Shown: positions 1 to 60,408 of the stretch, piece after piece | How positions within the stretch are numbered: position 1 is the first letter of the stretch | Layout of the letters: every line of letters starts with the position of its first letter | Virus record (IMG/VR): IMGVR_UViG_3300045988_104258 | Direction: 5' to 3' (one strand) | Length of the DNA stretch: 60,408 nt | Source: a virus | Translations under genes and position numbers: made by a program | The notes under the pieces: generated by a model | The model's database searches: none | Seen by the model: the letters and a program-made list of their open reading frames with translations, nothing else | What the model was told of the DNA's origin: nothing

Positions 1-64
1 ATTGAGGGTATCCACATCTCCCCTGTCCCACGCAACCTCGATGGCGTGGCGGATGGCCCGCTCC
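1..64. repeat. Terminal direct repeat, left copy (identical to 60345..60408)
   Basis: 64/64 nt identity between window start and window end, read directly. Confidence 0.95.
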
Positions 65-183
65 ACGCGGCTGGCGGTGGTACCGTTTTTCTTGGCGATC
101 TCCGGGTACAGGCGCTTGGTCACGGCGTTGATGTACTCCGGCTCGTTCATGGTGAGCAGGATGGCATCCCGCAGGAACTGATA
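1..183 (-). CDS. 5'-truncated Spo0A C-terminal (DNA-binding) domain segment; frame continues through the terminal repeat into 60234..60408
   Basis: Minus-strand translation [60 protein letters not shown] contains the Spo0A recognition helix. Similarity stops near 183, there is an in-frame stop at 205-207, and the first ATG is at 150 without a Shine-Dalgarno (SD) sequence. Confidence 0.6.
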
Positions 184-184
184 T

Positions 185-212
185 ATAATAGGTAGGCAAT
201 AAATTCAGTCAA
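185..212 (-). promoter_or_regulatory. Sigma-A-like promoter TTGACT-16-TATTAT reading into the spo0A-like segment
   Basis: rc of 207-212 = TTGACT, rc of 185-190 = TATTAT, 16-nt spacer. Confidence 0.4.
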
Positions 213-300
213 AAATCTCTGTATTTATCGGTGTGCGTGCAAATGATTCATTATGCTGCCAGTATACGACTTCTACACTCAAATTGCAACATTTTCTAGG

Positions 301-368
301 GTAAAAATAAAAGACCCTGTAATTTTCATGGCAGCCCTAGAGGACCAGCATAAATATCACAGGGTCTT
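301..368 (-). terminator. Putative terminator of the late/lysis operon
   Basis: 10-bp inverted repeat AAGACCCTGT (311-320) / ACAGGGTCTT (359-368), followed on the minus strand by TTATTTTTAC; the loop is long (38 nt). Confidence 0.4.
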
Positions 369-511
369 TCTTCATCTTACCGGCCACTCCAATCTAAAAC
401 AGACCTATCGGGTCAGCGATGAGTGCCAGATGAAATTATTTCAGGCAGTCGGAGAAAAACATTCAGTCAGGATATTGTTCGCTCTTTTCTCTTCATCGCC
501 TCAAATATCAA

Positions 512-781
512 TTATTTCCCGTTCAGCTTCCGCTGGCGCTCGTATTCCACATCAGCGGCCAGAGCCTCCTGCGTGAACGAGTTGTTCTTCCACCAGGCCA
601 CGAGAGAAGCCACGGTCGTGATACCGACACTTACCAACTGCTCCAGCTGAGCACTTTCGATGGGAAGAACCGGCTTACCCAGAGCAGAAAGCACCTGGTT
701 GGTCAGGGCCAGCAGCAGAACAGCAGTTCGTGCGATGGTACCAGCCGAGATGCTGCGGTTCGTTACAATATGCGCATTCAT
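512..781 (-). CDS. Holin (phiLC3/LL-H-like)
   Basis: 89 aa, two hydrophobic segments, motif AWWKNNSFTQEA, charged C-terminus, adjacent to the endolysin. Confidence 0.65.
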   Translation of the reverse strand: MNAHIVTNRSISAGTIARTAVLLLALTNQVLSALGKPVLPIESAQLEQLVSVGITTVASLVAWWKNNSFTQEALAADVEYERQRKLNGK

Positions 782-784
782 ATG

Positions 785-1108
785 TTAGTCCTCCTTGATT
801 GGCAGCCCCTTGGCGCGGGTGTACAGTTCTGTACCAGTGCCGTTTCCGCCAAGAGCATGATAACTGTTATAAAGGTATTCCAGATTTTTCAGAGCCGCCG
901 TGTTGATGTACCCCTCTTTGAGAAAGAAGGTAGACATCTGATACAGCCGATCGTGCATGATGGCGAGCAAACCGTCCTTGATGTTCTTGTACTCGGTCAT
1001 CTTTTTGATGAGATAGCCCCAGCCAAAACTAAGTAATCCGATTGCCCATTCCATCCAGTGAGCGCTGATGAAGGAAAGAATACTCTGCATTGGCATCACC
1101 CCCTCCAC
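785..1108 (-). CDS. Membrane protein of the lysis cassette (possible second holin component)
   Basis: N-terminal TM segment, LEYLY..Y.ALGGNGTG motif, sits between endolysin and holin. Confidence 0.4.
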   Translation of the reverse strand: MEGVMPMQSILSFISAHWMEWAIGLLSFGWGYLIKKMTEYKNIKDGLLAIMHDRLYQMSTFFLKEGYINTAALKNLEYLYNSYHALGGNGTGTELYTRAKGLPIKED

Positions 1109-1512
1109 CGGCTCTTTTCTTTGCGTACATCCACGTGCACCCAGCCGTTCGCTCTGCCAAGGCCGGGAGGATAGATGCCCACGCCTCCCCTGCCCGCAAG
1201 CAACTTGTCCGCATAGGCATAGACCTGCTCCACGCTGATACCCTGCACCTGAATATCCGCTGCCTTACCATAGAGATGCTGACTGTACTTGGCGGCATTC
1301 TTCTGTTTAGCGTTCCAGCTTGCCGTGCGGAATGCACTCGTGATGGTCACAGGCTTGCTAAAGTGGGTACGAATTTTCTCCAGAATCTCCACAAGCTCTG
1401 TATCCACGAAAATCGGGTCAGAGCCGTCTCGACAATAAAACTCCCGAACTTTGAAGTGTTCCGAGAGTTTCAGGTTGCCGTTCTTCAGAAGAGAATATGC
1501 TTCGATGCTCAT
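1096..1512 (-). CDS. Endolysin, peptidase M15A (YcbK-like) family
   Basis: ITSAFRT..N......S.HLYGKAADI and WVHVD zinc-peptidase motifs; lysis-module position. Confidence 0.65.
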   Translation of the reverse strand: MSIEAYSLLKNGNLKLSEHFKVREFYCRDGSDPIFVDTELVEILEKIRTHFSKPVTITSAFRTASWNAKQKNAAKYSQHLYGKAADIQVQGISVEQVYAYADKLLAGRGGVGIYPPGLGRANGWVHVDVRKEKSRWRG

Positions 1513-1521
1513 ATGCCCTCC

Positions 1522-1797
1522 TTATTCCTCGGAGGTCACATCTGCTTCCTCACTTGCACCCTTAGCGTTGCTCTCGGTCTCCGCCGTAACAGGAACCTGA
1601 GGAGTCTCAGTAACCGGCGCGGCTGCCACGGCCACTTCTTCCTCTTTCTGTACGGGATAGCTTTCGCCGGTGATCTCCTCGTACTCGTACTCCGTGATCC
1701 AGCCCTGTTTCACGGCATTCACGACCTGCCGCTTCTTCCACATGTGGTACTTGTAGTAGGAACGCACATCGTTGAACTTCTTACTGTGATTTGCCAT
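1522..1797 (-). CDS. XkdX-family small phage protein
   Basis: MWKKRQVVNAVKQGWITEYEYEEITGE motif; SD GGAGGAG upstream of the ATG at 1797. Confidence 0.55.
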   Translation of the reverse strand: MANHSKKFNDVRSYYKYHMWKKRQVVNAVKQGWITEYEYEEITGESYPVQKEEEVAVAAAPVTETPQVPVTAETESNAKGASEEADVTSEE

Positions 1798-1810
1798 TTT
1801 GAACTCCTCC

Positions 1811-2119
1811 TTACAGTTCGGGGTCAACCATCATGCTCAGATAATCCAGCTGTGCCTTCAGAGCCATCTGCTCCAGCTCCTCTGCCGGAATATCCCGCAG
1901 GATGAACCACCACTCTTCGCCCATCTTGCTGATCTGCACCAGTTCCATGTTCTCATGCTTCTCGATGATGTCACCGCCCTCGATGGTCACTTCTGTCAGA
2001 TTGTCCTCGAACATCTCTTTGGTGACTTCGGTGGTACTGATGAAGTTGTTACCGTTCAGCTTCAGGCTGCCGAGGGATGTGCCATCAGCCAACGTAACCT
2101 TCCATGCCCTTTCTTCCAT
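1811..2119 (-). CDS. Hypothetical protein (XkdW-like position)
   Basis: 102-aa ORF between the DGR and the XkdX gene; overlaps the RT 3' end by 58 nt. Confidence 0.35.
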   Translation of the reverse strand: MEERAWKVTLADGTSLGSLKLNGNNFISTTEVTKEMFEDNLTEVTIEGGDIIEKHENMELVQISKMGEEWWFILRDIPAEELEQMALKAQLDYLSMMVDPEL

Positions 2120-3288
2120 GTTACACTCCTTCCGAACAGCTTCACGTACAGGCTGTTCATTTTATAGATTTGGTCGCGGCTCATATACTTGTAGTTCCCG
2201 CTGAGCCAGGAGCGAAAATAACCATCAATTTCTTCCATGGTTACGATTCCTTTGTCCAGCAGGCGCTTATAAGCCTTTAGTTTACGGCGTTCTCTTGTGA
2301 TTGCTTTTGGGTGAATCCGCCGAACAACGATTCCATTTTGAAGCAACGTGTACTTTACCTGAAGGTAACGGTAGTCGCTGGAAAGTTTGCAGATATGTGT
2401 CTTTTTCTCATTGAGAATCAATCCATACTCTGCTGCAATTTTCTTGATGCCTTCCAAAACTCCCAGAAGCACCTCTTTGCTTCGATGGATGATATGCATA
2501 TCGTCTGAATAGCGACCCTGGTGCTTCATGCCGCAGACGATTTTACAATAGTTGTCGATTCGGTAAGGAAATGTGATACCAATGTTTTGCGCCAGCTGGT
2601 TGCCGATATCGGCTCCCTTTGCCAGCATCTTTTCACCGGTCAAAAGCTCTTTCGGCACGCCCATGTTCATAAAAGGGTCAACCTTGCCATTCATCATGGC
2701 TTCAATGTCCTCGTCTGAGAATCGGCTGACATCCATCTCGAACGTCTTGAAAATCTCATCCATCAAGTCCTCGGTGATAAGCCGAAGTTCATCACTTAGA
2801 CCGCTCTTTTCGAGTAGCTCGTGAAGCACCACCTTACACGGTTCATGCTGAATGTTCGCATAATACCCGCTGAAGTCGATAAAAAGCACATACCCTTCAT
2901 TCGTACCTTCTTCGCGGTAGTAGTTACGCAGGTCATTTTCAAAACGCCTTCGATGAAATGCTACGCCTTTCCCCTTCTGAGATGCCGAATTGTCGTACTG
3001 TAGAAACTTTTGTAGATATGGAATCAGCACCTCGTCACAAATTACATGATTCACCGCCTTGTCAGGGGTCACGATGCTGGAAATGAGGCGTTCCTTTCCT
3101 CGCTCACGATATCGGAACTTCATACTCCCTTTCGGATGGTAAGTTCCATTTTGAAGTGCCTTCTGTAATTTTGCTGTGATGAGAAGCTGATTCAACTTAT
3201 AAAGTTTCGAAGCATACTTAAACTGGGAGCCATTCATTGCGCGGTCTCCCGCATCATAGAGAACGTTTGCGTCGTAATAAGGATTCAT
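2062..3288 (-). CDS. DGR reverse transcriptase
   Basis: RT motifs FIDFSGYYANI, IGNQLAQ (DGR-type [I/L]GxxxSQ with Ala in place of Ser) and RYSDDMHII; a TR/VR pair lies immediately upstream. Confidence 0.85.
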   Translation of the reverse strand: MNPYYDANVLYDAGDRAMNGSQFKYASKLYKLNQLLITAKLQKALQNGTYHPKGSMKFRYRERGKERLISSIVTPDKAVNHVICDEVLIPYLQKFLQYDNSASQKGKGVAFHRRRFENDLRNYYREEGTNEGYVLFIDFSGYYANIQHEPCKVVLHELLEKSGLSDELRLITEDLMDEIFKTFEMDVSRFSDEDIEAMMNGKVDPFMNMGVPKELLTGEKMLAKGADIGNQLAQNIGITFPYRIDNYCKIVCGMKHQGRYSDDMHIIHRSKEVLLGVLEGIKKIAAEYGLILNEKKTHICKLSSDYRYLQVKYTLLQNGIVVRRIHPKAITRERRKLKAYKRLLDKGIVTMEEIDGYFRSWLSGNYKYMSRDQIYKMNSLYVKLFGRSVTWKKGHGRLRWLMAHPSAA

Positions 3289-3428
3289 TTTGCCTCATAA
3301 ACTGCGCTGTAAGTTCATCGGTCGTAACCGGAACCGTCACAGTTATCATTCATCGGGTTATCTCCCGAACGGATAGCCTTTCCTTTCCCATTGCCGTGCA
3401 GGGAATCCTGTCCATAATGCACGGATGT

Positions 3429-3519
3429 GAAATCGGGACGAACGCCATTCTCATTCGAAGCGTTGTTGTAGTTCGCATTACCGTTGTTGTTCACATTCGC
3501 GAAGTACGTAGACGAAACT
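3429..3519 (-). repeat. DGR template repeat (TR), 91 nt
   Basis: Aligns to 4158..4251. Coding-strand translation is VSSTYFANVNNNGNANYNNASNENGVRPDF, rich in AAC/AAT codons. Non-coding position between avd and RT. Confidence 0.85.
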
Positions 3520-3542
3520 TTTCAAAGGCTACCCGATTGTTG

Positions 3543-4088
3543 TCATTCGGTCTTTGCGGCTGTCTGAATGTGCGGTAGGAAACGCCCGTTATCAGATTGC
3601 CGCAATTTTTTAATGAGGTTGAAGTCTTTCTCAAGCTTCAATACAATGCGCGTGTATTTGTTTTTGTCAGCAGGCAGAACTTTTGCAATATAGTTCAGTT
3701 CGTCTTGGAGCACATTGCAACATTCCAGCGCTTTGTCCAGTTGCAGTCTGCGCTCCTCAAACTCACTCATATTGACAGGACTGATCGTGTTAGCTGCCCG
3801 AAGGTGTGCCGATATTCCACGAGAAAGCCTCAGAACCTCGTCCCGCTCTTTCTCAATAAACCACATACTAAAGTCCTGATTAGTCTCCCGAAGTTGAGCT
3901 GCAGCTCGTTCCCGCAGCGCATCGTCCTGAATATAATCTGTGACTTTACGGATGTGCTGTTCCAGCCGTTTTTCGCTGTACCCGAAAGTCAGCATCAACT
4001 CCGTTGTAATTTCAGAGCGAATATTCTGGGCCAGTGCCAAAGCATCCAATGAGGTCGCTTTTCTCCTACTTTTAGGAATATTAGACAC
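3543..4088 (-). CDS. avd: Avd-like DGR accessory protein (helical bundle, N-terminally extended)
   Basis: Lies between the target gene and TR as in BPP-1. Helical, basic; RLSRGISAHLRAANTI and a C-terminal helix pattern resemble the four-helix-bundle Avd family. GTG start with SD GAAGGA. Confidence 0.5.
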   Translation of the reverse strand: MSNIPKSRRKATSLDALALAQNIRSEITTELMLTFGYSEKRLEQHIRKVTDYIQDDALRERAAAQLRETNQDFSMWFIEKERDEVLRLSRGISAHLRAANTISPVNMSEFEERRLQLDKALECCNVLQDELNYIAKVLPADKNKYTRIVLKLEKDFNLIKKLRQSDNGRFLPHIQTAAKTE

Positions 4089-4118
4089 GCAAAAATCCTT
4101 CTTTCTACAAAAAATAAC

Positions 4119-4135
4119 GGCAGCACAAGGCCGCC
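4119..4135 (-). terminator. GC hairpin plus U-run 22 nt downstream of VR (terminator and/or DGR target-recognition hairpin)
   Basis: Minus strand GGCGGC-CUUGU-GCUGCC, then GUUAUUUUUUG. Confidence 0.45.
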
Positions 4136-4145
4136 TGATGGTTGA

Positions 4146-5324
4146 TCAGCCGACGACGAAATCGGGACGAACGCCAAGCCCATCCGAAGCGCCGCCGTAG
4201 TAGTTCGCACCACCGCCGTTGCCCACACCCGCGAAGCACGTAGACGAAACTACATCTCGCAGCCAGAACCACTGGCGGTTCGAGATCAGATGCGGTGCAA
4301 GCTGGAACAGAGGCAGCTGGCTCTTCTCCACAGTATAGTTCGTGGGAATCGTGCTGCCGTCGCAGCCAGGGGCAAAGATGTGACTGCCGTAGACCATGTT
4401 CTCGTTCATCAGCTCCACATCACTATCGAACCATGCGCCGCCAGAAGGCTTACCGTTGGTCACAGCATTGGTCAGGTAGACACGATGGGTCAGCACATGG
4501 TCTGCACCAAACACTGCAACCGCCTTCTCCTTGGCCTGTGCCAGACCTTCCAGACGCATCAGGCTGTTGACATAGCCGCCCTCAGTCGTATTGGTTGCGT
4601 TCATCTTGTGGGTATACAGCTGGGTATCCGGCACGATGACTGCATGATGGCTTCCGAAGCTGGTATCGCCGCACTGCAGGTAGTAGTCAAAACCGCCAAT
4701 GCGATAGCTCACGCCGCCATTGGACCAGTAGTCACCCACGTACAGGTCGTCAAAGGTACCCGCCTTGATGGCTGCCAGCTGTGCCTCCGTGGGAGCAGAA
4801 CCCAAATTCTTGCTCCGGAAGATGCCGTTGTGTGCTGCAGCGGCAGCAGTCAGAACAGCGCTCAGACTGGTGGCCGCTTTTTCAGTTGCCGCCTGAGCCT
4901 TCCGTGCTGCATCTGCGCTTGCCTGCGTTGCAGCAATCAGCTGCTCCCATGTAGTGCTGCCCGCATCGGGAAGGTCTGCCATTTCGGTGCCGCTGTTCTC
5001 TCCAACAGTGTAGGGCACATCTGCACTGGTGACGATTACGCCATCGCGAATACCCTGGAAGGTCACCTTGCCCTCGCCAGAAATTGCGGTCACGATAGCC
5101 GGGACGTTTGCCACATTGTTGGCGAACAGGGTTGCCGGAGGCGTGATTTCCTTGTTCGGGGTGTGCCAGTAGGCGCTGATGGTCAGGTTTGCCCACTCAT
5201 CACGGGGCGAGATACGCAGAGCATAAACGCTCTTGTTGCCCTCATAGCCCATGTTCAGGGTGCTGCTGCCATCTGCCAGCTGTGCCTGACCATTCTTAGA
5301 AAGGATCAGATTCAATTCAGTCAT
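4146..5324 (-). CDS. DGR target protein: tail-fibre/receptor-binding protein with a C-terminal CLec-type variable region
   Basis: C-terminus ...WFWLRDVVSSTCFAGVGNGGGANYYGGASDGLGVRPDFVVG carries the VR; the gene follows the Dit/Tal tail-tip genes. Confidence 0.8.
   Translation of the reverse strand: MTELNLILSKNGQAQLADGSSTLNMGYEGNKSVYALRISPRDEWANLTISAYWHTPNKEITPPATLFANNVANVPAIVTAISGEGKVTFQGIRDGVIVTSADVPYTVGENSGTEMADLPDAGSTTWEQLIAATQASADAARKAQAATEKAATSLSAVLTAAAAAHNGIFRSKNLGSAPTEAQLAAIKAGTFDDLYVGDYWSNGGVSYRIGGFDYYLQCGDTSFGSHHAVIVPDTQLYTHKMNATNTTEGGYVNSLMRLEGLAQAKEKAVAVFGADHVLTHRVYLTNAVTNGKPSGGAWFDSDVELMNENMVYGSHIFAPGCDGSTIPTNYTVEKSQLPLFQLAPHLISNRQWFWLRDVVSSTCFAGVGNGGGANYYGGASDGLGVRPDFVVG
4158..4251 (-). 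repeat. DGR variable repeat (VR), 94 nt
   Basis: 17 substitutions relative to TR, all at TR coding-strand adenines, plus one extra TAC codon. Confidence 0.85.
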
Positions 5325-5554
5325 TGATAAGTTACCTCCTCTTCTTCGGTCTTATCTTCGGTTGTGGTCGATTGCGGAGAATAAACAAATTCTCCATTTT
5401 GAATTCTATACTGCAGGATGATGCCCCGGCCATCCGGTATCTCATCCGTGTACAGCAAGCCATCAGGCGGGTGCTCGCGGTCTACAGGGAAAGAATCGTT
5501 CACCTTTCCAATACTGGTAATTGTCCCATCCGCTTTATACGTAGTAACATACAT
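5321..5554 (-). CDS. Hypothetical protein (tail-tip module)
   Basis: 77-aa ORF, 4-nt overlap with the downstream gene. Confidence 0.4.
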   Translation of the reverse strand: MYVTTYKADGTITSIGKVNDSFPVDREHPPDGLLYTDEIPDGRGIILQYRIQNGEFVYSPQSTTTEDKTEEEEVTYQ

Positions 5555-5566
5555 AGCACCACCTCC

Positions 5567-7747
5567 TCAAAGAAATCCGTAAACAACGACTGGCACGCAG
5601 CACTGATTGTGAGCATTGAACTTTGCGCCGTATGTCACATCAGTCCACGGCCATATCCACTTGTCCAGTTTTTTGGTGTCGTAGTAGCCGCCCGGTCCAA
5701 AGGTGATTCCGTTTTTGCTGGCAGTTACCTTACGGGCACGAGGTTTATCCCACGCATAAGAACAACGTGCTTCCTTTCCATTCAGCACTACGATTGTGTA
5801 CTGGATCAGGCCGCCTTCTGTCGAAGCGCTATCAAATGGGCTTGTGTAATATTCCTGACAACCAATTGCAATTGCTACGTAAGATGCCAGACGCCCATCT
5901 GAACAGATAACTGTTCCTCCTGCCATACCGGATGTAGGATCAGCATTTTCCCAAAGAGGAACCAGATTACGGATGCCATTAAAAACCAGCCCCTCATCAG
6001 TCATGGTTACATTACTGCTTCCATTGGGACCGACCTGAACTCCACCTGCGCCATCTTTGATGTAATCTGTTGCTGTTTTTCCGGCTTCAATAGCTTTGGT
6101 GTCGTCGGTGTACTTCGATGCTCTCGCCCAATCACTTGCCACATAACTGCCGCTTTCACGATCGTGCTGACAGCACAAAATATCACCACTACCACCTTGT
6201 ACCCAAAGGTCACCAACCTCATACGGAGGGTACGGCTGGGCGCTGAAGCAACGCACTTTTCCATCCGCAGTAGACTGTGCCCGTGAGGCATCCTGCAAAG
6301 CCTGCTGAACTTGCTTGTCTTCGATAACATCCCAATAGTAACCCCCGCTATTCTCTGTCCAGCGGTATCCAATACCCGTTGACTTGTCATAGTACAGGTC
6401 ACCGATGTGAGCATGCTTTGCTTCAGGCGTTGTCCACTCAACAGCTGGATAGTTTTCTGCTGTAGGAACACCGGGATAAAACCATGAGCAGATACTGCTA
6501 TCTACTTGTGTTTGCAAAGAGTCCATACGGGTCATCGCATCGAGAAGGTCCTGTGTATTCTGATTGCCAATCTCCAGTGCGCTTTCCATTTTATACTGGT
6601 AGGTACGCTTGTAGGATGCAAAGCTACCGGACATGGTTTCAAAATCCAATCCGAACGTATACTCTGTATTTTCAAGATTATCGAGTGTGAATACAATCTT
6701 GGAACAAAGAAAGTCCGAACTAATTTCATGCGGCAGACTTACAACATGAACTTTGTCACCAAAATCAATTTTGTCAGTATTGACATTGATTCGATGCAGG
6801 TCGAATGCGCGAATCGTAATTTTAATCGCCATCTCAACAGCCTTATTCAGCATTCGTTGCCCGTTTGCTTTCAAAGTGTTTCGATTGGTTACATCTTCCC
6901 AGATAACTGATTTTTGGATTTTGCCAAAGAGTGCAATGGCACTATCAGACTGTAAATAGTTTTTTCCGCCATTTACAAGTTTGATATCAACACGGTTTCC
7001 TTTGCTGTCAGCTTTGCCAAGCGGAATGATCTGTGTGTAAACATTGGAAGCATCCACATACTCACTCAAATCCAGAAGATTTTTGCCAAATTCGATAATC
7101 TGGCTAGATGCTTTTCCAATGTCGTCCACAAAATCAATGTAAGATACGCCTTTTTCCCTTCGAATGTACAAATATCTATCGTAATCACTCAGGTCCACCT
7201 CGTCCTTGCCAACTTTACCGGTCGATGCACCAATAAGATTGCCGGAAATAAGATTCCAAACGTTCGTGTAGTCCGTTGTTTTTGGATAGATAAGCACATC
7301 CGTAAAGGCTCCTCGTACATTACCGAGTTTGATCATTCGCTCTTCCGAACATTCAGAAGCATAGTGCTCAATAAGCTTCTTGAAATACTCCCCCATTTTG
7401 ATCCCTTTTTTGGAATAATCATGTGGTTCATATTGAATATCGTTCAGAAAAGCCAGTTCGCCTTCACAAGTAACTGCCTTGGTGTTGTAAAAGTCTTTCG
7501 CGTCGTTTAATACACGACCTTTCCAGAGCACCTCGTCATCTTCTCGAATCGTAATGATCGTCTTCAGTTTTTTCAAGCTGGAGTACATCGGATTGATGGA
7601 TGGCAAATTAAACGTAAAGCTGCCTGCTTTATTCAGTTCAAGCGTTGCCTGAGGTTCTGTAATGGCATATCTCTCATCCAACAGTCGTGGCGAATAGAAC
7701 AGTTTGTCGTCAGCGTATACGCTAAACATACTATAACCATCCTCCAA
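5567..7747 (-). CDS. Tail-associated protein Tal / phage minor structural protein (prophage endopeptidase-tail-like N-terminus)
   Basis: 726 aa; N-terminus FSVYADDKLFYSP..., ...AGSFTFNLP... typical of siphovirus Tal; directly follows Dit. Confidence 0.65.
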   Translation of the reverse strand: MEDGYSMFSVYADDKLFYSPRLLDERYAITEPQATLELNKAGSFTFNLPSINPMYSSLKKLKTIITIREDDEVLWKGRVLNDAKDFYNTKAVTCEGELAFLNDIQYEPHDYSKKGIKMGEYFKKLIEHYASECSEERMIKLGNVRGAFTDVLIYPKTTDYTNVWNLISGNLIGASTGKVGKDEVDLSDYDRYLYIRREKGVSYIDFVDDIGKASSQIIEFGKNLLDLSEYVDASNVYTQIIPLGKADSKGNRVDIKLVNGGKNYLQSDSAIALFGKIQKSVIWEDVTNRNTLKANGQRMLNKAVEMAIKITIRAFDLHRINVNTDKIDFGDKVHVVSLPHEISSDFLCSKIVFTLDNLENTEYTFGLDFETMSGSFASYKRTYQYKMESALEIGNQNTQDLLDAMTRMDSLQTQVDSSICSWFYPGVPTAENYPAVEWTTPEAKHAHIGDLYYDKSTGIGYRWTENSGGYYWDVIEDKQVQQALQDASRAQSTADGKVRCFSAQPYPPYEVGDLWVQGGSGDILCCQHDRESGSYVASDWARASKYTDDTKAIEAGKTATDYIKDGAGGVQVGPNGSSNVTMTDEGLVFNGIRNLVPLWENADPTSGMAGGTVICSDGRLASYVAIAIGCQEYYTSPFDSASTEGGLIQYTIVVLNGKEARCSYAWDKPRARKVTASKNGITFGPGGYYDTKKLDKWIWPWTDVTYGAKFNAHNQCCVPVVVYGFL

Positions 7748-8429
7748 TCGCCTGTAAGCTCACTGTCCCATAGCCTTTCGCAACAATAGACGTCGTTTCC
7801 CCCGGTATCAGCATGATAATGGGATCAACCCATGTGCCTTTTGCAAGCGATGTTGTATACCGTCTGCTAGATGTTGTGAACTCGATGGACATAGTATTCC
7901 CAGAAGACAATTCGATGCCCAATTTCGGACAAATCGGCTCGCCCGTATAATTGCTGACCGAACCAGAGAAAATAGTAGCGCTGCCATTAACGGCAATTTT
8001 CACAACTTTCCCAATGTCTGCAAACTTGTGCTTATACGGGTTGAAGCTGTAGTTTATGGTGAGCATGGTGTGACCGTTGCTTTGTTTGGGATTGTCCACC
8101 CAGCATCGGCCTTCATAAAAATAGGCCGCATCTTCTTCCAAACTAACACGAAGTCGTTTGCCCTGAAGTGCGGCCATCACCTTGCTGTAGATCGTCATAA
8201 AGGGTTCGATGTCATTTTCTACATAAAAATCCCAGCTTCCTTCTCGCATGTTAAATACCGGGTAGCCCGTCAATGCTTGTGCTGCATCAATTACACCACT
8301 GCCACCCGGCAAGTCGATATTATGCGTTTTTTCGGTCGGAGGCACAACGATGGGGCGTTCTGCAGGCGTGAGGTGCCAATCAGACCACGTGTTGTACTGT
8401 CCAAAATTCACAGAAAACTCGCGTTCCAA
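7731..8429 (-). CDS. Distal tail protein (Dit)
   Basis: 232 aa immediately after the tape measure; N-terminus FGQYNTWSDWHL....PIV.PP..K...IDLPG is Sipho_tail-like. Confidence 0.65.
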   Translation of the reverse strand: MEREFSVNFGQYNTWSDWHLTPAERPIVVPPTEKTHNIDLPGGSGVIDAAQALTGYPVFNMREGSWDFYVENDIEPFMTIYSKVMAALQGKRLRVSLEEDAAYFYEGRCWVDNPKQSNGHTMLTINYSFNPYKHKFADIGKVVKIAVNGSATIFSGSVSNYTGEPICPKLGIELSSGNTMSIEFTTSSRRYTTSLAKGTWVDPIIMLIPGETTSIVAKGYGTVSLQAIGGWL

Positions 8430-11400
8430 TCAAATCACCCCTCTTTCTGCCAGAATGTTTCTTCCGCCCATGTTAGAATCGATTTTCGGTGCCAGTTCAC
8501 CAACAGTCTTTCCGCTGTCAAGCACAAGTTTCATTTTACTGATCGATTCTGCCATTCGGTCCACGCGATTGCCCAGCTGACTAATTGCGTTTACCACATC
8601 GCTATTGTCCGACTGGGACTTCATAAGGACTCCATTTTGATTTCCGCCAATTCTTTGTGCAAGCTCATTACTGCGATACACACGTTCCGCTGTTTCAGCA
8701 GAAGGCGTATATGCCTGTGTAGCTGCCCAGCTGGTCGGAGATGCATAGTCAGAAAGATTCAGCACCGGCGTAAAAATCGGTTCAGCAGTCTCCTGTCCGG
8801 TTGCAACATCATAGAGCATCTGGGCCGCATTCGTGGCGATGTCAAGTGCAGAGCTGGTCATATCATCCATGGAACGATTCACACCGTCCTCGGTACTGGT
8901 GATGCCATTTGCAAAGCCCTGTCCCATGTAAGCGCCCAGCTCAGCCATAACAGTCGAGGGAGAATGGATACCGAAAATGCTCTTAAAGCCATTCACGATC
9001 CAACTGCCCAAGCCTTTGATACCATTCCAGATGCCAGAGGCTACACTGGTCACACCATTCCAAAGACCCTGACCGATGTTCTTGCCGACTTCCCAGATTT
9101 TCTTGAATACATTGCCGATGCCTTCCACCAAGTTGGACACAAAGTTTCCGATGCCCTCAGCAATATTCTGGAACAGATTCGAGATCCATTCGCCAAAATT
9201 GGCAAACCACTCTTTTACCTTATCCCAGTTTTTGATAAGCGCAAAACCAGCCACACCAATAGCAGCAATCGCCAACATAATTAGTCCGAGTTCTGGTACC
9301 GTTATACCAATAACACCTGCAATGGTTGTCAGAACACCCATAACGGCTTCTCCAACGCCTGCCAATGCACCGCCTTCTCCAAACAGCCCCATAACAACCT
9401 TACCGATACCTGCCAGTAAACCGCCATCCTCAAAAAGTTTACCAATGAAAGATGCAATTTTCGGCATGTATGTCGTAAAGCCGTTCTTAACCGTATCCAT
9501 CAGAGTCTTTCCAAAGTCAGACCCAAGGAAATTCAGTAAGGCACTGATGGTCGAACTGATGGCTGTACCATAATCGCCATTCATGGCTGCTACAACAGCA
9601 GACATCGAAGCGGTAATGGTCTCCGCGGCACCGTCGCGCATATACAAACCAATGAAATTTGAGAGCTTCTGCGCAATTGCCGGATACGACTCCTGCACTT
9701 TGCCCCATGCTTTATTGAATCCGTTCGAGATGGACTTCCAGTTATCAGCAATGGCAATGCCAAGCTGCATGGTAACCTTCTTTGCATCATCACTCATATT
9801 AAGCGCATCAGCAAAAGCTTCCGCATACCCAATAAAGCTATAACGCTCGTCCTGTAGTTCATGGAGAGCTGCCAGTCCATCATCCGTATTCTGCGTTCCG
9901 GCCTGTACATACTCGTTATACTTGTCGTAAGCATTCGTGGTGCGCTTCAGCTGGTAGGACATATTTCGCAGAGCAGCACCCATGTTGATGGTAGAGGTCA
10001 CAACACCATAATCACCATCTTCAAACAGCTTCAGAAGAATGCTCTGCTGGTTGGAATACGTCTTCATCTCCAAAGCATAGCGCTCATTTTGTTTATCGAA
10101 CCTGTCAAGCTCAGCATTGTTCAGGCTGTTCACCAACTGCTGATACTCGATTTGCTCTTTCAAATACCGCGCATATGCCTCTTGGGTCTTACGGCTCTTC
10201 TCACCGAACGCATCCTTGGTTTTCGTGTATTCTTCTTCTGCCGTAGTCAGTGCTTTAGCCTGAATCCCGATTTTCTTGTTGATGAGTTCGATTTGTTTGT
10301 TCGACTTTTCTGCAGCAGTTGCTGTCTTTTCGTACTTGCTGCTCCAGAAGCTGTACTCGTTTTCAGCAGCGCTGCTTTCGTCATCGTACCGGTCAAACAA
10401 ATCGGAATATGTATCTTCGTATTGGCTTTTCTGCAGGTTTTCCAGCGTAGCCTGCTCGTCCATCAGAGTGTTGTAGGCTTCGCGGGTCTTATCATTGTTC
10501 TTGCCCACTCTCTTGAGAAGTTCGTCATATTGCTCCTGCGCAATTTTCACACGACTGGTTTGCCGAGTAATCTTTGTGCCGATATACTCACTTCTTTTCT
10601 GGGCAATTTGCTCATTGGTTGCAATATCGCCCTCGCGGGCTTCCCACAGAGAGTATTCCTTATCGGCCGCTTCCAACAAATATTTGTTGGCTTTCAGCTT
10701 CTTGGAATAGTTCTCGGCAATCTGCTCTGCCAGAGTTTTTCCGGTTTTCTTCGTTGGGCTGGTGCGGCCCGTCGTCGTGGGCTTTGTAGTCGTAGAACCA
10801 GAGCCACCCAGCGTTTTCAGAATATCCTCGGCTGTTGTGGTCGTTCCACCAAACACGCCGCTCAGGGCATCAACAATATTAGTAGCTTTATTCGTGACAT
10901 CAGTCTTGGTTGCATCCATGCCACCAAGAAGGGTCGAACGGATGCCACCATTCAATGCCAAGAGACTGTTCTGCACCCCATCTGTCTGGCTAAAGCCAAC
11001 ACACATGCCTGCCAGAATATTGCTGGCATCTCCCTGAGAAACGGTACTCGGGCTATGAATGCCCCAATAGTCTCTGAACTGGCTATTGATGGTGGAAGAA
11101 ATATTGCCGCACGCTGCCATAATAGCAGCCATACCAGCAGAACCTTCCATTCCCTGTGCCAGGCCCATATCCAGCCAGTAGCCGTTTTCCTCCATCATGG
11201 TGCTAGGGGAATTGATGCCAGCTGTTTCTCTGGTAGCATCCTCTACCGTTTTGGCCAGATTGACGCTACTTTCCCTAACATCCTTCTGGCTGTTATTCAT
11301 GCCTTCTGCCAGTTTATCACCAACAGATTTGCCATACTCGGTAGCATCACGTTCATCTGCTGCTTTGTTGGCTGCTCCGAATAGCCCGTCTAGCAAGCTG

Positions 11401-14400
11401 CCTTCCTTGAACCAATTTGCAGGGTTAAATTTCTCACCAATAAAGCTCGTAATGTTCGCCCACAAACTGCTTAAAGCACCCTTAATGCCGCCTCCTTCGC
11501 CGCCACCGCCATCCCAAGCCCATGCAATCAAGTCGATGATGGTCTGGATTGCTACAGTACCCAGCGTGAACAAAGCCTGTCCAATAGGCTCACTGCACTG
11601 CACGATAACGTTACAAACCGTCACGATAAGCTGAGCCAGTGCATTACCAATACTTGGTGCTGCCTGCGCAATGCCATCGCAAACTGCCGTAATAATAGCC
11701 GCAATAGAAGTTGCAATGGTCCCGGCAATCGTAGCCAGTCCTTTAAAAATACCAGCTACAAATTCAACCAGCAGCCATGCCACAGCCTTGATGTTGGCCA
11801 GGAACACCTGAAAGCTCAGACCATTCAAGGCGCTCAAGCTCTCGCCCAACCGTCCAAAGAAGTCCGCAGCGGTTGTAAGCGCCACCATCGCACCAACACT
11901 AACTGCCAGTGCGCTGATCGCAAGAGAAAGACCAATAACAACAGGTGCTACTGGAGCAAGTAACATTGCCGCAGCTCCAACCACACCGAACGCACCAGCA
12001 ATTGCCAGCAGTCCCGTTCCGATTTGTGCAAGGCTTAAATTGCCAAGTCCTGTCAGAGCCGGAACCAGAAGGTTGATTGCCACAGTCATGGTAGTCAGCG
12101 AAGCCGCTGAACCGAGGGTGCCCTTGGTCAAATTCAGCGCAAGGACGAATTCTGCAAGAGCGCCACCAATTGCAATGAGACTCTTTTTTATGCCCTCTCC
12201 GTCCAAACCGGAAATGGATTTCATGGCTCTGCTGAGAACGACCATGCTACTGGAAAGAATGAGCACGGAAGCCGAGCTGGCAAGCATTTTCTTTGAAAAA
12301 CCTGCAACAATTCCAAATGCTGCAAACTCAGTCAGCGCAGCGCCGACTGCAATCAATCCATTTTGAATCTCGTTCAAATTCATGCTGCCAAACTTTGCAA
12401 CTGCAGACTGAAGAATATTCAGAGCCGTTGCCAGCAGAATAAGCCCGGTTCCCTTCAGAACGCCGAGCTTGTCAAACTTGGATACTGCCAGAAAAGCACC
12501 GAGTTCAACGCAAAGAATGCCGATTCCAACCAGTCCACGTGCCAGTTCTTCCCAGCTCAGTCCGCTCATAGCATTTACAGCGCTCGCCATGATCCGAATA
12601 GCTGTTGCAAAGGCAATCATTCCGGTAGCGCCCTTCATAAACTTACCGCCAGTTTTGGAGAGCACGACCGAAGCCGCAGTAAGCCCGCCCATAATAGAGC
12701 CAAGAGCAACGATGCTCGAAACCAACTTTCCACTGTCAATAGATGCCAGTTTTGCAGCAGCTCCTGCCAGAATGAGGGCGCTCGATGCCATAGCAACCAT
12801 TGCCACTGACATTGCACCAAGCTTAGCGCTTTTCGTTTTTCCGCCAAATTTATCGAGCAGCAAAAATGCACCGACAAGTTCGCCAATTGTTGCAGTAAGT
12901 GCGCCAATCCCGCCAGCCAGTCGCTCTGGCTTGATCATGGATAGCACTGTCAAAGATGCCGCCATAATGGCAACAGCCTTTGCAATTGTCATCATTGTTT
13001 CGGCTTTCTTGGACTGCTTCCATGCATCAATTGCCTCACCAAGGGAGTTGAGCACATCTTTAATAGCATTAACGGTGTTTTTAATGCTTCCAATAACATC
13101 ACCTGCACTGGAAGTCAGCTCTTGCGCTCCCTTCAGGAAGCCCTTAACACCGGCAAGAATACCCACAACTAAGCCACTGTTGATAACATTTGCAAGTTTC
13201 TCGGTGTCAAGACTATTAAAGGCTTCTTTTGCACTTGCGCCAAACTCCTTGAAGATTTTATCCGCTGAAGAGCCAAATGTATAAAGCCCTGGTGCGATAA
13301 AGTTGATGAAAGACATGAACCACTCACCAAGGGTCTTTAACGGGTCGAACACGACAGAGACATTATTCGACACATTGGTCAATACCCCTGCAAAGGCTTG
13401 CATCCCTTCGGACACTTTTCCAATGATCCAGTGGATACCATCGAGAACGGTCTTAAATACGGTAGAATTGTTGACTGCATCGGCCATTTTGACCAAGCAA
13501 TCGCCCAGTGCTGCTGTAATGCTTAAAAAGCCGCCAGCAAGTGGAGATGCAGCATTGAATACTTCTCCAAGAACCTTGCCAACGGCTAAAAGTGCATTTC
13601 TTCCAACATTCAGCACTGCAAAAACGCCACTAAACGTTCGCTCGATTTTATCTGCAGTTTCATCACTGATGCTGAGCTTTGCAGTAAAGCTGTCAATTGC
13701 TTCAGCAATGCTGTAAATCTGTTCGGCATTGACAGGAGAAAACATCTTCTGCCATGCCTTCATCACAGGTTGAACAACTTTTTCGATAGCCTCAAAAATG
13801 TTCCAAATAGACTGAATCAAATGCTCTCGGCCAGAGAGTTCACCAATCTTTTTTGAATATGTATCCAGATTCAAACTGCCGTCAGCAATTTTCTGATTAA
13901 CTTCTTCAAAACTCTTTGCCAGAGCTTTAACCTGCGTCGGGTCAAGCCCCTTTGCCATGAGCTCCTTGTCGCTCAGTTTACTCAGTGCCTGCAACTGCTG
14001 GGTCGATTCATCCAATCCATTTTGAAGCTGCTCCGCAGAAACACCGCCCTGCTGCAAAGCCTTGGCAAAACTACCGGCATCATCGATCTGTTTTTGGCTG
14101 ATAGAACCATTTGCAAGCATGACCTTTTCCAGCATCTGACTATAAAAGTCAGCACTGTCGCCCAGTGCGGTGCGCAACTGCTGCCAGCCACTGTTCAGAC
14201 CGCCCTCCAGCACCGTATTACGGGCTTCGGACGACTTGTTGATCAGGTCTGAAAACACATCACTGAACTTTGTAAAAAGCTCCTTTGCCTCTTCAAAGTC
14301 ACCGATAACAGTCTGCCAAGTCTGGGTCCAGCCGGACTGCAATGCCTCTGCCAAGGTATCTTTCAGCTGACTGAAAGTTTTAACCTTCGTTGCAGCATCG

Positions 14401-15317
14401 TTTGCAGTCTTGCCCATCTCCATGATTTTCTTGATTTGCTCATCGGTATAGCCGATGGATTTCAAGGTTTCCTCATTGAGATCGCCGGTGAATTTCTGAA
14501 GCGTCTCGGTCAGAATAGAAGAAGTCAGCCATCCCTTGGACAAGGTTTCGCGGAAGGAGCCTTCTTTTGCAATCATGCTGTCAATAGCAACACCATGCAC
14601 ACGAGCCGTTTCTTTCAGCGCGTCTTGGAATACCTGACCGCCCATGCCTGCGTTGACCACAGAGTTCCAGTCCTGCAACTTCACAGTACCAGAAGCCAGT
14701 GCCTGAGAAAGCTGGTACATGGCGGTACTAGCCTGCTGGCTGGTCGAACCAGATACAGCTGCAAGGTTTGCAATACCCTTGATGGCTGCAACAGATGTAT
14801 CCAAATCAACACCTGCTGCTGTAAATGTACCAATATTACGGGTCATTTCCGTAAAATTGTAAATTGTCAGGTCAGCATAATGATTCAGCTCATCCAGTGC
14901 AGCATTGACCTGATCCAACGTCGTACCTTTGCTCGATGTGTTCGCCAAAATCGTCTGAACCGCATTGATCTGGGTTTCGTATTCCTGAAAGCCACTAATG
15001 ATGGGGTCAAGCGACAGAGCCTTTACGAGTCGTTCTCCGGTCGCGATGGCTTTGTTGGTAATGTTGGTCAGTGCCGTAACTGCAATTACATTAACGGCCG
15101 AAAACTTGCTCTCGATAGATTCCAGCGCTTTGGTCATTTCCGAAAAATCGACCTTTTGGGAGGCAGAGCTAATGCGCTCAAACCCTTTTTCTACGCCTTT
15201 GAACTGAAGTGACTGCTTCAGCTTTTCTAAGGTGCCCATGGTCTGTCGGGTGCCTCTCTCGAATTGCGCATTGTCAAATTGCATTTGAACAACACGCTCA
15301 TCGACTTCCCTGCTCAT
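8430..15317 (-). CDS. Tail tape measure protein (about 2295 aa)
   Basis: Very long helical/hydrophobic ORF, three (G)I(H/N)SPST motifs, sits between the chaperones and Dit; start taken at MSREV with SD GGAGG. Confidence 0.85.
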   Translation of the reverse strand: MSREVDERVVQMQFDNAQFERGTRQTMGTLEKLKQSLQFKGVEKGFERISSASQKVDFSEMTKALESIESKFSAVNVIAVTALTNITNKAIATGERLVKALSLDPIISGFQEYETQINAVQTILANTSSKGTTLDQVNAALDELNHYADLTIYNFTEMTRNIGTFTAAGVDLDTSVAAIKGIANLAAVSGSTSQQASTAMYQLSQALASGTVKLQDWNSVVNAGMGGQVFQDALKETARVHGVAIDSMIAKEGSFRETLSKGWLTSSILTETLQKFTGDLNEETLKSIGYTDEQIKKIMEMGKTANDAATKVKTFSQLKDTLAEALQSGWTQTWQTVIGDFEEAKELFTKFSDVFSDLINKSSEARNTVLEGGLNSGWQQLRTALGDSADFYSQMLEKVMLANGSISQKQIDDAGSFAKALQQGGVSAEQLQNGLDESTQQLQALSKLSDKELMAKGLDPTQVKALAKSFEEVNQKIADGSLNLDTYSKKIGELSGREHLIQSIWNIFEAIEKVVQPVMKAWQKMFSPVNAEQIYSIAEAIDSFTAKLSISDETADKIERTFSGVFAVLNVGRNALLAVGKVLGEVFNAASPLAGGFLSITAALGDCLVKMADAVNNSTVFKTVLDGIHWIIGKVSEGMQAFAGVLTNVSNNVSVVFDPLKTLGEWFMSFINFIAPGLYTFGSSADKIFKEFGASAKEAFNSLDTEKLANVINSGLVVGILAGVKGFLKGAQELTSSAGDVIGSIKNTVNAIKDVLNSLGEAIDAWKQSKKAETMMTIAKAVAIMAASLTVLSMIKPERLAGGIGALTATIGELVGAFLLLDKFGGKTKSAKLGAMSVAMVAMASSALILAGAAAKLASIDSGKLVSSIVALGSIMGGLTAASVVLSKTGGKFMKGATGMIAFATAIRIMASAVNAMSGLSWEELARGLVGIGILCVELGAFLAVSKFDKLGVLKGTGLILLATALNILQSAVAKFGSMNLNEIQNGLIAVGAALTEFAAFGIVAGFSKKMLASSASVLILSSSMVVLSRAMKSISGLDGEGIKKSLIAIGGALAEFVLALNLTKGTLGSAASLTTMTVAINLLVPALTGLGNLSLAQIGTGLLAIAGAFGVVGAAAMLLAPVAPVVIGLSLAISALAVSVGAMVALTTAADFFGRLGESLSALNGLSFQVFLANIKAVAWLLVEFVAGIFKGLATIAGTIATSIAAIITAVCDGIAQAAPSIGNALAQLIVTVCNVIVQCSEPIGQALFTLGTVAIQTIIDLIAWAWDGGGGEGGGIKGALSSLWANITSFIGEKFNPANWFKEGSLLDGLFGAANKAADERDATEYGKSVGDKLAEGMNNSQKDVRESSVNLAKTVEDATRETAGINSPSTMMEENGYWLDMGLAQGMEGSAGMAAIMAACGNISSTINSQFRDYWGIHSPSTVSQGDASNILAGMCVGFSQTDGVQNSLLALNGGIRSTLLGGMDATKTDVTNKATNIVDALSGVFGGTTTTAEDILKTLGGSGSTTTKPTTTGRTSPTKKTGKTLAEQIAENYSKKLKANKYLLEAADKEYSLWEAREGDIATNEQIAQKRSEYIGTKITRQTSRVKIAQEQYDELLKRVGKNNDKTREAYNTLMDEQATLENLQKSQYEDTYSDLFDRYDDESSAAENEYSFWSSKYEKTATAAEKSNKQIELINKKIGIQAKALTTAEEEYTKTKDAFGEKSRKTQEAYARYLKEQIEYQQLVNSLNNAELDRFDKQNERYALEMKTYSNQQSILLKLFEDGDYGVVTSTINMGAALRNMSYQLKRTTNAYDKYNEYVQAGTQNTDDGLAALHELQDERYSFIGYAEAFADALNMSDDAKKVTMQLGIAIADNWKSISNGFNKAWGKVQESYPAIAQKLSNFIGLYMRDGAAETITASMSAVVAAMNGDYGTAISSTISALLNFLGSDFGKTLMDTVKNGFTTYMPKIASFIGKLFEDGGLLAGIGKVVMGLFGEGGALAGVGEAVMGVLTTIAGVIGITVPELGLIMLAIAAIGVAGFALIKNWDKVKEWFANFGEWISNLFQNIAEGIGNFVSNLVEGIGNVFKKIWEVGKNIGQGLWNGVTSVASGIWNGIKGLGSWIVNGFKSIFGIHSPSTVMAELGAYMGQGFANGITSTEDGVNRSMDDMTSSALDIATNAAQMLYDVATGQETAEPIFTPVLNLSDYASPTSWAATQAYTPSAETAERVYRSNELAQRIGGNQNGVLMKSQSDNSDVVNAISQLGNRVDRMAESISKMKLVLDSGKTVGELAPKIDSNMGGRNILAERGVI

Positions 15318-15700
15318 TCTCTCTTTACCTCCTCCCATGCTCGCTGAGCGATTTTATCGAAAATCGGCTTCATCGCCGGATTGATATAGTCTGTTCCCTG
15401 CACATACCCGCCGTTTCGGGTGCCATGTCCGTATTGCAGAATTACCGCAATGGGTACACCGTCCACAATGTTCGAGTTCGACCATGTTATGGTGATAGAG
15501 CCCGTCCCCTTATGAACGGTATAACTCCAGCTGTTTGCAGTTGTTCCGGTGTCCTTCGGCGTTGCCGCACGCAATGCTTCCACACCTTCCTGACCATACT
15601 GATTCAGGATTGCATCCAAATTCAGTCTGTTGGCTCGTTTCAAAAAATCGCTCGTTCGCCTGAAATTGCCTTTTTGTCGAAACATCACCACTTTTGGCAT
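15314..15700 (-). CDS. HK97 gp10-like tail component
   Basis: 128 aa; ..ATPKDTGTTANSWSY...., ILQYGHGTRNGGYVQG pattern of the gp10 family. Confidence 0.5.
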   Translation of the reverse strand: MPKVVMFRQKGNFRRTSDFLKRANRLNLDAILNQYGQEGVEALRAATPKDTGTTANSWSYTVHKGTGSITITWSNSNIVDGVPIAVILQYGHGTRNGGYVQGTDYINPAMKPIFDKIAQRAWEEVKRE

Positions 15701-15703
15701 CGT

Positions 15704-16291
15704 TTATCCCCTCGTACCAAATTCCTTCAGGCGTTTTTCATTCAATGCACGCTGTCTGCTAAGAGCCTCGCTTTTGCTCATCTTCTTAGGCGGCTTCCGT
15801 TCCTCGTTGCAAACTCGAATCAACGTGAATAGACGGTTAAGATGCCACTTTTCGCATTCCAAGGGAATGTGGGCGGCAAACATACGCGCATAAATTGCCT
15901 CGCTTGTTAAGGCTTTTACTTTCACCTTAATCTTAGGGCGAGGCTTACTCTTCTGCGGTATTCTGGGCTCGCACGGTTTTGGCTCACCCGGAAACCAGGT
16001 TGCCGTCATCGGTTCGTCCATATATTTGTAAATGGCTGCCATGTTCGATTCTGTCAGTCGAAGATACACGCTCGGCTCAACACCTTGCGTAACCGTCATG
16101 CACCGAACATAATCGACCATCTGTTCCCTTGTCAGTGAATCGTTACCGAAAAAAGGAACATGCCACTTCATTTCCCATTTAGACAGGGAGACAAGCGAAT
16201 GCTCTAACCGGAGCGTTACAGCGTTCAGCTGCACGAATTCCTGCGTTCGTGCATCCCAATATTCCTGTTTAGGAATTGTGATTTTCAGCAT
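15704..16291 (-). CDS. Gp15-like tail assembly protein
   Basis: 195 aa between the chaperone and the TMP region; has its own SD GGGAGG. Confidence 0.4.
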   Translation of the reverse strand: MLKITIPKQEYWDARTQEFVQLNAVTLRLEHSLVSLSKWEMKWHVPFFGNDSLTREQMVDYVRCMTVTQGVEPSVYLRLTESNMAAIYKYMDEPMTATWFPGEPKPCEPRIPQKSKPRPKIKVKVKALTSEAIYARMFAAHIPLECEKWHLNRLFTLIRVCNEERKPPKKMSKSEALSRQRALNEKRLKEFGTRG

Positions 16292-16319
16292 TCTGCCTGC
16301 CTCCCTGTGCTGTTAAATG

Positions 16320-16742
16320 TTAGCCGTTAGGCAGTGCGATAGGCGCATTGCCTGCGATCTGAGGTGCGGGTTCAGCCTTCGTAGGCTTGGTATCGCACAG
16401 ACCATTGATAAAGGCAATTGCCTTCTCCGTATTGGTGACAAGCGACATATAGAAATCGCTATAGGCCTGAGTAGCCTCGAAATCTGCAAAGATCTCCGGG
16501 CTCTTCTCAAAGCGACGGCCGTCCTCGCTCTTCTTGCCGTAGGAAATGCGCAGAACATCCTGGAACAGCTTAACCAACTCCAGCTGGCTCTTGGCGTTCA
16601 CGATCTTCTTGATGTACGCCTCCATGCCGCCCTCCTTGGAAAGCGACAGGTTCAGCACTTCTGCCTCAGTCAGATTGAAATAGAAGTCTTCGGTACGCTC
16701 GGTACCGCCAAAGTCCACATAGGTCAGAGTTTCGGTAATCAT
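16320..16742 (-). CDS. Tail assembly chaperone
   Basis: 140 aa, acidic, directly downstream of the major tail gene. Confidence 0.5.
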   Translation of the reverse strand: MITETLTYVDFGGTERTEDFYFNLTEAEVLNLSLSKEGGMEAYIKKIVNAKSQLELVKLFQDVLRISYGKKSEDGRRFEKSPEIFADFEATQAYSDFYMSLVTNTEKAIAFINGLCDTKPTKAEPAPQIAGNAPIALPNG

Positions 16743-16783
16743 TTTTCTTTCTCCTTTACAAAGTCGATTCCATTTTGAATGGA

Positions 16784-17431
16784 TCAGGTGGTCATCAGCT
16801 TGATAACCTCATCCGGCAGCGGCAGATACGGGGTGGTGTTGGCAGTGCCGTACAGAATGTTCAGCAGCTTCTCCATCTTGGCCTGAGGCACCTTGGTGCT
16901 ATCCAGCTCCATATGGGCGGTGGGCTTATAGCCAGTCACCTTGACAGGAGTGGTATCGCAGTCCCAGCTGAAGGTCTCAGCGTCCGGGCTGTCATTGTAG
17001 GACTCGTGGCTGCGTTCAGAAGGAGATGCAGTTGCGCCCCACACCAGATGCAGGGTAAAGCCCAGTTCATCATCTTCATCGCTGCCAATGAGGGTCTGCC
17101 AGGTCAGACCAAAGGGTTTACGCTTCTGCTGGCTGATGGTCACGCCAGGAGCCACCTCCGCGCTGCCGTCGCACTCGCCGAACTCAGGCGGATAGAAGTA
17201 GGCCTCCGGGGTGAAGTTATACTTCTCGCCTGCACGGATGCTGCCGTACTTGATGTTATCGGCCCACAGGTCGGTAGCATCAGCGCCATCCGGGCTCTCC
17301 TTGATTGCGGTAATGCCGTTCCACGCCACACCCTTGGGGTAAGCGCCCTTGTCCTGCTTATACAGAGCAACATTGCTAACACCCAGCTGGTACTTGCGCT
17401 CGCCGGTCTTATCCCATTCGATTTTTGCCAT
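16784..17431 (-). CDS. Major tail protein
   Basis: 215 aa; MAKIEWDKTGERKYQLGVSNVALY... typical N-terminus; position. Confidence 0.65.
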   Translation of the reverse strand: MAKIEWDKTGERKYQLGVSNVALYKQDKGAYPKGVAWNGITAIKESPDGADATDLWADNIKYGSIRAGEKYNFTPEAYFYPPEFGECDGSAEVAPGVTISQQKRKPFGLTWQTLIGSDEDDELGFTLHLVWGATASPSERSHESYNDSPDAETFSWDCDTTPVKVTGYKPTAHMELDSTKVPQAKMEKLLNILYGTANTTPYLPLPDEVIKLMTT

Positions 17432-17447
17432 TCGAGTTTCCTCCTTT

Positions 17448-17768
17448 TTAGAAATAGATCGTTATAACGTCGTGGTACAGATTATCAGCCTTGTACGGCC
17501 GGTCATAGTGGCACTTAGCCATTTGCATAAGTGCTTTCGTTATTTTGGAATCCGGTCGTGAATCGATGACTGTCAGCTGATAAAAAATCCGCTGCAAATA
17601 AACTCTGTTATCGGCAGCGGCATTCTGTATTTTGGATTGTTCATAGCAGATACATGGGTAACTCATTCGCAGATTTGCCGGGGGTTGGTAGTACACATTC
17701 TCTTTACCACACGCATCTTTTACGATTTGGCGCAAAATAGCGTCAAGTTTCTGCCGGGGTTCCGCCAT
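17448..17768 (-). CDS. Tail completion / head-tail joining protein (position-based)
   Basis: 106-aa ORF upstream of the major tail gene. Confidence 0.35.
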   Translation of the reverse strand: MAEPRQKLDAILRQIVKDACGKENVYYQPPANLRMSYPCICYEQSKIQNAAADNRVYLQRIFYQLTVIDSRPDSKITKALMQMAKCHYDRPYKADNLYHDVITIYF

Positions 17769-18075
17769 TGTACAGTCCTCCCAGGGTAAGTGTCAGCCGC
17801 GGATAGTCGATCTGCACTTCTGTCACTTTCCATCTAGCACCCATAATCTCTGCATATTTAATGGAGTCAAAGTGCTTGTACAACGTCGGGTCGGCCAAAA
17901 TGCTCAAAGTATTTGCGATGGTTAGGTCGTCATTTACTTTGTCGGCAGTCTGGACACGTCGGGTATTCTTTAAAAGCTCGCCATAGCAATCATGCTCGGT
18001 CGCTTTTTCTTCAAAGATGCTCGGCTCCGTTTCAACTGTCTGCACCAGACCGATTTTTCCAAACCACTTGCTCAT
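17743..18075 (-). CDS. Head-tail adaptor / head closure protein (position-based)
   Basis: 110-aa ORF in the connector region. Confidence 0.35.
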   Translation of the reverse strand: MSKWFGKIGLVQTVETEPSIFEEKATEHDCYGELLKNTRRVQTADKVNDDLTIANTLSILADPTLYKHFDSIKYAEIMGARWKVTEVQIDYPRLTLTLGGLYNGGTPAET

Positions 18076-18129
18076 AGCATTTCACTCCATTTTGAAGTTA
18101 GATTATACTAACTTGATTTGCAAAAGAAA

Positions 18130-18405
18130 TCAGGCCGTTGCGGAAGCTGCCCATGCCTGGGTCTTCACAGTCTCGCCTGCGGTCACGGTCACAACGCCGG
18201 TGGTACCAAAGGCAACGGGCAGCAGGTAGTTTGCGCCCTCGACGATGATCAGGCGGCCCTTCTGGAACGCATCCTTAATCTCAGCCTCGGTCACGGTCTT
18301 CTTGAACGCTGCATCAGCGTACAGCTTGTGGTCTGCAGTCTTGCCGTAGGCCATGTAGTTTGCAACATGCAGGTCATTACCCTGCTCATAGAGCTTGTTC
18401 AGCAT
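18130..18405 (-). CDS. Hypothetical head-module protein
   Basis: 91-aa ORF directly after the capsid gene. Confidence 0.35.
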   Translation of the reverse strand: MLNKLYEQGNDLHVANYMAYGKTADHKLYADAAFKKTVTEAEIKDAFQKGRLIIVEGANYLLPVAFGTTGVVTVTAGETVKTQAWAASATA

Positions 18406-18422
18406 ATCGTTTTACCTCCTTA

Positions 18423-20228
18423 TCAGACCTTGGAAGAGTTGGCGGCATCCATCTCGATGGCCATTGCGCCATACGGAGTGGTCATTGCGCCGGAGCAGCG
18501 GGTCTCAATCAGGTAGATCAGCTGGTTGTAGTCGATGTTGAAGTCATCGAACATGTTGACCTCGCCGCCCTTATCGGCACCCACAGTATAGTCGGCCAGA
18601 TTGACCACGATGCCCAGCAGGTCGCCGCCCTTGGCACCCTTGCGGCCTTCCATGCGAGGAACAGTAACGATCTCCTTCACGCGCAGCTTCCGGGCCAGAG
18701 CAGCCTCGTCAGCGTACAGCGGATGGCCGATGCCGTCCTCCAGCAGCAGCATATCAGTCAGCACATCATCGGTGGTGTAGAAGGTCGGAGAGCCGGAGCC
18801 TTTGTACTCCTTACGGGCCTTGATGATGGACTTGATGGTTGCCTTGGCCTTGGCATCCTCGTTTGCATTGGTACCGGGCTGAACGACGACCTTGATGGTG
18901 TAGAAATCATCATCGTTGAAGATGGGACGGATGTTCAGCTCGTTGATCTTATCATCGCTGGCATCGTCGCGGCCGTCACCGATCAGGAAAGCCATACCAA
19001 GCTCCTCGTTCAGCTTGCCGCGCTGCTCCTTCTTGACAAAGCCGACCACATCCATGGTGGACATATCAACAATGTCGTCACGGTCGAAGCGCTGCTTCTT
19101 GTAAACGGTGGTCGGAGTGGTGGAACGCTTCAGCAGCTTGAACACCTGCTCCTTCTTGTAGTTGCCCTTGATGTAGCCCTTGGCGCGAGCCTCATCCTCG
19201 GTCAGGTCAGCAAACATGACCTTGACGCGGGCAAACGGCACATGATGGACGCTGTTCATAACCTTGTCAACCCAGGTCTGGTCACGATCCACAATGCGGG
19301 GTACCGTATCCAGATTGTGGTCATCCGGGAACAGGTAGTCCATGTTCTCGATGCTGTGGGCCAGCTCATCGCCGGTAATGCCTGCATCCAGGAAAGCATC
19401 GCGCAGAGTGCCGTGCTTGCTGGCAGTTGCGATAATGCCGTTGATGTCATCCAGACTGTGCTTCAGCACAGTGCCGCCGTTGTCGTTCTCAAAGCAGTGG
19501 TGCATAGTATTGTCCTCCTCGCCATCACCCTTGTTGTCGCTCTCACCGCCCTTGCCTTCATCCAGGGCAGAGCCGATAATAGCGTAAACCACGTTCTTCT
19601 GTTCCTCCGTCAGAGTATCAAATACCTCCTTGACGGTCTTCTCGTTGGCATCAGCCATTTTGCTTTCTCCTTTCTTATCCTTGTCGGTTTCGCTGGAATC
19701 ATCCGAATGCTCCAACGTTTCGTCCTCCAGCGGGTTATCGTCCGGGTCCAGCCCATGCTTCAGGCTCAAACCAGAATCGGTGTAAATATAGGCCTCGAAA
19801 CTGTCTGTTTCGGTGCCATCTGCAGTGTGCTTCACGACTTCATCGATCAGGGCACCGGGGTTGCATCCGGCAATTACCAAGCTCAGTTCCTTGATCATAC
19901 CGTGCATCACGGTTCGGCCTGTTTTCTGAATGCCGTTTGCGTAGATGGACATTGCGTCAATGTCACCGTTATCCACGCAGGCCTTGGCAGTCTGACCGCT
20001 GGATGTGTCGTTCAGCTTGACGTATGCGTACACGCCTTCCTTGCGGTTCTGCAGCAGTGCATGGCCCAGAACACTTTCGGGTGCGCTATGGTCATGGTTC
20101 CATACCACCGGAACCACCTTACCATCGCAGTCCTTGAATGCATTCGGCGCAATGGTCAGGCCATCAAAGCACTTCACATTGGCTTTGGTCGCCCAACCGG
20201 AAAAGTCATAATCGAAATTGATTGCCAT
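18423..20228 (-). CDS. Prohead protease - scaffold-like linker - HK97-fold major capsid protein fusion
   Basis: N-terminus VPVVWNHDHS...IDAMSIYANG is S78 protease-like, the middle is an acidic linker, the C-terminus is capsid-like; start MAINF at 20228 with SD GGAAGGAG. Confidence 0.65.
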   Translation of the reverse strand: MAINFDYDFSGWATKANVKCFDGLTIAPNAFKDCDGKVVPVVWNHDHSAPESVLGHALLQNRKEGVYAYVKLNDTSSGQTAKACVDNGDIDAMSIYANGIQKTGRTVMHGMIKELSLVIAGCNPGALIDEVVKHTADGTETDSFEAYIYTDSGLSLKHGLDPDDNPLEDETLEHSDDSSETDKDKKGESKMADANEKTVKEVFDTLTEEQKNVVYAIIGSALDEGKGGESDNKGDGEEDNTMHHCFENDNGGTVLKHSLDDINGIIATASKHGTLRDAFLDAGITGDELAHSIENMDYLFPDDHNLDTVPRIVDRDQTWVDKVMNSVHHVPFARVKVMFADLTEDEARAKGYIKGNYKKEQVFKLLKRSTTPTTVYKKQRFDRDDIVDMSTMDVVGFVKKEQRGKLNEELGMAFLIGDGRDDASDDKINELNIRPIFNDDDFYTIKVVVQPGTNANEDAKAKATIKSIIKARKEYKGSGSPTFYTTDDVLTDMLLLEDGIGHPLYADEAALARKLRVKEIVTVPRMEGRKGAKGGDLLGIVVNLADYTVGADKGGEVNMFDDFNIDYNQLIYLIETRCSGAMTTPYGAMAIEMDAANSSKV

Positions 20229-20301
20229 TTTGAATTTTTCACACTCCTTCCTGCTGATCTGCATAGTCGTAACCCTGCTCGTCAGCATAAGTTTCTTCGC
20301 C

Positions 20302-21501
20302 CTACATGGGCATCTTCTTGTCAGCCGAGGCAATATTACGGTTTGCAAGCTGGTCGGACTTCGGGTCCTTCGAGGGCTTCATGCCAATCACCTGCCGGAA
20401 CTCGTTCGGGGTCATGATCTCGTTGCGGGTGAACTTATCTGCCATCTCTGCAATCATGCTCACCGGTGCCAGACGGAACGGATCACGGAAGAACATGATG
20501 CTCTGACCCTGCGTCCGGGCAGTCTTTGTCAGGAACTTCCGCTTGAACTCATCTGCAATTGCCGATATGACTGGCTCAATGATGCGATTCATGTAGTTGT
20601 TCATCGTTTTCTCGTCCGCAGTACCATTCAGGATCTCCTGTGTCACACCCAATTGACTGTATACCATGTTCGTCAGGTATTCGATGGATTTCAGAATGTT
20701 GTTTTCGAGACTGCGATTCAACTGCACGATCCGCTCAGTGCCGTCCGTATAGGCAATACCGTACTTGGAGCCGGAAAGCTGCTGTTCGATGTCAGCCCTG
20801 CGCTGTTCAGCCTGTTCCCTTCGCGCCGGACTCTTGATGACATAGGGCAGCTGAATGATCATGTCCAGCTTTCCGCTGCCAGCCTGCTCATCCACCACAT
20901 CCAGCAAGGCCAGTTTTCGCACCAACTGCTGCATAGTAGAGTTCGGGGCATTCATGACTGCGTAAAACGGATTTTCAATCAGAGCCACCATCTTCTTCGG
21001 GAAAGTGATTTCCTCCTTCTGCCCGGTCAGCTCATTGAACAATCGCACACGCACATGATTCGGGTACCACTCCACAGGTACGCCAACGCGCATGGAGTAG
21101 ATTTCATAGCTGTTGCTGTAGCGCGGGTCAAAGTTTGTTTTCTCTGGCACAACTGCTGCAACGCCCTCTTCCAAAAAGGTCATCACGATATCCTGAATCA
21201 GCCCTCGACCGGTCTGGTCAGCATTGGCCTCAGTATTCAGGCAATAATTAAGGCCCGAATCAATAATCGAATCAAACCGATTATTTTCATCGAGCTTTAC
21301 GTGGTTGATCGTAATGGATGCTGCATCCAGCGCGATGCGGTTATAGATGGCATTGATGATGGTGCGCTCACTCCCACGGGAAAAGCGCATCCGATCAGGG
21401 CGATAACTGTAGCCACCCCCATAATACCTGCTTCCGGGAGGGTCCCGGTTGAGAAAGGCATTCCAGGCGTGTTTCAGCCTGGAGCCAATGTTCATCTCCA
21501 T
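20302..21501 (-). CDS. Portal protein
   Basis: 399 aa located between the TerL region and the protease/capsid gene. Confidence 0.55.
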   Translation of the reverse strand: MEMNIGSRLKHAWNAFLNRDPPGSRYYGGGYSYRPDRMRFSRGSERTIINAIYNRIALDAASITINHVKLDENNRFDSIIDSGLNYCLNTEANADQTGRGLIQDIVMTFLEEGVAAVVPEKTNFDPRYSNSYEIYSMRVGVPVEWYPNHVRVRLFNELTGQKEEITFPKKMVALIENPFYAVMNAPNSTMQQLVRKLALLDVVDEQAGSGKLDMIIQLPYVIKSPARREQAEQRRADIEQQLSGSKYGIAYTDGTERIVQLNRSLENNILKSIEYLTNMVYSQLGVTQEILNGTADEKTMNNYMNRIIEPVISAIADEFKRKFLTKTARTQGQSIMFFRDPFRLAPVSMIAEMADKFTRNEIMTPNEFRQVIGMKPSKDPKSDQLANRNIASADKKMPM

Positions 21502-21517
21502 TTTGAATTTTTCCTCC

Positions 21518-22573
21518 TTAACTCAAATAATCGCTCATCTTGCGTTCCATGTAAGCGGAGCACTCCGAAACCGTCTTGTTGCCCAGCTTGGAAACGTAGC
21601 CGATTGTGTTTGCTCCAACTTCTTTTGCAATTCGCTCGGCATTGTAGCGCATATACAGCTTGTCCACGACCTTCGGATTGGTCTCTGTCACCGATTGCAG
21701 GCGGACAGAATCTGTATCAAACACGATCATCGGGCGCTTTGCATGATAGCTGGAATAATCCTTGTCGTTATAATCCAGCAACGCATTGTAGCCTTTCTTA
21801 CTCAGCTCCGCATAGAAACGGCTCTGTGCCGCCACTTCCTGTGCGTTATGGTTTGTCAGAGAAAGGTTTAGAGCTTTATAGATAGCCACTTTTTCAGAAG
21901 CCGTCAGTGTGGTGGGGTCTTTCTTCAACGCATTCTCAGCTTGCTTAAAAAGCACCTGCTGGGTGGGTCTGCGCATCTTCTCTTTGGAATCCGCTATGGA
22001 TGCTTCAAGATTCTGCTTGAACTCTTTCTCTTTCAGCAGTCTAGCCGTAATATCACTTGCGTTCTCATCAGAAGGCACCTTCAGCTTCTTGACTGTTTCC
22101 AGTTTCAGCTGATAGACCTTCATGCTGTTGGCTTTATCGCGTAAAGCGGTGGCCGTTACTAAGTCAGCTTCGCTGCCGGAAGCGTTCGCCTGCTTTTCTG
22201 CCTGTTTGGCATCGTAATTGGCTCGTGTCATCAGATTCTTTCCGAAGAGCCCCATGTACTTATCACTGTCAGCCTTCTTATAGGTGGCGTAGAACGCGAA
22301 ATTCTCGAAGTCCTTGGAAGTCTGAATCCGAGAGAAAGTTGTGCCCTTCTTCAGGTATCCGTCAACATACTGCCGACCCGTCACCTGTGTGCGAGCAGTA
22401 TTCACACAGTCTTTTACTCGCATCTCCATTGTGGATGCCATGCGCTCCATTCGGCTTGCGTTCTGACTTACACCATAACGCTTCCGTCCTGCCGGGGTAT
22501 ACGTGCCGTCAGCATACTGGTAACGCCTTACGCCCCACTTCTGGCCTTTGATGCCGTGGTGATACAATTCCAT
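21518..22573 (-). CDS. Head-module protein with an N-terminal GIKGQKWGVRRY motif
   Basis: 351 aa; N-terminus MELYHHGIKGQKWGVRRYQYADGTYTPAGRKRY is shared with 22584..23105 and 26021..26500. Confidence 0.5.
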   Translation of the reverse strand: MELYHHGIKGQKWGVRRYQYADGTYTPAGRKRYGVSQNASRMERMASTMEMRVKDCVNTARTQVTGRQYVDGYLKKGTTFSRIQTSKDFENFAFYATYKKADSDKYMGLFGKNLMTRANYDAKQAEKQANASGSEADLVTATALRDKANSMKVYQLKLETVKKLKVPSDENASDITARLLKEKEFKQNLEASIADSKEKMRRPTQQVLFKQAENALKKDPTTLTASEKVAIYKALNLSLTNHNAQEVAAQSRFYAELSKKGYNALLDYNDKDYSSYHAKRPMIVFDTDSVRLQSVTETNPKVVDKLYMRYNAERIAKEVGANTIGYVSKLGNKTVSECSAYMERKMSDYLS

Positions 22574-22583
22574 TTTGAATTAC

Positions 22584-23105
22584 TCACCCCTCTCGCAACT
22601 TCTGAATTGCAAGAGCAATGCTTAACGCAGAACTGGTAATGGCGAGAACGCTTCCCGCAACCTCCAAAGTATCACTAACGGCTTCCCGGCCGGAATAGAC
22701 CTTCTTCGGATTGAACATGTCATCGTACTGTTTCTCCAGCATGGCCCGATTGATTCGTTCCCGCATCTCCTGGTCGGTCATCTTGCTTAAATCCATCTTT
22801 TCTGTCCTGCGAGACTGAATCTTCATGGACTTGTCGCTCAGTGTTTTCAGGTTACCTGCCATTTGGCTGCCAGCATCTGCGACAGATTTTGCCCGTTCAC
22901 GATCTTCACGAACCCAGTGATTCGGATCTTGCAAAGCATCCGCAGGCAGCTTATTATCTTTTTTCTTTTTGTCATTGGTCGTTACATCCCTGTCGTACCG
23001 TTTCTTGCCTGCATCCGTCAGGCTACCATTGGCATTCTGGTAACGCCGAACGCCCCATTTCATACCTTTGACGCCCCAGTGCCAAATCTGATTATTATAA
23101 TACAA
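22584..23105 (-). CDS. Small protein with an N-terminal GVKGMKWGVRRY motif
   Basis: 173 aa; IWHWGVKGMKWGVRRYQNANGSLTDAGKKRY; C-terminal hydrophobic segment. Confidence 0.5.
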   Translation of the reverse strand: MYYNNQIWHWGVKGMKWGVRRYQNANGSLTDAGKKRYDRDVTTNDKKKKDNKLPADALQDPNHWVREDRERAKSVADAGSQMAGNLKTLSDKSMKIQSRRTEKMDLSKMTDQEMRERINRAMLEKQYDDMFNPKKVYSGREAVSDTLEVAGSVLAITSSALSIALAIQKLREG

Positions 23106-23130
23106 GCTTCATCCTCCTTCTTTATAAGTA

Positions 23131-23162
23131 TTGCAAACATACCCCCCCCCCCGTGTTATACT
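23131..23162 (+). promoter_or_regulatory. Promoter of the plus-strand moron: TTGCAA - 20-nt spacer containing C11 - TGtTATACT (extended -10)
   Basis: TTGCAA at 23131-23136, C run at 23142-23152, TG at 23154-23155, TATACT at 23157-23162. Confidence 0.4.
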
Positions 23163-23204
23163 AGGCTATCCGCTTGTTTTTATGTGTGGAGGAGGTCTGA
23201 AACT

Positions 23205-24257
23205 ATGTCTGATTCTCAACTGCGTCCCGCAGATTTCAATTGCGAGATTGCGCCTTGTGAAACCCATCCTGATTTCGATGACTCAACCCGTTTTAAAAAG
23301 GTCGAGTTTCCAGAGCAGGCAGGGCTTGCTGCCAATTCGTTATTGCAACTGATTCCTGCGCAAGCTGCGGCTGACGCTGTTTCCAGCACGTATGTTCTCC
23401 GTTTTCCAAAAGGCATCCATGGCACATTGTTGAACTTAAATCAGGGCGGTCAGTCCACAACTATGGTAGATGCCACCGGACATTTTGCAGGCACTGCTTC
23501 TCTGTATAAGGTCGATCCTGCAGCAGTTGCCGCTTTTCAGATGTTCAGTGTTGCTTCTTTTGCCACCGGACAGTATTTCCTCGCAGACATCAGTTCCAAG
23601 TTAACAGAAGTCAATCGAAAGCTGGATGACCTTCTGGTATTTCTTCAGGCTTCCAAACGCACGGAATTGCTGTCTGAACTTACATTTGTTAAGTATGCAC
23701 TTGCAAACTTCTCGACCATCATGCTCAGTGAGCCGCAGCGCATGGCTACCATCGGCAACCTGCAACGTGCAAAAATCAAGGCTGTGGCTGACATGGAGTT
23801 CTACACGGAGCAGTTGGAAGATTCTGTTGGTGCAAAAACCAACGAAAATCAGGCCAGAACCGTATTGCAAAACAAACAGGGCATTGACCTTGCTTCCCAG
23901 CTGTATGCCATCAGTACCATTATGGAAGCTTACTATGCGCAAAATTGGAACAAGTCTTACCTTGCGAATATCAAAGCCGATGCGAAACCTTTGTTTGCTC
24001 TCAGTCAGAACCGCATGATTGGTGCGCTGAAAACCTTCTCTGATAAAATAAACAAGGAAATCGAAAGCAAAAAGAAAGGTCTGCTCAAAGGCGATGTGTC
24101 TGCAAGCGAGCACAAAATTCTGGAACTATCTGATGTATTGAATGCGCAGCCAGAGTCTCCGCTTCTTGTCTTGGTCAAGGATGCACTGGACAAGCCTTCT
24201 GCTCCTACGGAACTGTACCTTCGTCCGAACGGCGAAGTCTACCAAAAGGTCGTTTGA
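23205..24257 (+). CDS. Hypothetical 350-aa protein; the only plus-strand gene (moron)
   Basis: ATG at 23205 with SD GGAGGAGG. Largely helical sequence with no family recognised by eye. Its stop codon lies one nucleotide from the convergent TerL stop codon. Confidence 0.6.
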   Translation: MSDSQLRPADFNCEIAPCETHPDFDDSTRFKKVEFPEQAGLAANSLLQLIPAQAAADAVSSTYVLRFPKGIHGTLLNLNQGGQSTTMVDATGHFAGTASLYKVDPAAVAAFQMFSVASFATGQYFLADISSKLTEVNRKLDDLLVFLQASKRTELLSELTFVKYALANFSTIMLSEPQRMATIGNLQRAKIKAVADMEFYTEQLEDSVGAKTNENQARTVLQNKQGIDLASQLYAISTIMEAYYAQNWNKSYLANIKADAKPLFALSQNRMIGALKTFSDKINKEIESKKKGLLKGDVSASEHKILELSDVLNAQPESPLLVLVKDALDKPSAPTELYLRPNGEVYQKVV

Positions 24258-24258
24258 T

Positions 24259-26004
24259 TTACTCAAACGCTTCTCGATTCATCTTCCATGCAATGTAGGC
24301 ATCCATCATGGCAGCAACTGCATCAATCTTCTGGTCAGAACGACGCTTCAGCAGCTTGCGGTTACCGTTCGTGTCTTCCAGAACAATGCAGTTGCCCATG
24401 GCAAATTGCATAAGAGCTTCATCAAAGAGTAGTTTCCGCTGTTCGCTCAGCTTCTTCAGTTCACCCAACGGTACACTCTCGGTCTTTGCGCCCTGAATGA
24501 CCTTCTCTACACCAAACGGCGCATTCTCTGTACACCAGCGTTCTACAAAGTCCTTGGCATTATAAGGGTCATATCCAAAGCACCGGACATCATAGTCGTT
24601 CTGCTGAATGAAGTTATCGAGGTCATCATAGACCTGCATCATATCAAGCACCGTGCCATCAAACACCTGTAGTGTTCCTTCCTGCATGAACTGGTCGTAC
24701 TTCTGGCGCATGGCCTGTGGGAGCTTCGACAGTGTATAAGAGGTAATGTAATCTCTGGTTTTCACGCCAAAGAAGCCGTTCGCCATTGGGAACAGAAATG
24801 TAAACGCACAGAAGTCATCACCCTGTGACAAGTCTGCGCCGAGAGCACAAGGCATCTGCCAGTAATCTCGGTGGCGATGTGGCAGGGTTTCTTCATACGG
24901 AAAGAAGTAGGTATACCCCTCCATAGGAATGTTAAAGCGCTTGGCCAGAATGTCGTTTCTGGAGCCAGGCGCTTTTTCTGCGCGTTCTACATCCAGCTGA
25001 TACGTTTCGTAGCTGACAGTCTGTCCCAGATTTGGGTTTGCCTTCAGCCACATATCGGGGTTTGTAACTTCATCGATGGAATCCAACTTGTAGTACCAGA
25101 TGGACACATGGGGGTTGATGTACTCCCCTTTCAGGATGTCCATTAACTCCATTTTGATTGTATCACCACAACCATTACGGACGGTGCCTTCTGAACTGGT
25201 AGCTACAATCAGGTAGTCCTCGTTCTTCGATGCACCCTGTTCAAGTGCACTGATGGGGTCTTCCCGAATGTCGCAGCTCAACCATTCGTCAACGGTAGCC
25301 ACACGATCCCTTCGCCCCTGCAGCTTATCAATGGTCATCGGGCGTACTTCCAGCAGACTGTTTGTCAGGAAGTTCTCGATGCCCTTCTTGGTCGATGCCA
25401 GTTTCACTCGGTCTGCTTTTGCGCCAGTCGTGTTCTGTAAACTGCCCTCCGTCATGAACTTCAAAAGAGGTCCCTTCGACCGAGCCAGTGCTGTACGGAT
25501 CGGTGAAAGGACCTCTTCTGCTTGTTTCATGGTGGGCGCGGTAGTGCATTGCTGGGTAGTTGATACATCCACCGTCAAAAAGTAGCTCTGAATGAATGCG
25601 TCGTACATGGTCTTGGCGGCACCGCGAGGAATGATAAGATACTGCTTCGTGATAAGCCGTTTCTTGATACGCTTTCGCTCATAGTGACCGCCATGTCCTC
25701 CGGGATTGGGCACATAGATACTGCGGTCCACAAAGTAGTACCAGCCAAATATCTCTTCTGCCCAAAGCTTGAAGGAATCCAGCAGTTTCAGGTCTCCGCC
25801 GTCAGTAAGGGTCAGTTCATTCTCGCAGAACTTGACAAAACCTTCCACTGCTTTGTCATCATAGTAGATGCCTGGGTTTGCAATCAGGTCATCAATCCGG
25901 TTCATCTCCATGGAGACTTCTCGGCATACCGGAATTTCACCCCGAATCACGGCCTCTCGAAACCGGCCATAATAAATCGGCGTGGCCGTGTTTGAAAGTG
26001 CCAT
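24259..26004 (-). CDS. terL: Terminase large subunit
   Basis: 581 aa; Terminase_1-like ATPase (LIIPRGAAKT) and a C-terminal nuclease region. Confidence 0.8.
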   Translation of the reverse strand: MALSNTATPIYYGRFREAVIRGEIPVCREVSMEMNRIDDLIANPGIYYDDKAVEGFVKFCENELTLTDGGDLKLLDSFKLWAEEIFGWYYFVDRSIYVPNPGGHGGHYERKRIKKRLITKQYLIIPRGAAKTMYDAFIQSYFLTVDVSTTQQCTTAPTMKQAEEVLSPIRTALARSKGPLLKFMTEGSLQNTTGAKADRVKLASTKKGIENFLTNSLLEVRPMTIDKLQGRRDRVATVDEWLSCDIREDPISALEQGASKNEDYLIVATSSEGTVRNGCGDTIKMELMDILKGEYINPHVSIWYYKLDSIDEVTNPDMWLKANPNLGQTVSYETYQLDVERAEKAPGSRNDILAKRFNIPMEGYTYFFPYEETLPHRHRDYWQMPCALGADLSQGDDFCAFTFLFPMANGFFGVKTRDYITSYTLSKLPQAMRQKYDQFMQEGTLQVFDGTVLDMMQVYDDLDNFIQQNDYDVRCFGYDPYNAKDFVERWCTENAPFGVEKVIQGAKTESVPLGELKKLSEQRKLLFDEALMQFAMGNCIVLEDTNGNRKLLKRRSDQKIDAVAAMMDAYIAWKMNREAFE

Positions 26005-26020
26005 CTTCTGGCCTCCTCAA

Positions 26021-26500
26021 TTATCTTTGAACCAGATGTTTATCAAGATAACGTTTATACTCTGCATCGTATTCCTTTTTCGGATTACGAAGAAGGAGAA
26101 AGCTATCCTTAGTGTCAAGATTCAAGTCAAGAGTGGCATTAAACCGCTCTGCCTCTTTTTTAACTTTTTCCGCTGCTCTTTTTCCTTCTGATACAACCTG
26201 TTTGTCAATTTGGGAAAACCCACGTTTTCCAATTCGGCTCATCAGAGCATCCACTTTGGTACGTGCCTGCTTTTCATAGTATTTATTGTTATAAGAGTCC
26301 AGCGCAGAAATTCCCGTTGAATTAACTGTTTTAGACTGTTCGGCCAACTTTTGAGTATTTTTAATATTGTTATAGCTTTTTCGATATTTGCGCACTCCCT
26401 CTGGTGTCAGACTGCCATCAGCATTCCGGTAGCGCCGAACGCCCCATTTCATACCTTTGACGCCCCAGTGCCAAATTTCACAACTATTCATAATCATCAC
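26021..26500 (-). CDS. Small protein with an N-terminal GVKGMKWGVRRY motif
   Basis: 159 aa; EIWHWGVKGMKWGVRRYRNADGSLTPEGVRKY; 44 nt identical to 23044..23087. Confidence 0.5.
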   Translation of the reverse strand: MMIMNSCEIWHWGVKGMKWGVRRYRNADGSLTPEGVRKYRKSYNNIKNTQKLAEQSKTVNSTGISALDSYNNKYYEKQARTKVDALMSRIGKRGFSQIDKQVVSEGKRAAEKVKKEAERFNATLDLNLDTKDSFLLLRNPKKEYDAEYKRYLDKHLVQR

Positions 26501-26835
26501 CCTTTATCATGCTCCACATTCAGCCGCCACTCCATTTCGGATGCGGTATTCTGCAGAGCCTCTTTGGTCACGCTGCTTTGTGGTACATCGAAGCCCAGCA
26601 GCCGCACCTTGACTGCCACATAGGCTTTCACGGCTTCCACCTTCACCGGGTCAGCAATGAACTGGTTCCAAGTAGCGCTTTTGTCGGAGATAAAAAAGCC
26701 CTCTTTCGGTCCTACCCCCATCTGGGAAAGGATCATTAGCACAGTGTTGATGTACATGATGATATCCGGGTCGAATGCCTCATAGTCTGCAGGCAGACCC
26801 AACAGCTTTTTTACAGAAGTGAGAATGCTGTCCAT
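26497..26835 (-). CDS. gp6-like head-tail connector protein
   Basis: MDSILTSVKKLLGLPADYEAFDPDIIMYINTVL... is a typical connector N-terminus. Confidence 0.5.
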   Translation of the reverse strand: MDSILTSVKKLLGLPADYEAFDPDIIMYINTVLMILSQMGVGPKEGFFISDKSATWNQFIADPVKVEAVKAYVAVKVRLLGFDVPQSSVTKEALQNTASEMEWRLNVEHDKG

Positions 26836-26852
26836 AGTTGCTCCTTATAAAA

Positions 26853-26886
26853 TGAAAAAGCGCACCAGCCGCTAAGCCAGTGCGCT
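26853..26886 (-). terminator. Intrinsic terminator after the NACHT-like gene
   Basis: Stem AGCGCAC/GTGCGCT (26859-26865 / 26880-26886), then UUUUUCAUUUU on the minus strand. Confidence 0.55.
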
Positions 26887-26893
26887 AATTGAA

Positions 26894-29071
26894 TCAGTTC
26901 TTATTGCTTATTACCCACTTGTCAAAATCATGGAACGCCGAATCCATTAAAACAGTATCCATGCGTGACAATGCATTAAAAGAAATCCCCTTTTCCTGCA
27001 TCTTTGTTTCATCAATCTTATAGAGATGGGCTGAATTATAAAGGATTCCACAAGATTTCAAGTAATCCAACACCTGCTTTTTTACAGAGCTGTTGCTAAC
27101 TACAACACGATCTATCCTATCAGCAGTTTTAGCCAAAGTATCCTTTCTGTGTGTTCTGAATTCAACAAGGATACAATGCATTGCATGAATAAACTTTACT
27201 ATATCAAAATTCGAGCTGTCCTCAAAGTCGTATTTATAAGGAATTAAAGAATAATAATTTGTCAAATTTTCTGCATCGACTTTTAAGTCATCAGCCTTTG
27301 CAACATCAATTATTACTCCATCGCCTGCAAAGCCTTCATGAGCAACCAACAAGCAAGTTTCAGGTTTATAAGATTCTATGCTGATGTTCTGTGTTTCCCA
27401 AATCAGCTTTCTACAAATCACTGATGAATTATAAACCCTACAGTCAACGCCCTTCTTTCCAATATGGACATCAACACTAGGAGCATCAATGGAAACACTA
27501 ATCAACTGATCAAAAGCTATCAGCTCTCCGGTCATGCTGATTTCAGCAATATAGTCTTCTCTCTTTATAGCCTTCTTCTTCCCGGGAATCATCCCAAAAA
27601 CAGCCAAACACTTGCTGTCCTCCGTTTCGGATGCCGGAATCTCAGAGCATTCCAAATACGGACGTTCATACGCCGTTGCTTTAGCCTTAAAGGAATCATA
27701 CACATACGAAATGTGTTTAGGCTGAATTGTTTTCTCAGAGATTCTCATATAGCAATCAAAGAAAATCTGAGACGGGAAATAAGACTGACTCTGTAAAACA
27801 TCGAAATACAAATCAGCGGACGCTTCATGTTCTTTGTTTAAGATAATTTTCGTCAGGGTATAATCTCTAAATGCAGGACCCGTAAAATCAATCTTTTTCG
27901 ATAGTCCATTATTCTCGACACTATTACGTATAAATGGATGCTGCGGCAGAAACGCTTCCAGCACAGCCTGATATTCATTCACCAACTGTGGAGGCAAAAA
28001 GTCAAGCTCGTAGTTGCTATACTTACAATCCTGAAAAAGAATAAAGTATATAATCCTTACAAGTTGCTCTTCCGGTGAATAAACTTTTTCCCAATCAGAA
28101 AATTCAGGATGCGATGCCGCACATCTTTCCTTAAATGCAGGAATCACTTTTTCCGCCTGTTCACGATTCAACAGATCGTCCATTATCTTCATGATAATTG
28201 CTACACAGTCCTTCTGATTTGCAAGCTCGCTAATCAGTTTCTGACGGTTAGGAGATTCCTTTATATGTGCAGATATTGCCTCCAACACCGGTGCATAGCC
28301 CAAGAAAGATGCTCTTTCTTCAGGTGTGATATTGGTATTGACTACATCATAATACTTCTCTGCGCATGTAATGTCAGGCTTCGTTGGAGTATTCTTTCCA
28401 GCAACACTTCTCACAATAAAAGACTTTGCTGCAGTTTCATCGAAAAAACCGATTTCATAGTGAGCAACGGGAATTTTGTTTTCTGCGCAGAATGAAGCGA
28501 TATATTGGGCTGTTTCTGTTCTCGCTAGCAGGAACACTGTAGGCATCGTATGGTTTGATAAGCTTTCACTAATGTCGGCAATAAAGCTGTTCAACATTTT
28601 CCGCCCCGAAATGATCTCGGCTTCATCAAAAGCATCAATAACCAATAAAACATTACCCATGTTCATATCAGCTATAAACTCGGAATACTTTGGCGCTCCG
28701 ACAGCATTAAGAATTGAACCAGCAAAGCTGTTCGTACCAACTTTTACTTTTGCCAGATTCCAGTAGAGGGCATTAAACCGATGTGCAATATATTTAGCTA
28801 AAGAGCTCTTGCCCGCCGCTCCTGGTGCCGACAGCAAAACAAATTTCGGCTTCAGAGTAGACAGTTTTTTATCGGTTTTTACGTCACTGAAAGATGGCGG
28901 AATATAGAACGGCTCATTATCTATATAGCTAATGTAGTCCGCTACCGAATCGTTCAGCAAGTATCTCTTGCATTCGCTATATGAGCCAAGAATTCCTTCC
29001 AGAACCATTTGACTTCCTCCTATGATAGAGTCGATGTATTTTATTACATTATAATCTCTTATCGGTTTCAT
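26894..29071 (-). CDS. NACHT/STAND-like P-loop NTPase (candidate prophage-encoded defence protein)
   Basis: Walker A LLSAPGAAGKSS, Walker B LLVIDAFDEAE, long helical C-terminal region. Start taken at the ATG at 29071 with SD GGGGGAG (the ORF-track start at 29215 overlaps the HNH gene). AT-rich relative to its neighbours. Confidence 0.6.
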   Translation of the reverse strand: MKPIRDYNVIKYIDSIIGGSQMVLEGILGSYSECKRYLLNDSVADYISYIDNEPFYIPPSFSDVKTDKKLSTLKPKFVLLSAPGAAGKSSLAKYIAHRFNALYWNLAKVKVGTNSFAGSILNAVGAPKYSEFIADMNMGNVLLVIDAFDEAEIISGRKMLNSFIADISESLSNHTMPTVFLLARTETAQYIASFCAENKIPVAHYEIGFFDETAAKSFIVRSVAGKNTPTKPDITCAEKYYDVVNTNITPEERASFLGYAPVLEAISAHIKESPNRQKLISELANQKDCVAIIMKIMDDLLNREQAEKVIPAFKERCAASHPEFSDWEKVYSPEEQLVRIIYFILFQDCKYSNYELDFLPPQLVNEYQAVLEAFLPQHPFIRNSVENNGLSKKIDFTGPAFRDYTLTKIILNKEHEASADLYFDVLQSQSYFPSQIFFDCYMRISEKTIQPKHISYVYDSFKAKATAYERPYLECSEIPASETEDSKCLAVFGMIPGKKKAIKREDYIAEISMTGELIAFDQLISVSIDAPSVDVHIGKKGVDCRVYNSSVICRKLIWETQNISIESYKPETCLLVAHEGFAGDGVIIDVAKADDLKVDAENLTNYYSLIPYKYDFEDSSNFDIVKFIHAMHCILVEFRTHRKDTLAKTADRIDRVVVSNSSVKKQVLDYLKSCGILYNSAHLYKIDETKMQEKGISFNALSRMDTVLMDSAFHDFDKWVISNKN

Positions 29072-29132
29072 GTCAAATTCTCCCCCAAAGGTATCTGACT
29101 CAAAGTATACATCTTTTATAATTCTTAAATTG

Positions 29133-29591
29133 TCAAAAGCAAGTTTTTCTCCATGGGCAGGTGTCGCCCGGTCTTCGTTCTGTGAATACTGGCTCCAGAA
29201 TGCTGTCATCCCCATAATGGATTGCCTTATGTGTTCGATCGGATACGCAAATCACATTATCAGGGTCGAGTAAACACTCTCGGTGCTCCAGTACGTCTTC
29301 TTTTGTAATAGGGTTTATATGGTGAATGATGATACGTGGTCGGATAAGTTTTCCGTCTCGGACAACCCAGTCCGTAATCTCATGGTCAGGAACGCCAAGA
29401 TCGCACCCCATGTCTCGAACAATAATTTTGTCACGAAACATCCGCCACTCTCTGGACTGGTAAAAGTCTTGATTCAGGTATCGGTCAAAGCCGAATGTGT
29501 CATGCCCAACAGCACCATGCAGTTGTAAATAATGGAACCGGTCTTCAAAGGTCGAATACTGGCAAAGCTCAGAATATGTTCTCTGATTCAT
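29133..29591 (-). CDS. HNH endonuclease (packaging-associated)
   Basis: IIHHINPITKED...SDRTHKAIH is an HNH motif; adjacent to the small terminase-like gene. Confidence 0.7.
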   Translation of the reverse strand: MNQRTYSELCQYSTFEDRFHYLQLHGAVGHDTFGFDRYLNQDFYQSREWRMFRDKIIVRDMGCDLGVPDHEITDWVVRDGKLIRPRIIIHHINPITKEDVLEHRECLLDPDNVICVSDRTHKAIHYGDDSILEPVFTERRPGDTCPWRKTCF

Positions 29592-29922
29592 CGTTGTCTT
29601 CCACCCCGCCGTATTCCCGCATTGCCTTGATTGCCTCCTTGTAAAGAAGGGCGTTATCTTTGGCTGCTTGAATAGCATCTGCTTTTGCATGAAGGAGTGT
29701 ATTCTCTGCTTCCAACTTTTTCTTTTCCAGTTCTGACTTGACTGTGGCCAGTTTCAGAAAATGAGTCGTTTCAGCTGAAGATGCCGTTCCTTCTCGCAAT
29801 CGCTTCTCCACCAAATCCATTGCCAGGGAAATCATCTGGTTTTCTCGTACTTCTGGGGACAATGTTGGCCGCATGGGAGCCACGTCTTCAGAAGCAGCTT
29901 TCTTTGTCCTCATTTTTGTCAT
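29569..29922 (-). CDS. Putative terminase small subunit
   Basis: Basic N-terminus, helical ...GTASSAETTHFLKL...; lies upstream of HNH; assignment is positional. Confidence 0.35.
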   Translation of the reverse strand: MTKMRTKKAASEDVAPMRPTLSPEVRENQMISLAMDLVEKRLREGTASSAETTHFLKLATVKSELEKKKLEAENTLLHAKADAIQAAKDNALLYKEAIKAMREYGGVEDNDESENIF

Positions 29923-30104
29923 CCTTCTATTCTGTTTTGATTTGGTTTGTACTAGAATCTTTCCTGTTTCCCACACTTTTCAATGGCTTTTGTAAGAGTT
30001 TATGGGAGCCGGTCGTGGTGTCTTTCTAATCATTTGAAAGGAGAAGAAAAATGAACAAACGACAAATGGAGGTTGTTTGAAGAGAGCACCCTCCCATAAG
30101 CTCT

Positions 30105-30149
30105 TACAAAAACCACCGAGGCACAGTCTACACCCTGAAACCTCGGCAG
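30105..30149 (-). terminator. Intrinsic terminator ending the middle operon
   Basis: Minus-strand stem CUGCCGAGG/CCUCGGUGG (two G-U pairs), then UUUUUGU. Confidence 0.5.
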
Positions 30150-30249
30150 TAGTTAAAACCCAATTCTCAATTTTCCCTCCGGGGAAAAATCAAAGACCGA
30201 CGCGATTTGGGGAGGGGGTGTATTTTTCAAGCACCCCCCTATACCCCTT

Positions 30250-30519
30250 TTACACTGTTTGCTCTCCAGGAGCGTCATCTTTGATATCGAGTTTGAGTTT
30301 TTTGTAGATATTGAGCGGGTCATTGCCCACGATTTGGTCGATAGCCTGCTCAATTTCATACGCATTTTCTGCGTCCGTGAGCTGGTCAGAGGTGTAAGCC
30401 ATCCGCATCAGCAGCCCAGACGAGTTATAACCCTTGTCGGTGTCGAACCGATACCAGTCCTCAAACTGTTCATAAGGACTGTACGGGTTGTCAACAGTGG
30501 TTAAAAAGCATCGAATCAT
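30250..30519 (-). CDS. Hypothetical conserved phage protein
   Basis: 89 aa; FLTTVDNPYSPYEQFEDWYRFD motif seen in many Firmicute phages. Confidence 0.45.
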   Translation of the reverse strand: MIRCFLTTVDNPYSPYEQFEDWYRFDTDKGYNSSGLLMRMAYTSDQLTDAENAYEIEQAIDQIVGNDPLNIYKKLKLDIKDDAPGEQTV

Positions 30520-30534
30520 AGTTCAAAGCCTTTC

Positions 30535-33300
30535 TTACTTGTTAAGATTGTCATAAATCGTTGACTCAGGAACGCCACAAGCCTTTGCAATCTCTGCATA
30601 GCTATAGCCGTTTGCCAACATCGCTTGTGCTTTGCCTAACTTAGCAGAAGACAACGTTGTACTTGCTTTTGGCATTGCTCGTTTGATGATTTCATCCGAC
30701 TTTGACGAGTTCAGAATCTTCATCAGCTTGGAATCAGAGATTGCACCAGCTTGAACTGCTTCCCATTCACGATCTGTGAACGTAATCTTTGTCTTGCTGC
30801 CGCTTGCACCAACAGAATCGCGTGCGCGCTGCATCTCAACAGCGGCAATCTTCTTGATTTCTTTCTTGTCCTTCTTATAGTCCAAACCTTGAGCCTGTAC
30901 TTTAGCCTTAATATTCTCGTTTGCAATAATGGTAGCACGCCTTTCTTTCGGCTTGTTACCAATAACCGCATTGAGCTTAGCGTTAATAGACTCAACCTCG
31001 GCTCTATATTTTTCGGCAGCATCAGGGCTTTTCTGGATGCCCTTCATATTTACCGCCTCTTTCCGCGCCTGATTAGCCAAAGCCTTCAGTTCATTTGAAA
31101 AATCGGCATAGTAATTTTCTTGAATGGTGCCGGAGGATAGGTCTCGTGCGTTAGGGTACATGGAAATAAGACTTACTTCCGTCATAGCTTGTACTCTCTT
31201 GCCCGTTTTTGGGTCAATAAAAGTACGCCCAGACTCCTTATATTTTTTTTCGCCCGTCTCTTTATCGATTCGAGCACTTCCTTTGCGCTCAGGCACTCGA
31301 ACGGTCTGTTTTCTTCTGGATAAGAGCGTGGATGCACCGCCATATTTTTCAGTGCCGTCCTCTTGCACTCTGATTTGCCATTTTTGCTTCAGCTCCTGGA
31401 TACCATTTTCACGTTCAGAACGTTTATAGTCCAGCTTATGCTTTTCCGCATCAATAACGACCATGGAATGCTTGACGGCACGAGCAATATCGCCTTCAGG
31501 TGCGCCGCGAAGAGTCATGTCAGTAATAAGATTGGAAATAATCCCCATCTCTTTCTGCTTTTCCTCTTTCTTCATGAGGCGCACGCCATTGGGATTTCCT
31601 TCAGGCACAGCATATGCAATCTTGGGGTCGAAGTCTTTCAAATCCTTCAGAGCGGGGGTGGATTTAATATCAACTTTGCTCGACTTTGGAATCGCTACAA
31701 CCGTATCGCCATCAAAATCAGCACCAGACAAACGTTCTGCAACCTTTGCGTTGATGCCAATTGCATCCTGCACATTGCCGAGATTTCTACGCCCGGACAA
31801 ATTCTTGTTATTGACCGTTACAATAGGAATCTCAAAGGTTCCTGCATGAGGAAAACGAACCAATGCAAGCTGAGTGCCATCAGGATATGTAGGACAATAG
31901 CATTCTCTCTCTCCGATTTTGGACAGTGGTAAAATAACCTTTGTCGCCTGACCCGGGAAAGAAGATGCTTTCAGGGTCATCGAGTTGCCCTCGCAAGTAT
32001 CTGCGAAATCAAGCAACAGCTTTTTCCGAATCGTCGGATTGTCATACTGCATAATTTCGTCATATTCTGCCTTGCGGTCAGCAATAGTAAGATCTAATTG
32101 CTGTTTCAGAAGTTTGACCGGCTGTTTGGACAGAAACTGCGAAGAAAGGTTCTTTGCCATGGTGTCCCAATCGCCTTCTTCTTTCAGCTTATTGATGGGC
32201 GACAGATGTTCTTTTCCGTCCTCACCAATATAGGTGCTCTGACCATTTGCCTTGATAGATGCGCCGAAAGGATTATCGGGGTCATCTTTGATAGGCTTTA
32301 AGACCTTCATTTTCGGAGTGCCAGATTTCTTGTTGGTGTTAAACACCACATCATAACCTTTAGGAATATCGTCAGAATATACAGCCATGCCTTTCAGATA
32401 ATGACTGTCATCCACCATGATACGAACCTGCGCATAATGTGATTTTCCGAGGTTCAGGTCAGCAACACCTCTCCGAATTTCGATAACGCCATCCTTGTCC
32501 AGACCGCCTTCATCACCATAACGAATATAAACACGGTCAGAACTCATGCTACTGGGGCGCTGAAGCTTCTTGAACGTTTCACCGCCATCTTCAGAATGAT
32601 ACTCACCAAGAGACTGGATTTCATTCTGATGCTGATATGCATATTTCTGGTCATATTCCGGCTTTGCCAGAACAGTGATGTTGGTTTGCTGGTTAATATT
32701 TGTTGGCTGACGAATGCCAACGCCATAACGCTGATATCCGTGCTCTGCCTCTAAAACAAATATAGCATCGTCCAAATCACCTTCTGAAACGCCCAGAACC
32801 AGATTTGTACCTTCGGAAACATCGATCATGCCCTTCTTATCGACTTCCTTGCGCAGGGTCTCGGCAATTTCTTTGGTTCTGGTATATTTATCAGGTTTGT
32901 CGTTCTTCAGCATCGAACGAACCGTGGATTCAGATAAACCCATCTCACGACCGATTTCTGTGGGGCCGAGCCCATCCTGAGATAAGGCACGTGCACGGTC
33001 ATATTTGAGCTGCTGGCGTTCGTGAATGGCTCTGCGTTGTGCCATACGGAACTCGGTAGCACCCATCTTATATTCTTCGGGGAGAGAATCGTTAATGGTC
33101 TGGAGAATATCCTTCTCCTTCATGCCGCTCTTCTTCAGTTCCTCAACACGTGACAGAAAATCGCCTGAACGCTGATACGGATTCTCACCGGACCCCCACG
33201 GATATCTGCCCGAGTGGCGTTTGGTACCATAATGCTCCAGGATACTGTCTTCCGGCGCGATACCGAAATATCCTCGAATATCTCTTTCTACCGGATTCAT
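30535..33300 (-). CDS. YonO-like single-polypeptide two-barrel RNA polymerase with N- and C-terminal HTH domains
   Basis: LVRFPHAGTFEIPIV...IGINAKVAERLSGADFDGDTVVAIP parallels beta-prime NRAPTLHRLGIQAF...NADFDGD. SHYLKGMAVY may be a beta-like GNKG element. HTH sequences: GLGPTEIGREMGLSESTVRSML and YSYAEIAKACGVPESTIYDNL. Confidence 0.6.
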   Translation of the reverse strand: MNPVERDIRGYFGIAPEDSILEHYGTKRHSGRYPWGSGENPYQRSGDFLSRVEELKKSGMKEKDILQTINDSLPEEYKMGATEFRMAQRRAIHERQQLKYDRARALSQDGLGPTEIGREMGLSESTVRSMLKNDKPDKYTRTKEIAETLRKEVDKKGMIDVSEGTNLVLGVSEGDLDDAIFVLEAEHGYQRYGVGIRQPTNINQQTNITVLAKPEYDQKYAYQHQNEIQSLGEYHSEDGGETFKKLQRPSSMSSDRVYIRYGDEGGLDKDGVIEIRRGVADLNLGKSHYAQVRIMVDDSHYLKGMAVYSDDIPKGYDVVFNTNKKSGTPKMKVLKPIKDDPDNPFGASIKANGQSTYIGEDGKEHLSPINKLKEEGDWDTMAKNLSSQFLSKQPVKLLKQQLDLTIADRKAEYDEIMQYDNPTIRKKLLLDFADTCEGNSMTLKASSFPGQATKVILPLSKIGERECYCPTYPDGTQLALVRFPHAGTFEIPIVTVNNKNLSGRRNLGNVQDAIGINAKVAERLSGADFDGDTVVAIPKSSKVDIKSTPALKDLKDFDPKIAYAVPEGNPNGVRLMKKEEKQKEMGIISNLITDMTLRGAPEGDIARAVKHSMVVIDAEKHKLDYKRSERENGIQELKQKWQIRVQEDGTEKYGGASTLLSRRKQTVRVPERKGSARIDKETGEKKYKESGRTFIDPKTGKRVQAMTEVSLISMYPNARDLSSGTIQENYYADFSNELKALANQARKEAVNMKGIQKSPDAAEKYRAEVESINAKLNAVIGNKPKERRATIIANENIKAKVQAQGLDYKKDKKEIKKIAAVEMQRARDSVGASGSKTKITFTDREWEAVQAGAISDSKLMKILNSSKSDEIIKRAMPKASTTLSSAKLGKAQAMLANGYSYAEIAKACGVPESTIYDNLNK

Positions 33301-33857
33301 GCTGTCGCTCCTAACTTCAGTTCAGTAATGATTTTGTTGAACTCAATGATTTTGCTAATGATAGGATCGATGTCCTCGCAAGTCGGATTCACGATCCAAA
33401 TATCATCGTTCTGGTAGATGCGGTTTTCGATTTGAATATCGCGAGGCTTGACGCCATACTCCAAGCAGAAAAGTGCATCATAGATGAAGAGCTGTTCCAT
33501 GTGTGCCGGTACCAGACCGGTCTTCAAATCGTGGATGCGCAGGAAGTTGTTTGCAAAATGAATTGTATCGGCTGTGCCATAGCAGTTCTCTGAATAATAA
33601 AGAACTACTTCCGGGGTCATGCAAAAACCGATTGCATCGTTGACATAGGAGTTGAGCGTCTTCTTACTCCGAGGAAGCTTCTGTCCTAACGCAATGCTTT
33701 CTGCAGCATATGCATGAAGCCGTGTTCCTCTCTCCTTCGCCTGATAGTTTACAAAGGACTCTGCAATCCGGGCAGCATCATAATTGATCCAATGATACTT
33801 ACTCGCCCCCAGAAAAGCGTGCTGGCCTTGCAGTCGTGAATGATCGTTCCAGTTCAT
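33297..33857 (-). CDS. PD-(D/E)XK nuclease (YqaJ/Cas4-like)
   Basis: FLGASKYHW, GTADTIHF, LRIHDLKTG motifs; SD GGAGGAG. Confidence 0.55.
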   Translation of the reverse strand: MNWNDHSRLQGQHAFLGASKYHWINYDAARIAESFVNYQAKERGTRLHAYAAESIALGQKLPRSKKTLNSYVNDAIGFCMTPEVVLYYSENCYGTADTIHFANNFLRIHDLKTGLVPAHMEQLFIYDALFCLEYGVKPRDIQIENRIYQNDDIWIVNPTCEDIDPIISKIIEFNKIITELKLGATA

Positions 33858-34119
33858 CCAGTATCTCCTCCTTATTCTCAGGATAAATAAAAGAGGCATA
33901 GCTCATCTCGTTCATCTTGGCTACGTAGTAGTCTTGATTCGGACGATGCGATACCTTGCCTGTTTTCTTTCCTTCGAGTGCTGCCCATCTGTCTCGATAT
34001 AAAACCAAGAGATCCGGAATCCCTTGAATTTCATTCGGGTCAAGATGAACGACCATGCAGCCGGGAAAGCGTTTCTTCAGGTCTTTCACCAATCCTGTTT
34101 TGAATTTGTTCTCTAGCAT
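33799..34119 (-). CDS. VRR-NUC domain nuclease
   Basis: GIPDLLVLYRDRWAALEGKK motif. Confidence 0.55.
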   Translation of the reverse strand: MLENKFKTGLVKDLKKRFPGCMVVHLDPNEIQGIPDLLVLYRDRWAALEGKKTGKVSHRPNQDYYVAKMNEMSYASFIYPENKEEILDELERSFTTARPARFSGGE

Positions 34120-34139
34120 ACAAACCTCCAAAAATAAAA

Positions 34140-34199
34140 GAGGAACAGCATGTTTTTACGCACACTGTTCCTCCCATAAAAGAGCAAGAAATTTACGCG
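34140..34199 (-). promoter_or_regulatory. Motif copy K (CGCGTAAATTTCTTGCTCTTTTATGG, 34174..34199) followed directly by a 9-bp hairpin and a U-run (34129..34173)
   Basis: GAGGAACAG (34140-34148) pairs with CTGTTCCTC (34165-34173); the minus-strand U-run runs into the SD of the gene starting at 34119. Confidence 0.45.
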
Positions 34200-34284
34200 G
34201 GGATATTTGGTAATATTTGTCAATCTTTCAGAAGGGCAAAAATATAAGGACTGCCACAATCGTGACAATCCTCAAACTTTCACC

Positions 34285-34653
34285 TTACAGATACCAAGTA
34301 AAGGGAGCCTCCTCGTACATTTCAGGAGGACCTGCTCGCTTCTCTGCATTCGGATACATATACTCACCATAATCGTTTTTCAGGCCAGTCTCGTCATCCC
34401 AATAAGGCATGGGCCAGTCAATGTCGGAAATATCATAGACCTTGCCACAGATAGGACAACGCCACTTTTCCTGATTTCGTACCTTTCTCATCCTGACGCC
34501 ATTGCATTCGCACCAGGGCTCTTTCACATGAAGTTCTGTATCGCCATTGTAATAGCAGCGCACCAAATTATTTGCGCTGTCCAAAGTAGTCCACTCGTGA
34601 TAGCCAAACTCATTCTCATACTGGGCCATAAATGGAATTTCACGCTTTTTCAT
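34285..34653 (-). CDS. Zinc-ribbon protein, function unknown
   Basis: WRCPICGKVY; start MKKREI with SD GAGGTG. Confidence 0.45.
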   Translation of the reverse strand: MKKREIPFMAQYENEFGYHEWTTLDSANNLVRCYYNGDTELHVKEPWCECNGVRMRKVRNQEKWRCPICGKVYDISDIDWPMPYWDDETGLKNDYGEYMYPNAEKRAGPPEMYEEAPFTWYL

Positions 34654-34674
34654 AACTTTGCACCTCATAACTCA

Positions 34675-34703
34675 ATTATATAGTTTTTGTCGTTCTTTTA
34701 CAA
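34675..34703 (-). promoter_or_regulatory. Sigma-A-type promoter TTGTAA-17-TATAAT for the middle operon
   Basis: rc of 34698-34703 = TTGTAA, rc of 34675-34680 = TATAAT, 17-nt spacer. Confidence 0.5.
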
Positions 34704-34710
34704 GGTGAAA

Positions 34711-35024
34711 GTGGTGGCCCTCTTGGCCAATTCGAGCAGAAAACTCGCTGTGGCCAAAAACCCATTTTTATTTCCAACTACTATATATAAAATTTTTAAT
34801 TTTTTTATTAAATTAAGAAAAAAATTGGGTTTTTGGCCAAACTGCATATTTTTAACGTAGATACGTTAAAAGTTGTGGCCATTTTTGCAAAAATTTTTGG
34901 CCACAAAGTGGGTTTTTGGCCATAAAATCGCCATTTTTTCACGCATTGACAATTATTGACATAAATTCCACGAGAAAAAATGGCCAAAAATTCACACCGT
35001 GACAATCTTTGACAATTATTGACA
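34711..35024. repeat. Non-coding repeat-dense region (candidate origin or regulatory hub)
   Basis: Eight TGGCC(A/C) cores, three of them within GGGTTTTTGGCCA. An A/T-only stretch at 34781-34826. A perfect 10+2+10 palindrome at 34850-34871. TTGACAATTATTGACA at 34946-34961 and 35009-35024. Confidence 0.55.
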
Positions 35025-35025
35025 T

Positions 35026-35060
35026 CAAAAAGAAAAGGCCCTGAAATTGCTCCAGAGCCT
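35026..35060 (-). terminator. Intrinsic terminator ending the early/replication transcription unit
   Basis: Minus-strand stem AGGCUCUG/CAGGGCCU, then UUUCUUUUUG. Confidence 0.45.
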
Positions 35061-35067
35061 CCCTTTT

Positions 35068-35259
35068 TCAGCGGATGATTCCTAAATTTTCAAACATTGC
35101 CATGACAGAAACGTATGCCATGAGTGCTGCAAAGATGAGCAACATAATGAACAAGTAGCGTCTTCTCTCAGCTTCCTCTTCCTGCCGTTTCTTCTCTTTC
35201 AATGCCATGCGCATCATGATAATTTCCTTCAAGTCCTTAGAAAATCCCATCCAGAGCAC
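35068..35259 (-). CDS. Small membrane protein
   Basis: 63 aa with a C-terminal TM segment. Confidence 0.4.
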   Translation of the reverse strand: MLWMGFSKDLKEIIMMRMALKEKKRQEEEAERRRYLFIMLLIFAALMAYVSVMAMFENLGIIR

Positions 35260-35280
35260 ACCCTTTCCGTTCCAAGAATA

Positions 35281-35487
35281 TCAGTCTTTAACCATGATGT
35301 CAAGGTTGGTGATGTTTACCATCCGCTTGCAATGCTCATCCTTGTACCGGAAGACCACCGCTGCCATCGTTTCCTCATACGAAATCTCAGCGACAGGTTT
35401 CTGAATGGTCGGATTGGTACCACGAATACGTACCCAAACCTTGTCATCCTTGACGCTTTTCTCGTCAATGCCACAAATCCGCATCAT
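35281..35487 (-). CDS. Hypothetical protein
   Basis: 68-aa ORF in the operon. Confidence 0.35.
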   Translation of the reverse strand: MMRICGIDEKSVKDDKVWVRIRGTNPTIQKPVAEISYEETMAAVVFRYKDEHCKRMVNITNLDIMVKD

Positions 35488-35490
35488 AGC

Positions 35491-35829
35491 TTATTGCACT
35501 TCCTCCCGCATCAAATATCGCGCAGCGATATACAAAAACTGTTTCAACGGCATCGCCTGCCGAGGAGTATCGCCCAGTACCTCATAATAAAGCGGCCCAT
35601 GCGTCTGCTTCCGAACCACCGCATAGTCTACAGCCCGACGAAGGAGCCTGTCCATCGCAATGGCGCTCGTGTGATACTTCACGCACAGCTTTCGGTTAAT
35701 GTCCACAATGGTTGGCGATTCGTTGTTCTGTAGAGCGTTTTTGAGAATATCGATAGCATCGATGAGAGCATCAAAACCGCTCATCCAAACAGGTACACCC
35801 ATGCTATCTACAAATTCATATGTAGTCAT
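35491..35829 (-). CDS. Spo0A_C-like HTH protein
   Basis: MGVPVWMSGFDALIDAIDIL and KYHTSAIAMDRLLRRAVDYAV follow the GVPAHIKGY.YL..AI and [16 protein letters not shown] pattern. Confidence 0.5.
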   Translation of the reverse strand: MTTYEFVDSMGVPVWMSGFDALIDAIDILKNALQNNESPTIVDINRKLCVKYHTSAIAMDRLLRRAVDYAVVRKQTHGPLYYEVLGDTPRQAMPLKQFLYIAARYLMREEVQ

Positions 35830-36080
35830 TTAGCTTTCATCATCTTCTTTCGGTATTTTTCGCCAAGAGCTACTATGTGAATATAAGTCATGGGCGTAAA
35901 ATGCATACCCATCTCCTTATTGATTTCACAAATGGCGCTCCTGATTGAGCTTTCAACCTTCTGCGGCGGAATTTCATGCTTCCGAGCAATCATAACGTAA
36001 ATATCCGTCAGGCTTGCAGGCGTGAGTAAGCCAGACACCATCTGAACACCGATTTCCACAGCCTCGTCAAGGTAGGTCAC
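35826..36080 (-). CDS. Possible second Spo0A_C-like HTH protein
   Basis: IYVMIARKHEIPPQKVESSIRSAI resembles LYP.IAKK...T.S.VER.IR.AI. Confidence 0.35.
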   Translation of the reverse strand: MTYLDEAVEIGVQMVSGLLTPASLTDIYVMIARKHEIPPQKVESSIRSAICEINKEMGMHFTPMTYIHIVALGEKYRKKMMKAK

Positions 36081-36469
36081 GACCGCACCTCTACGTCCGG
36101 CAGAATATCCGTGTGGAAATAGAGCTTATAGTGGTATGGATCGGTATGAGTGCCGGTGATATCCTCAACAACATACATGGTGTACTCGTTCAGGTAAATA
36201 TAATTCTTCTTATACTCGTTCGGACCGGTCTTCACCGTACACACAAGTTCGTTGTTATCATTGTTCGAGATGGACATAGCACCTTCCATTTCAAGGATGA
36301 CGTTGTCTGTACGTGCGTTATAGACCGTGATCCGGCGCTCAGCTTCGAAGTAGTTGGCCTGCTTGGAAATGTTCCGATTCACCTTATCCGCTTCGGAGCA
36401 GCTGCACAGAACCACACAGCCAACAAGCATCATCAGAGATACGGCAAAACAAATAATACGATTTTTCAT
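36077..36469 (-). CDS. Lipoprotein
   Basis: Signal peptide with lipobox VVLCSC. Confidence 0.5.
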   Translation of the reverse strand: MKNRIICFAVSLMMLVGCVVLCSCSEADKVNRNISKQANYFEAERRITVYNARTDNVILEMEGAMSISNNDNNELVCTVKTGPNEYKKNYIYLNEYTMYVVEDITGTHTDPYHYKLYFHTDILPDVEVRS

Positions 36470-36471
36470 AG

Positions 36472-37158
36472 TTACTTCTCCACACTTTCTTTTCCCGTCT
36501 GGTCATCCTCAGGCCAGTACGTGTAAATATCATCGAACACCACCGGGATCTTGCTCTGCAGTTCCTTCAGCAACGGGCACATCAGCTCTCTCATCTGAGG
36601 ATGGGCCGCCACAGGAGTACGCAGCTTGAAGATATTGCGCCACTCACGGTAGTTGGCCGTTACCACGATCTCGGTCTTCAAGCACAGCGGCAGCACACAA
36701 CGGGCCTGTTCGGGACGATAGCCGTTCATAAGCATCAAAAAATAAGTTTTTTCTGCCAATTCGCAGGATTCTACCCATTTACGATAGAACAGGCGATTCT
36801 GTTCTTTATCGATATAAAACGGCTCCACAACGGTAATGCTGCCCTCAAACTTCTCCTTCGAGTAGTTGCAGTACCGGGTGCTCTCCTGTGCAAAGCTTGC
36901 AATGCGGTGCCGCACCAGCTCATTCGCCACACCACGGTCACAGGTAAACAGCACAGACAGCTGAGAATGCTCCAGCATAGCCTCATGCCCCTGCTTCACC
37001 AGAAAACCCACCAACTTCTTCGCCGACTCACCGTCCGGCGTGATCTTGTCCTCGCTCTTGTAGCAGACCCGCGCCACCCGCTCAATCTGCTGCAGCTCCT
37101 TGATGCCACCCTCAGAAATATCAGTGAGGATTTCGTACTTAGGCTCAACGATTTTCAT
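36472..37158 (-). CDS. thyX: FAD-dependent thymidylate synthase ThyX
   Basis: RHRIASFAQESTRY matches the ThyX signature RHRxxSxxxxSxR. Confidence 0.8.
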   Translation of the reverse strand: MKIVEPKYEILTDISEGGIKELQQIERVARVCYKSEDKITPDGESAKKLVGFLVKQGHEAMLEHSQLSVLFTCDRGVANELVRHRIASFAQESTRYCNYSKEKFEGSITVVEPFYIDKEQNRLFYRKWVESCELAEKTYFLMLMNGYRPEQARCVLPLCLKTEIVVTANYREWRNIFKLRTPVAAHPQMRELMCPLLKELQSKIPVVFDDIYTYWPEDDQTGKESVEK

Positions 37159-37339
37159 AATTAAATCTCCTTTTCATCAGTGAATCCACTATTTCGAGCT
37201 GACTGAGGCTCTTTCCGTTGCCCCTTTGTTGAACTATGTATCCGAGATGAGCCATTTGTTTATGGTCGCAGGATTTCACTTTGGGACACTTCTGGCATTT
37301 TGGAGCAAGAATTGTAATCGCTCCAAAGTCTTCGTTCAT
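37145..37339 (-). CDS. Hypothetical protein
   Basis: 64-aa ORF. Confidence 0.3.
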   Translation of the reverse strand: MNEDFGAITILAPKCQKCPKVKSCDHKQMAHLGYIVQQRGNGKSLSQLEIVDSLMKRRFNYENR

Positions 37340-37518
37340 AAACTATCCTCTCGCTTCAACTTGCACTCCCAGTCGCCGCAGATATCTCCGCAAGCGAACT
37401 TCTTCGCGGTCTTCATGCCTTTACGGATGGCCTCCTGCTTGTCGGTCGCCCTGACTTCAAAGGTCTGATGCACGCCGCCATTGTCCGTGCAGGAAAATAT
37501 AAAGGTGTACTTTCTCAT
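37336..37518 (-). CDS. Hypothetical protein
   Basis: 60-aa ORF, 4-nt overlaps with both neighbours. Confidence 0.35.
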   Translation of the reverse strand: MRKYTFIFSCTDNGGVHQTFEVRATDKQEAIRKGMKTAKKFACGDICGDWECKLKREDSL

Positions 37519-37736
37519 GCTTCTAACCTCTCAAAATTTAATGGATCATACACGTACCCCATCGGCCAGCCCAGGCGTTCCAGCCAGCACGGATAATAGC
37601 GAAACGGAAGCTCCAATCCGAACCAGTTTGCGTTCAGAATCATAGTTTCTTCACATACAGCAAGCACGAGATGGAACCTGAAATATTTTCTTGGTGCGGA
37701 TTCCACTCGGTAAAGTTCAAGTCCTGGAAAGCACAT
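37515..37736 (-). CDS. Hypothetical protein (start uncertain)
   Basis: 73-aa ORF. Confidence 0.3.
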   Translation of the reverse strand: MCFPGLELYRVESAPRKYFRFHLVLAVCEETMILNANWFGLELPFRYYPCWLERLGWPMGYVYDPLNFERLEA

Positions 37737-37747
37737 AAATAATCCTC

Positions 37748-38041
37748 CTAGTCCTCTAATACCATAACGATAAAGTCAATAATGCTGTTCAAAGCACCGA
37801 CGATTTTAAACAAAATATCTTTCACGAGATTCTGTCGTTTTGGGGTTATTACAGGCGCTTCATGCCTCCAAATATCTACGCTCGGGCTTTTAACGACGTA
37901 CTCTATCGGCGTATTATTTGCATACAATGTTTCCACTTCTGTGTATTTGTCAATCAAGGCCATGTATTCTCGTATCTCATTTGCGCTCACGCCGCCGTAG
38001 CGAATGCTTTGAAGTGCTTGATTATATAAATATTCCTCCAA
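37748..38041 (-). CDS. Hypothetical protein
   Basis: 97 aa; TTG start with SD GAGGTG. Confidence 0.35.
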   Translation of the reverse strand: MEEYLYNQALQSIRYGGVSANEIREYMALIDKYTEVETLYANNTPIEYVVKSPSVDIWRHEAPVITPKRQNLVKDILFKIVGALNSIIDFIVMVLED

Positions 38042-38052
38042 TGCTTCTCACC

Positions 38053-38190
38053 TCACAGCAAAATCCGAAATAGTGTGAACCAAATTACCTTCAGCGTAAC
38101 TGTAATGATTATCAGCCACGCACAGATAACCATGGTCAAAGCCAGCACATGTCCGAAAAATGTGCCAATCTTATCCCAAACATCATTCAT
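38053..38190 (-). CDS. Small membrane protein
   Basis: TM-rich; start MNDVW overlaps the upstream stop. Confidence 0.3.
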   Translation of the reverse strand: MNDVWDKIGTFFGHVLALTMVICAWLIIITVTLKVIWFTLFRILL

Positions 38191-38383
38191 CCTTATCAAC
38201 CCTTTCGAGACCTGTGAAATATCCGATGCCAATATGACCACCATCGCAATGATGAATTGGGCGGAACGCCATCAGACCGGCCAGATTGTTCTTCGCATCT
38301 TCGAGATTACAGTAGGGACTCCCATCGTTAAATTCCCTCTCGCAAAATCGGCACTTGTAAGTCGGATAATAAAACGTCTTCAC
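38183..38383 (-). CDS. Cys-rich small protein
   Basis: YKCRFCEREF...HHCDGGH; GTG start after SD GAGGAGG. Confidence 0.35.
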   Translation of the reverse strand: MKTFYYPTYKCRFCEREFNDGSPYCNLEDAKNNLAGLMAFRPIHHCDGGHIGIGYFTGLERVDKDE

Positions 38384-38589
38384 CCCACACACCTCCTCAC
38401 AGCATCCACCCGGCACTCTGCAGCGTTCAGCTCGAAAATAGCAGCATCCACAAATTCCGGGTCGCAGTTCTCAAAGTGGTTCCGAGCCACTTCCAAATCC
38501 CGCAAAGCCTCCCGCAGGATATTAACCGTCGTCGGAATCGGCTCCATGCGGAATATCTTTTTGACATGCTCAGCGATTTTTCGCAGCAT
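38380..38589 (-). CDS. Hypothetical protein
   Basis: Start MLRKIAEHV with SD GGAGGTG. Confidence 0.35.
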   Translation of the reverse strand: MLRKIAEHVKKIFRMEPIPTTVNILREALRDLEVARNHFENCDPEFVDAAIFELNAAECRVDAVRRCVG

Positions 38590-38947
38590 TTCTACACCTC
38601 CACATCTTTGTGACCTGACGAGCCGTGAGCCAGCCCTCAACATCATCATGGCCAAGTAGCTGCGCACCCATCACCTCGATAAGCCCTTGCTCAAAGCCAT
38701 AGGAACCCCAGCCCCAAATGCCATCCCAGATACGATTTCCAGCAGCATCATATGCAACGATTTGCTCACCACCATCATGCCGTCCGCCAGGAAGAAACTC
38801 CTGATTGTCCGGTCTGTCCATCTCTGGCCAACGGCGTCCATAAGTATGCAGGACCTTAGCGTGCTTCAGCAGAATATCCAGTTTCTGTATCTCGGTCATA
38901 TGGTTCCAAACCCGGAGCTTCCAGGTTTTCTTAGACATGTTTCTCAT
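38570..38947 (-). CDS. Hypothetical protein
   Basis: About 125-aa ORF, start MRNMSKK. Confidence 0.35.
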   Translation of the reverse strand: MRNMSKKTWKLRVWNHMTEIQKLDILLKHAKVLHTYGRRWPEMDRPDNQEFLPGGRHDGGEQIVAYDAAGNRIWDGIWGWGSYGFEQGLIEVMGAQLLGHDDVEGWLTARQVTKMWRCRNAAKNR

Positions 38948-39102
38948 TTCTGCATTTCCTTTCGTCAGCCTCCATGGTCTTTGCGATTTTATGCTGAATA
39001 TAAAGCACACAGCCAGCCTGACTATCACACCCGAATGAAGCCAATAATCCAGCAATAGCATTCAAAGAGTTCAAATCCTCTTCAACAAATATCATTTAGC
39101 GT

Positions 39103-39330
39103 TCACCGTTCCTCCTGATACTCTACAATTTTGGTCACTTCACTCTGAACCCGGCGTAAGAAATCACACACATCCAAGCAACCGCACTCCCTCAATGCCT
39201 CAGCGATATCGCCTAAACTATCCATGTCGGTTCTTGTGAGATTAACTTGAGGAATAACTTCAATGTTCTCCTCTGTGATAAATTGGGTATAGTCCCCACA
39301 ATGGCAACATTTAATGTTCATGCGTTGCAT
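39103..39330 (-). CDS. Cys-rich small protein
   Basis: Start MQRMNIKCCHCGDY with SD AAGGGAG. Confidence 0.35.
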   Translation of the reverse strand: MQRMNIKCCHCGDYTQFITEENIEVIPQVNLTRTDMDSLGDIAEALRECGCLDVCDFLRRVQSEVTKIVEYQEER

Positions 39331-39361
39331 ACGAGCATCTCCCTTCAATGATGAAAACAAA

Positions 39362-39385
39362 GAGCCATAGATTTCTCTACAGCTC
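39362..39385 (-). terminator. Conserved hairpin, divergent copy T9
   Basis: Plus strand GAGCCATAGATTTCTCTACAGCTC; loop core AGAAAU on the minus strand; a U-run follows. Confidence 0.4.
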
Positions 39386-39391
39386 TCTCGT

Positions 39392-39619
39392 TCAGAACGA
39401 CTCGCTTACTTCATCTGGTAAATAGGTTATAGTATTGAGATATTCGTCAGTTTTTGTCTCAATTCTGTCAATCATCTGTTTCCACTTAGCCGTTTTAGTT
39501 TTCAGCTTGAATAGATCCGAAGTACGCAAGTGTGCACTTGTGTACTCGATTTCCGTGTCAAGTTTTTCTAAAACACCTACCATCTCGCAAATCAACAGTT
39601 CTTCTTCAACTTTGTTCAT
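39392..39619 (-). CDS. Hypothetical protein
   Basis: Start MNKVEEE with SD AGGAGG. Confidence 0.35.
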   Translation of the reverse strand: MNKVEEELLICEMVGVLEKLDTEIEYTSAHLRTSDLFKLKTKTAKWKQMIDRIETKTDEYLNTITYLPDEVSESF

Positions 39620-39663
39620 ATCCATTTTCCTCCTAAAATAACAGTTAAATAACTTCCGTTCTT

Positions 39664-39689
39664 CCATAATATAGTCTGTTATTTTCGCG
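39664..39689 (-). promoter_or_regulatory. 26-nt promoter-like motif, copy I
   Basis: Minus strand CGCGAAAATAACAGACTATATTATGG, 44 nt upstream of the start at 39619. Confidence 0.45.
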
Positions 39690-39840
39690 TCTTCTCCTCA
39701 AACTTCACAGGTTTGACAGTACCCTCCCTCGCACACTCCGTCAGGCACTCGTTGCAGGGCTCGTCCGTCTCCAGTACCTTGAAGTTCTTGCACTTCGGGC
39801 AGTAGGTCGCATAGTCCACTTCGCGCATCCAGTCATTCAT
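39679..39840 (-). CDS. Zinc-ribbon small protein (53 aa, below the ORF-track cutoff)
   Basis: ATGA overlap with the upstream stop; YCPKCKNF...PCNECL. Confidence 0.35.
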   Translation of the reverse strand: MNDWMREVDYATYCPKCKNFKVLETDEPCNECLTECAREGTVKPVKFEEKTRK

Positions 39841-40528
39841 CTGATTTTACCTCTCGAATAATTGCGGTTTTCCCACAACGAGGACAAATTCCAACGTATC
39901 CGTCCATAATAGTAAGGCATTTTGCTCTTTCATTACGCCATTTCGTAGCAGGGATTCCGAAGTGAACTCCACATTCATTACAAACTACAGGAACGACTGC
40001 TTCACGGACAATTCCGTTATCTTCTTCAGGATCAGGCGGAAGAGTCCACGGATTATCGCCACCGCAAAGTGGACATTTAAATATAACTTCATGTTCGCCC
40101 ATCCGTTTTCCAGTAGCTCTAGCCCAGTGCTTCCCGCAATGCGCGCACTTACCATTGTAAGCCACCCAGTCATCACGATCCCCCTTAGTTACGGTGGACT
40201 TAATATTGAACCTATCATCCAACTCCGGGTGCGTCTCCCGCTGGTTCAGCGCCCAGAGCAGATTCCAGCAGGCAGCTCGCAGGTGGTCCTCATCATCCAT
40301 ACCGACCATGTACTTTGCCAGATGCCGAGAAGCACTGTCCAGCAGCGAATGCAGCGGGATGCCTTTGTCCACATTGTGCTCGCCGTATTTCAGCGCACCT
40401 TCCTCGCAGTGCTTGCTGACCTCCATAATGCCGTACCAAGGAAGAAGGTCCATTCTACCCTTCCCTGCGTGCATATCGCGCTTTGCACCGGTTTCAAATT
40501 CGGTGCGGTCTCCAGAGTCTTTAATCAT
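39833..40528 (-). CDS. MazZ/DUF5664-like dNTP pyrophosphohydrolase domain fused to Cys4 zinc ribbons
   Basis: DSGDRTEFETGAKRD...GKGRMDLLPW...ALKYGEHN...W N-terminal pattern; C-terminal CAHCGK, CPLCGG, CNECG, CPRCGK. Confidence 0.5.
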   Translation of the reverse strand: MIKDSGDRTEFETGAKRDMHAGKGRMDLLPWYGIMEVSKHCEEGALKYGEHNVDKGIPLHSLLDSASRHLAKYMVGMDDEDHLRAACWNLLWALNQRETHPELDDRFNIKSTVTKGDRDDWVAYNGKCAHCGKHWARATGKRMGEHEVIFKCPLCGGDNPWTLPPDPEEDNGIVREAVVPVVCNECGVHFGIPATKWRNERAKCLTIMDGYVGICPRCGKTAIIREVKSDE

Positions 40529-40701
40529 TTTTGCTCCTCCCAAGGATATTTTTCTGCTCTTGTTCCATCTGCTAAAATTTTGCAGTAGCACTTTTGGTCA
40601 GGTAATACACACTCACCAGCGTTCTCGATGTTGATATCGCAGTCTTTATATTCGCCGTAAATACTACGCTTGCAATCTGCGCAATAGTTAATCTCTCCCA
40701 T
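40525..40701 (-). CDS. Cys-rich small protein (58 aa, below the ORF-track cutoff)
   Basis: MGEINYCADCKRS...; its stop overlaps the next ATG. Confidence 0.3.
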   Translation of the reverse strand: MGEINYCADCKRSIYGEYKDCDINIENAGECVLPDQKCYCKILADGTRAEKYPWEEQK

Positions 40702-40718
40702 AAAACATCAATCCTTTC

Positions 40719-40967
40719 TTACTTAATGAGATTCACATGATGCTGGTAAACCTCAACAACATCTCGCGGATGGTTCTTTTTTCCAAAGAACATTGCGATA
40801 TGTGGGTAATTGTCTCGTCCATCGTTGCGGCAATACAATTTTGTGGGAACTTTGTAACGAGGCAACGCTTCTTCGGTATACATGATTTTTATAAGTTGAA
40901 TCTCATGATACGTCGCCTTCATCTTCTGAATAAGTTTCTTCTTGCTTTTTCGTGAGATATTTCCCAT
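40719..40967 (-). CDS. Hypothetical protein
   Basis: Start MGNISRK overlaps the upstream stop. Confidence 0.35.
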   Translation of the reverse strand: MGNISRKSKKKLIQKMKATYHEIQLIKIMYTEEALPRYKVPTKLYCRNDGRDNYPHIAMFFGKKNHPRDVVEVYQHHVNLIK

Positions 40968-41221
40968 CAGCAGAACCTCCTGATTCTCCCCTGCATAACC
41001 TTGTTGGGAATATCCAGCCACCGGATTTTGCATTTGTCCTTGTAGTCAGGGCGTAGCTTCTGCAGAATCATCTTTAATGGCTGCCTCTTAATTTCTTCAA
41101 TCAAGTCCATGAGACAAGCCGTTACTTTCTCGAAGCATTCTGCAATCGCATTTAAGACATCTGCTATTTTCTCACAGGTCGTCGCAGTAAGCCTTAAAGA
41201 ATCATAAATATCATGCTCCAT
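40967..41221 (-). CDS. Hypothetical protein
   Basis: 84-aa ORF. Confidence 0.35.
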   Translation of the reverse strand: MEHDIYDSLRLTATTCEKIADVLNAIAECFEKVTACLMDLIEEIKRQPLKMILQKLRPDYKDKCKIRWLDIPNKVMQGRIRRFC

Positions 41222-42437
41222 AGAATTTCCTTTCGTTGAACTGTTTCTTTTGCATCAATGCTCTGGAAATGGCCACATCGATACCACTACGACTCTTCAG
41301 GTGGTAGAACCAGAGATCCTTGAAAGGTGTGTTCAGCCGGTCGATGCGCCCGGCTGCCTGCTCCATGACCTTATAGGAGTAGTTCTGACTATAAAAAATA
41401 ATGGTATCTGTCTTGATACAGTTCCAACCTTCTGCTCCAGCGTTGTACTGTACAAGATAGACCCATTTATCCGTATCCGGTATCGGTTGATGCTTGTGTC
41501 CATTCCACTGAGCCACCTCCACGCCGTTGTCATAGGGCAGATGCAGGAGAATATCCAACTCATAGTCGAAGTTATAGAAGATGATAACTCTCGGGTGTGT
41601 CATGCAAATATCAAGCACTTCCTGTTGCCGAGATTCATCTGCATTGACCACCCTCCGCAAGCTGGAACAGAACTCACTTGCTGTTTCAATAGGCCGCCCT
41701 TCCCATGGATTCCACCGGCTCATGCAAATATCTTTGTACTTGCGCTGGTCGAACCCGACGTAGATGTTCTCATGATGCGGTATCGTCTTCCGCTCAAAGT
41801 CCATATCAACCAGAATCCGTTCCCGCAGACGTATCAGCCTGCCAGTGTTCAAATATCTGTCAATTTTGGGGTACTTTGAGAAACGACTATAAACCACGTG
41901 CTCATTATTGAATTGTGTCCGGTTCCGGTAGAATCCATTTGCAATGAACACCGGAATATAATCTGTCCAGCAATCGCCAGGCGTAGCGCTCAAGAGAATC
42001 CAGTCATTTTCCCTCGTAATGCGTAAGAAATCCTTCACCCACGAGCCATTGCCCACAACACGCTGTTCATCGAATATGAAGAACGCGCGTTTGACGCCAA
42101 TGTACTTGCCGATGTTATTCCAAGAATCGATTACGACTTTGTGGTTGTAAAGGTCAAGGTTCTCATCAGTAGACATGAAAAAAGGAGCGAGTTCTTCGTC
42201 CCACTCCCCTGTGTCACGTTTCCGTGCTGTTGTGATAATATAAAGGTCTTCGGGCTCAACCATCGGAATGTACTCTTCTGTGTTGAGCTTTCCATCGAAC
42301 ATCTGGTAATAAAATGCCAGCCCCGTTCTGCTTTTTCCGCTTCCCACCCCACCACACAGAATACAGCCTAGTCTCATTTTCTGGACTGCTTCGAGCTGGT
42401 AGTCGTAAAGCTGAACTCCCGCCATCAGAGCAATCAC
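41211..42437 (-). CDS. SF2 (SNF2/DEAD-like) helicase
   Basis: LYDYQLEAV, GGVGSGKSRTG (Walker A), FIFDEQ (DEAD-like), LLSATPG. Confidence 0.7.
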   Translation of the reverse strand: MIALMAGVQLYDYQLEAVQKMRLGCILCGGVGSGKSRTGLAFYYQMFDGKLNTEEYIPMVEPEDLYIITTARKRDTGEWDEELAPFFMSTDENLDLYNHKVVIDSWNNIGKYIGVKRAFFIFDEQRVVGNGSWVKDFLRITRENDWILLSATPGDCWTDYIPVFIANGFYRNRTQFNNEHVVYSRFSKYPKIDRYLNTGRLIRLRERILVDMDFERKTIPHHENIYVGFDQRKYKDICMSRWNPWEGRPIETASEFCSSLRRVVNADESRQQEVLDICMTHPRVIIFYNFDYELDILLHLPYDNGVEVAQWNGHKHQPIPDTDKWVYLVQYNAGAEGWNCIKTDTIIFYSQNYSYKVMEQAAGRIDRLNTPFKDLWFYHLKSRSGIDVAISRALMQKKQFNERKFYGA

Positions 42438-42601
42438 CTCATTTCTTCGTGAACATGAATGGCTTCAGGATAGCAATGATTCTCGTAGGCCAACAGGGCA
42501 ATTGTAGCTTCCTCTTCATCTGCGCCCTCGCCAAATATTGTGTATGCAAATATCTCTTTACCATTGTAAGTAAAGACTTTCCAACGTCGTTTTTCTTTCA
42601 T
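42434..42601 (-). CDS. Hypothetical small protein
   Basis: Start MKEKRRW with SD AAAGGAG. Confidence 0.35.
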   Translation of the reverse strand: MKEKRRWKVFTYNGKEIFAYTIFGEGADEEEATIALLAYENHCYPEAIHVHEEMR

Positions 42602-42639
42602 CCTGATACTCCTTTGTTTTATGTGTATTTTCGGACACT

Positions 42640-42695
42640 TGCAGGCCATACAGGATTCGAACCTGTCATGCTCGCCCTAGCGAATGACCCATATA
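42640..42695 (-). other. tRNA 3'-half-like fragment (T-arm plus acceptor 3' strand)
   Basis: Minus strand ...GCGAGCATG ACAGG TTCGAAT CCTGT ATGGCCTG CA; no matching 5' acceptor strand is present. Confidence 0.4.
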
Positions 42696-42698
42696 AAA

Positions 42699-42722
42699 GA
42701 GCCGCAGATTTCTCCACGGCTC
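42699..42722 (-). terminator. Conserved hairpin, copy T1
   Basis: Plus strand GAGCCGCAGATTTCTCCACGGCTC; minus-strand U-run TTTTATAT follows; lies 16 nt after the stop of the 42738 gene. Confidence 0.55.
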
Positions 42723-42737
42723 ACGAAATTATTGCGA

Positions 42738-43112
42738 TTACTGCTTCGGCTTCATACACACAATATATCTTTTACCGTCCTCGTCCTCAAGCAGACCATA
42801 GCAGCGGCGAAACATCCTGGTGTATTTCTCGATCATCTCAACCGAAAGAGAGCCAAAGTCATCTTCGGTCAAGCCTACAATCAGAAATGTACCAGCCACA
42901 TAGTCGTACATCTGAGCGTCAGCGTTATAAAGCGGCCGGTTGAACTCCAAGCCCATGAGTTTGCCCTCATCGTTGCAAATAAGAGCAACTTTGTCGTCCC
43001 ACGGGTAGGTTGCTTGAATCAGGCCGCCAACCTCTTTCTGCAGAGATTCCAACGAGCCATCAATGTCGATGACCTCCGGTCGGCACATCGGTTTGATACG
43101 CAATACTTTCAT
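42738..43112 (-). CDS. DUF3846-like protein
   Basis: 124 aa; ...IDGSLESLQKEVGG.I......D...LICNDEGKL pattern. Confidence 0.4.
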   Translation of the reverse strand: MKVLRIKPMCRPEVIDIDGSLESLQKEVGGLIQATYPWDDKVALICNDEGKLMGLEFNRPLYNADAQMYDYVAGTFLIVGLTEDDFGSLSVEMIEKYTRMFRRCYGLLEDEDGKRYIVCMKPKQ

Positions 43113-43236
43113 AGTTCTTCTCCTTTATTAAAAATATAAGTCTGAGCTGCTGCCTCTGAGAACGCCATTTGCGACGTGGGCACTCACCGGCTGGTCCATT
43201 CAACGGAAGACTAACTCCTGCACTCAGAAATATCAT

Positions 43237-43620
43237 TTAATAAATTTCGAGGTTTGCGAGGCGTGCATCACGACGCTTCTGCTCGATGATATCAGGAGCA
43301 ACGTAGCTGACATTCACCAGATAGGACGGGATGCTGTAGTTCTTTGCAGCGAGATTCTCGATGACGCAGCCACGATAGCCCTTGTCCTCATCGTAAATGC
43401 CGATGAAGCGATCTGCTTCCGACAGTTTCTTGATGCTCTCACCGAGATACCAAAGAGCCATGTTGGTGTTCTCAGGAGGATCATCCTCGAAATAAGTCGG
43501 GATAACTTCCAGTTCTTCGCCAAAGACAGCCTCTGCAATCTTGTGCATCTGCTCCATGGATGCTTTAATGGCGCATTCCGTGCGATTACGCATAGGAACA
43601 CTGATAAACAGTTTCTTCAT
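43237..43620 (-). CDS. Nucleoside 2-deoxyribosyltransferase-like (DUF4406-type) protein
   Basis: MKKLFISVPM...; start at 43620 with SD AAGGAGGAG; family call is tentative. Confidence 0.35.
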   Translation of the reverse strand: MKKLFISVPMRNRTECAIKASMEQMHKIAEAVFGEELEVIPTYFEDDPPENTNMALWYLGESIKKLSEADRFIGIYDEDKGYRGCVIENLAAKNYSIPSYLVNVSYVAPDIIEQKRRDARLANLEIY

Positions 43621-43630
43621 GTGCTCCTCC

Positions 43631-44146
43631 TTAGAACGGCAAATCGTTCGGATCGTTAGGCTCAGCCATCTCGCGCTGCTCATACTTAGCAGCATACGGG
43701 TCGGCATCTGCATCCTGCTCCACGTAGAGAATATCCGCGTACAGCGTGTACTGGCCAGGGTTGTTCCGGTTCTCATACAGGTTAGCCTGCAGGTTCACGT
43801 TCTTCACACGGATATAATCCAGCTGACCGATGTTCTCAGCGTTGCAGGCAACCTTGCGGCCAGTGGTGGTGATCCAGAAAACCTGCGGAGGCCACTTGGA
43901 ATCCATGTTGACCGTCACCGGAACGTAGAAGGTCGGTACGAACGGCTCATCGTAGGTGTAGTTGGGGTTCGGCTTGGTCTGCTTGACGTTCAGCCCCATT
44001 TTGATGAGCTGCTGAGCCTGCTCCTCCGTAGGGATGACCACGTTCACACGCCGCCGGGACGAACCGTAACGGTCGCGGTTCGGGTCGCCAGAGAAATTGG
44101 TGTCGAAAATAAACCGGGTATTGTCAATATTTACCTTTGCTTTCAT
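43631..44146 (-). CDS. Single-stranded DNA-binding protein (gp2.5/DUF2815-like)
   Basis: 171 aa with an acidic tail ending DPNDLPF, the SSB tip motif. Confidence 0.55.
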   Translation of the reverse strand: MKAKVNIDNTRFIFDTNFSGDPNRDRYGSSRRRVNVVIPTEEQAQQLIKMGLNVKQTKPNPNYTYDEPFVPTFYVPVTVNMDSKWPPQVFWITTTGRKVACNAENIGQLDYIRVKNVNLQANLYENRNNPGQYTLYADILYVEQDADADPYAAKYEQREMAEPNDPNDLPF

Positions 44147-44172
44147 AATAGAAACTCCTTTACTCTTTTTCT

Positions 44173-44658
44173 TTAGTGCATCGCCGCACTCATTTTTGCC
44201 AGCAGCCCCGCGATACCATCCTTGGTCTGCGCAGCCACCTGATTCAGCTCTTTCAACACCTTGGCATAAGCGCCAGCATCCTCGTTGGTTTCATCCGGCT
44301 TACACCACTTCTTAAAGACCTTATGGAACCGGGTATCGTTGCAAGCCATCTTTTTGCAAATGGCCAGAGCGAGGCCCTTTTCCTTATCGAAAATATCATC
44401 AGGCCCGCACTTCACCACCGTCTTGGTATTGTCAGACCAGAAGACAATCGTTGCCGGATCATTGAAGATGACTTTGCGGATGCTGACATTGCACATACCA
44501 AACCGCACAATATCATTCTTTTCAGCACGCTCCGTAGACTGGCGGGAGTAGTCAATTGCCATCGCAGTATAAATAGCCCTTGTGGGTTCATGATTGGACA
44601 TAAGCATCACTGGGGGCAACTCAGGGCACGCGTTCCAATTCCAAGCATCTTTTTCCAT
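44173..44658 (-). CDS. Hypothetical protein
   Basis: 161-aa ORF abutting the replicase. Confidence 0.4.
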   Translation of the reverse strand: MEKDAWNWNACPELPPVMLMSNHEPTRAIYTAMAIDYSRQSTERAEKNDIVRFGMCNVSIRKVIFNDPATIVFWSDNTKTVVKCGPDDIFDKEKGLALAICKKMACNDTRFHKVFKKWCKPDETNEDAGAYAKVLKELNQVAAQTKDGIAGLLAKMSAAMH

Positions 44659-47600
44659 TTATCTCACCTCATAATTTCTTGCAGCTTCGTCCTGAATATC
44701 ACCCCAGGGTAAATCAGGCTTCTGCCAAGGTGGCATTCCACCATCATCCGATACGAACCATTCCAGGTCGCCGTACTGAGCAATAGTGTCCGCCGCCTCA
44801 TCAACCATCTTGTCGAAATAAGAGCGGTCAATGCTATCCTCCAGATGGAGGTTATAGACCATCTCACTTTCCAACCAGCGGTAGTCTTTGGCTCCAGTGA
44901 CCGAATTGTATTTCGTCTCACCATCGTCTCGAACACCCGCTTCACGCATCAGCAGCGCTCCTCCGCATCCGGGTTTGATAGGACAGAACTGACCAACACG
45001 CCCCACGAAAATATAATTGTGCTCGTCTTCGGGCAGAGCCTCGTTTTTATCGAGGTAGATTGCGCCCTTAGATACCGACTTGGTTTCGCAAAGGTCGTCG
45101 AACACAATATCTTCGTGGGAGAAAAGTGTTTTAAACACATACGGCACCTGAAACTGAGCACCAGTCGCAGTCCAATGACCGCCCTTCTTCTCGTTCTTTT
45201 CAGGAATATAGCCGTACTGTGCCTTTGCTGTATCTGCATCGAGATACTTTGCAATATAAACGGCGTTGTTCACAAGGCACATTTTTTCGTATGTAGCCTC
45301 ATGCTCAAACGTGTACCCGTACTTTTTCGCAAAATCCATGCAGAAGTCGATGATTTCAGGCGTTGCATCCGGAATCTTGATAGAGTCCGTCTTGATGTGC
45401 GCCACCGTGAAACCACGCTGCTGCACCTCGTCCTGCAGAGTGCGCATAAATAAAGCCCCTCGAAGCGCCACAATGTTATTGGCGTTCTTGGGGTTGCGGA
45501 ATGGATTATCAAAGGTTGCACTGGTCAGGCCGTAAACCGAGTTGATAGCGATTTTCAGAGCCTGCGCCAACGCTTTCGCCTGTGCGGGGTCATCCAAATA
45601 TTTGGACAACTTACCGCCAAAGAGCTTCTTGGCCTTGTCGTACTCACCATGTTTTACATAGATACGTACATCCATCAGGTCATTGAAGTTCTTGGTGTAG
45701 TCGCCAAAGTAGTTTAGAGCGACGGCCGAGTGTGGGTGCAGAGAGGCAACGTCCAGCAGGGCGATGTTGTAGTACATACCGGGTTCGGCATAGACATAAC
45801 CGCCAAGGCCCAAATCAGTACCACGGAACATATTGTGCATTCGACCATCTTCGCCTCTGACCCACTCATAACCCGGGAAGGCGTTGATGATATTCTTGTC
45901 GGTCAGAATATCAGGCTCGACTTCTACCACCGAATCGGACTTACCCGTAGCTAAATCTGTATAGACTAGCTGAGGATGCTTTTCCTTGCCGAAAATAATG
46001 CGCGTGGTCAGGCTGTTGGTAGTGTCGTTGACGGTCATCCCAGCAACATCTGCCAGAATTTCACGCGCAACAAAGTCGGCCTTTCGATCTTTGGAGTTGA
46101 ACACTGCTTCGGTGGCGATAACGTCATTGTCGCAATACTCCGCGACCTGTTCCCATTTCTCTTCGGGCACCGGCTGGTTCCAAGGTAAGCCGAGTTCCTG
46201 ATGATGGATACCCAACTCAATCTCGAACTTTTTCAGGCTCTGTTTTTTCGACGAGAAGTCGAAAATATCCGTGTAGGACAGGTTATAGGCCTCACCAAAG
46301 AAGCCCATATGATCATTGATAATACGGTTCGACAGCGCGTACAACTGCTCCGTATTCCAGCCAAGCATACAGGCCCAAAGCATGTGGTTATCATATTTGC
46401 GGTTATTGAAACCAATCAGACGATACTGTGTCAGCTTCTCAATATCCGTAGAGCTAGGGTTGATCAACCGATTCACCGGCTTGTCCTCACCGGCAAATTT
46501 CCAGTTGACCAAAAAGAGATTCGGAAACACCTCACAGTCAAAAAATACGATGGGTGCTTTCTCACCGTCATCAACCTGCGATTCAACATCCTCTCTTGAC
46601 TTGAAGTGCATCTTTGCCGTAATCTTCAAGCAGGCATCGGCCTGGTTTGTGCTGTTTACAGCAAAGGCCAGAATCGCATTGCGCATATCGTCCACATTAT
46701 AGGGAATCCCACTCTCGTAGGCTTCATCCATAATATGAGCGATAAAGTCAATGCTGGGTTTAGTATAGGGACTGATTTCTTTTGCGAGGGCTTTCTTAAT
46801 GAGTACCCGCAGGTGCTTCTCATTTTGAATCTGCTTCACATCGACCATTGCTTTTTCTCCCTTCAACGGCAAGCCGCTGCTGATTTTGGCAACCGGAATA
46901 TCATTGCACTTGGTCAGCATTCTTCTCAGCGAAGAATTTCCGGTGAACACCTTGACCTCAATATGCTCATCGTATACACGGCTCAGTTTGCTTGCGTCCC
47001 CTGTGTAAATGTAGTGCAAGTGGATTCCTGCACCAGATTTACTCAGTTCTGCGTAGGTAGCAGGCCACTTGGACGCTGCCTCCAGATTTCGCTCAAAGCA
47101 TTTCTTGCCATCGTCGCCCGGAATGTCAAAGTCAATGACGATGTGGGTTTCAGGGACTTTGACATAGTGGAGCTTAGAAGTAAGAATATCTTTGAGCAGC
47201 GTTTTGACATTCTCCCACTTTTGCGTAGGAGTGCCATTTTCGTTCGCATACTGCGCAGGACAGTCCTTGCAAATATCATCAAAGAGAGAATGCTGTGATT
47301 TCAGATCAATCCATGACTTGGATGGCTCCTCCTTTGAAGCTGCTTCTGCAGGTGCGGGGTCGGCAAATTCTTTGAACTTGTCTGCTTTGAATCCACTGTA
47401 GTAGCTTCGCACTCGTTCGCCATTCACATCTTCTGCGCGTTCCTTGTAATCCGCAAAGTAGTTCATCAGCTCTTCACGGAATGCACGCATCGAATACGGA
47501 TAGACAACCTTTGCTCGCTGGTTATACTCGTCATACATCGCCCATGCACGCTTCAGGGAAATACCGTCTTCTTTCTTGAAAATATAATACCGGTCGAGCA

Positions 47601-48666
47601 TGAAGTTATAGAAGTCATTGGAAGCGCCAAGCATTCTTGTCGGAATATAATCATCATAGCGATGTTTATTCCCCTCATAGACCTCCTTGCAGTGCCATGC
47701 AATACCGCCAAGCTCGAAATCGGTCTTGGCATAGAGTTCAGAATATCTTTTCTGAGGGACTTTCTCACCTGTGGGCACCACATCGATCAATCGGCGAATC
47801 AAACCGGACTTCGCATCGGTGATTTTGACAGGCTTGTTTGTGGCGAGAATCAGGAAGCTCTTGAATTGATTGGCATAAGCACTGCGGAACTTCTCATTGA
47901 CCATCATGGTCTCATGAGACACCAATGAATTCAGACGAGTATTGTCCTCGATTTTGGACAGGTTACCTTCATGCTGAATTGCGATCAGAGGGTTCGCCTT
48001 GAAAGCTTCCAGTGAGAATGCATTGGATGCCGAGCCCAGTGCCTGAGAATCGAATGCTGCATAATATCCAGTAAAGAGCTTCTGGATGATGTTCAGCACT
48101 GTGGATTTACCACTACCGGGCGGACCATAGAGAACCATGAACTTCTGAATTGTCTTGGAATCGCCATTGACAATAGAACCGATACACCACTCGATTTTCT
48201 CTCGCTCCTCTGGAGAATAGAGTGTCTGCATCAGCTCATCATAGGCGTCAATGTTCCCCGGTTCCAGCACATAAGGGAGTCTCTTGGACGCATAGCTTTC
48301 CTTTTTGACCGGAGTGTTCGCAAATATCAGCTGTTCATCCAGCGTGTGATAGTTATCCCGCATCTGACGCTGACAATACTTGTGCCAGTTGTCAATCATG
48401 CCCGATTCAGCGTCCCACATATGGAGCACCCGGTAATTATCCAGATGCTCCTTGTGTTCGTTCGTGTAAATATCCAACTCATGGTCAATCAGTTGAAGTG
48501 CATCCTGTTCGTCAATGCTCCACAATCCTCGCTCTTCCAGCCAGATAGCGTAGAAATCAGAACCCCGAATCATCAAGTCCTTGGACTTTTTGATGATGAA
48601 TTTGGGATAGATTTCGATTACACCGCGTTTTCCCGTGCGCGTTGCAATCATCAGGAAATCAATCAT
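44659..48666 (-). CDS. Fusion replicase: D5-like SF3 helicase + AEP primase-like domain + family B DNA polymerase
   Basis: Walker A LYGPPGSGKST. AEP motifs HIVIDFD and SGAGIHLHYIY. PolB ExoI FFDCEVF, ExoIII YCDNDV, motif A LDVASLHPHS, motif B KIAINSVYG, motif C HIKTDSI. Confidence 0.75.
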   Translation of the reverse strand: MIDFLMIATRTGKRGVIEIYPKFIIKKSKDLMIRGSDFYAIWLEERGLWSIDEQDALQLIDHELDIYTNEHKEHLDNYRVLHMWDAESGMIDNWHKYCQRQMRDNYHTLDEQLIFANTPVKKESYASKRLPYVLEPGNIDAYDELMQTLYSPEEREKIEWCIGSIVNGDSKTIQKFMVLYGPPGSGKSTVLNIIQKLFTGYYAAFDSQALGSASNAFSLEAFKANPLIAIQHEGNLSKIEDNTRLNSLVSHETMMVNEKFRSAYANQFKSFLILATNKPVKITDAKSGLIRRLIDVVPTGEKVPQKRYSELYAKTDFELGGIAWHCKEVYEGNKHRYDDYIPTRMLGASNDFYNFMLDRYYIFKKEDGISLKRAWAMYDEYNQRAKVVYPYSMRAFREELMNYFADYKERAEDVNGERVRSYYSGFKADKFKEFADPAPAEAASKEEPSKSWIDLKSQHSLFDDICKDCPAQYANENGTPTQKWENVKTLLKDILTSKLHYVKVPETHIVIDFDIPGDDGKKCFERNLEAASKWPATYAELSKSGAGIHLHYIYTGDASKLSRVYDEHIEVKVFTGNSSLRRMLTKCNDIPVAKISSGLPLKGEKAMVDVKQIQNEKHLRVLIKKALAKEISPYTKPSIDFIAHIMDEAYESGIPYNVDDMRNAILAFAVNSTNQADACLKITAKMHFKSREDVESQVDDGEKAPIVFFDCEVFPNLFLVNWKFAGEDKPVNRLINPSSTDIEKLTQYRLIGFNNRKYDNHMLWACMLGWNTEQLYALSNRIINDHMGFFGEAYNLSYTDIFDFSSKKQSLKKFEIELGIHHQELGLPWNQPVPEEKWEQVAEYCDNDVIATEAVFNSKDRKADFVAREILADVAGMTVNDTTNSLTTRIIFGKEKHPQLVYTDLATGKSDSVVEVEPDILTDKNIINAFPGYEWVRGEDGRMHNMFRGTDLGLGGYVYAEPGMYYNIALLDVASLHPHSAVALNYFGDYTKNFNDLMDVRIYVKHGEYDKAKKLFGGKLSKYLDDPAQAKALAQALKIAINSVYGLTSATFDNPFRNPKNANNIVALRGALFMRTLQDEVQQRGFTVAHIKTDSIKIPDATPEIIDFCMDFAKKYGYTFEHEATYEKMCLVNNAVYIAKYLDADTAKAQYGYIPEKNEKKGGHWTATGAQFQVPYVFKTLFSHEDIVFDDLCETKSVSKGAIYLDKNEALPEDEHNYIFVGRVGQFCPIKPGCGGALLMREAGVRDDGETKYNSVTGAKDYRWLESEMVYNLHLEDSIDRSYFDKMVDEAADTIAQYGDLEWFVSDDGGMPPWQKPDLPWGDIQDEAARNYEVR

Positions 48667-48701
48667 TGGTAACTGACTTCCTCCTTTCTACGAGGTCTGT
48701 A

Positions 48702-48989
48702 TCAGACATCTTTTTTCGTGACACTCGCCTTGCCATCGCAGCAAATGTCCTTTTCAAACTGCATCTCTGCGAGTTCTGCTTCGGCAGCATCGGCGCGTTC
48801 CTTTTCAGCCTTGTGCTTCTTCTCGCTTTCATCCAGCATCTTGCAGGCAGTCCAGAACAGGCCAATGGTGCCTACCAGCAGCAGGTTCTTGCCGAAAAGC
48901 TTGCCCCTCTGGCGGCGAATCACCTTCTGGGCGGCATCCAGTGCCAGCTGAGTCTGTGCGAGTTCGTAATAAATGTTATTCATAGTCAC
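48702..48989 (-). CDS. Hypothetical coiled-coil/TM protein
   Basis: 95-aa ORF. Confidence 0.35.
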   Translation of the reverse strand: MTMNNIYYELAQTQLALDAAQKVIRRQRGKLFGKNLLLVGTIGLFWTACKMLDESEKKHKAEKERADAAEAELAEMQFEKDICCDGKASVTKKDV

Positions 48990-49139
48990 TTTTCCTCCAA
49001 TAATTAAGGTCTGCCAAAATCAGCCGACCAATGTGTTCGGTATTCCTACATGCTGTAATTCGCATCAAAACGACGGAATCATGGAGAACTTGCTCTATTA
49101 CACCTTCCATCGGGATGCATATTTTCGATACGTACACCA

Positions 49140-49691
49140 TCACATGTTGCTTTCGTTGAGATACGCCATCAGCTGATACCAAATATCTAACTGTCGCATA
49201 TCCACGTTCGGGCTTATTAAAGTAAAGAGCCCACCAGCTCCATTCGGCTGATAGGCTCTCTGATTGAAACGGTCGATGATAAATTGAGCGCGACCCTCGT
49301 TGAACCGAGCATCATCCATAGCTGCCAGCCCAAGACTAACAACCATGTTCCAGAACCATTGCCCCACTCGGTTTCCTGCTTCAGAATCTGCCATGATATG
49401 CTCTTCGATGCGGATGGAAAGCCCCACCATCATCTCCAACATGCTGCATGACATCCCGCTCGTTGCACTGTTCAACGCTGCATACGGGATACTTTTTTCC
49501 TGAGCGAATCGGTAGCGCAGGTCTCGCCCATCTTCAGCACGACTCGCATCCATCTCACAGGATGGAATAAAGTCTTGCTGAAATAAAAACGCAAGCAGCT
49601 TATGGAAAGAAAGATTTCTGGGCTCCCATCTTCCGCAAACTGTTTCACGCAGCCAGTCAAAATACTGACTGGTCATATCGTTAAATATCAT
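49140..49691 (-). CDS. Hypothetical conserved phage protein
   Basis: 183-aa ORF. Confidence 0.4.
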   Translation of the reverse strand: MIFNDMTSQYFDWLRETVCGRWEPRNLSFHKLLAFLFQQDFIPSCEMDASRAEDGRDLRYRFAQEKSIPYAALNSATSGMSCSMLEMMVGLSIRIEEHIMADSEAGNRVGQWFWNMVVSLGLAAMDDARFNEGRAQFIIDRFNQRAYQPNGAGGLFTLISPNVDMRQLDIWYQLMAYLNESNM

Positions 49692-50230
49692 TCATACTCC
49701 TCTCCGGAGTCAGGATACAAGTCCGCATACTTATTGCGCACCTTCAGAACTTCGTAGTCCTTCCGGTAGTTGTGATTGCGGACATGGACAAGATCAGGCT
49801 CTTCTGCTCCAAAATTATCCAGAGCCTTAGGGCCAATCACCTTTTCAATGTCCTCTACCCTGCTCCCATCACTATCATAAGTCAGGATGCCGTCTGCATA
49901 GTAGGTCAGGAAGCTGGTTTCGTAATCGTCCTCGTTACCGAACTCGTCGCTCGGAATAATCTCAATAGCCTCCATCGGCTCATGGGTCGGCTTCTCAGAA
50001 TCTTCCTCCTGACGATACGGACCGCTCACGAGATCGTACGCCTTTTCGTTCGACCGCTGCTCGATGGTCGTATCCAGTTCCTGCTCACGCTGCTTAAAAT
50101 GGTTCCGAGCGTCCTCGACCAGCACATCTGCCTGCTTCTTGTAAGTATCGCGCATCAGGAAGTGCATTGTGGCAACACCAGCAGCAAATCCGCCTACAAA
50201 TATCAAGGCATCACGCATCAGTTTTTTCAT
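49688..50230 (-). CDS. Membrane-anchored acidic protein
   Basis: N-terminal TM segment, acidic C-terminus. Confidence 0.4.
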   Translation of the reverse strand: MKKLMRDALIFVGGFAAGVATMHFLMRDTYKKQADVLVEDARNHFKQREQELDTTIEQRSNEKAYDLVSGPYRQEEDSEKPTHEPMEAIEIIPSDEFGNEDDYETSFLTYYADGILTYDSDGSRVEDIEKVIGPKALDNFGAEEPDLVHVRNHNYRKDYEVLKVRNKYADLYPDSGEEYE

Positions 50231-50381
50231 TGGCTTCTTCTCCTTTAATCGTCATCATGGTGAAGGCCAGTCCTCCAAAAAAGAGCGAAACACTCATGAG
50301 GACCCCTCCAACCAGATGCCGCTTTCGTTTCGTGTCGGTCAAATAATCGAGGAATAAAAACACCGATTCTAAACCGTCCAT
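50211..50381 (-). CDS. Small membrane protein
   Basis: Start MDGLESV with SD AAAGGA. Confidence 0.3.
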   Translation of the reverse strand: MDGLESVFLFLDYLTDTKRKRHLVGGVLMSVSLFFGGLAFTMMTIKGEEANEKTDA

Positions 50382-50504
50382 AAATATCCTTTCACTCAGA
50401 AAGGACTGCCAGACCGGATACGAAGCACACTCCGGCCATGGCTGCAAATACATAGGAAAGAGTCTTTACGTATCTGGTCATAGCTTGTCCCTCCAAAATA
50501 TCAG

Positions 50505-51473
50505 TTAGATTTTGTCGATGATAATGCCATCACAGTTGAAGTGCAGAATGACAGAACGCTCCTCGCCACGGAGGAAGCTCTTCAGTGCCTCATCGCTCGA
50601 TTCAAAGCTCGTGAGGCCGAAATCCACATGGTTGTGCAGCGAAGTGTCATTCGGATTGTATACCCAGCCAACGACCTGGCCAGTAGGAGTGCGCAGAGAT
50701 TGACCACCGTGCGTGCCAATCATGGTGAGCACCTCATTCAGGAACAGATGCCCCTGAGAACGCAGTTTCTTGTTCGCTGCAGACTCCATGAGGAGCAGAT
50801 AGTTCCGATTCAGGTCGGCATCCCGCTCCCACGTGTCCACAGTTTCATCGAAAATCAGAGTGCACGGATCATCTGCCTGCTCAGCGATATCCTTGTACTC
50901 TTTGATGACCTCCTCTACACCGTTCTCATCGACCTTCTTGGTTTCAACCTCCACGGCCTTAACGTTCTGCTCCAATTCATGCTGTACCCGCTCGCCAAAG
51001 CGGTCGGCGACGCGGTTCTTATAGCTGTTGAAAGACTGCTCCAGCGCGATGTAGGCAGCCGTCAGCGTTGCATTCCGCTTCGTCATGATATGATGACTGC
51101 CGAACATGCAACCGAGAGATGCTGCGCCCAGGCCAATCGCAGGTGCATACACCTTTGCAAGCTTCATACCGGTCTTAATGTAAGTCGTGGTGATGTCCTT
51201 CGTCAGGTCTTCCTTAGTGTAAGTCTCACCTTCCGACAGCTGAATTTCCCCGGAGTCTACCTTATCTTTAGTCTCGTGGATTTTCTCCACATTTGCCTTG
51301 TGCTCGGCCAGAATATACTGTGCCTTCAGGGTCGCCTTGCAGGCCAGAACGGTTGCAGTTACGCCACCGATTGCAGCACCAACCACCATGATGGTCGGGC
51401 TTGCTTTCTTCAGCTTGAATGCAGTCTTAGACAACATCTGCGTTGCCTTAGTCATGATTTCTTCCTTTTTCAT
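50505..51473 (-). CDS. Membrane-anchored paralogue family member (1 of 3)
   Basis: The N-terminal TM ...PTIMVVGAAIGGVTATVLACKAT.KA and ...APAIGLGAASLGCMFGS......RNATLTAAYIALEQSF..YKNRV are shared with 52869..53642 and 54149..54934. Confidence 0.5.
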   Translation of the reverse strand: MKKEEIMTKATQMLSKTAFKLKKASPTIMVVGAAIGGVTATVLACKATLKAQYILAEHKANVEKIHETKDKVDSGEIQLSEGETYTKEDLTKDITTTYIKTGMKLAKVYAPAIGLGAASLGCMFGSHHIMTKRNATLTAAYIALEQSFNSYKNRVADRFGERVQHELEQNVKAVEVETKKVDENGVEEVIKEYKDIAEQADDPCTLIFDETVDTWERDADLNRNYLLLMESAANKKLRSQGHLFLNEVLTMIGTHGGQSLRTPTGQVVGWVYNPNDTSLHNHVDFGLTSFESSDEALKSFLRGEERSVILHFNCDGIIIDKI

Positions 51474-51492
51474 AAAATATCAGTCCTTTCAA

Positions 51493-52098
51493 TTAGTTCA
51501 GAGGAACAGGTTTCGGAAATACGATAGTGTAACCGCCCGGAACACCCTTGATAGATGCAGGCCCAAGGTCATACCAGCCATACTTGCAGTCCTGATAATC
51601 ACGAGCATCACGGGTAATTCCCACAACATCGTAAAAATCAGCAATCGTGACCTGCCCGTATTCGTGGAGCGCATGGCCCATCTCGTTCAAAACATCATTC
51701 GCATCGGCATAGCTATCGAAGGTGATGTTCTGCCAGTCCAGCCGGTTCGGGCGATAGTTGTTCTGCGGAGGACGGCTCTGGTTTGCATTTGCGTAGTAGC
51801 TGCTATAGCTGTTACGCTGCTGAGAATATCCGCCCGTATTGGTGCGGGAACGGTCGACACCGAACAGTGCGATATTGACCGCAGAGCACACCATGTTCTT
51901 GATGCCGGGCAGAATATAATCCGTCCACAGCTTTTCGCGAATCGTCTGCAGGTCTTCTGCGAGAAAGTTATGCGCCAGCTTCTGGATCTCGCTCTCCTGT
52001 TTGATAGTCACCTTACCGGTCGTGACCTTCTTCAGCTGTTTCTTAGGCGGTTCGCCAGTGGAGTTGATGCTGCTGGAAGGCATTTCGATTTTAGCCAT
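51493..52098 (-). CDS. Hypothetical protein
   Basis: Start MAKIEMP overlaps the upstream stop. Confidence 0.4.
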   Translation of the reverse strand: MAKIEMPSSSINSTGEPPKKQLKKVTTGKVTIKQESEIQKLAHNFLAEDLQTIREKLWTDYILPGIKNMVCSAVNIALFGVDRSRTNTGGYSQQRNSYSSYYANANQSRPPQNNYRPNRLDWQNITFDSYADANDVLNEMGHALHEYGQVTIADFYDVVGITRDARDYQDCKYGWYDLGPASIKGVPGGYTIVFPKPVPLN

Positions 52099-52414
52099 TG
52101 GCCATACCCTCCTCTGCGTACTGGAGAATAGTTTCACCGATTTCCTTTGCGGTCTCAGGCAACCAGGCAGTGCCAAAGGTCTTGCCGGTCGTCTTGTCTG
52201 TAATGCTGATGATAACCTTTTTCACACCCTTGATAGTGGTTCCGGTGTCCACACGGAGCCGGTAATCCTTCAGAATATCCTGATAGTGCTTCTTAAACAT
52301 CACCTTGATGTAAGCCTTATCCCCGGCAACGCCAACAGCCACACCCGCAGCAAAGATGCCACCGATTACTGCAGCCTTTTTCCAGTTGAACTTTTTGTCG
52401 TTTTTCTTTTCCAT
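52091..52414 (-). CDS. Small membrane-anchored protein
   Basis: 107 aa with an N-terminal TM segment. Confidence 0.4.
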   Translation of the reverse strand: MEKKNDKKFNWKKAAVIGGIFAAGVAVGVAGDKAYIKVMFKKHYQDILKDYRLRVDTGTTIKGVKKVIISITDKTTGKTFGTAWLPETAKEIGETILQYAEEGMANG

Positions 52415-52440
52415 GGTAATTCTCCTTTATAAAAATAAAA

Positions 52441-52466
52441 GGAGCCGCAGATTTCCCCACGGCTCC
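52441..52466 (-). terminator. Conserved hairpin, copy T2
   Basis: Plus strand GGAGCCGCAGATTTCCCCACGGCTCC; minus-strand TTTTATTTTTATA follows. Confidence 0.55.
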
Positions 52467-52485
52467 CTTGCGGCTGTCCAACAGA

Positions 52486-52797
52486 TTATTCTTCGTCGGT
52501 TTCCACCACTTCGGTCACTTCTGCTTCGATGGGCTCGTCCTTCGCCTTCTTGCTGTCAATCCAGTTCTTTGCCTTGTAGCACAGCGGAACGAGTACGTGC
52601 TTGCAGAGCAGCTCAGCGCCCTTGTAAGCTGCGGCACCAGCCAGCATGAATACTGCCGTCTTGCCAAATCTACCAGATGCGCTCGAAATCTCCGCATGGT
52701 TCTCGTCCACACTGGGCACCAGGTTATCGACCTCCGGCATTGCATCCGTCAGGTTCTCAGTCATAGCGTCCATGTTGTTCATCATTTCGTTTTCCAT
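52486..52797 (-). CDS. Small acidic membrane protein
   Basis: 103-aa ORF with SD AAAGGAG. Confidence 0.4.
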   Translation of the reverse strand: MENEMMNNMDAMTENLTDAMPEVDNLVPSVDENHAEISSASGRFGKTAVFMLAGAAAYKGAELLCKHVLVPLCYKAKNWIDSKKAKDEPIEAEVTEVVETDEE

Positions 52798-52840
52798 AGT
52801 GATTCTCCTTTAATTAAAATATAAATGTTGGAGTATACCT

Positions 52841-52866
52841 CCATAACAGTCGGTGAAATTTTCGCG
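52841..52866 (-). promoter_or_regulatory. 26-nt promoter-like motif, copy A
   Basis: Minus strand CGCGAAAATTTCACCGACTGTTATGG, 43 nt upstream of the start at 52797. Confidence 0.45.
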
Positions 52867-52868
52867 AA

Positions 52869-53642
52869 TCAATAGCCCAGCCACTTCGGAGGCGTGCTGT
52901 AGTCCAGAACCATGCAAGGCATTCCGTCCTCGTCCAGCTTGGAACTGTAGAATGTTTCAATGGTCAGCGTGGAATCCGTATCCCAGCCCAAAAGGTCGCC
53001 GTTCTTGGTGTGCTCCAGTCCCAGATAATCGAACAGGTCATTCTGGGTCACACGAAAATCGCTCAGGAGTTGCTTGTTCAGGCCGTTCATCGCCCGATCC
53101 AGTGCATTTACGGTCGTCTTGAAATATCTTCCAGAGAAGCTTTCATAGCACTCGACCAGCTGGTCGTAAGATGCGTCGCGGGCTGCCGGTACAATAACCG
53201 GCGTTTCTTCCGGCTGCTTTGCCATCTTATCAAGGGTGATGGTCTGGCGAAGCTCTTTCTCCTTCTCCTCGCCGATGGTTTCCACGACTTTCTCCTGATA
53301 CTGCTTCAGGGCGCTTTCGCTCAGAGAATACGCGGCCGCCAGAGCTGCATTGCGCCGGTCGTTCTCATTCATGGCACCAATCATGCAGCCTGCAGATGCT
53401 ACCATGGAAATCGCCGTAGGAATATAAGCCGGAGCAGCCGTCTTTACGATGGTTTTCACATCCAGCTTCTCCGTGCCAAGTTCCTGCTTCTTCTCATCGA
53501 GCAGGATCATCGCCTTGGGAGTTGCCTTGACGGCGAAAACCACGCTCGTGACCATGCCCGCAATGCTGCCGCAGACCAGGATTTTGGGAAGGTTCTTTGC
53601 AATACCCTTTCCCACTTTCTTGCTAAATGTTTTCAGGTTCAT
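52869..53642 (-). CDS. Membrane-anchored paralogue family member (2 of 3)
   Basis: LPKILVCGSIAGMVTSVVFAVKATPKA ... AAPAYIPTAISMVASAGCMIGA...RRNAALAAAYSLSESALKQYQEKV. Confidence 0.5.
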   Translation of the reverse strand: MNLKTFSKKVGKGIAKNLPKILVCGSIAGMVTSVVFAVKATPKAMILLDEKKQELGTEKLDVKTIVKTAAPAYIPTAISMVASAGCMIGAMNENDRRNAALAAAYSLSESALKQYQEKVVETIGEEKEKELRQTITLDKMAKQPEETPVIVPAARDASYDQLVECYESFSGRYFKTTVNALDRAMNGLNKQLLSDFRVTQNDLFDYLGLEHTKNGDLLGWDTDSTLTIETFYSSKLDEDGMPCMVLDYSTPPKWLGY

Positions 53643-53672
53643 TTTTCATACCTCCGTAAAATATAAAAGAAA

Positions 53673-53696
53673 GAGCCGCAGATTTCTCCGCAGCCC
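53673..53696 (-). terminator. Conserved hairpin, copy T3
   Basis: Plus strand GAGCCGCAGATTTCTCCGCAGCCC; pairs on the minus-strand RNA with two G-U pairs. Confidence 0.5.
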
Positions 53697-53704
53697 TTTG
53701 CTTC

Positions 53705-53920
53705 TTAGTAGAGCTTATCCTCCGCACAATGGCGGTTTTTGTATGCTCCTCTCCTTCTTACCGGAGCAGGGTCATCCGTCAACCAGCTGTAGAGCCGAAT
53801 CGGCTGCAGGAGCAAGTACCAGATCAGCGCATCAAGTGCACTAAGCATCGCTCGCCCCAGCACCTTTAAGGCACCCAGCATCTCAGAATCCACCTGCTTG
53901 AAGTATTCGTGATCGAACAT
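53705..53920 (-). CDS. Small membrane protein
   Basis: Start MFDHEYF with SD GGAGGT. Confidence 0.35.
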   Translation of the reverse strand: MFDHEYFKQVDSEMLGALKVLGRAMLSALDALIWYLLLQPIRLYSWLTDDPAPVRRRGAYKNRHCAEDKLY

Positions 53921-53951
53921 AATTTTTACCTCCAATTCTTTTAGGATTTCT

Positions 53952-53977
53952 CCATAATAGCGTTGGAATTTTTCGCG
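53952..53977 (-). promoter_or_regulatory. 26-nt promoter-like motif, copy B
   Basis: Minus strand CGCGAAAAATTCCAACGCTATTATGG, 31 nt upstream of the start at 53920. Confidence 0.45.
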
Positions 53978-53978
53978 A

Positions 53979-54143
53979 TTAGAGGTTCTTTTCCGACAGC
54001 TGCTTGCGAACTTCTTCCTGAACCATATCCCGCAGGTCGTCCTCGGTCTTCTGGTCCTCGATCAGGTCATGCCCGAAGCCCATGATTGCGCTTGCTGCCA
54101 GCATCGCCATGGATGCAACTTTCCACCAGTTAATGTTCTTCAT
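53979..54143 (-). CDS. Small membrane protein (54 aa, below the ORF-track cutoff)
   Basis: MKNINWWKVASMAMLAASAIMGF...; translated by hand. Confidence 0.3.
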   Translation of the reverse strand: MKNINWWKVASMAMLAASAIMGFGHDLIEDQKTEDDLRDMVQEEVRKQLSEKNL

Positions 54144-54148
54144 AAATA

Positions 54149-54934
54149 TCATGCTCCTTTATAATCCAAATGCCGTTTCATAGCATCATAATCCAGAAAT
54201 TCTTTAATAGGTTCCTGAAATGCTTCTACATAGTAGACTTCCAGTCCATCATCGGTCGTCTGCTTATAATAGTTGAAGTCAATCCAGTAATACTCCCACT
54301 CATTGGCGAGGTATTCTGCGCACCACCCCAGTGTATCCCCTTCTGGCGTGAAGTCCAACCCCGGCAGATAGGAAGTGAAATCATTCATTGACAATTCGCC
54401 GTTTAATGCAAAATACCGATTTGCATTGTAAAAAGCGTCCGTCAATTCGATCTCGGTGGCATGGAAATATCTTTTTGAGATAGGCTCGTAGCAGAGCAGC
54501 TTCTCCTCTTCCATCTTTTCACGGACTTCCGGAAGCTTTTCTTCTTTGATTTGATCGTGAATCTCGGCTTCTTTTTCGATACCAAAATTCTCAATCACTT
54601 TCTGCCGATACTCCTGATACGCCTTTCCAAGTGCCATGTAGCCAGCGGTCAGGCTCGCAATCTGCTTCTTGTTCAGCGCATTGGAACCGAGGATACATGC
54701 GATGGTCCCCGCGCCAAGTGCCGCGGCAGGCAGATAAAACTTCCAGCAGTCCTGTATTTTTTCTTTCATGGTATACACAGGCTCTGCAGAGTTCATCTCA
54801 ATAAGCTTCTCTGCCTTGATACTCGCCTTACCCGTTTCGATGGCAGTCAACACCACTCCCACGGAAGCGCCAATTGCCAAGATTGTCCCGCCATTCTTTT
54901 TCAAGAACCGGGACGCGGATTTCATGAGGTTCAT
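54149..54934 (-). CDS. Membrane-anchored paralogue family member (3 of 3)
   Basis: GGTILAIGASVGVVLTAIETGKASIKA ... LPAAALGAGTIACILGS...KKQIASLTAGYMALGKAYQEYRQKV. Confidence 0.5.
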   Translation of the reverse strand: MNLMKSASRFLKKNGGTILAIGASVGVVLTAIETGKASIKAEKLIEMNSAEPVYTMKEKIQDCWKFYLPAAALGAGTIACILGSNALNKKQIASLTAGYMALGKAYQEYRQKVIENFGIEKEAEIHDQIKEEKLPEVREKMEEEKLLCYEPISKRYFHATEIELTDAFYNANRYFALNGELSMNDFTSYLPGLDFTPEGDTLGWCAEYLANEWEYYWIDFNYYKQTTDDGLEVYYVEAFQEPIKEFLDYDAMKRHLDYKGA

Positions 54935-54964
54935 AGGCTTCTCCCTTCAAATATAAAAGACAAA

Positions 54965-54988
54965 GAGCCGCAGATTTCTCCACGGCCC
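54965..54988 (-). terminator. Conserved hairpin, copy T4
   Basis: Plus strand GAGCCGCAGATTTCTCCACGGCCC. Confidence 0.5.
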
Positions 54989-54999
54989 TGAGCCTGTCA

Positions 55000-55247
55000 T
55001 CAACAATTTCTCATCTTTTCACCAAGGCTGGCGAAACAGTCTGTAAAGATTTCAAATACTTTCTGGTCACGCTTGCGATATTTGCTGTTGATTTTCGCAT
55101 TGATCGCATCTGCGGCCGCATAATTCCCATCCAGAACCATGTCGTTCCAAATATGGGCTATAGCATACGGACCGTAAAACGCATAATTTGATCAATAGCA
55201 CATAATACCGCCGTGCATACCAGAATTACTTTTACCATCTTTTTCAT
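55000..55247 (-). pseudogene. Small membrane-protein gene split by a 1-nt frameshift at a homopolymer
   Basis: MKKMVKVILVCTAVLCAIDQIMRF stops after 29 codons. The -1 frame continues YGPYAIAHIWNDMVLDGNYAAADAINAK... to 55000. One extra T in the coding-strand T4 run (plus-strand A4 at 55176-55179) would restore an 82-aa ORF. Confidence 0.4.
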
Positions 55248-55288
55248 AATTTCATGCCTCCAAAATGTAATTTTGAGATTTCATATCT

Positions 55289-55314
55289 CCATAAGATGGC
55301 ATGAATTTTTCGCG
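55289..55314 (-). promoter_or_regulatory. 26-nt promoter-like motif, copy C
   Basis: Minus strand CGCGAAAAATTCATGCCATCTTATGG, 41 nt upstream of the ATG at 55247. Confidence 0.45.
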
Positions 55315-55539
55315 TCAACAGATTCCTGCCTTCTTCAAAATATCCATGAGGTCGGCCTTCGGCATCTCAGCATCCAGTTCCAGATGAACATTCACCTTCT
55401 GCTCCTTATCAGACCATTCGGCTCGAATATCATCCAGATTGACCGTGATACCATACTTCTGTTTGGCAATCGCCTTGTTGATAGCCGAAGAAATGATTCG
55501 GCGCATAAAACTTGACCGGATAAGCATTAAGTCCTCCAT
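55315..55539 (-). CDS. Hypothetical protein
   Basis: 74-aa ORF. Confidence 0.35.
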   Translation of the reverse strand: MEDLMLIRSSFMRRIISSAINKAIAKQKYGITVNLDDIRAEWSDKEQKVNVHLELDAEMPKADLMDILKKAGIC

Positions 55540-55561
55540 GATGTTCTTCTCCTTTTATGAT

Positions 55562-55747
55562 TTATTCAACTCGCTTATAGTCGTGCAATTCCGGGCACTC
55601 GTCTTCTTCACAGTCCGTCACGGTCCATTCATCGCACCAATCGATGGTTTCTGTATCCTGACAATCTGCAATCTGCATTGCGTCTGCAGGAGTCGCGGCC
55701 TCAACCCAGATAGTGCCAGTTCTAACTACTGTAACTGCATATTTCAT
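55562..55747 (-). CDS. Small acidic Cys-containing protein
   Basis: Start MKYAVTV with SD AAAGGAGAAG. Confidence 0.35.
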   Translation of the reverse strand: MKYAVTVVRTGTIWVEAATPADAMQIADCQDTETIDWCDEWTVTDCEEDECPELHDYKRVE

Positions 55748-55922
55748 TGTTCTTCTCCTTTTAAGATATCGAAGTAAACTTCTATGGCTTTCCGAAACAC
55801 TTCTGATTTCGTTTGATCTGTTCATTCACTAAGATTTGTGAGCATTTCAGCTTCTTCGGCTGTAAGTCGTATTTTGAATGTCACATCCCGTGTAACCTCT
55901 TTGGGCGGTCTGCCTCTCATAG

Positions 55923-56285
55923 CTAAATCAAACTTCTATCAAACACTGTCTCCCAGCGTTCTTTTTTCAGTGGTTTCATTCGTAAGGCCCACATGATTTG
56001 CCGGACTGTGACGGTAGGATAGCAGCCATTCGCATCTTTCTTCTTTGCATGGTGGTCAAAATATTCCTTGAATCCAGCATGCAGATAGATTTTGTCGTTC
56101 AACCATGGGTCAATAGCGCTCCATGTGGTGGATTTCGTTTTCTCGTTAAAACGCTGCTGGATAACGCAAAGGCCTTTTTCATGGTCCAAATATAATGTAC
56201 TGATGCGATAGACCGGATGATTGCATCGGTACGTTTGACCATAGTAGTTTGTCCAATTTTCAGGTGGTAGATTATGGTATCTCAT
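55923..56285 (-). CDS. Hypothetical protein
   Basis: 120-aa ORF. Confidence 0.4.
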   Translation of the reverse strand: MRYHNLPPENWTNYYGQTYRCNHPVYRISTLYLDHEKGLCVIQQRFNEKTKSTTWSAIDPWLNDKIYLHAGFKEYFDHHAKKKDANGCYPTVTVRQIMWALRMKPLKKERWETVFDRSLI

Positions 56286-56295
56286 AAAAGAAAGA

Positions 56296-56321
56296 GAAGC
56301 TGCAGATTTCTCCGCAGCCTC
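56296..56321 (-). terminator. Conserved hairpin, copy T5 (compensatory stem changes)
   Basis: Plus strand GAAGCTGCAGATTTCTCCGCAGCCTC; CCG/CGG is replaced by CTG/CAG while the loop is retained. Confidence 0.5.
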
Positions 56322-56334
56322 TCCTGTCCCTCCT

Positions 56335-56760
56335 TTATACAGACTTTTTTCCGTAATCCTTGTAGATCATCTTGCCGTCCCGATAGCGGTCGTCGAACAC
56401 CTGCACACCGCCTGCCGAACAAATTGCCCAGAACCGGTCATGGTGAATCATCAGAAATGCCCCCAGAGCGGTCGATGCAATACCAGCTACGACTTTCGCC
56501 ACTTCGGTTTTCCAAGCCTTCTCTGCCTTGTCTGCTTCGATTCTGAGTTCATTTGTCTTCATCTGAAGCTCATCCTCTCGTGCATTCTTGTCAGCCAGGT
56601 TTGTTTTCTCCTTAACGCGAATTTCGTAGAACTTTGCAGCGCACTCGTAGGCAGCCTTGTACTCATCGCTTCCCGGTGTCAGATCCTTAATTCGTTCAAG
56701 CTCGTGCTTAATCGTTTCGTCCATCAACTTTTCGTTCTGGACTGCATTCAGTTCTTCCAT
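56335..56760 (-). CDS. Coiled-coil protein with a C-terminal TM segment
   Basis: 141-aa ORF. Confidence 0.4.
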   Translation of the reverse strand: MEELNAVQNEKLMDETIKHELERIKDLTPGSDEYKAAYECAAKFYEIRVKEKTNLADKNAREDELQMKTNELRIEADKAEKAWKTEVAKVVAGIASTALGAFLMIHHDRFWAICSAGGVQVFDDRYRDGKMIYKDYGKKSV

Positions 56761-56799
56761 TTTGATTATCTCCTTTTAAGTCAATATTTGGAGTTTTCT

Positions 56800-56825
56800 C
56801 CATTAAACAGAATGTTTTTCTCGCG
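56800..56825 (-). promoter_or_regulatory. 26-nt promoter-like motif, degenerate copy J
   Basis: Minus strand CGCGAGAAAAACATTCTGTTTAATGG, 39 nt upstream of the start at 56760; overlaps the 3' end of the upstream ORF. Confidence 0.35.
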
Positions 56826-57063
56826 GCTTCAGTTTACTCACCTTGTTCACTTTGAGAATAACATACTGTTTATCGGCAAAGTCTACGGATTCCCCACCCA
56901 AGTTCAAGAACAGACTTGGGTTCTCGTTCTCGTCTGCCTGAGCAACGATAAGGGAGCCAATCGTTTCGGCCTCGTAGTCAATCTTCCACCGAACAGCAGA
57001 ACCAACCACGAAGCCAATGGTCGCACAGATAAGCCCCAGACCAATGATGATGTACATTTTCAA
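56803..57063 (-). CDS. Small membrane protein
   Basis: 86 aa with an N-terminal TM segment. Confidence 0.4.
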   Translation of the reverse strand: MKMYIIIGLGLICATIGFVVGSAVRWKIDYEAETIGSLIVAQADENENPSLFLNLGGESVDFADKQYVILKVNKVSKLKPREKHSV

Positions 57064-57119
57064 ATCTCCTTTGTAATAGAATAATGGATAAACCGGTCGT
57101 ATGCGTGATGAAAATAAAA

Positions 57120-57145
57120 GGAGCCGCAGATTTCTCCACGGCTCC
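57120..57145 (-). terminator. Conserved hairpin, copy T6
   Basis: Plus strand GGAGCCGCAGATTTCTCCACGGCTCC; minus-strand TTTTATTTTC follows. Confidence 0.55.
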
Positions 57146-57153
57146 CTTACGCC

Positions 57154-57387
57154 TTAAATGTCGTTTCTGATCAAGAACAGGTCGTTACGATTGCAAGCAG
57201 GTCTCACAATCCCTTTTGCCCGAATCAACGCGATTGCATTGGCATAAGCCGCGCGTGCACTTTGAGCGTTCTTGTACTCGCCTGTATCAATGTACATGAC
57301 TTTCTGGTTGCTCTCGATGAATACGCGGATCTTGTCCATTGCGTTCACATAGCCTCGATCATAGGTAGTCTTTACTCGTTTGCTCAT
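57154..57387 (-). CDS. Hypothetical protein
   Basis: Start MSKRVKT with SD AAAGGAG. Confidence 0.4.
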   Translation of the reverse strand: MSKRVKTTYDRGYVNAMDKIRVFIESNQKVMYIDTGEYKNAQSARAAYANAIALIRAKGIVRPACNRNDLFLIRNDI

Positions 57388-57423
57388 AATAAATTCTCCT
57401 TTCAATTTTCAGAAGACATCCTT

Positions 57424-57449
57424 CCATAATAGAATACGAAAAGTTCGCG
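57424..57449 (-). promoter_or_regulatory. 26-nt promoter-like motif, copy D
   Basis: Minus strand CGCGAACTTTTCGTATTCTATTATGG, 36 nt upstream of the start at 57387. Confidence 0.45.
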
Positions 57450-57471
57450 TTGGCTAACCTAGAATAAAAAA

Positions 57472-57541
57472 GAAAGAGAACGGGAATCGAACCCGTAACC
57501 TCTGCATTCCAGCAGCGCTCTACCAATTGAGCTATCTCCTT
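57472..57541 (-). tRNA. tRNA-like gene with a defective or short anticodon arm (70 nt; possible pseudo-tRNA)
   Basis: Acceptor AAGGAGA/TCTCTTT (one G-U), D-arm TAGCTCAATTGGTAGAGC, T-arm ACGGGTTCGATTCCCGT. Only 20 nt lie between the D and T stems where 23 are expected. Best pairing is CTGC/GCAG with a 6-nt loop TGGAAT. Confidence 0.45.
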
Positions 57542-57567
57542 CCATAAAAGAAGATGAAAATTTCGCG
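57542..57567 (-). promoter_or_regulatory. 26-nt promoter-like motif, copy E (abuts the tRNA-like 5' end)
   Basis: Minus strand CGCGAAATTTTCATCTTCTTTTATGG. Confidence 0.45.
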
Positions 57568-57594
57568 AACAAAAAGCAGAGGGCGTGTTTTAAT

Positions 57595-57768
57595 TTACTT
57601 ATTGCTCTTTGTCTTGTCAGAATCCAAATTTTCTCTTGCCTTTTGCAGCTTGATGTATGCCACATATGCTTCCATGGTTGTCGCCACCAAGCAAATTGCA
57701 GCACTGCCAGCTTTCATAAAAGGTACAGTCCCTAAAAGTTTCTTTCCAATGACATATCTAGCTTTCAT
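57595..57768 (-). CDS. Small membrane protein
   Basis: Start MKARYVIG with SD GGAGGATG. Confidence 0.35.
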   Translation of the reverse strand: MKARYVIGKKLLGTVPFMKAGSAAICLVATTMEAYVAYIKLQKARENLDSDKTKSNK

Positions 57769-57797
57769 AGTATCATCCTCCAATATGCCCTCTACTT

Positions 57798-57823
57798 CCA
57801 TAAAGGAAAATGAAAATTTCACG
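57798..57823 (-). promoter_or_regulatory. 26-nt promoter-like motif, copy F
   Basis: Minus strand CGTGAAATTTTCATTTTCCTTTATGG, 29 nt upstream of the start at 57768. Confidence 0.45.
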
Positions 57824-57840
57824 AACAGGCAAAAAATAAA

Positions 57841-57864
57841 GAGTCGTAGATTTCTCCACGGCTC
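57841..57864 (-). terminator. Conserved hairpin, copy T7
   Basis: Plus strand GAGTCGTAGATTTCTCCACGGCTC; minus-strand TTTATTTTTT follows. Confidence 0.5.
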
Positions 57865-57872
57865 TCTTTCCA

Positions 57873-58061
57873 CTAGCAAGAAAGTTCTACCCAACAGTGG
57901 TACTGCCCACAAGGTAAAGCGTCATGCGAAGGATGCTTCATCTTATACGGACACGCCTCGCAATTCCTAATATTATCTGGGTCTGCGAGGAATTCTCGTA
58001 TTAGTGCATTATCACTTCCATCACGTTTCCATTGTATATGCTTCCACTTTTCATTAGGCAT
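57873..58061 (-). CDS. Cys-rich small protein
   Basis: 62 aa; CEACPYK...CGQYHC. Confidence 0.4.
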   Translation of the reverse strand: MPNEKWKHIQWKRDGSDNALIREFLADPDNIRNCEACPYKMKHPSHDALPCGQYHCWVELSC

Positions 58062-58073
58062 AACTAATCACCT

Positions 58074-58099
58074 CCATAAAACACCCTGAATTTCTCGCG
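58074..58099 (-). promoter_or_regulatory. 26-nt promoter-like motif, copy G
   Basis: Minus strand CGCGAGAAATTCAGGGTGTTTTATGG, 12 nt upstream of the start at 58061. Confidence 0.45.
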
Positions 58100-58111
58100 T
58101 CCAAAAAGTAA

Positions 58112-58135
58112 GAGTCGTAGATTTCTCCACGGCTC
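58112..58135 (-). terminator. Conserved hairpin, copy T8
   Basis: Plus strand GAGTCGTAGATTTCTCCACGGCTC. Confidence 0.5.
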
Positions 58136-58144
58136 TCGCCTTTC

Positions 58145-58450
58145 TTAGTAAACGAGATAATTCGTATACTGCTTCTTTTCTACTTGCTTGATCACACCTG
58201 CTTTTTTCAGCAGCTCAAAATCACGGATGATCTCGCCCATGCTGAATGCCTCAAATTCGACATTGAAGTCCGTGCGCTTCTTCTTTCCATCTTCGTAGGT
58301 TCTGATCGAATAGACCATCTGGCTAACCAGCCTCGGGTCCATCTTACAGTTCCGACGAACGACTTCCATCATCAGCTCACGTCCTTCATAGTCGTCATCT
58401 CTGACACCCTTCACGATAACGGTCATGTGATTTACTTTGCTATTAAACAT
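58145..58450 (-). CDS. Hypothetical protein
   Basis: Start MFNSKVNHM with SD AAAGGAG. Confidence 0.4.
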   Translation of the reverse strand: MFNSKVNHMTVIVKGVRDDDYEGRELMMEVVRRNCKMDPRLVSQMVYSIRTYEDGKKKRTDFNVEFEAFSMGEIIRDFELLKKAGVIKQVEKKQYTNYLVY

Positions 58451-58489
58451 ATTGTGTTCTCCTTTGTATTTAAACAGTGAATATTCGTT

Positions 58490-58515
58490 CCATAAAGGAA
58501 CCTGCAATTTTCGCG
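58490..58515 (-). promoter_or_regulatory. 26-nt promoter-like motif, copy H
   Basis: Minus strand CGCGAAAATTGCAGGTTCCTTTATGG, 39 nt upstream of the start at 58450. Confidence 0.45.
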
Positions 58516-58516
58516 T

Positions 58517-58939
58517 TCACTGCCGTTCCTTACTCAGGAGCCAGAAGAAATAATGGTAAAACTTATAGTATGTTTTTCTGCAGCATGGGCACCCATTGGC
58601 TCTCAGTGCATCATAGCACACCTCTTCCGTCACACCTCTTAATACGTATGGTGCAATAGCAGGTTCTAGCTTTGCTACACAGCGGTCGATAATATCAATG
58701 TGCATCGAATAGTAGGCTCGTATCATAGCCTGCCGCTCTGTCGAGCTTTCTGGGAGGCTTCCTCTTATAATTCCAGAAACCTCGTGGCTGCTCGATTCCC
58801 ACCCGTTGACTTGTTCTAAAGCCTTTTTCCAGTCCGGGTACTGCAAGCAAAAGTTTTTCAGCTCGTAGTAGCGGTATTTAGTTATGTAGAAGGAGCTTTT
58901 CTTTGAGAGTTCTGGTTTTTCATTCCGCAATTTTTTCAT
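58517..58939 (-). CDS. Putative phage transcription regulator (RinA/ArpU or sigma region-4-like); first early gene
   Basis: 140 aa; YYELKNFCLQYPDWKK ... YVLRGVTEEVCYDAL... pattern; first gene after the integrase; family call is tentative. Confidence 0.35.
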   Translation of the reverse strand: MKKLRNEKPELSKKSSFYITKYRYYELKNFCLQYPDWKKALEQVNGWESSSHEVSGIIRGSLPESSTERQAMIRAYYSMHIDIIDRCVAKLEPAIAPYVLRGVTEEVCYDALRANGCPCCRKTYYKFYHYFFWLLSKERQ

Positions 58940-58987
58940 GGACAGGGATTTCCTTTCTAATTTTGTTCAGAAAGGATAATACTGTCC
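58940..58987 (-). promoter_or_regulatory. Nested inverted repeat covering the SD of the regulator gene
   Basis: GGACAG (58940-58945) / CTGTCC (58982-58987) and CCTTTCT (58952-58958) / AGAAAGG (58969-58975). Confidence 0.4.
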
Positions 58988-59011
58988 AAAATGGTCGTGT
59001 GCGTGCCCCTT

Positions 59012-59040
59012 TTAATATTCTTACTGATGAATTATGCCAA
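59012..59040 (-). promoter_or_regulatory. Sigma-A-type early promoter TTGGCA-17-TATTAA
   Basis: rc of 59035-59040 = TTGGCA, rc of 59012-59017 = TATTAA, 17-nt spacer. Confidence 0.4.
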
Positions 59041-59086
59041 GGCGAAGCAAATCGTTTAACCTAGAATAGAATTTGATTGGCAAAAA

Positions 59087-60049
59087 TCAGATAATTTTGC
59101 TAAGAGGACTATGCTTTCGGTACATTTCAGCAAGGTCATTTTGAGTGATGTCCAGATATGCTTGTTCTGTCACAGTCACGCTACTATGTCCTAATAACCT
59201 ACTAAGTGTGTAAATATCCCCACCACTCATAAGAAAGCGCTTTGCAAAGTTGTTTCGGAAAACATGCGGGTGAATGTCATTTAGCCCTATCCGCTGAGCA
59301 TACTTGCGAACATTGGCCTCGAAATTGCTCACCTGTATTCTCTTACCTTTATTCGTGCAAAAAAGGAAATCGCTATCACGGTAACGGTCTTTATACTTTA
59401 TCCACCGTTGAAGCTGTGTTGCCATCTTATCCGAGAAAAACACATAGCGCGCTTTCTTGCCCTTTGTGTTGTCTGCTGGTAGGCTAATGCACCGCTTCAC
59501 CATATCTAAATCTGTCACTTCAATCAGCAAGCACTCATTTACTCTCATGCCTGTATCGAGTAGAAGCTGAATGATGATGGAATCGCGGTATTCGCTAAAG
59601 CTCGCACTATTCATGCTCTTCAGTAGTCGCTTGAAATCTTCATCCGAAACGAACTCCAATGGCTTTCGTTCTACTTTAACAAAGTCGCCTTTCTTCACAG
59701 GTGAACGGAGAATCAGTTCCTCTTCCACGCACCAATTGAAGAAAACTCGCAGGTTCCGCAGATAGTTGTTGATCGTTACGTCCGACACTCGCTTTCCAAA
59801 ATCAACTCTCCGATCCGGATAGTTTCCGCTGTTCGGATTCGTAGTAACTGTATACTTTCCGCGTTCCTTAATGCTCTTTATGTAGCCCTGTATCGCAAGA
59901 TGGGTGATTTTCTCAGTCAGTAAAATCCCCTGCTCGTCTATATACTGCATGAAGAGCCTAAGTGTCTGTTCGTAGCTGTTGATGGTTTTCGTGCTCAGCC
60001 CTTTCAATCCACAGTGCTCAATGAACATTTCAATATCTCTTGCCAACAT
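59087..60049 (-). CDS. int: Tyrosine recombinase / integrase
   Basis: HPHVFRNNFAKRF...LLGHSSVTVTEQAYL (R-H-R-Y catalytic region); start MLARDIE with SD AGGAGG. Confidence 0.85.
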   Translation of the reverse strand: MLARDIEMFIEHCGLKGLSTKTINSYEQTLRLFMQYIDEQGILLTEKITHLAIQGYIKSIKERGKYTVTTNPNSGNYPDRRVDFGKRVSDVTINNYLRNLRVFFNWCVEEELILRSPVKKGDFVKVERKPLEFVSDEDFKRLLKSMNSASFSEYRDSIIIQLLLDTGMRVNECLLIEVTDLDMVKRCISLPADNTKGKKARYVFFSDKMATQLQRWIKYKDRYRDSDFLFCTNKGKRIQVSNFEANVRKYAQRIGLNDIHPHVFRNNFAKRFLMSGGDIYTLSRLLGHSSVTVTEQAYLDITQNDLAEMYRKHSPLSKII

Positions 60050-60101
60050 AAAAGAAAACCTCCTGTACACATCGGGCACTACACCCAATAAATACAGGAG
60101 A

Positions 60102-60169
60102 TTTATCGCCATTCGTTTGACTTATTTATCGCTATGAGAGCATAATTCTACATTTTTTATAGCGATAAA
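60102..60169. repeat. Three copies of TTTATCGC(C/T)AT (two direct, one inverted) upstream of int
   Basis: 60102-60112, 60125-60135 and the inverted copy ATAGCGATAAA at 60159-60169; the last two form an 11-bp perfect inverted repeat with a 23-nt spacer. Confidence 0.6.
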
Positions 60170-60233
60170 CAAAAGTCACGATTCCAAAGATTCCAATTTA
60201 TGCCTTTAAATATCACCTATATACGTCGTATAC

Positions 60234-60408
60234 TTACCCCACCCTCTGCCGCTTATCCAGCCGCATCTTATCGGCGATCATCGCGATGAACTCGCTGTTC
60301 GTTGGTTTTCCGCGCAGGTTATGGATGGTATAGCCGAAGTAGCTATTGAGGGTATCCACATCTCCCCTGTCCCACGCAACCTCGATGGCGTGGCGGATGG
60401 CCCGCTCC
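60234..60408 (-). CDS. 3' part of the spo0A-like ORF (continues from 1..183 through the terminal repeat)
   Basis: Minus-strand translation ...[36 protein letters not shown], the typical Spo0A C-terminal end; stop at 60234-60236. Confidence 0.6.
60345..60408. repeat. Terminal direct repeat, right copy (identical to 1..64)
   Basis: 64/64 nt identity with the window start. Confidence 0.95.

Follow-up and report, generated by a model that had tools for sequence, protein, structure and literature searches.

The two ends of a 60,408-nt stretch of viral DNA (IMG/VR record IMGVR_UViG_3300045988_104258, here called the window) carry a piece of spo0A, which raises the question of whether the phage encodes a regulator of its own or bears the mark of the site at which it integrates. 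The window is a 60,344-bp unit whose positions 1..64 are identical to 60345..60408 (an exact 64-nt match), a duplication that represents an overlap of contig ends and not a biological repeat. When the ends are joined, a single minus-strand frame runs from 183 to 1 and onward from 60344 to 60234, with a TAA stop codon at 60236..60234, and its product is the last 97 residues of Spo0A, ending in DKRQRVG. The phage carries the last 291 nt of host spo0A plus the stop codon, beginning at the Y of YQFLRD, immediately after KG. Both parts of this segment lie on the minus strand: the first 183 nt at 1..183 (repeat positions 183..1, codons YQFLRD to TLN), as placed by translation, Pfam and NCBIfam matches and the homology edge at 183, and the remainder with the stop codon at 60234..60344 (repeat positions 184..294), where homology with the host copy stops at the stop codon.

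Nucleotide homology with chromosomal spo0A extends exactly from window position 183 to 60237. The DNA of the segment is 90-100% identical to host spo0A, and the encoded peptide is 100% identical to the host protein. The G+C content is 0.63 at 1..150, 0.36 at 201..300 and 0.31-0.35 at 60100..60249. The 97-aa peptide matches positions 17-103 of 104 in the Pfam Spo0A_C profile (E 6.8e-38) and 168-260 of 262 in the Spo0A equivalog TIGR02875 (E 5e-46). It also aligns with residues 26-118 of the 120-residue crystallised Spo0A C-domains 1LQ1 and 1FC3, and because this alignment begins at residue 26, the first 25 residues of the C-domain are missing from the fragment. The fragment does not open with a start codon, and a stop codon lies nine codons upstream of YQ. 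The first ATG, GTG or TTG in frame is the internal ATG of MNEPEY, whose product would be 86 aa long, lacks 36 residues of the domain and is not preceded by a Shine-Dalgarno sequence. Thus, the segment does not have the properties of phage genes for Spo0A_C-only regulators, as its domain is incomplete, its edge offers no start and its sequence has not diverged from the host. Two Spo0A_C-like ORFs elsewhere in the window (35491..36080), which score 21.4 and 24.8 bits, below the cut-off of 25, and have absent or marginal BLASTP similarity, may be weak members of that group.

The fragment lies 185 nt upstream of a gene for a 320-aa, Xer-like tyrosine integrase (59087..60049, minus strand; PF00589 E 9e-36; AGGAGG before the ATG). 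Integrase residues 133-302 match positions 2-169 of 172 of the PF00589 profile, and full-length matches from residue 8 were obtained with the XerA (2-263 of 263), XerC and XerD models, and also with the phrog_1 integrase. The motifs TGMRVNE, KGKKARY, HPHVFRNNF, LLGHSS and EQAYLD, read by eye from the translation, appear to supply the catalytic residues R-K-H-R-H/W-Y of PF00589. A lambda-type N-terminal arm-binding domain, which marks the heterobivalent subgroup, was not found in the 320-aa protein, and there is no extra N-terminal domain of any kind; together with the end-to-end Xer match, this suggests a phage-integrase-like role for a protein of Xer-type build. Between the spo0A stop codon and int lie three copies of TTTATCGCYAT, two direct (60102 and 60125) and one inverted (60159; span 60102..60169). 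The window contains no other exact copies; with at most one mismatch there are 7 matches compared to 1.85 expected, a number reached in 0 of 100 shuffles. A 14-nt inverted pair of these int-side repeats is also present in a lysogen and in related elements, and the copies may be bound by Int or by an accessory protein. The sole tRNA-like gene, at 57471..57542, is 2.5 kb off, and a tRNA-based att site was rejected. An earlier note on this DNA had described a single minus-strand frame through the 64-bp repeat, a segment nearer to Spo0A than the genes at 35.5-36.1 kb, an abrupt end of similarity near 183 followed by AT-rich DNA, and an integrase with a triple TTTATCGCYAT repeat beside the segment, and the data above bear out each of these observations.

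The integrated state of the phage can be seen directly in host genomes. In the isolate Faecalibacterium tardum CLA-AA-H175 (L002), spoIVB and a spo0A gene of 269 aa are followed by int at 99% identity, and the 98.5% homology with the phage extends into the spo0A segment and halts at window position 183. An identical integrase protein occurs in 160 blocks of the assembly collection, of which we viewed the neighbourhoods of the 10 longest. The gene order prfB-spoIVB-full spo0A-int is common to F. tardum and to all 10 of these long contigs, and in each of them the phage homology ends at window position 183. Across 11 lysogens, Spo0A at this junction (attR) has 252/269 aa with both the receiver and Spo0A_C domains, its C-terminal 97 aa are the same as in empty sites, and int follows ~185 nt downstream. 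At the opposite junction (attL), the order is holin, phage arm (window position 184 onward), a second copy of the 294-nt spo0A segment, and host genes. An identical holin occurs in 6,829 blocks of public assemblies; in all 10 places viewed (contigs of 200-500 kb), the holin and phage arm lead into the spo0A 3′ segment and then into host DNA, and in 9 of these the segment was called as an 86-aa Spo0A_C ORF. Both junctions are present on a single contig in a 225-kb scaffold (L044) and in a 59.9-kb provirus (L085/L115), while unoccupied attB sites were found in one further locus (L001) and 20 metagenome contigs. The junctions between prophage and host are base-exact in all copies. The prophage lies inside chromosomal spo0A, between two direct 294-nt copies, and the full-length Spo0A has an unchanged amino-acid sequence. 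The spo0A frame is complete in lysogens, not split as in elements of the skin or SPbeta type, and four features of icd/e14-type integration are present: an attP that holds the 3′ part of a gene beside int, direct-repeat flanks, an intact target and an empty attB.

The earlier note had anticipated integration in the 3′ part of spo0A with a replacement 3′ end, which is supported by phage-type alleles at attR that are absent from empty sites, and an attR with int directly after host spo0A, as is now seen in the isolate genome and the long contigs. It had named host spo0A and attL/attR hybrid junctions as the sequences to search for, and both junction types were found, in addition to the 20 empty sites. 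Two points need qualification. The segment that contains the 64-bp repeat is an att duplicate, as supposed, but the 64-nt repeat itself is the end overlap of the contig and not an att core. Similarly, attL was expected to carry a phage-promoted, truncated DNA-binding fragment, and while the truncated copy and an adjoining predicted promoter-like site are there, the fragment is unlikely to function as a DNA-binding protein, since it lacks helix A, most of helix B and a ribosome-binding site.

We therefore consider it very probable that the segment is the attP of a temperate, Oengus-related Faecalibacterium siphovirus that integrates within host spo0A. In the mechanism that we propose, the Xer-like tyrosine integrase would recombine close to the 5′ end of the segment that phage and host share, and because of this position the copy that completes spo0A in the lysogen would be largely phage-derived, with the former 3′ end of the host gene left at attL. 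Since the phage brings its own version of the last 97 codons, the gene stays intact. A contiguous junction of phage arm, segment and int arm was not found in IMG/VR, where the four matches to the phage arm are all attL, so the evidence for a circular, excised form is solely the 64-nt end overlap. This assembly overlap could alternatively stem from a de Bruijn-graph cycle through the two repeats that flank the prophage.

The association with spo0A extends to the relatives of the integrase. Those down to ~42% identity, across Oscillospirales, directly follow spo0A, and 24 relatives (42-100% identity) sit 170-300 nt past the full gene. Several of the clade elements have a second, partial spo0A 3′ copy at the far element end, and the length of the 3′ piece varies from element to element. 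The right boundary of the pieces, the stop codon, is common to the clade, whereas the left boundary falls at Spo0A residue 156, 171, 174, 185, 187, 197-199 or 207-214. One element, with an 85%-identical integrase, carries just the last ~125 nt of spo0A, which could mean that the core has shifted or that it lies further to the right. The sub-sites of the 85%-identical integrases, ACCAGTTCCTGCGG and AACAGCTACTTCGG, match at 10/14 positions, a likeness that we grade as suggestive only because of the number of offsets tried.

Variation among copies of the segment bears on how it is exchanged. All 45 copies encode one 97-aa peptide, and the differences between them are exclusively synonymous; among the first 25, 54 of the 291 sites vary, each change being synonymous. 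Positions 85-299 form a mosaic with breakpoints that vary between lysogens, and in one lysogen attL equals attR over positions 127-240. Simple recombination by Int therefore cannot account for the pattern, and some further exchange must take place.

The attP interpretation has to be weighed against other accounts of the same sequence. The spo0A pieces at the contig ends might have been host contamination or a chimeric assembly unrelated to the phage, given that the contig ends inside host-shared sequence, where assemblers break or mis-join; however, the arm-segment junction and the segment-int-arm junction both recur in dozens of assemblies made independently, one of them an isolate genome, and the probability of this explanation is negligible. 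Another possibility is that the fragment is a phage auxiliary gene, whose receiver-less Spo0A DNA-binding protein would manipulate Spo0A-controlled genes of the host, a role that Schwartz et al. 2023 (PMC10294663) proposed for truncated homologues of spo0A from gut viromes. The ORF does retain the helix-turn-helix and C-terminal helices, a near-consensus promoter-like site adjoins it and recurs in other elements, the peptide is perfectly conserved even among displaced attL copies, and true domain-only Spo0A_C genes occur inside other phage contigs. Those genuine phage copies, however, are 40-59% identical (protein) and start at about residue 137, a natural domain boundary, whereas the DNA of the present fragment is nearly that of the host, and its sole ATG would yield only the 86-aa product described above. 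Moreover, in every lysogen its homology starts and stops at exactly the bases where prophage and host meet. The auxiliary-gene and att readings can coexist, but the att role accounts fully for the structure, and we regard an auxiliary gene as very unlikely.

A further account accepts integration in spo0A and differs in the position of the crossover. If strand exchange took place at the spo0A stop codon or immediately ahead of it, the 291 nt on the left would be passenger host DNA from a one-time imprecise excision, and the host gene would never be rebuilt from phage DNA. The boundaries in the clade, common at the stop codon and differing on the left, are in line with this, as are the pairing of an 85%-identical integrase with a shorter piece and the TTTATCGC repeats, whose distance of 64-131 nt from the stop codon is typical of arm sites. 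Against it, the host flanks to the right of the stop codon have no sequence in common that might form the right-hand part of a core. Furthermore, phage-type alleles at positions 225/228 are present in attR and window-type alleles at 241-294 in 5-6 of 11 attR copies, yet neither occurs in any of the 20 empty sites. The attR segments also move with the phage among hosts: the attR copies of L061 and L053 differ at 54/300 nt upstream and at just 2/294 in the segment, and derived sites from position 102 onward are common to copies whose hosts are 17% diverged upstream. Finally, the nucleotide diversity of the attL segment is 0.041, compared to 0.013 in the adjoining phage arm. A crossover at the stop codon is thus highly improbable.

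With a crossover near the 5′ edge of the segment, as we prefer, its position can be narrowed down from diversity profiles, segment-wise pairwise differences, the linkage of attL alleles to host flanks, and a same-contig pair of attL and attR. These allele patterns, which include a T3 allele confined to attP and attL, suggest that Int recombines within window positions 180..83 (83..180, minus strand; repeat positions 4..101), and we infer that the most parsimonious point is the invariant CAGTTCCTGCGGGA at 167..180. A crossover at the far left (positions 1-17), based partly on the invariance of attR at 1-84, was dropped; since the 20 empty sites show that positions 1-84 vary little in hosts too, we widened the bracket to 4-101. 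A scan of the segment and both arms for an inverted-repeat core (arms of 9-13 nt, spacer of 5-9 nt) found none in the segment. Its sole match, an imperfect palindrome in the phage arm beyond the homology (ATAAATACAGA-8 nt-ACTGAATTTAT, 199..228), was the only one in the attP region, and its arms are similar to the CGATAAAT motif of the int-side repeats.

The phage arm also contains a promoter-like site, TTGACT-16-TATTAT (185..212, minus strand; 10/12 consensus matches), which stops 1 nt before the spo0A segment and is directed into the segment and on towards int. It is kept in all attL copies, and of 16 unrelated arms in the integrase clade, 9 have comparable outward-facing sites. In the circular phage, such a promoter would transcribe through attP towards int, and in the prophage it would transcribe into the displaced spo0A fragment. 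Immediately before int, a leader hairpin is predicted at 60044..60111 (minus strand), in which CUCCUGUA is paired with UACAGGAG and followed by a U-rich run. Its minimum free energy is -31.7 kcal/mol (z-score -5.4), with 0 of 200 shuffles equally stable, and its arms are kept in F. tardum (L002) and at three further loci (L004, L050 and L052). The hairpin is predicted to occlude the int Shine-Dalgarno sequence and could in this way gate int. Pcirc of ICEclc and the junction promoters of IS circles drive the integrase only in the excised circle. The arrangement here is similar in that an outward promoter-like site lies opposite int and faces it only after circularisation, but differs in being purely predicted and in having a terminator-like hairpin between the promoter-like site and int. 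It is conceivable, though improbable, that the att architecture links the phage to the Spo0A circuit of the host, with the arm promoter driving the displaced receiver-less fragment in lysogens and int only in the excised circle, and with the phage replacing the spo0A 3′ untranslated region and terminator and putting int behind spo0A. If this were true, lysogeny could alter the Spo0A-dependent stationary-phase physiology of a bacterium that ranks among the most abundant in the human gut, or couple excision to spo0A transcription, and the synonymous mosaic at the spo0A 3′ end would be a record of continual phage-host exchange at a master regulator.

The mechanism is of the classical kind exemplified by e14 and phage 21 in icd, the isocitrate dehydrogenase gene of E. 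coli, reportedly described by Hill et al. in 1989, by Campbell and co-workers, and by Wang, Whittam and Selander in 1997. In both cases, a tyrosine integrase gene lies beside an attP with its own version of the 3′ end of a protein-coding gene, this end is duplicated upon integration to give an intact gene and a displaced pseudo-3′ end, and the 3′ end of the gene is a synonymous mosaic in the population. Unlike icd, however, the target here is spo0A, the duplicated piece is 294 nt instead of about 165 nt, the short Xer-like integrase lacks the lambda-type arm-binding domain, and a whole integrase clade uses differing sub-sites of one gene. Integration at the 3′ ends of tRNA and tmRNA genes, for which Williams is said to have described sublocation preferences of integrase subfamilies in 2002, is also comparable: the stretch of the gene between the crossover and the 3′ end travels with the element, and related integrases keep the target gene and may shift the sub-location. 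The spo0A piece, though, is much longer than a tRNA arm, and because the target is protein-coding, it is under codon-level (synonymous-only) constraint.

Sporulation genes of Firmicutes are known to harbour prophages or prophage-like elements. The skin and SPbeta elements use serine recombinases together with a developmentally controlled directionality factor. Such intervening elements comprise skin in sigK, SPbeta in spsM and yin in yabG (PMC10747680, PMC5025042). While those elements split a gene that excision restores, here a tyrosine integrase serves as the recombinase and the gene is intact in the lysogen. No report of spo0A as an integration target was found in the searchable literature. 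The closest named phage is Faecalibacterium phage FP_oengus (MG711463; Cornuault et al. 2018, PMC5883640), with 78.5% identity over 31% of window positions 40000..60344. The two are alike in being siphoviruses of similar size with a tyrosine integrase and a diversity-generating retroelement. The FP_oengus record, however, has no match to the junction query (int plus spo0A piece) or to the integrase protein, so it was ruled out as a direct relative at the att region. Cornuault et al. give no integration site for Oengus and never mention sporulation.

Pieces of spo0A on gut phage contigs have been noticed before. Jiang et al. 2019 (PMC6907783) reported enrichment of Spo0A_C in mobile elements of gut Firmicutes, and the segment studied here resembles the cases in that work and in Schwartz et al. 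2023 (mBio, PMC10294663) in being a receiver-less Spo0A C-terminal piece on a gut phage contig. Both papers interpret such sequences as genes for regulators or as cargo, with no mention of integration, whereas the present piece is an att-site duplicate. ‘Phage spo0A’ pieces like the present one are integration sites and not phage regulator genes. Virome annotation should therefore separate att duplicates from genuine receiver-less phage spo0A genes before ecological conclusions are drawn, and the matter concerns a clade that includes a very common gut Faecalibacterium phage, as the number of holin blocks indicates. The spo0A-int junction offers a simple marker of lysogeny for Faecalibacterium and relatives, and the mosaic 3′ end a natural system for studying phage-host exchange within an essential-looking coding region. 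Among GenBank phage records, 14 have Spo0A matches, all of them unannotated gut contigs. In 8 of the 10 that we examined, spo0A is full or near-full and mostly preceded by spoIVB, so these are host flanks, not phage genes. About half of the 80 best Spo0A matches in IMG/VR are att-site duplicates or flanking host DNA, the others being genuine phage genes, and two kinds can be told apart: abrupt, host-identical 3′ pieces at provirus ends or beside int, and diverged, complete domain-only genes inside phage genomes.

The 64 bases at the start of the window recur at its end, so the unit is 60,344 bp long; nearly all of its long open reading frames lie on the minus strand. When the ends are joined, one minus-strand frame runs from 183 to 1 and then from 60344 to 60234, and its product covers 17-103 of the 104 positions of Pfam Spo0A_C (E 6.8e-38) and 168-260 of the 262 of the Spo0A equivalog TIGR02875, and aligns to residues 26-118 of the 120-residue Spo0A C-domain structures 1LQ1 and 1FC3. 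On these matches, the fragment is a 3′ end of spo0A in which receiver domain, linker and first effector-domain helix are missing. Homology to chromosomal spo0A ends at 183, and G+C content is 0.63 within the fragment compared with 0.31-0.36 on either side. In the fragment frame, the nearest upstream stop codon lies nine codons ahead of YQ, and no ATG, GTG or TTG start codon was found upstream of the MNEPEY ATG. A protein search with the fragment gave matches at 97-100% identity, some of them named as Spo0A fragments of Gemmiger MAGs. A tyrosine integrase of 320 aa (59087..60049, minus strand, AGGAGG ahead of the ATG) starts 185 nt downstream, and three exact copies of TTTATCGCYAT are confined to the stretch between the spo0A stop codon and int. 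The integrase matches XerA, XerC and XerD models from end to end, and thus has no separate arm-binding domain. An earlier note had described a continuous, receiver-less spo0A piece bordered by AT-rich DNA and followed by integrase and repeats, and all of these elements hold.

The same note proposed that the phage integrates into host spo0A. In a scan of one genome per species, which found 41 integrase loci, the best was that of Faecalibacterium tardum CLA-AA-H175 (99% identity). Its gene order is prfB, spoIVB (430 aa), full spo0A (a 269-aa ORF, 9007..9816 of locus L002) and int, and the C-terminus of its Spo0A is identical to the window fragment. Window 55924..60408 aligns to this locus at 98.5% and window 5..183 at 93.9%, with homology ending at 183. 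An integrase protein identical to that of the window is recorded in 160 blocks, and all ten places with the most flanking DNA have prfB-spoIVB-spo0A-int, with a spo0A of 252 or 269 aa encoding Response_reg and Spo0A_C. The int-side junction (attR) therefore places int directly downstream of host spo0A, as had been predicted.

The opposite junction (attL) was found through the holin gene (512..781, minus strand), which is recorded in 6,829 blocks. In each of the ten places shown (contigs of 200-500 kb), the lysis module, with the holin as its last gene, is followed by the phage arm, the spo0A 3′ segment and then host DNA; a tail module and reverse transcriptase precede the lysis module in seven, and the segment is called as an 86-aa Spo0A_C ORF in nine. 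In the alignment, the phage arm (window 184 onward) joins a second full 294-nt copy of the segment at ...CCTATTATA|TAYCAGTTCCTGCGGGA; this copy ends at the stop codon, beyond which the host flanks diverge. Most of the ten contigs continue into a DNA-alkylation repair gene, pyrH, frr, uppS and others, while rpmE (L050) or a second integrase element (L052) follows elsewhere. A 225-kb scaffold (L044) carries both junctions, around an 8.5-kb deleted derivative, and so does a 59.9-kb provirus (L085/L115). One match of the protein search lies on an 855-kb contig (L001) with phage-free spoIVB-spo0A-rpmE and nucleotide homology to exactly window 183 to 60237 (89.7%), and a gapped pattern in which 268 free bases separate the host-left junction from the native right flank revealed 20 unoccupied sites in metagenomes. 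With these, attP, attL, attR and attB are all recovered, and the hybrid junctions that the earlier note called for exist both singly and together.

The segment (positions 1-294, from window 183 to 1 and 60344 to 60234) is under strong coding constraint. All 45 copies, i.e., attP, 10 attR, 14 attL and 20 empty sites, encode the same 97-aa peptide, and in the first 25 of these, 54 of 291 sites vary, every change being synonymous. To judge from the alignments, the crossover must fall within this segment, which all the copies share. At position 3, the window copy has a T that occurs only in attP and attL (0/11 attR, 0/20 attB). Two attR copies, those of L061 and L053, have 54 differences in the 300 nt ahead of the segment and only 2 in its 294 nt; from position 102 on they have derived sites in common. 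Window-type alleles at 225/228 are present in 4/11 attR and 1/10 attL, and the window-type tract at 241-294 in 5-6 of 11 attR; neither occurs in any of the 20 empty sites. This distribution indicates that phage DNA makes up the right part of the attR copy, and that the phage supplies a replacement spo0A 3′ end, as proposed. The crossover can be bracketed, by inference, at positions 4 to 101 (window 180..83), and the simplest place would be the invariant CAGTTCCTGCGGGA at the left segment edge, where the phage no longer requires homology. The invariance of attR positions 1-84 gives little backing to a far-left crossover, since empty sites also vary little there, and this leaves the bracket wide. 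A scan of the 294-nt segment for an inverted-repeat core found none.

Further to the right, the copies form a synonymous-only mosaic (window 99..1 and 60344..60229, positions 85-299; loci L002, L043-L062 and L157-L176). Lysogens that agree in host flank (0-5 differences per 300 nt) and int-side arm (0/400 nt) differ at 10-19 of 210 nt between position 85 and the stop codon. In one lysogen attL equals attR at 127-240 and differs from it at 243-283, and the breakpoints between phage-type and host-type tracts vary between lysogens. Judging from these patterns, integrase recombination at a single point does not yield the observed mosaic. Gene conversion between the two segment copies is one candidate explanation; others are excision by homologous recombination at points that vary, sequence exchange with co-resident elements bearing shorter pieces, and migration of the Holliday junction. 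A similar mosaic at the 3′ end of Escherichia coli icd is owed to e14 and phage 21.

Either a true circle or a graph cycle that passes through the two repeats flanking a prophage could account for the overlap of the window ends, and IMG/VR yielded no contiguous attP. At the edges of the overlap (positions 119 and 184) no copy varies, which is a mild argument for a plain circular overlap. The att assignment is unaffected by this doubt.

The truncated spo0A piece that the earlier note expected behind the phage arm at attL is present; the promoter it placed there is a sequence prediction. This promoter-like TTGACT-16-TATTAT (window 212..185, minus strand) ends 1 nt ahead of the segment and is conserved in all attL copies. 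Of 16 unrelated arms, 9 have a comparable outward-facing site, mostly with an extended -10, located 1-115 nt ahead of the fragment; 0.03 to 0.2 such sites per arm are expected. The predicted promoter would face int in the circle and the displaced spo0A fragment in the prophage. A second promoter-like sequence, TTGACT-18-CATAAT (60117..60146, plus strand), overlaps the TTTATCGC repeats and would read antisense into the fragment. The int leader has a predicted hairpin (60044..60111, minus strand; -31.7 kcal/mol, z-score -5.4) that hides the Shine-Dalgarno sequence, is followed by a U-rich run and is conserved in related elements; it could gate int and, in the lysogen, terminate transcription of spo0A.

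Use of this site extends to a clade of integrases. Among relatives of at least about 42% identity, 24 sit 170-300 nt past full-length spo0A in Faecalibacterium, Pseudoflavonifractor, Oscillibacter, Lawsonibacter, Faecousia, other Oscillospiraceae and one Christensenellaceae MAG; of the remainder, two are without upstream sequence and one is without spo0A. No spo0A was found near relatives of 21-30% identity in Bacillus and actinomycetes (Nonomuraea and related genera). At several clade loci, the far end of a small element or tandem is recognisable by a second partial spo0A 3′ copy, which has a sharp start (residue 174, 185, 197-199 or about 212) and extends to the stop codon. Mini-elements of ~1.5-3.5 kb (L014 10001..13327; L023 2338..4514; L027 10001..11234) hold little beyond a clade integrase and the duplicate, and may be satellites or decayed elements. 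The spo0A gene is an insertion hotspot (L004 6529..17369; L006; L052 ~8600..9950; L085; L050 ~8890..9260), including tandems of two different elements, each with its own spo0A 3′ piece, and one site has a decayed int-side arm without int ahead of rpmE. Two contigs filed as Bacteroides, L003 (CALADS010000048.1) and L005 (CAVEGP010000041.1, spo0A at 87% identity), carry this Faecalibacterium-type integrase, and are likely mis-binned.

Faecalibacterium is not known to sporulate. It retains spoIVB-spo0A (L002 7646..9816 and L053-L062), with strict purifying selection on the last 97 codons; judging by the D, T and K motifs in the L002 translation, the receiver domain appears to be intact.

Integration at a 3′ end with its duplication is a classical mechanism, which the spo0A phage shares. 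Literature searches that paired spo0A with attB, integration site, prophage or Faecalibacterium turned up no account of this gene serving as an attachment site. Among named phages the nearest is FP_oengus, which has other modules in common with the window; its record matched neither the junction query (int and spo0A piece) nor the integrase protein; the paper describing it gives no Oengus integration site and never mentions sporulation (PMC5883640). Jiang et al. reported Spo0A_C enrichment on mobile elements of gut Firmicutes, with nothing further noted (PMC6907783).

A relative of the fragment is encoded by 344 IMG/VR contigs, and the best 80 of these 344 fall into three classes: full spo0A with spoIVB and often int, i.e., host flank; abrupt 3′ pieces from residue 156, 171 (13 loci), 187, 207 and others, at contig ends or directly ahead of a clade integrase; and complete domain-only genes (residues about 137-246, 40-59% identity), mid-contig and without int. 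Receiver-less phage spo0A has been read as an auxiliary gene (PMC10294663), a reading that fits the domain-only class but not the other two. In the window, two adjacent Spo0A_C-like ORFs (35491..35829 and 35826..36080, minus strand) next to a Phage_VG64 family gene score 21.4 and 24.8 bits, below the Pfam cut-off of 25, with no or marginal BLASTP similarity to the fragment; they are very diverged, as noted earlier, and are candidates for true phage-encoded Spo0A-domain proteins distinct from the att fragment. In another locus (L073, MT835614.1, 2412..3752), a spoIVB homologue lies directly ahead of a match to Spo0A_C alone (residues 139-240, 38% identity), and no receiver domain was detected there; this gene may be a naturally receiver-less spo0A, or its receiver may have diverged.

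Two other window genes deserve mention. A tRNA-like gene (57471..57542, minus strand; Rfam tRNA, 55.9 bits) has a short anticodon arm with a 6-nt loop, UGGAAU, was assigned no anticodon by ARAGORN, and may be a degenerate or unusual phage tRNA. A reverse transcriptase (2062..3288, minus strand; phrog_1423, RVT_1 in related prophages) lies between the tail and lysis genes, in keeping with the diversity-generating retroelement reported for Oengus (PMC5883640).
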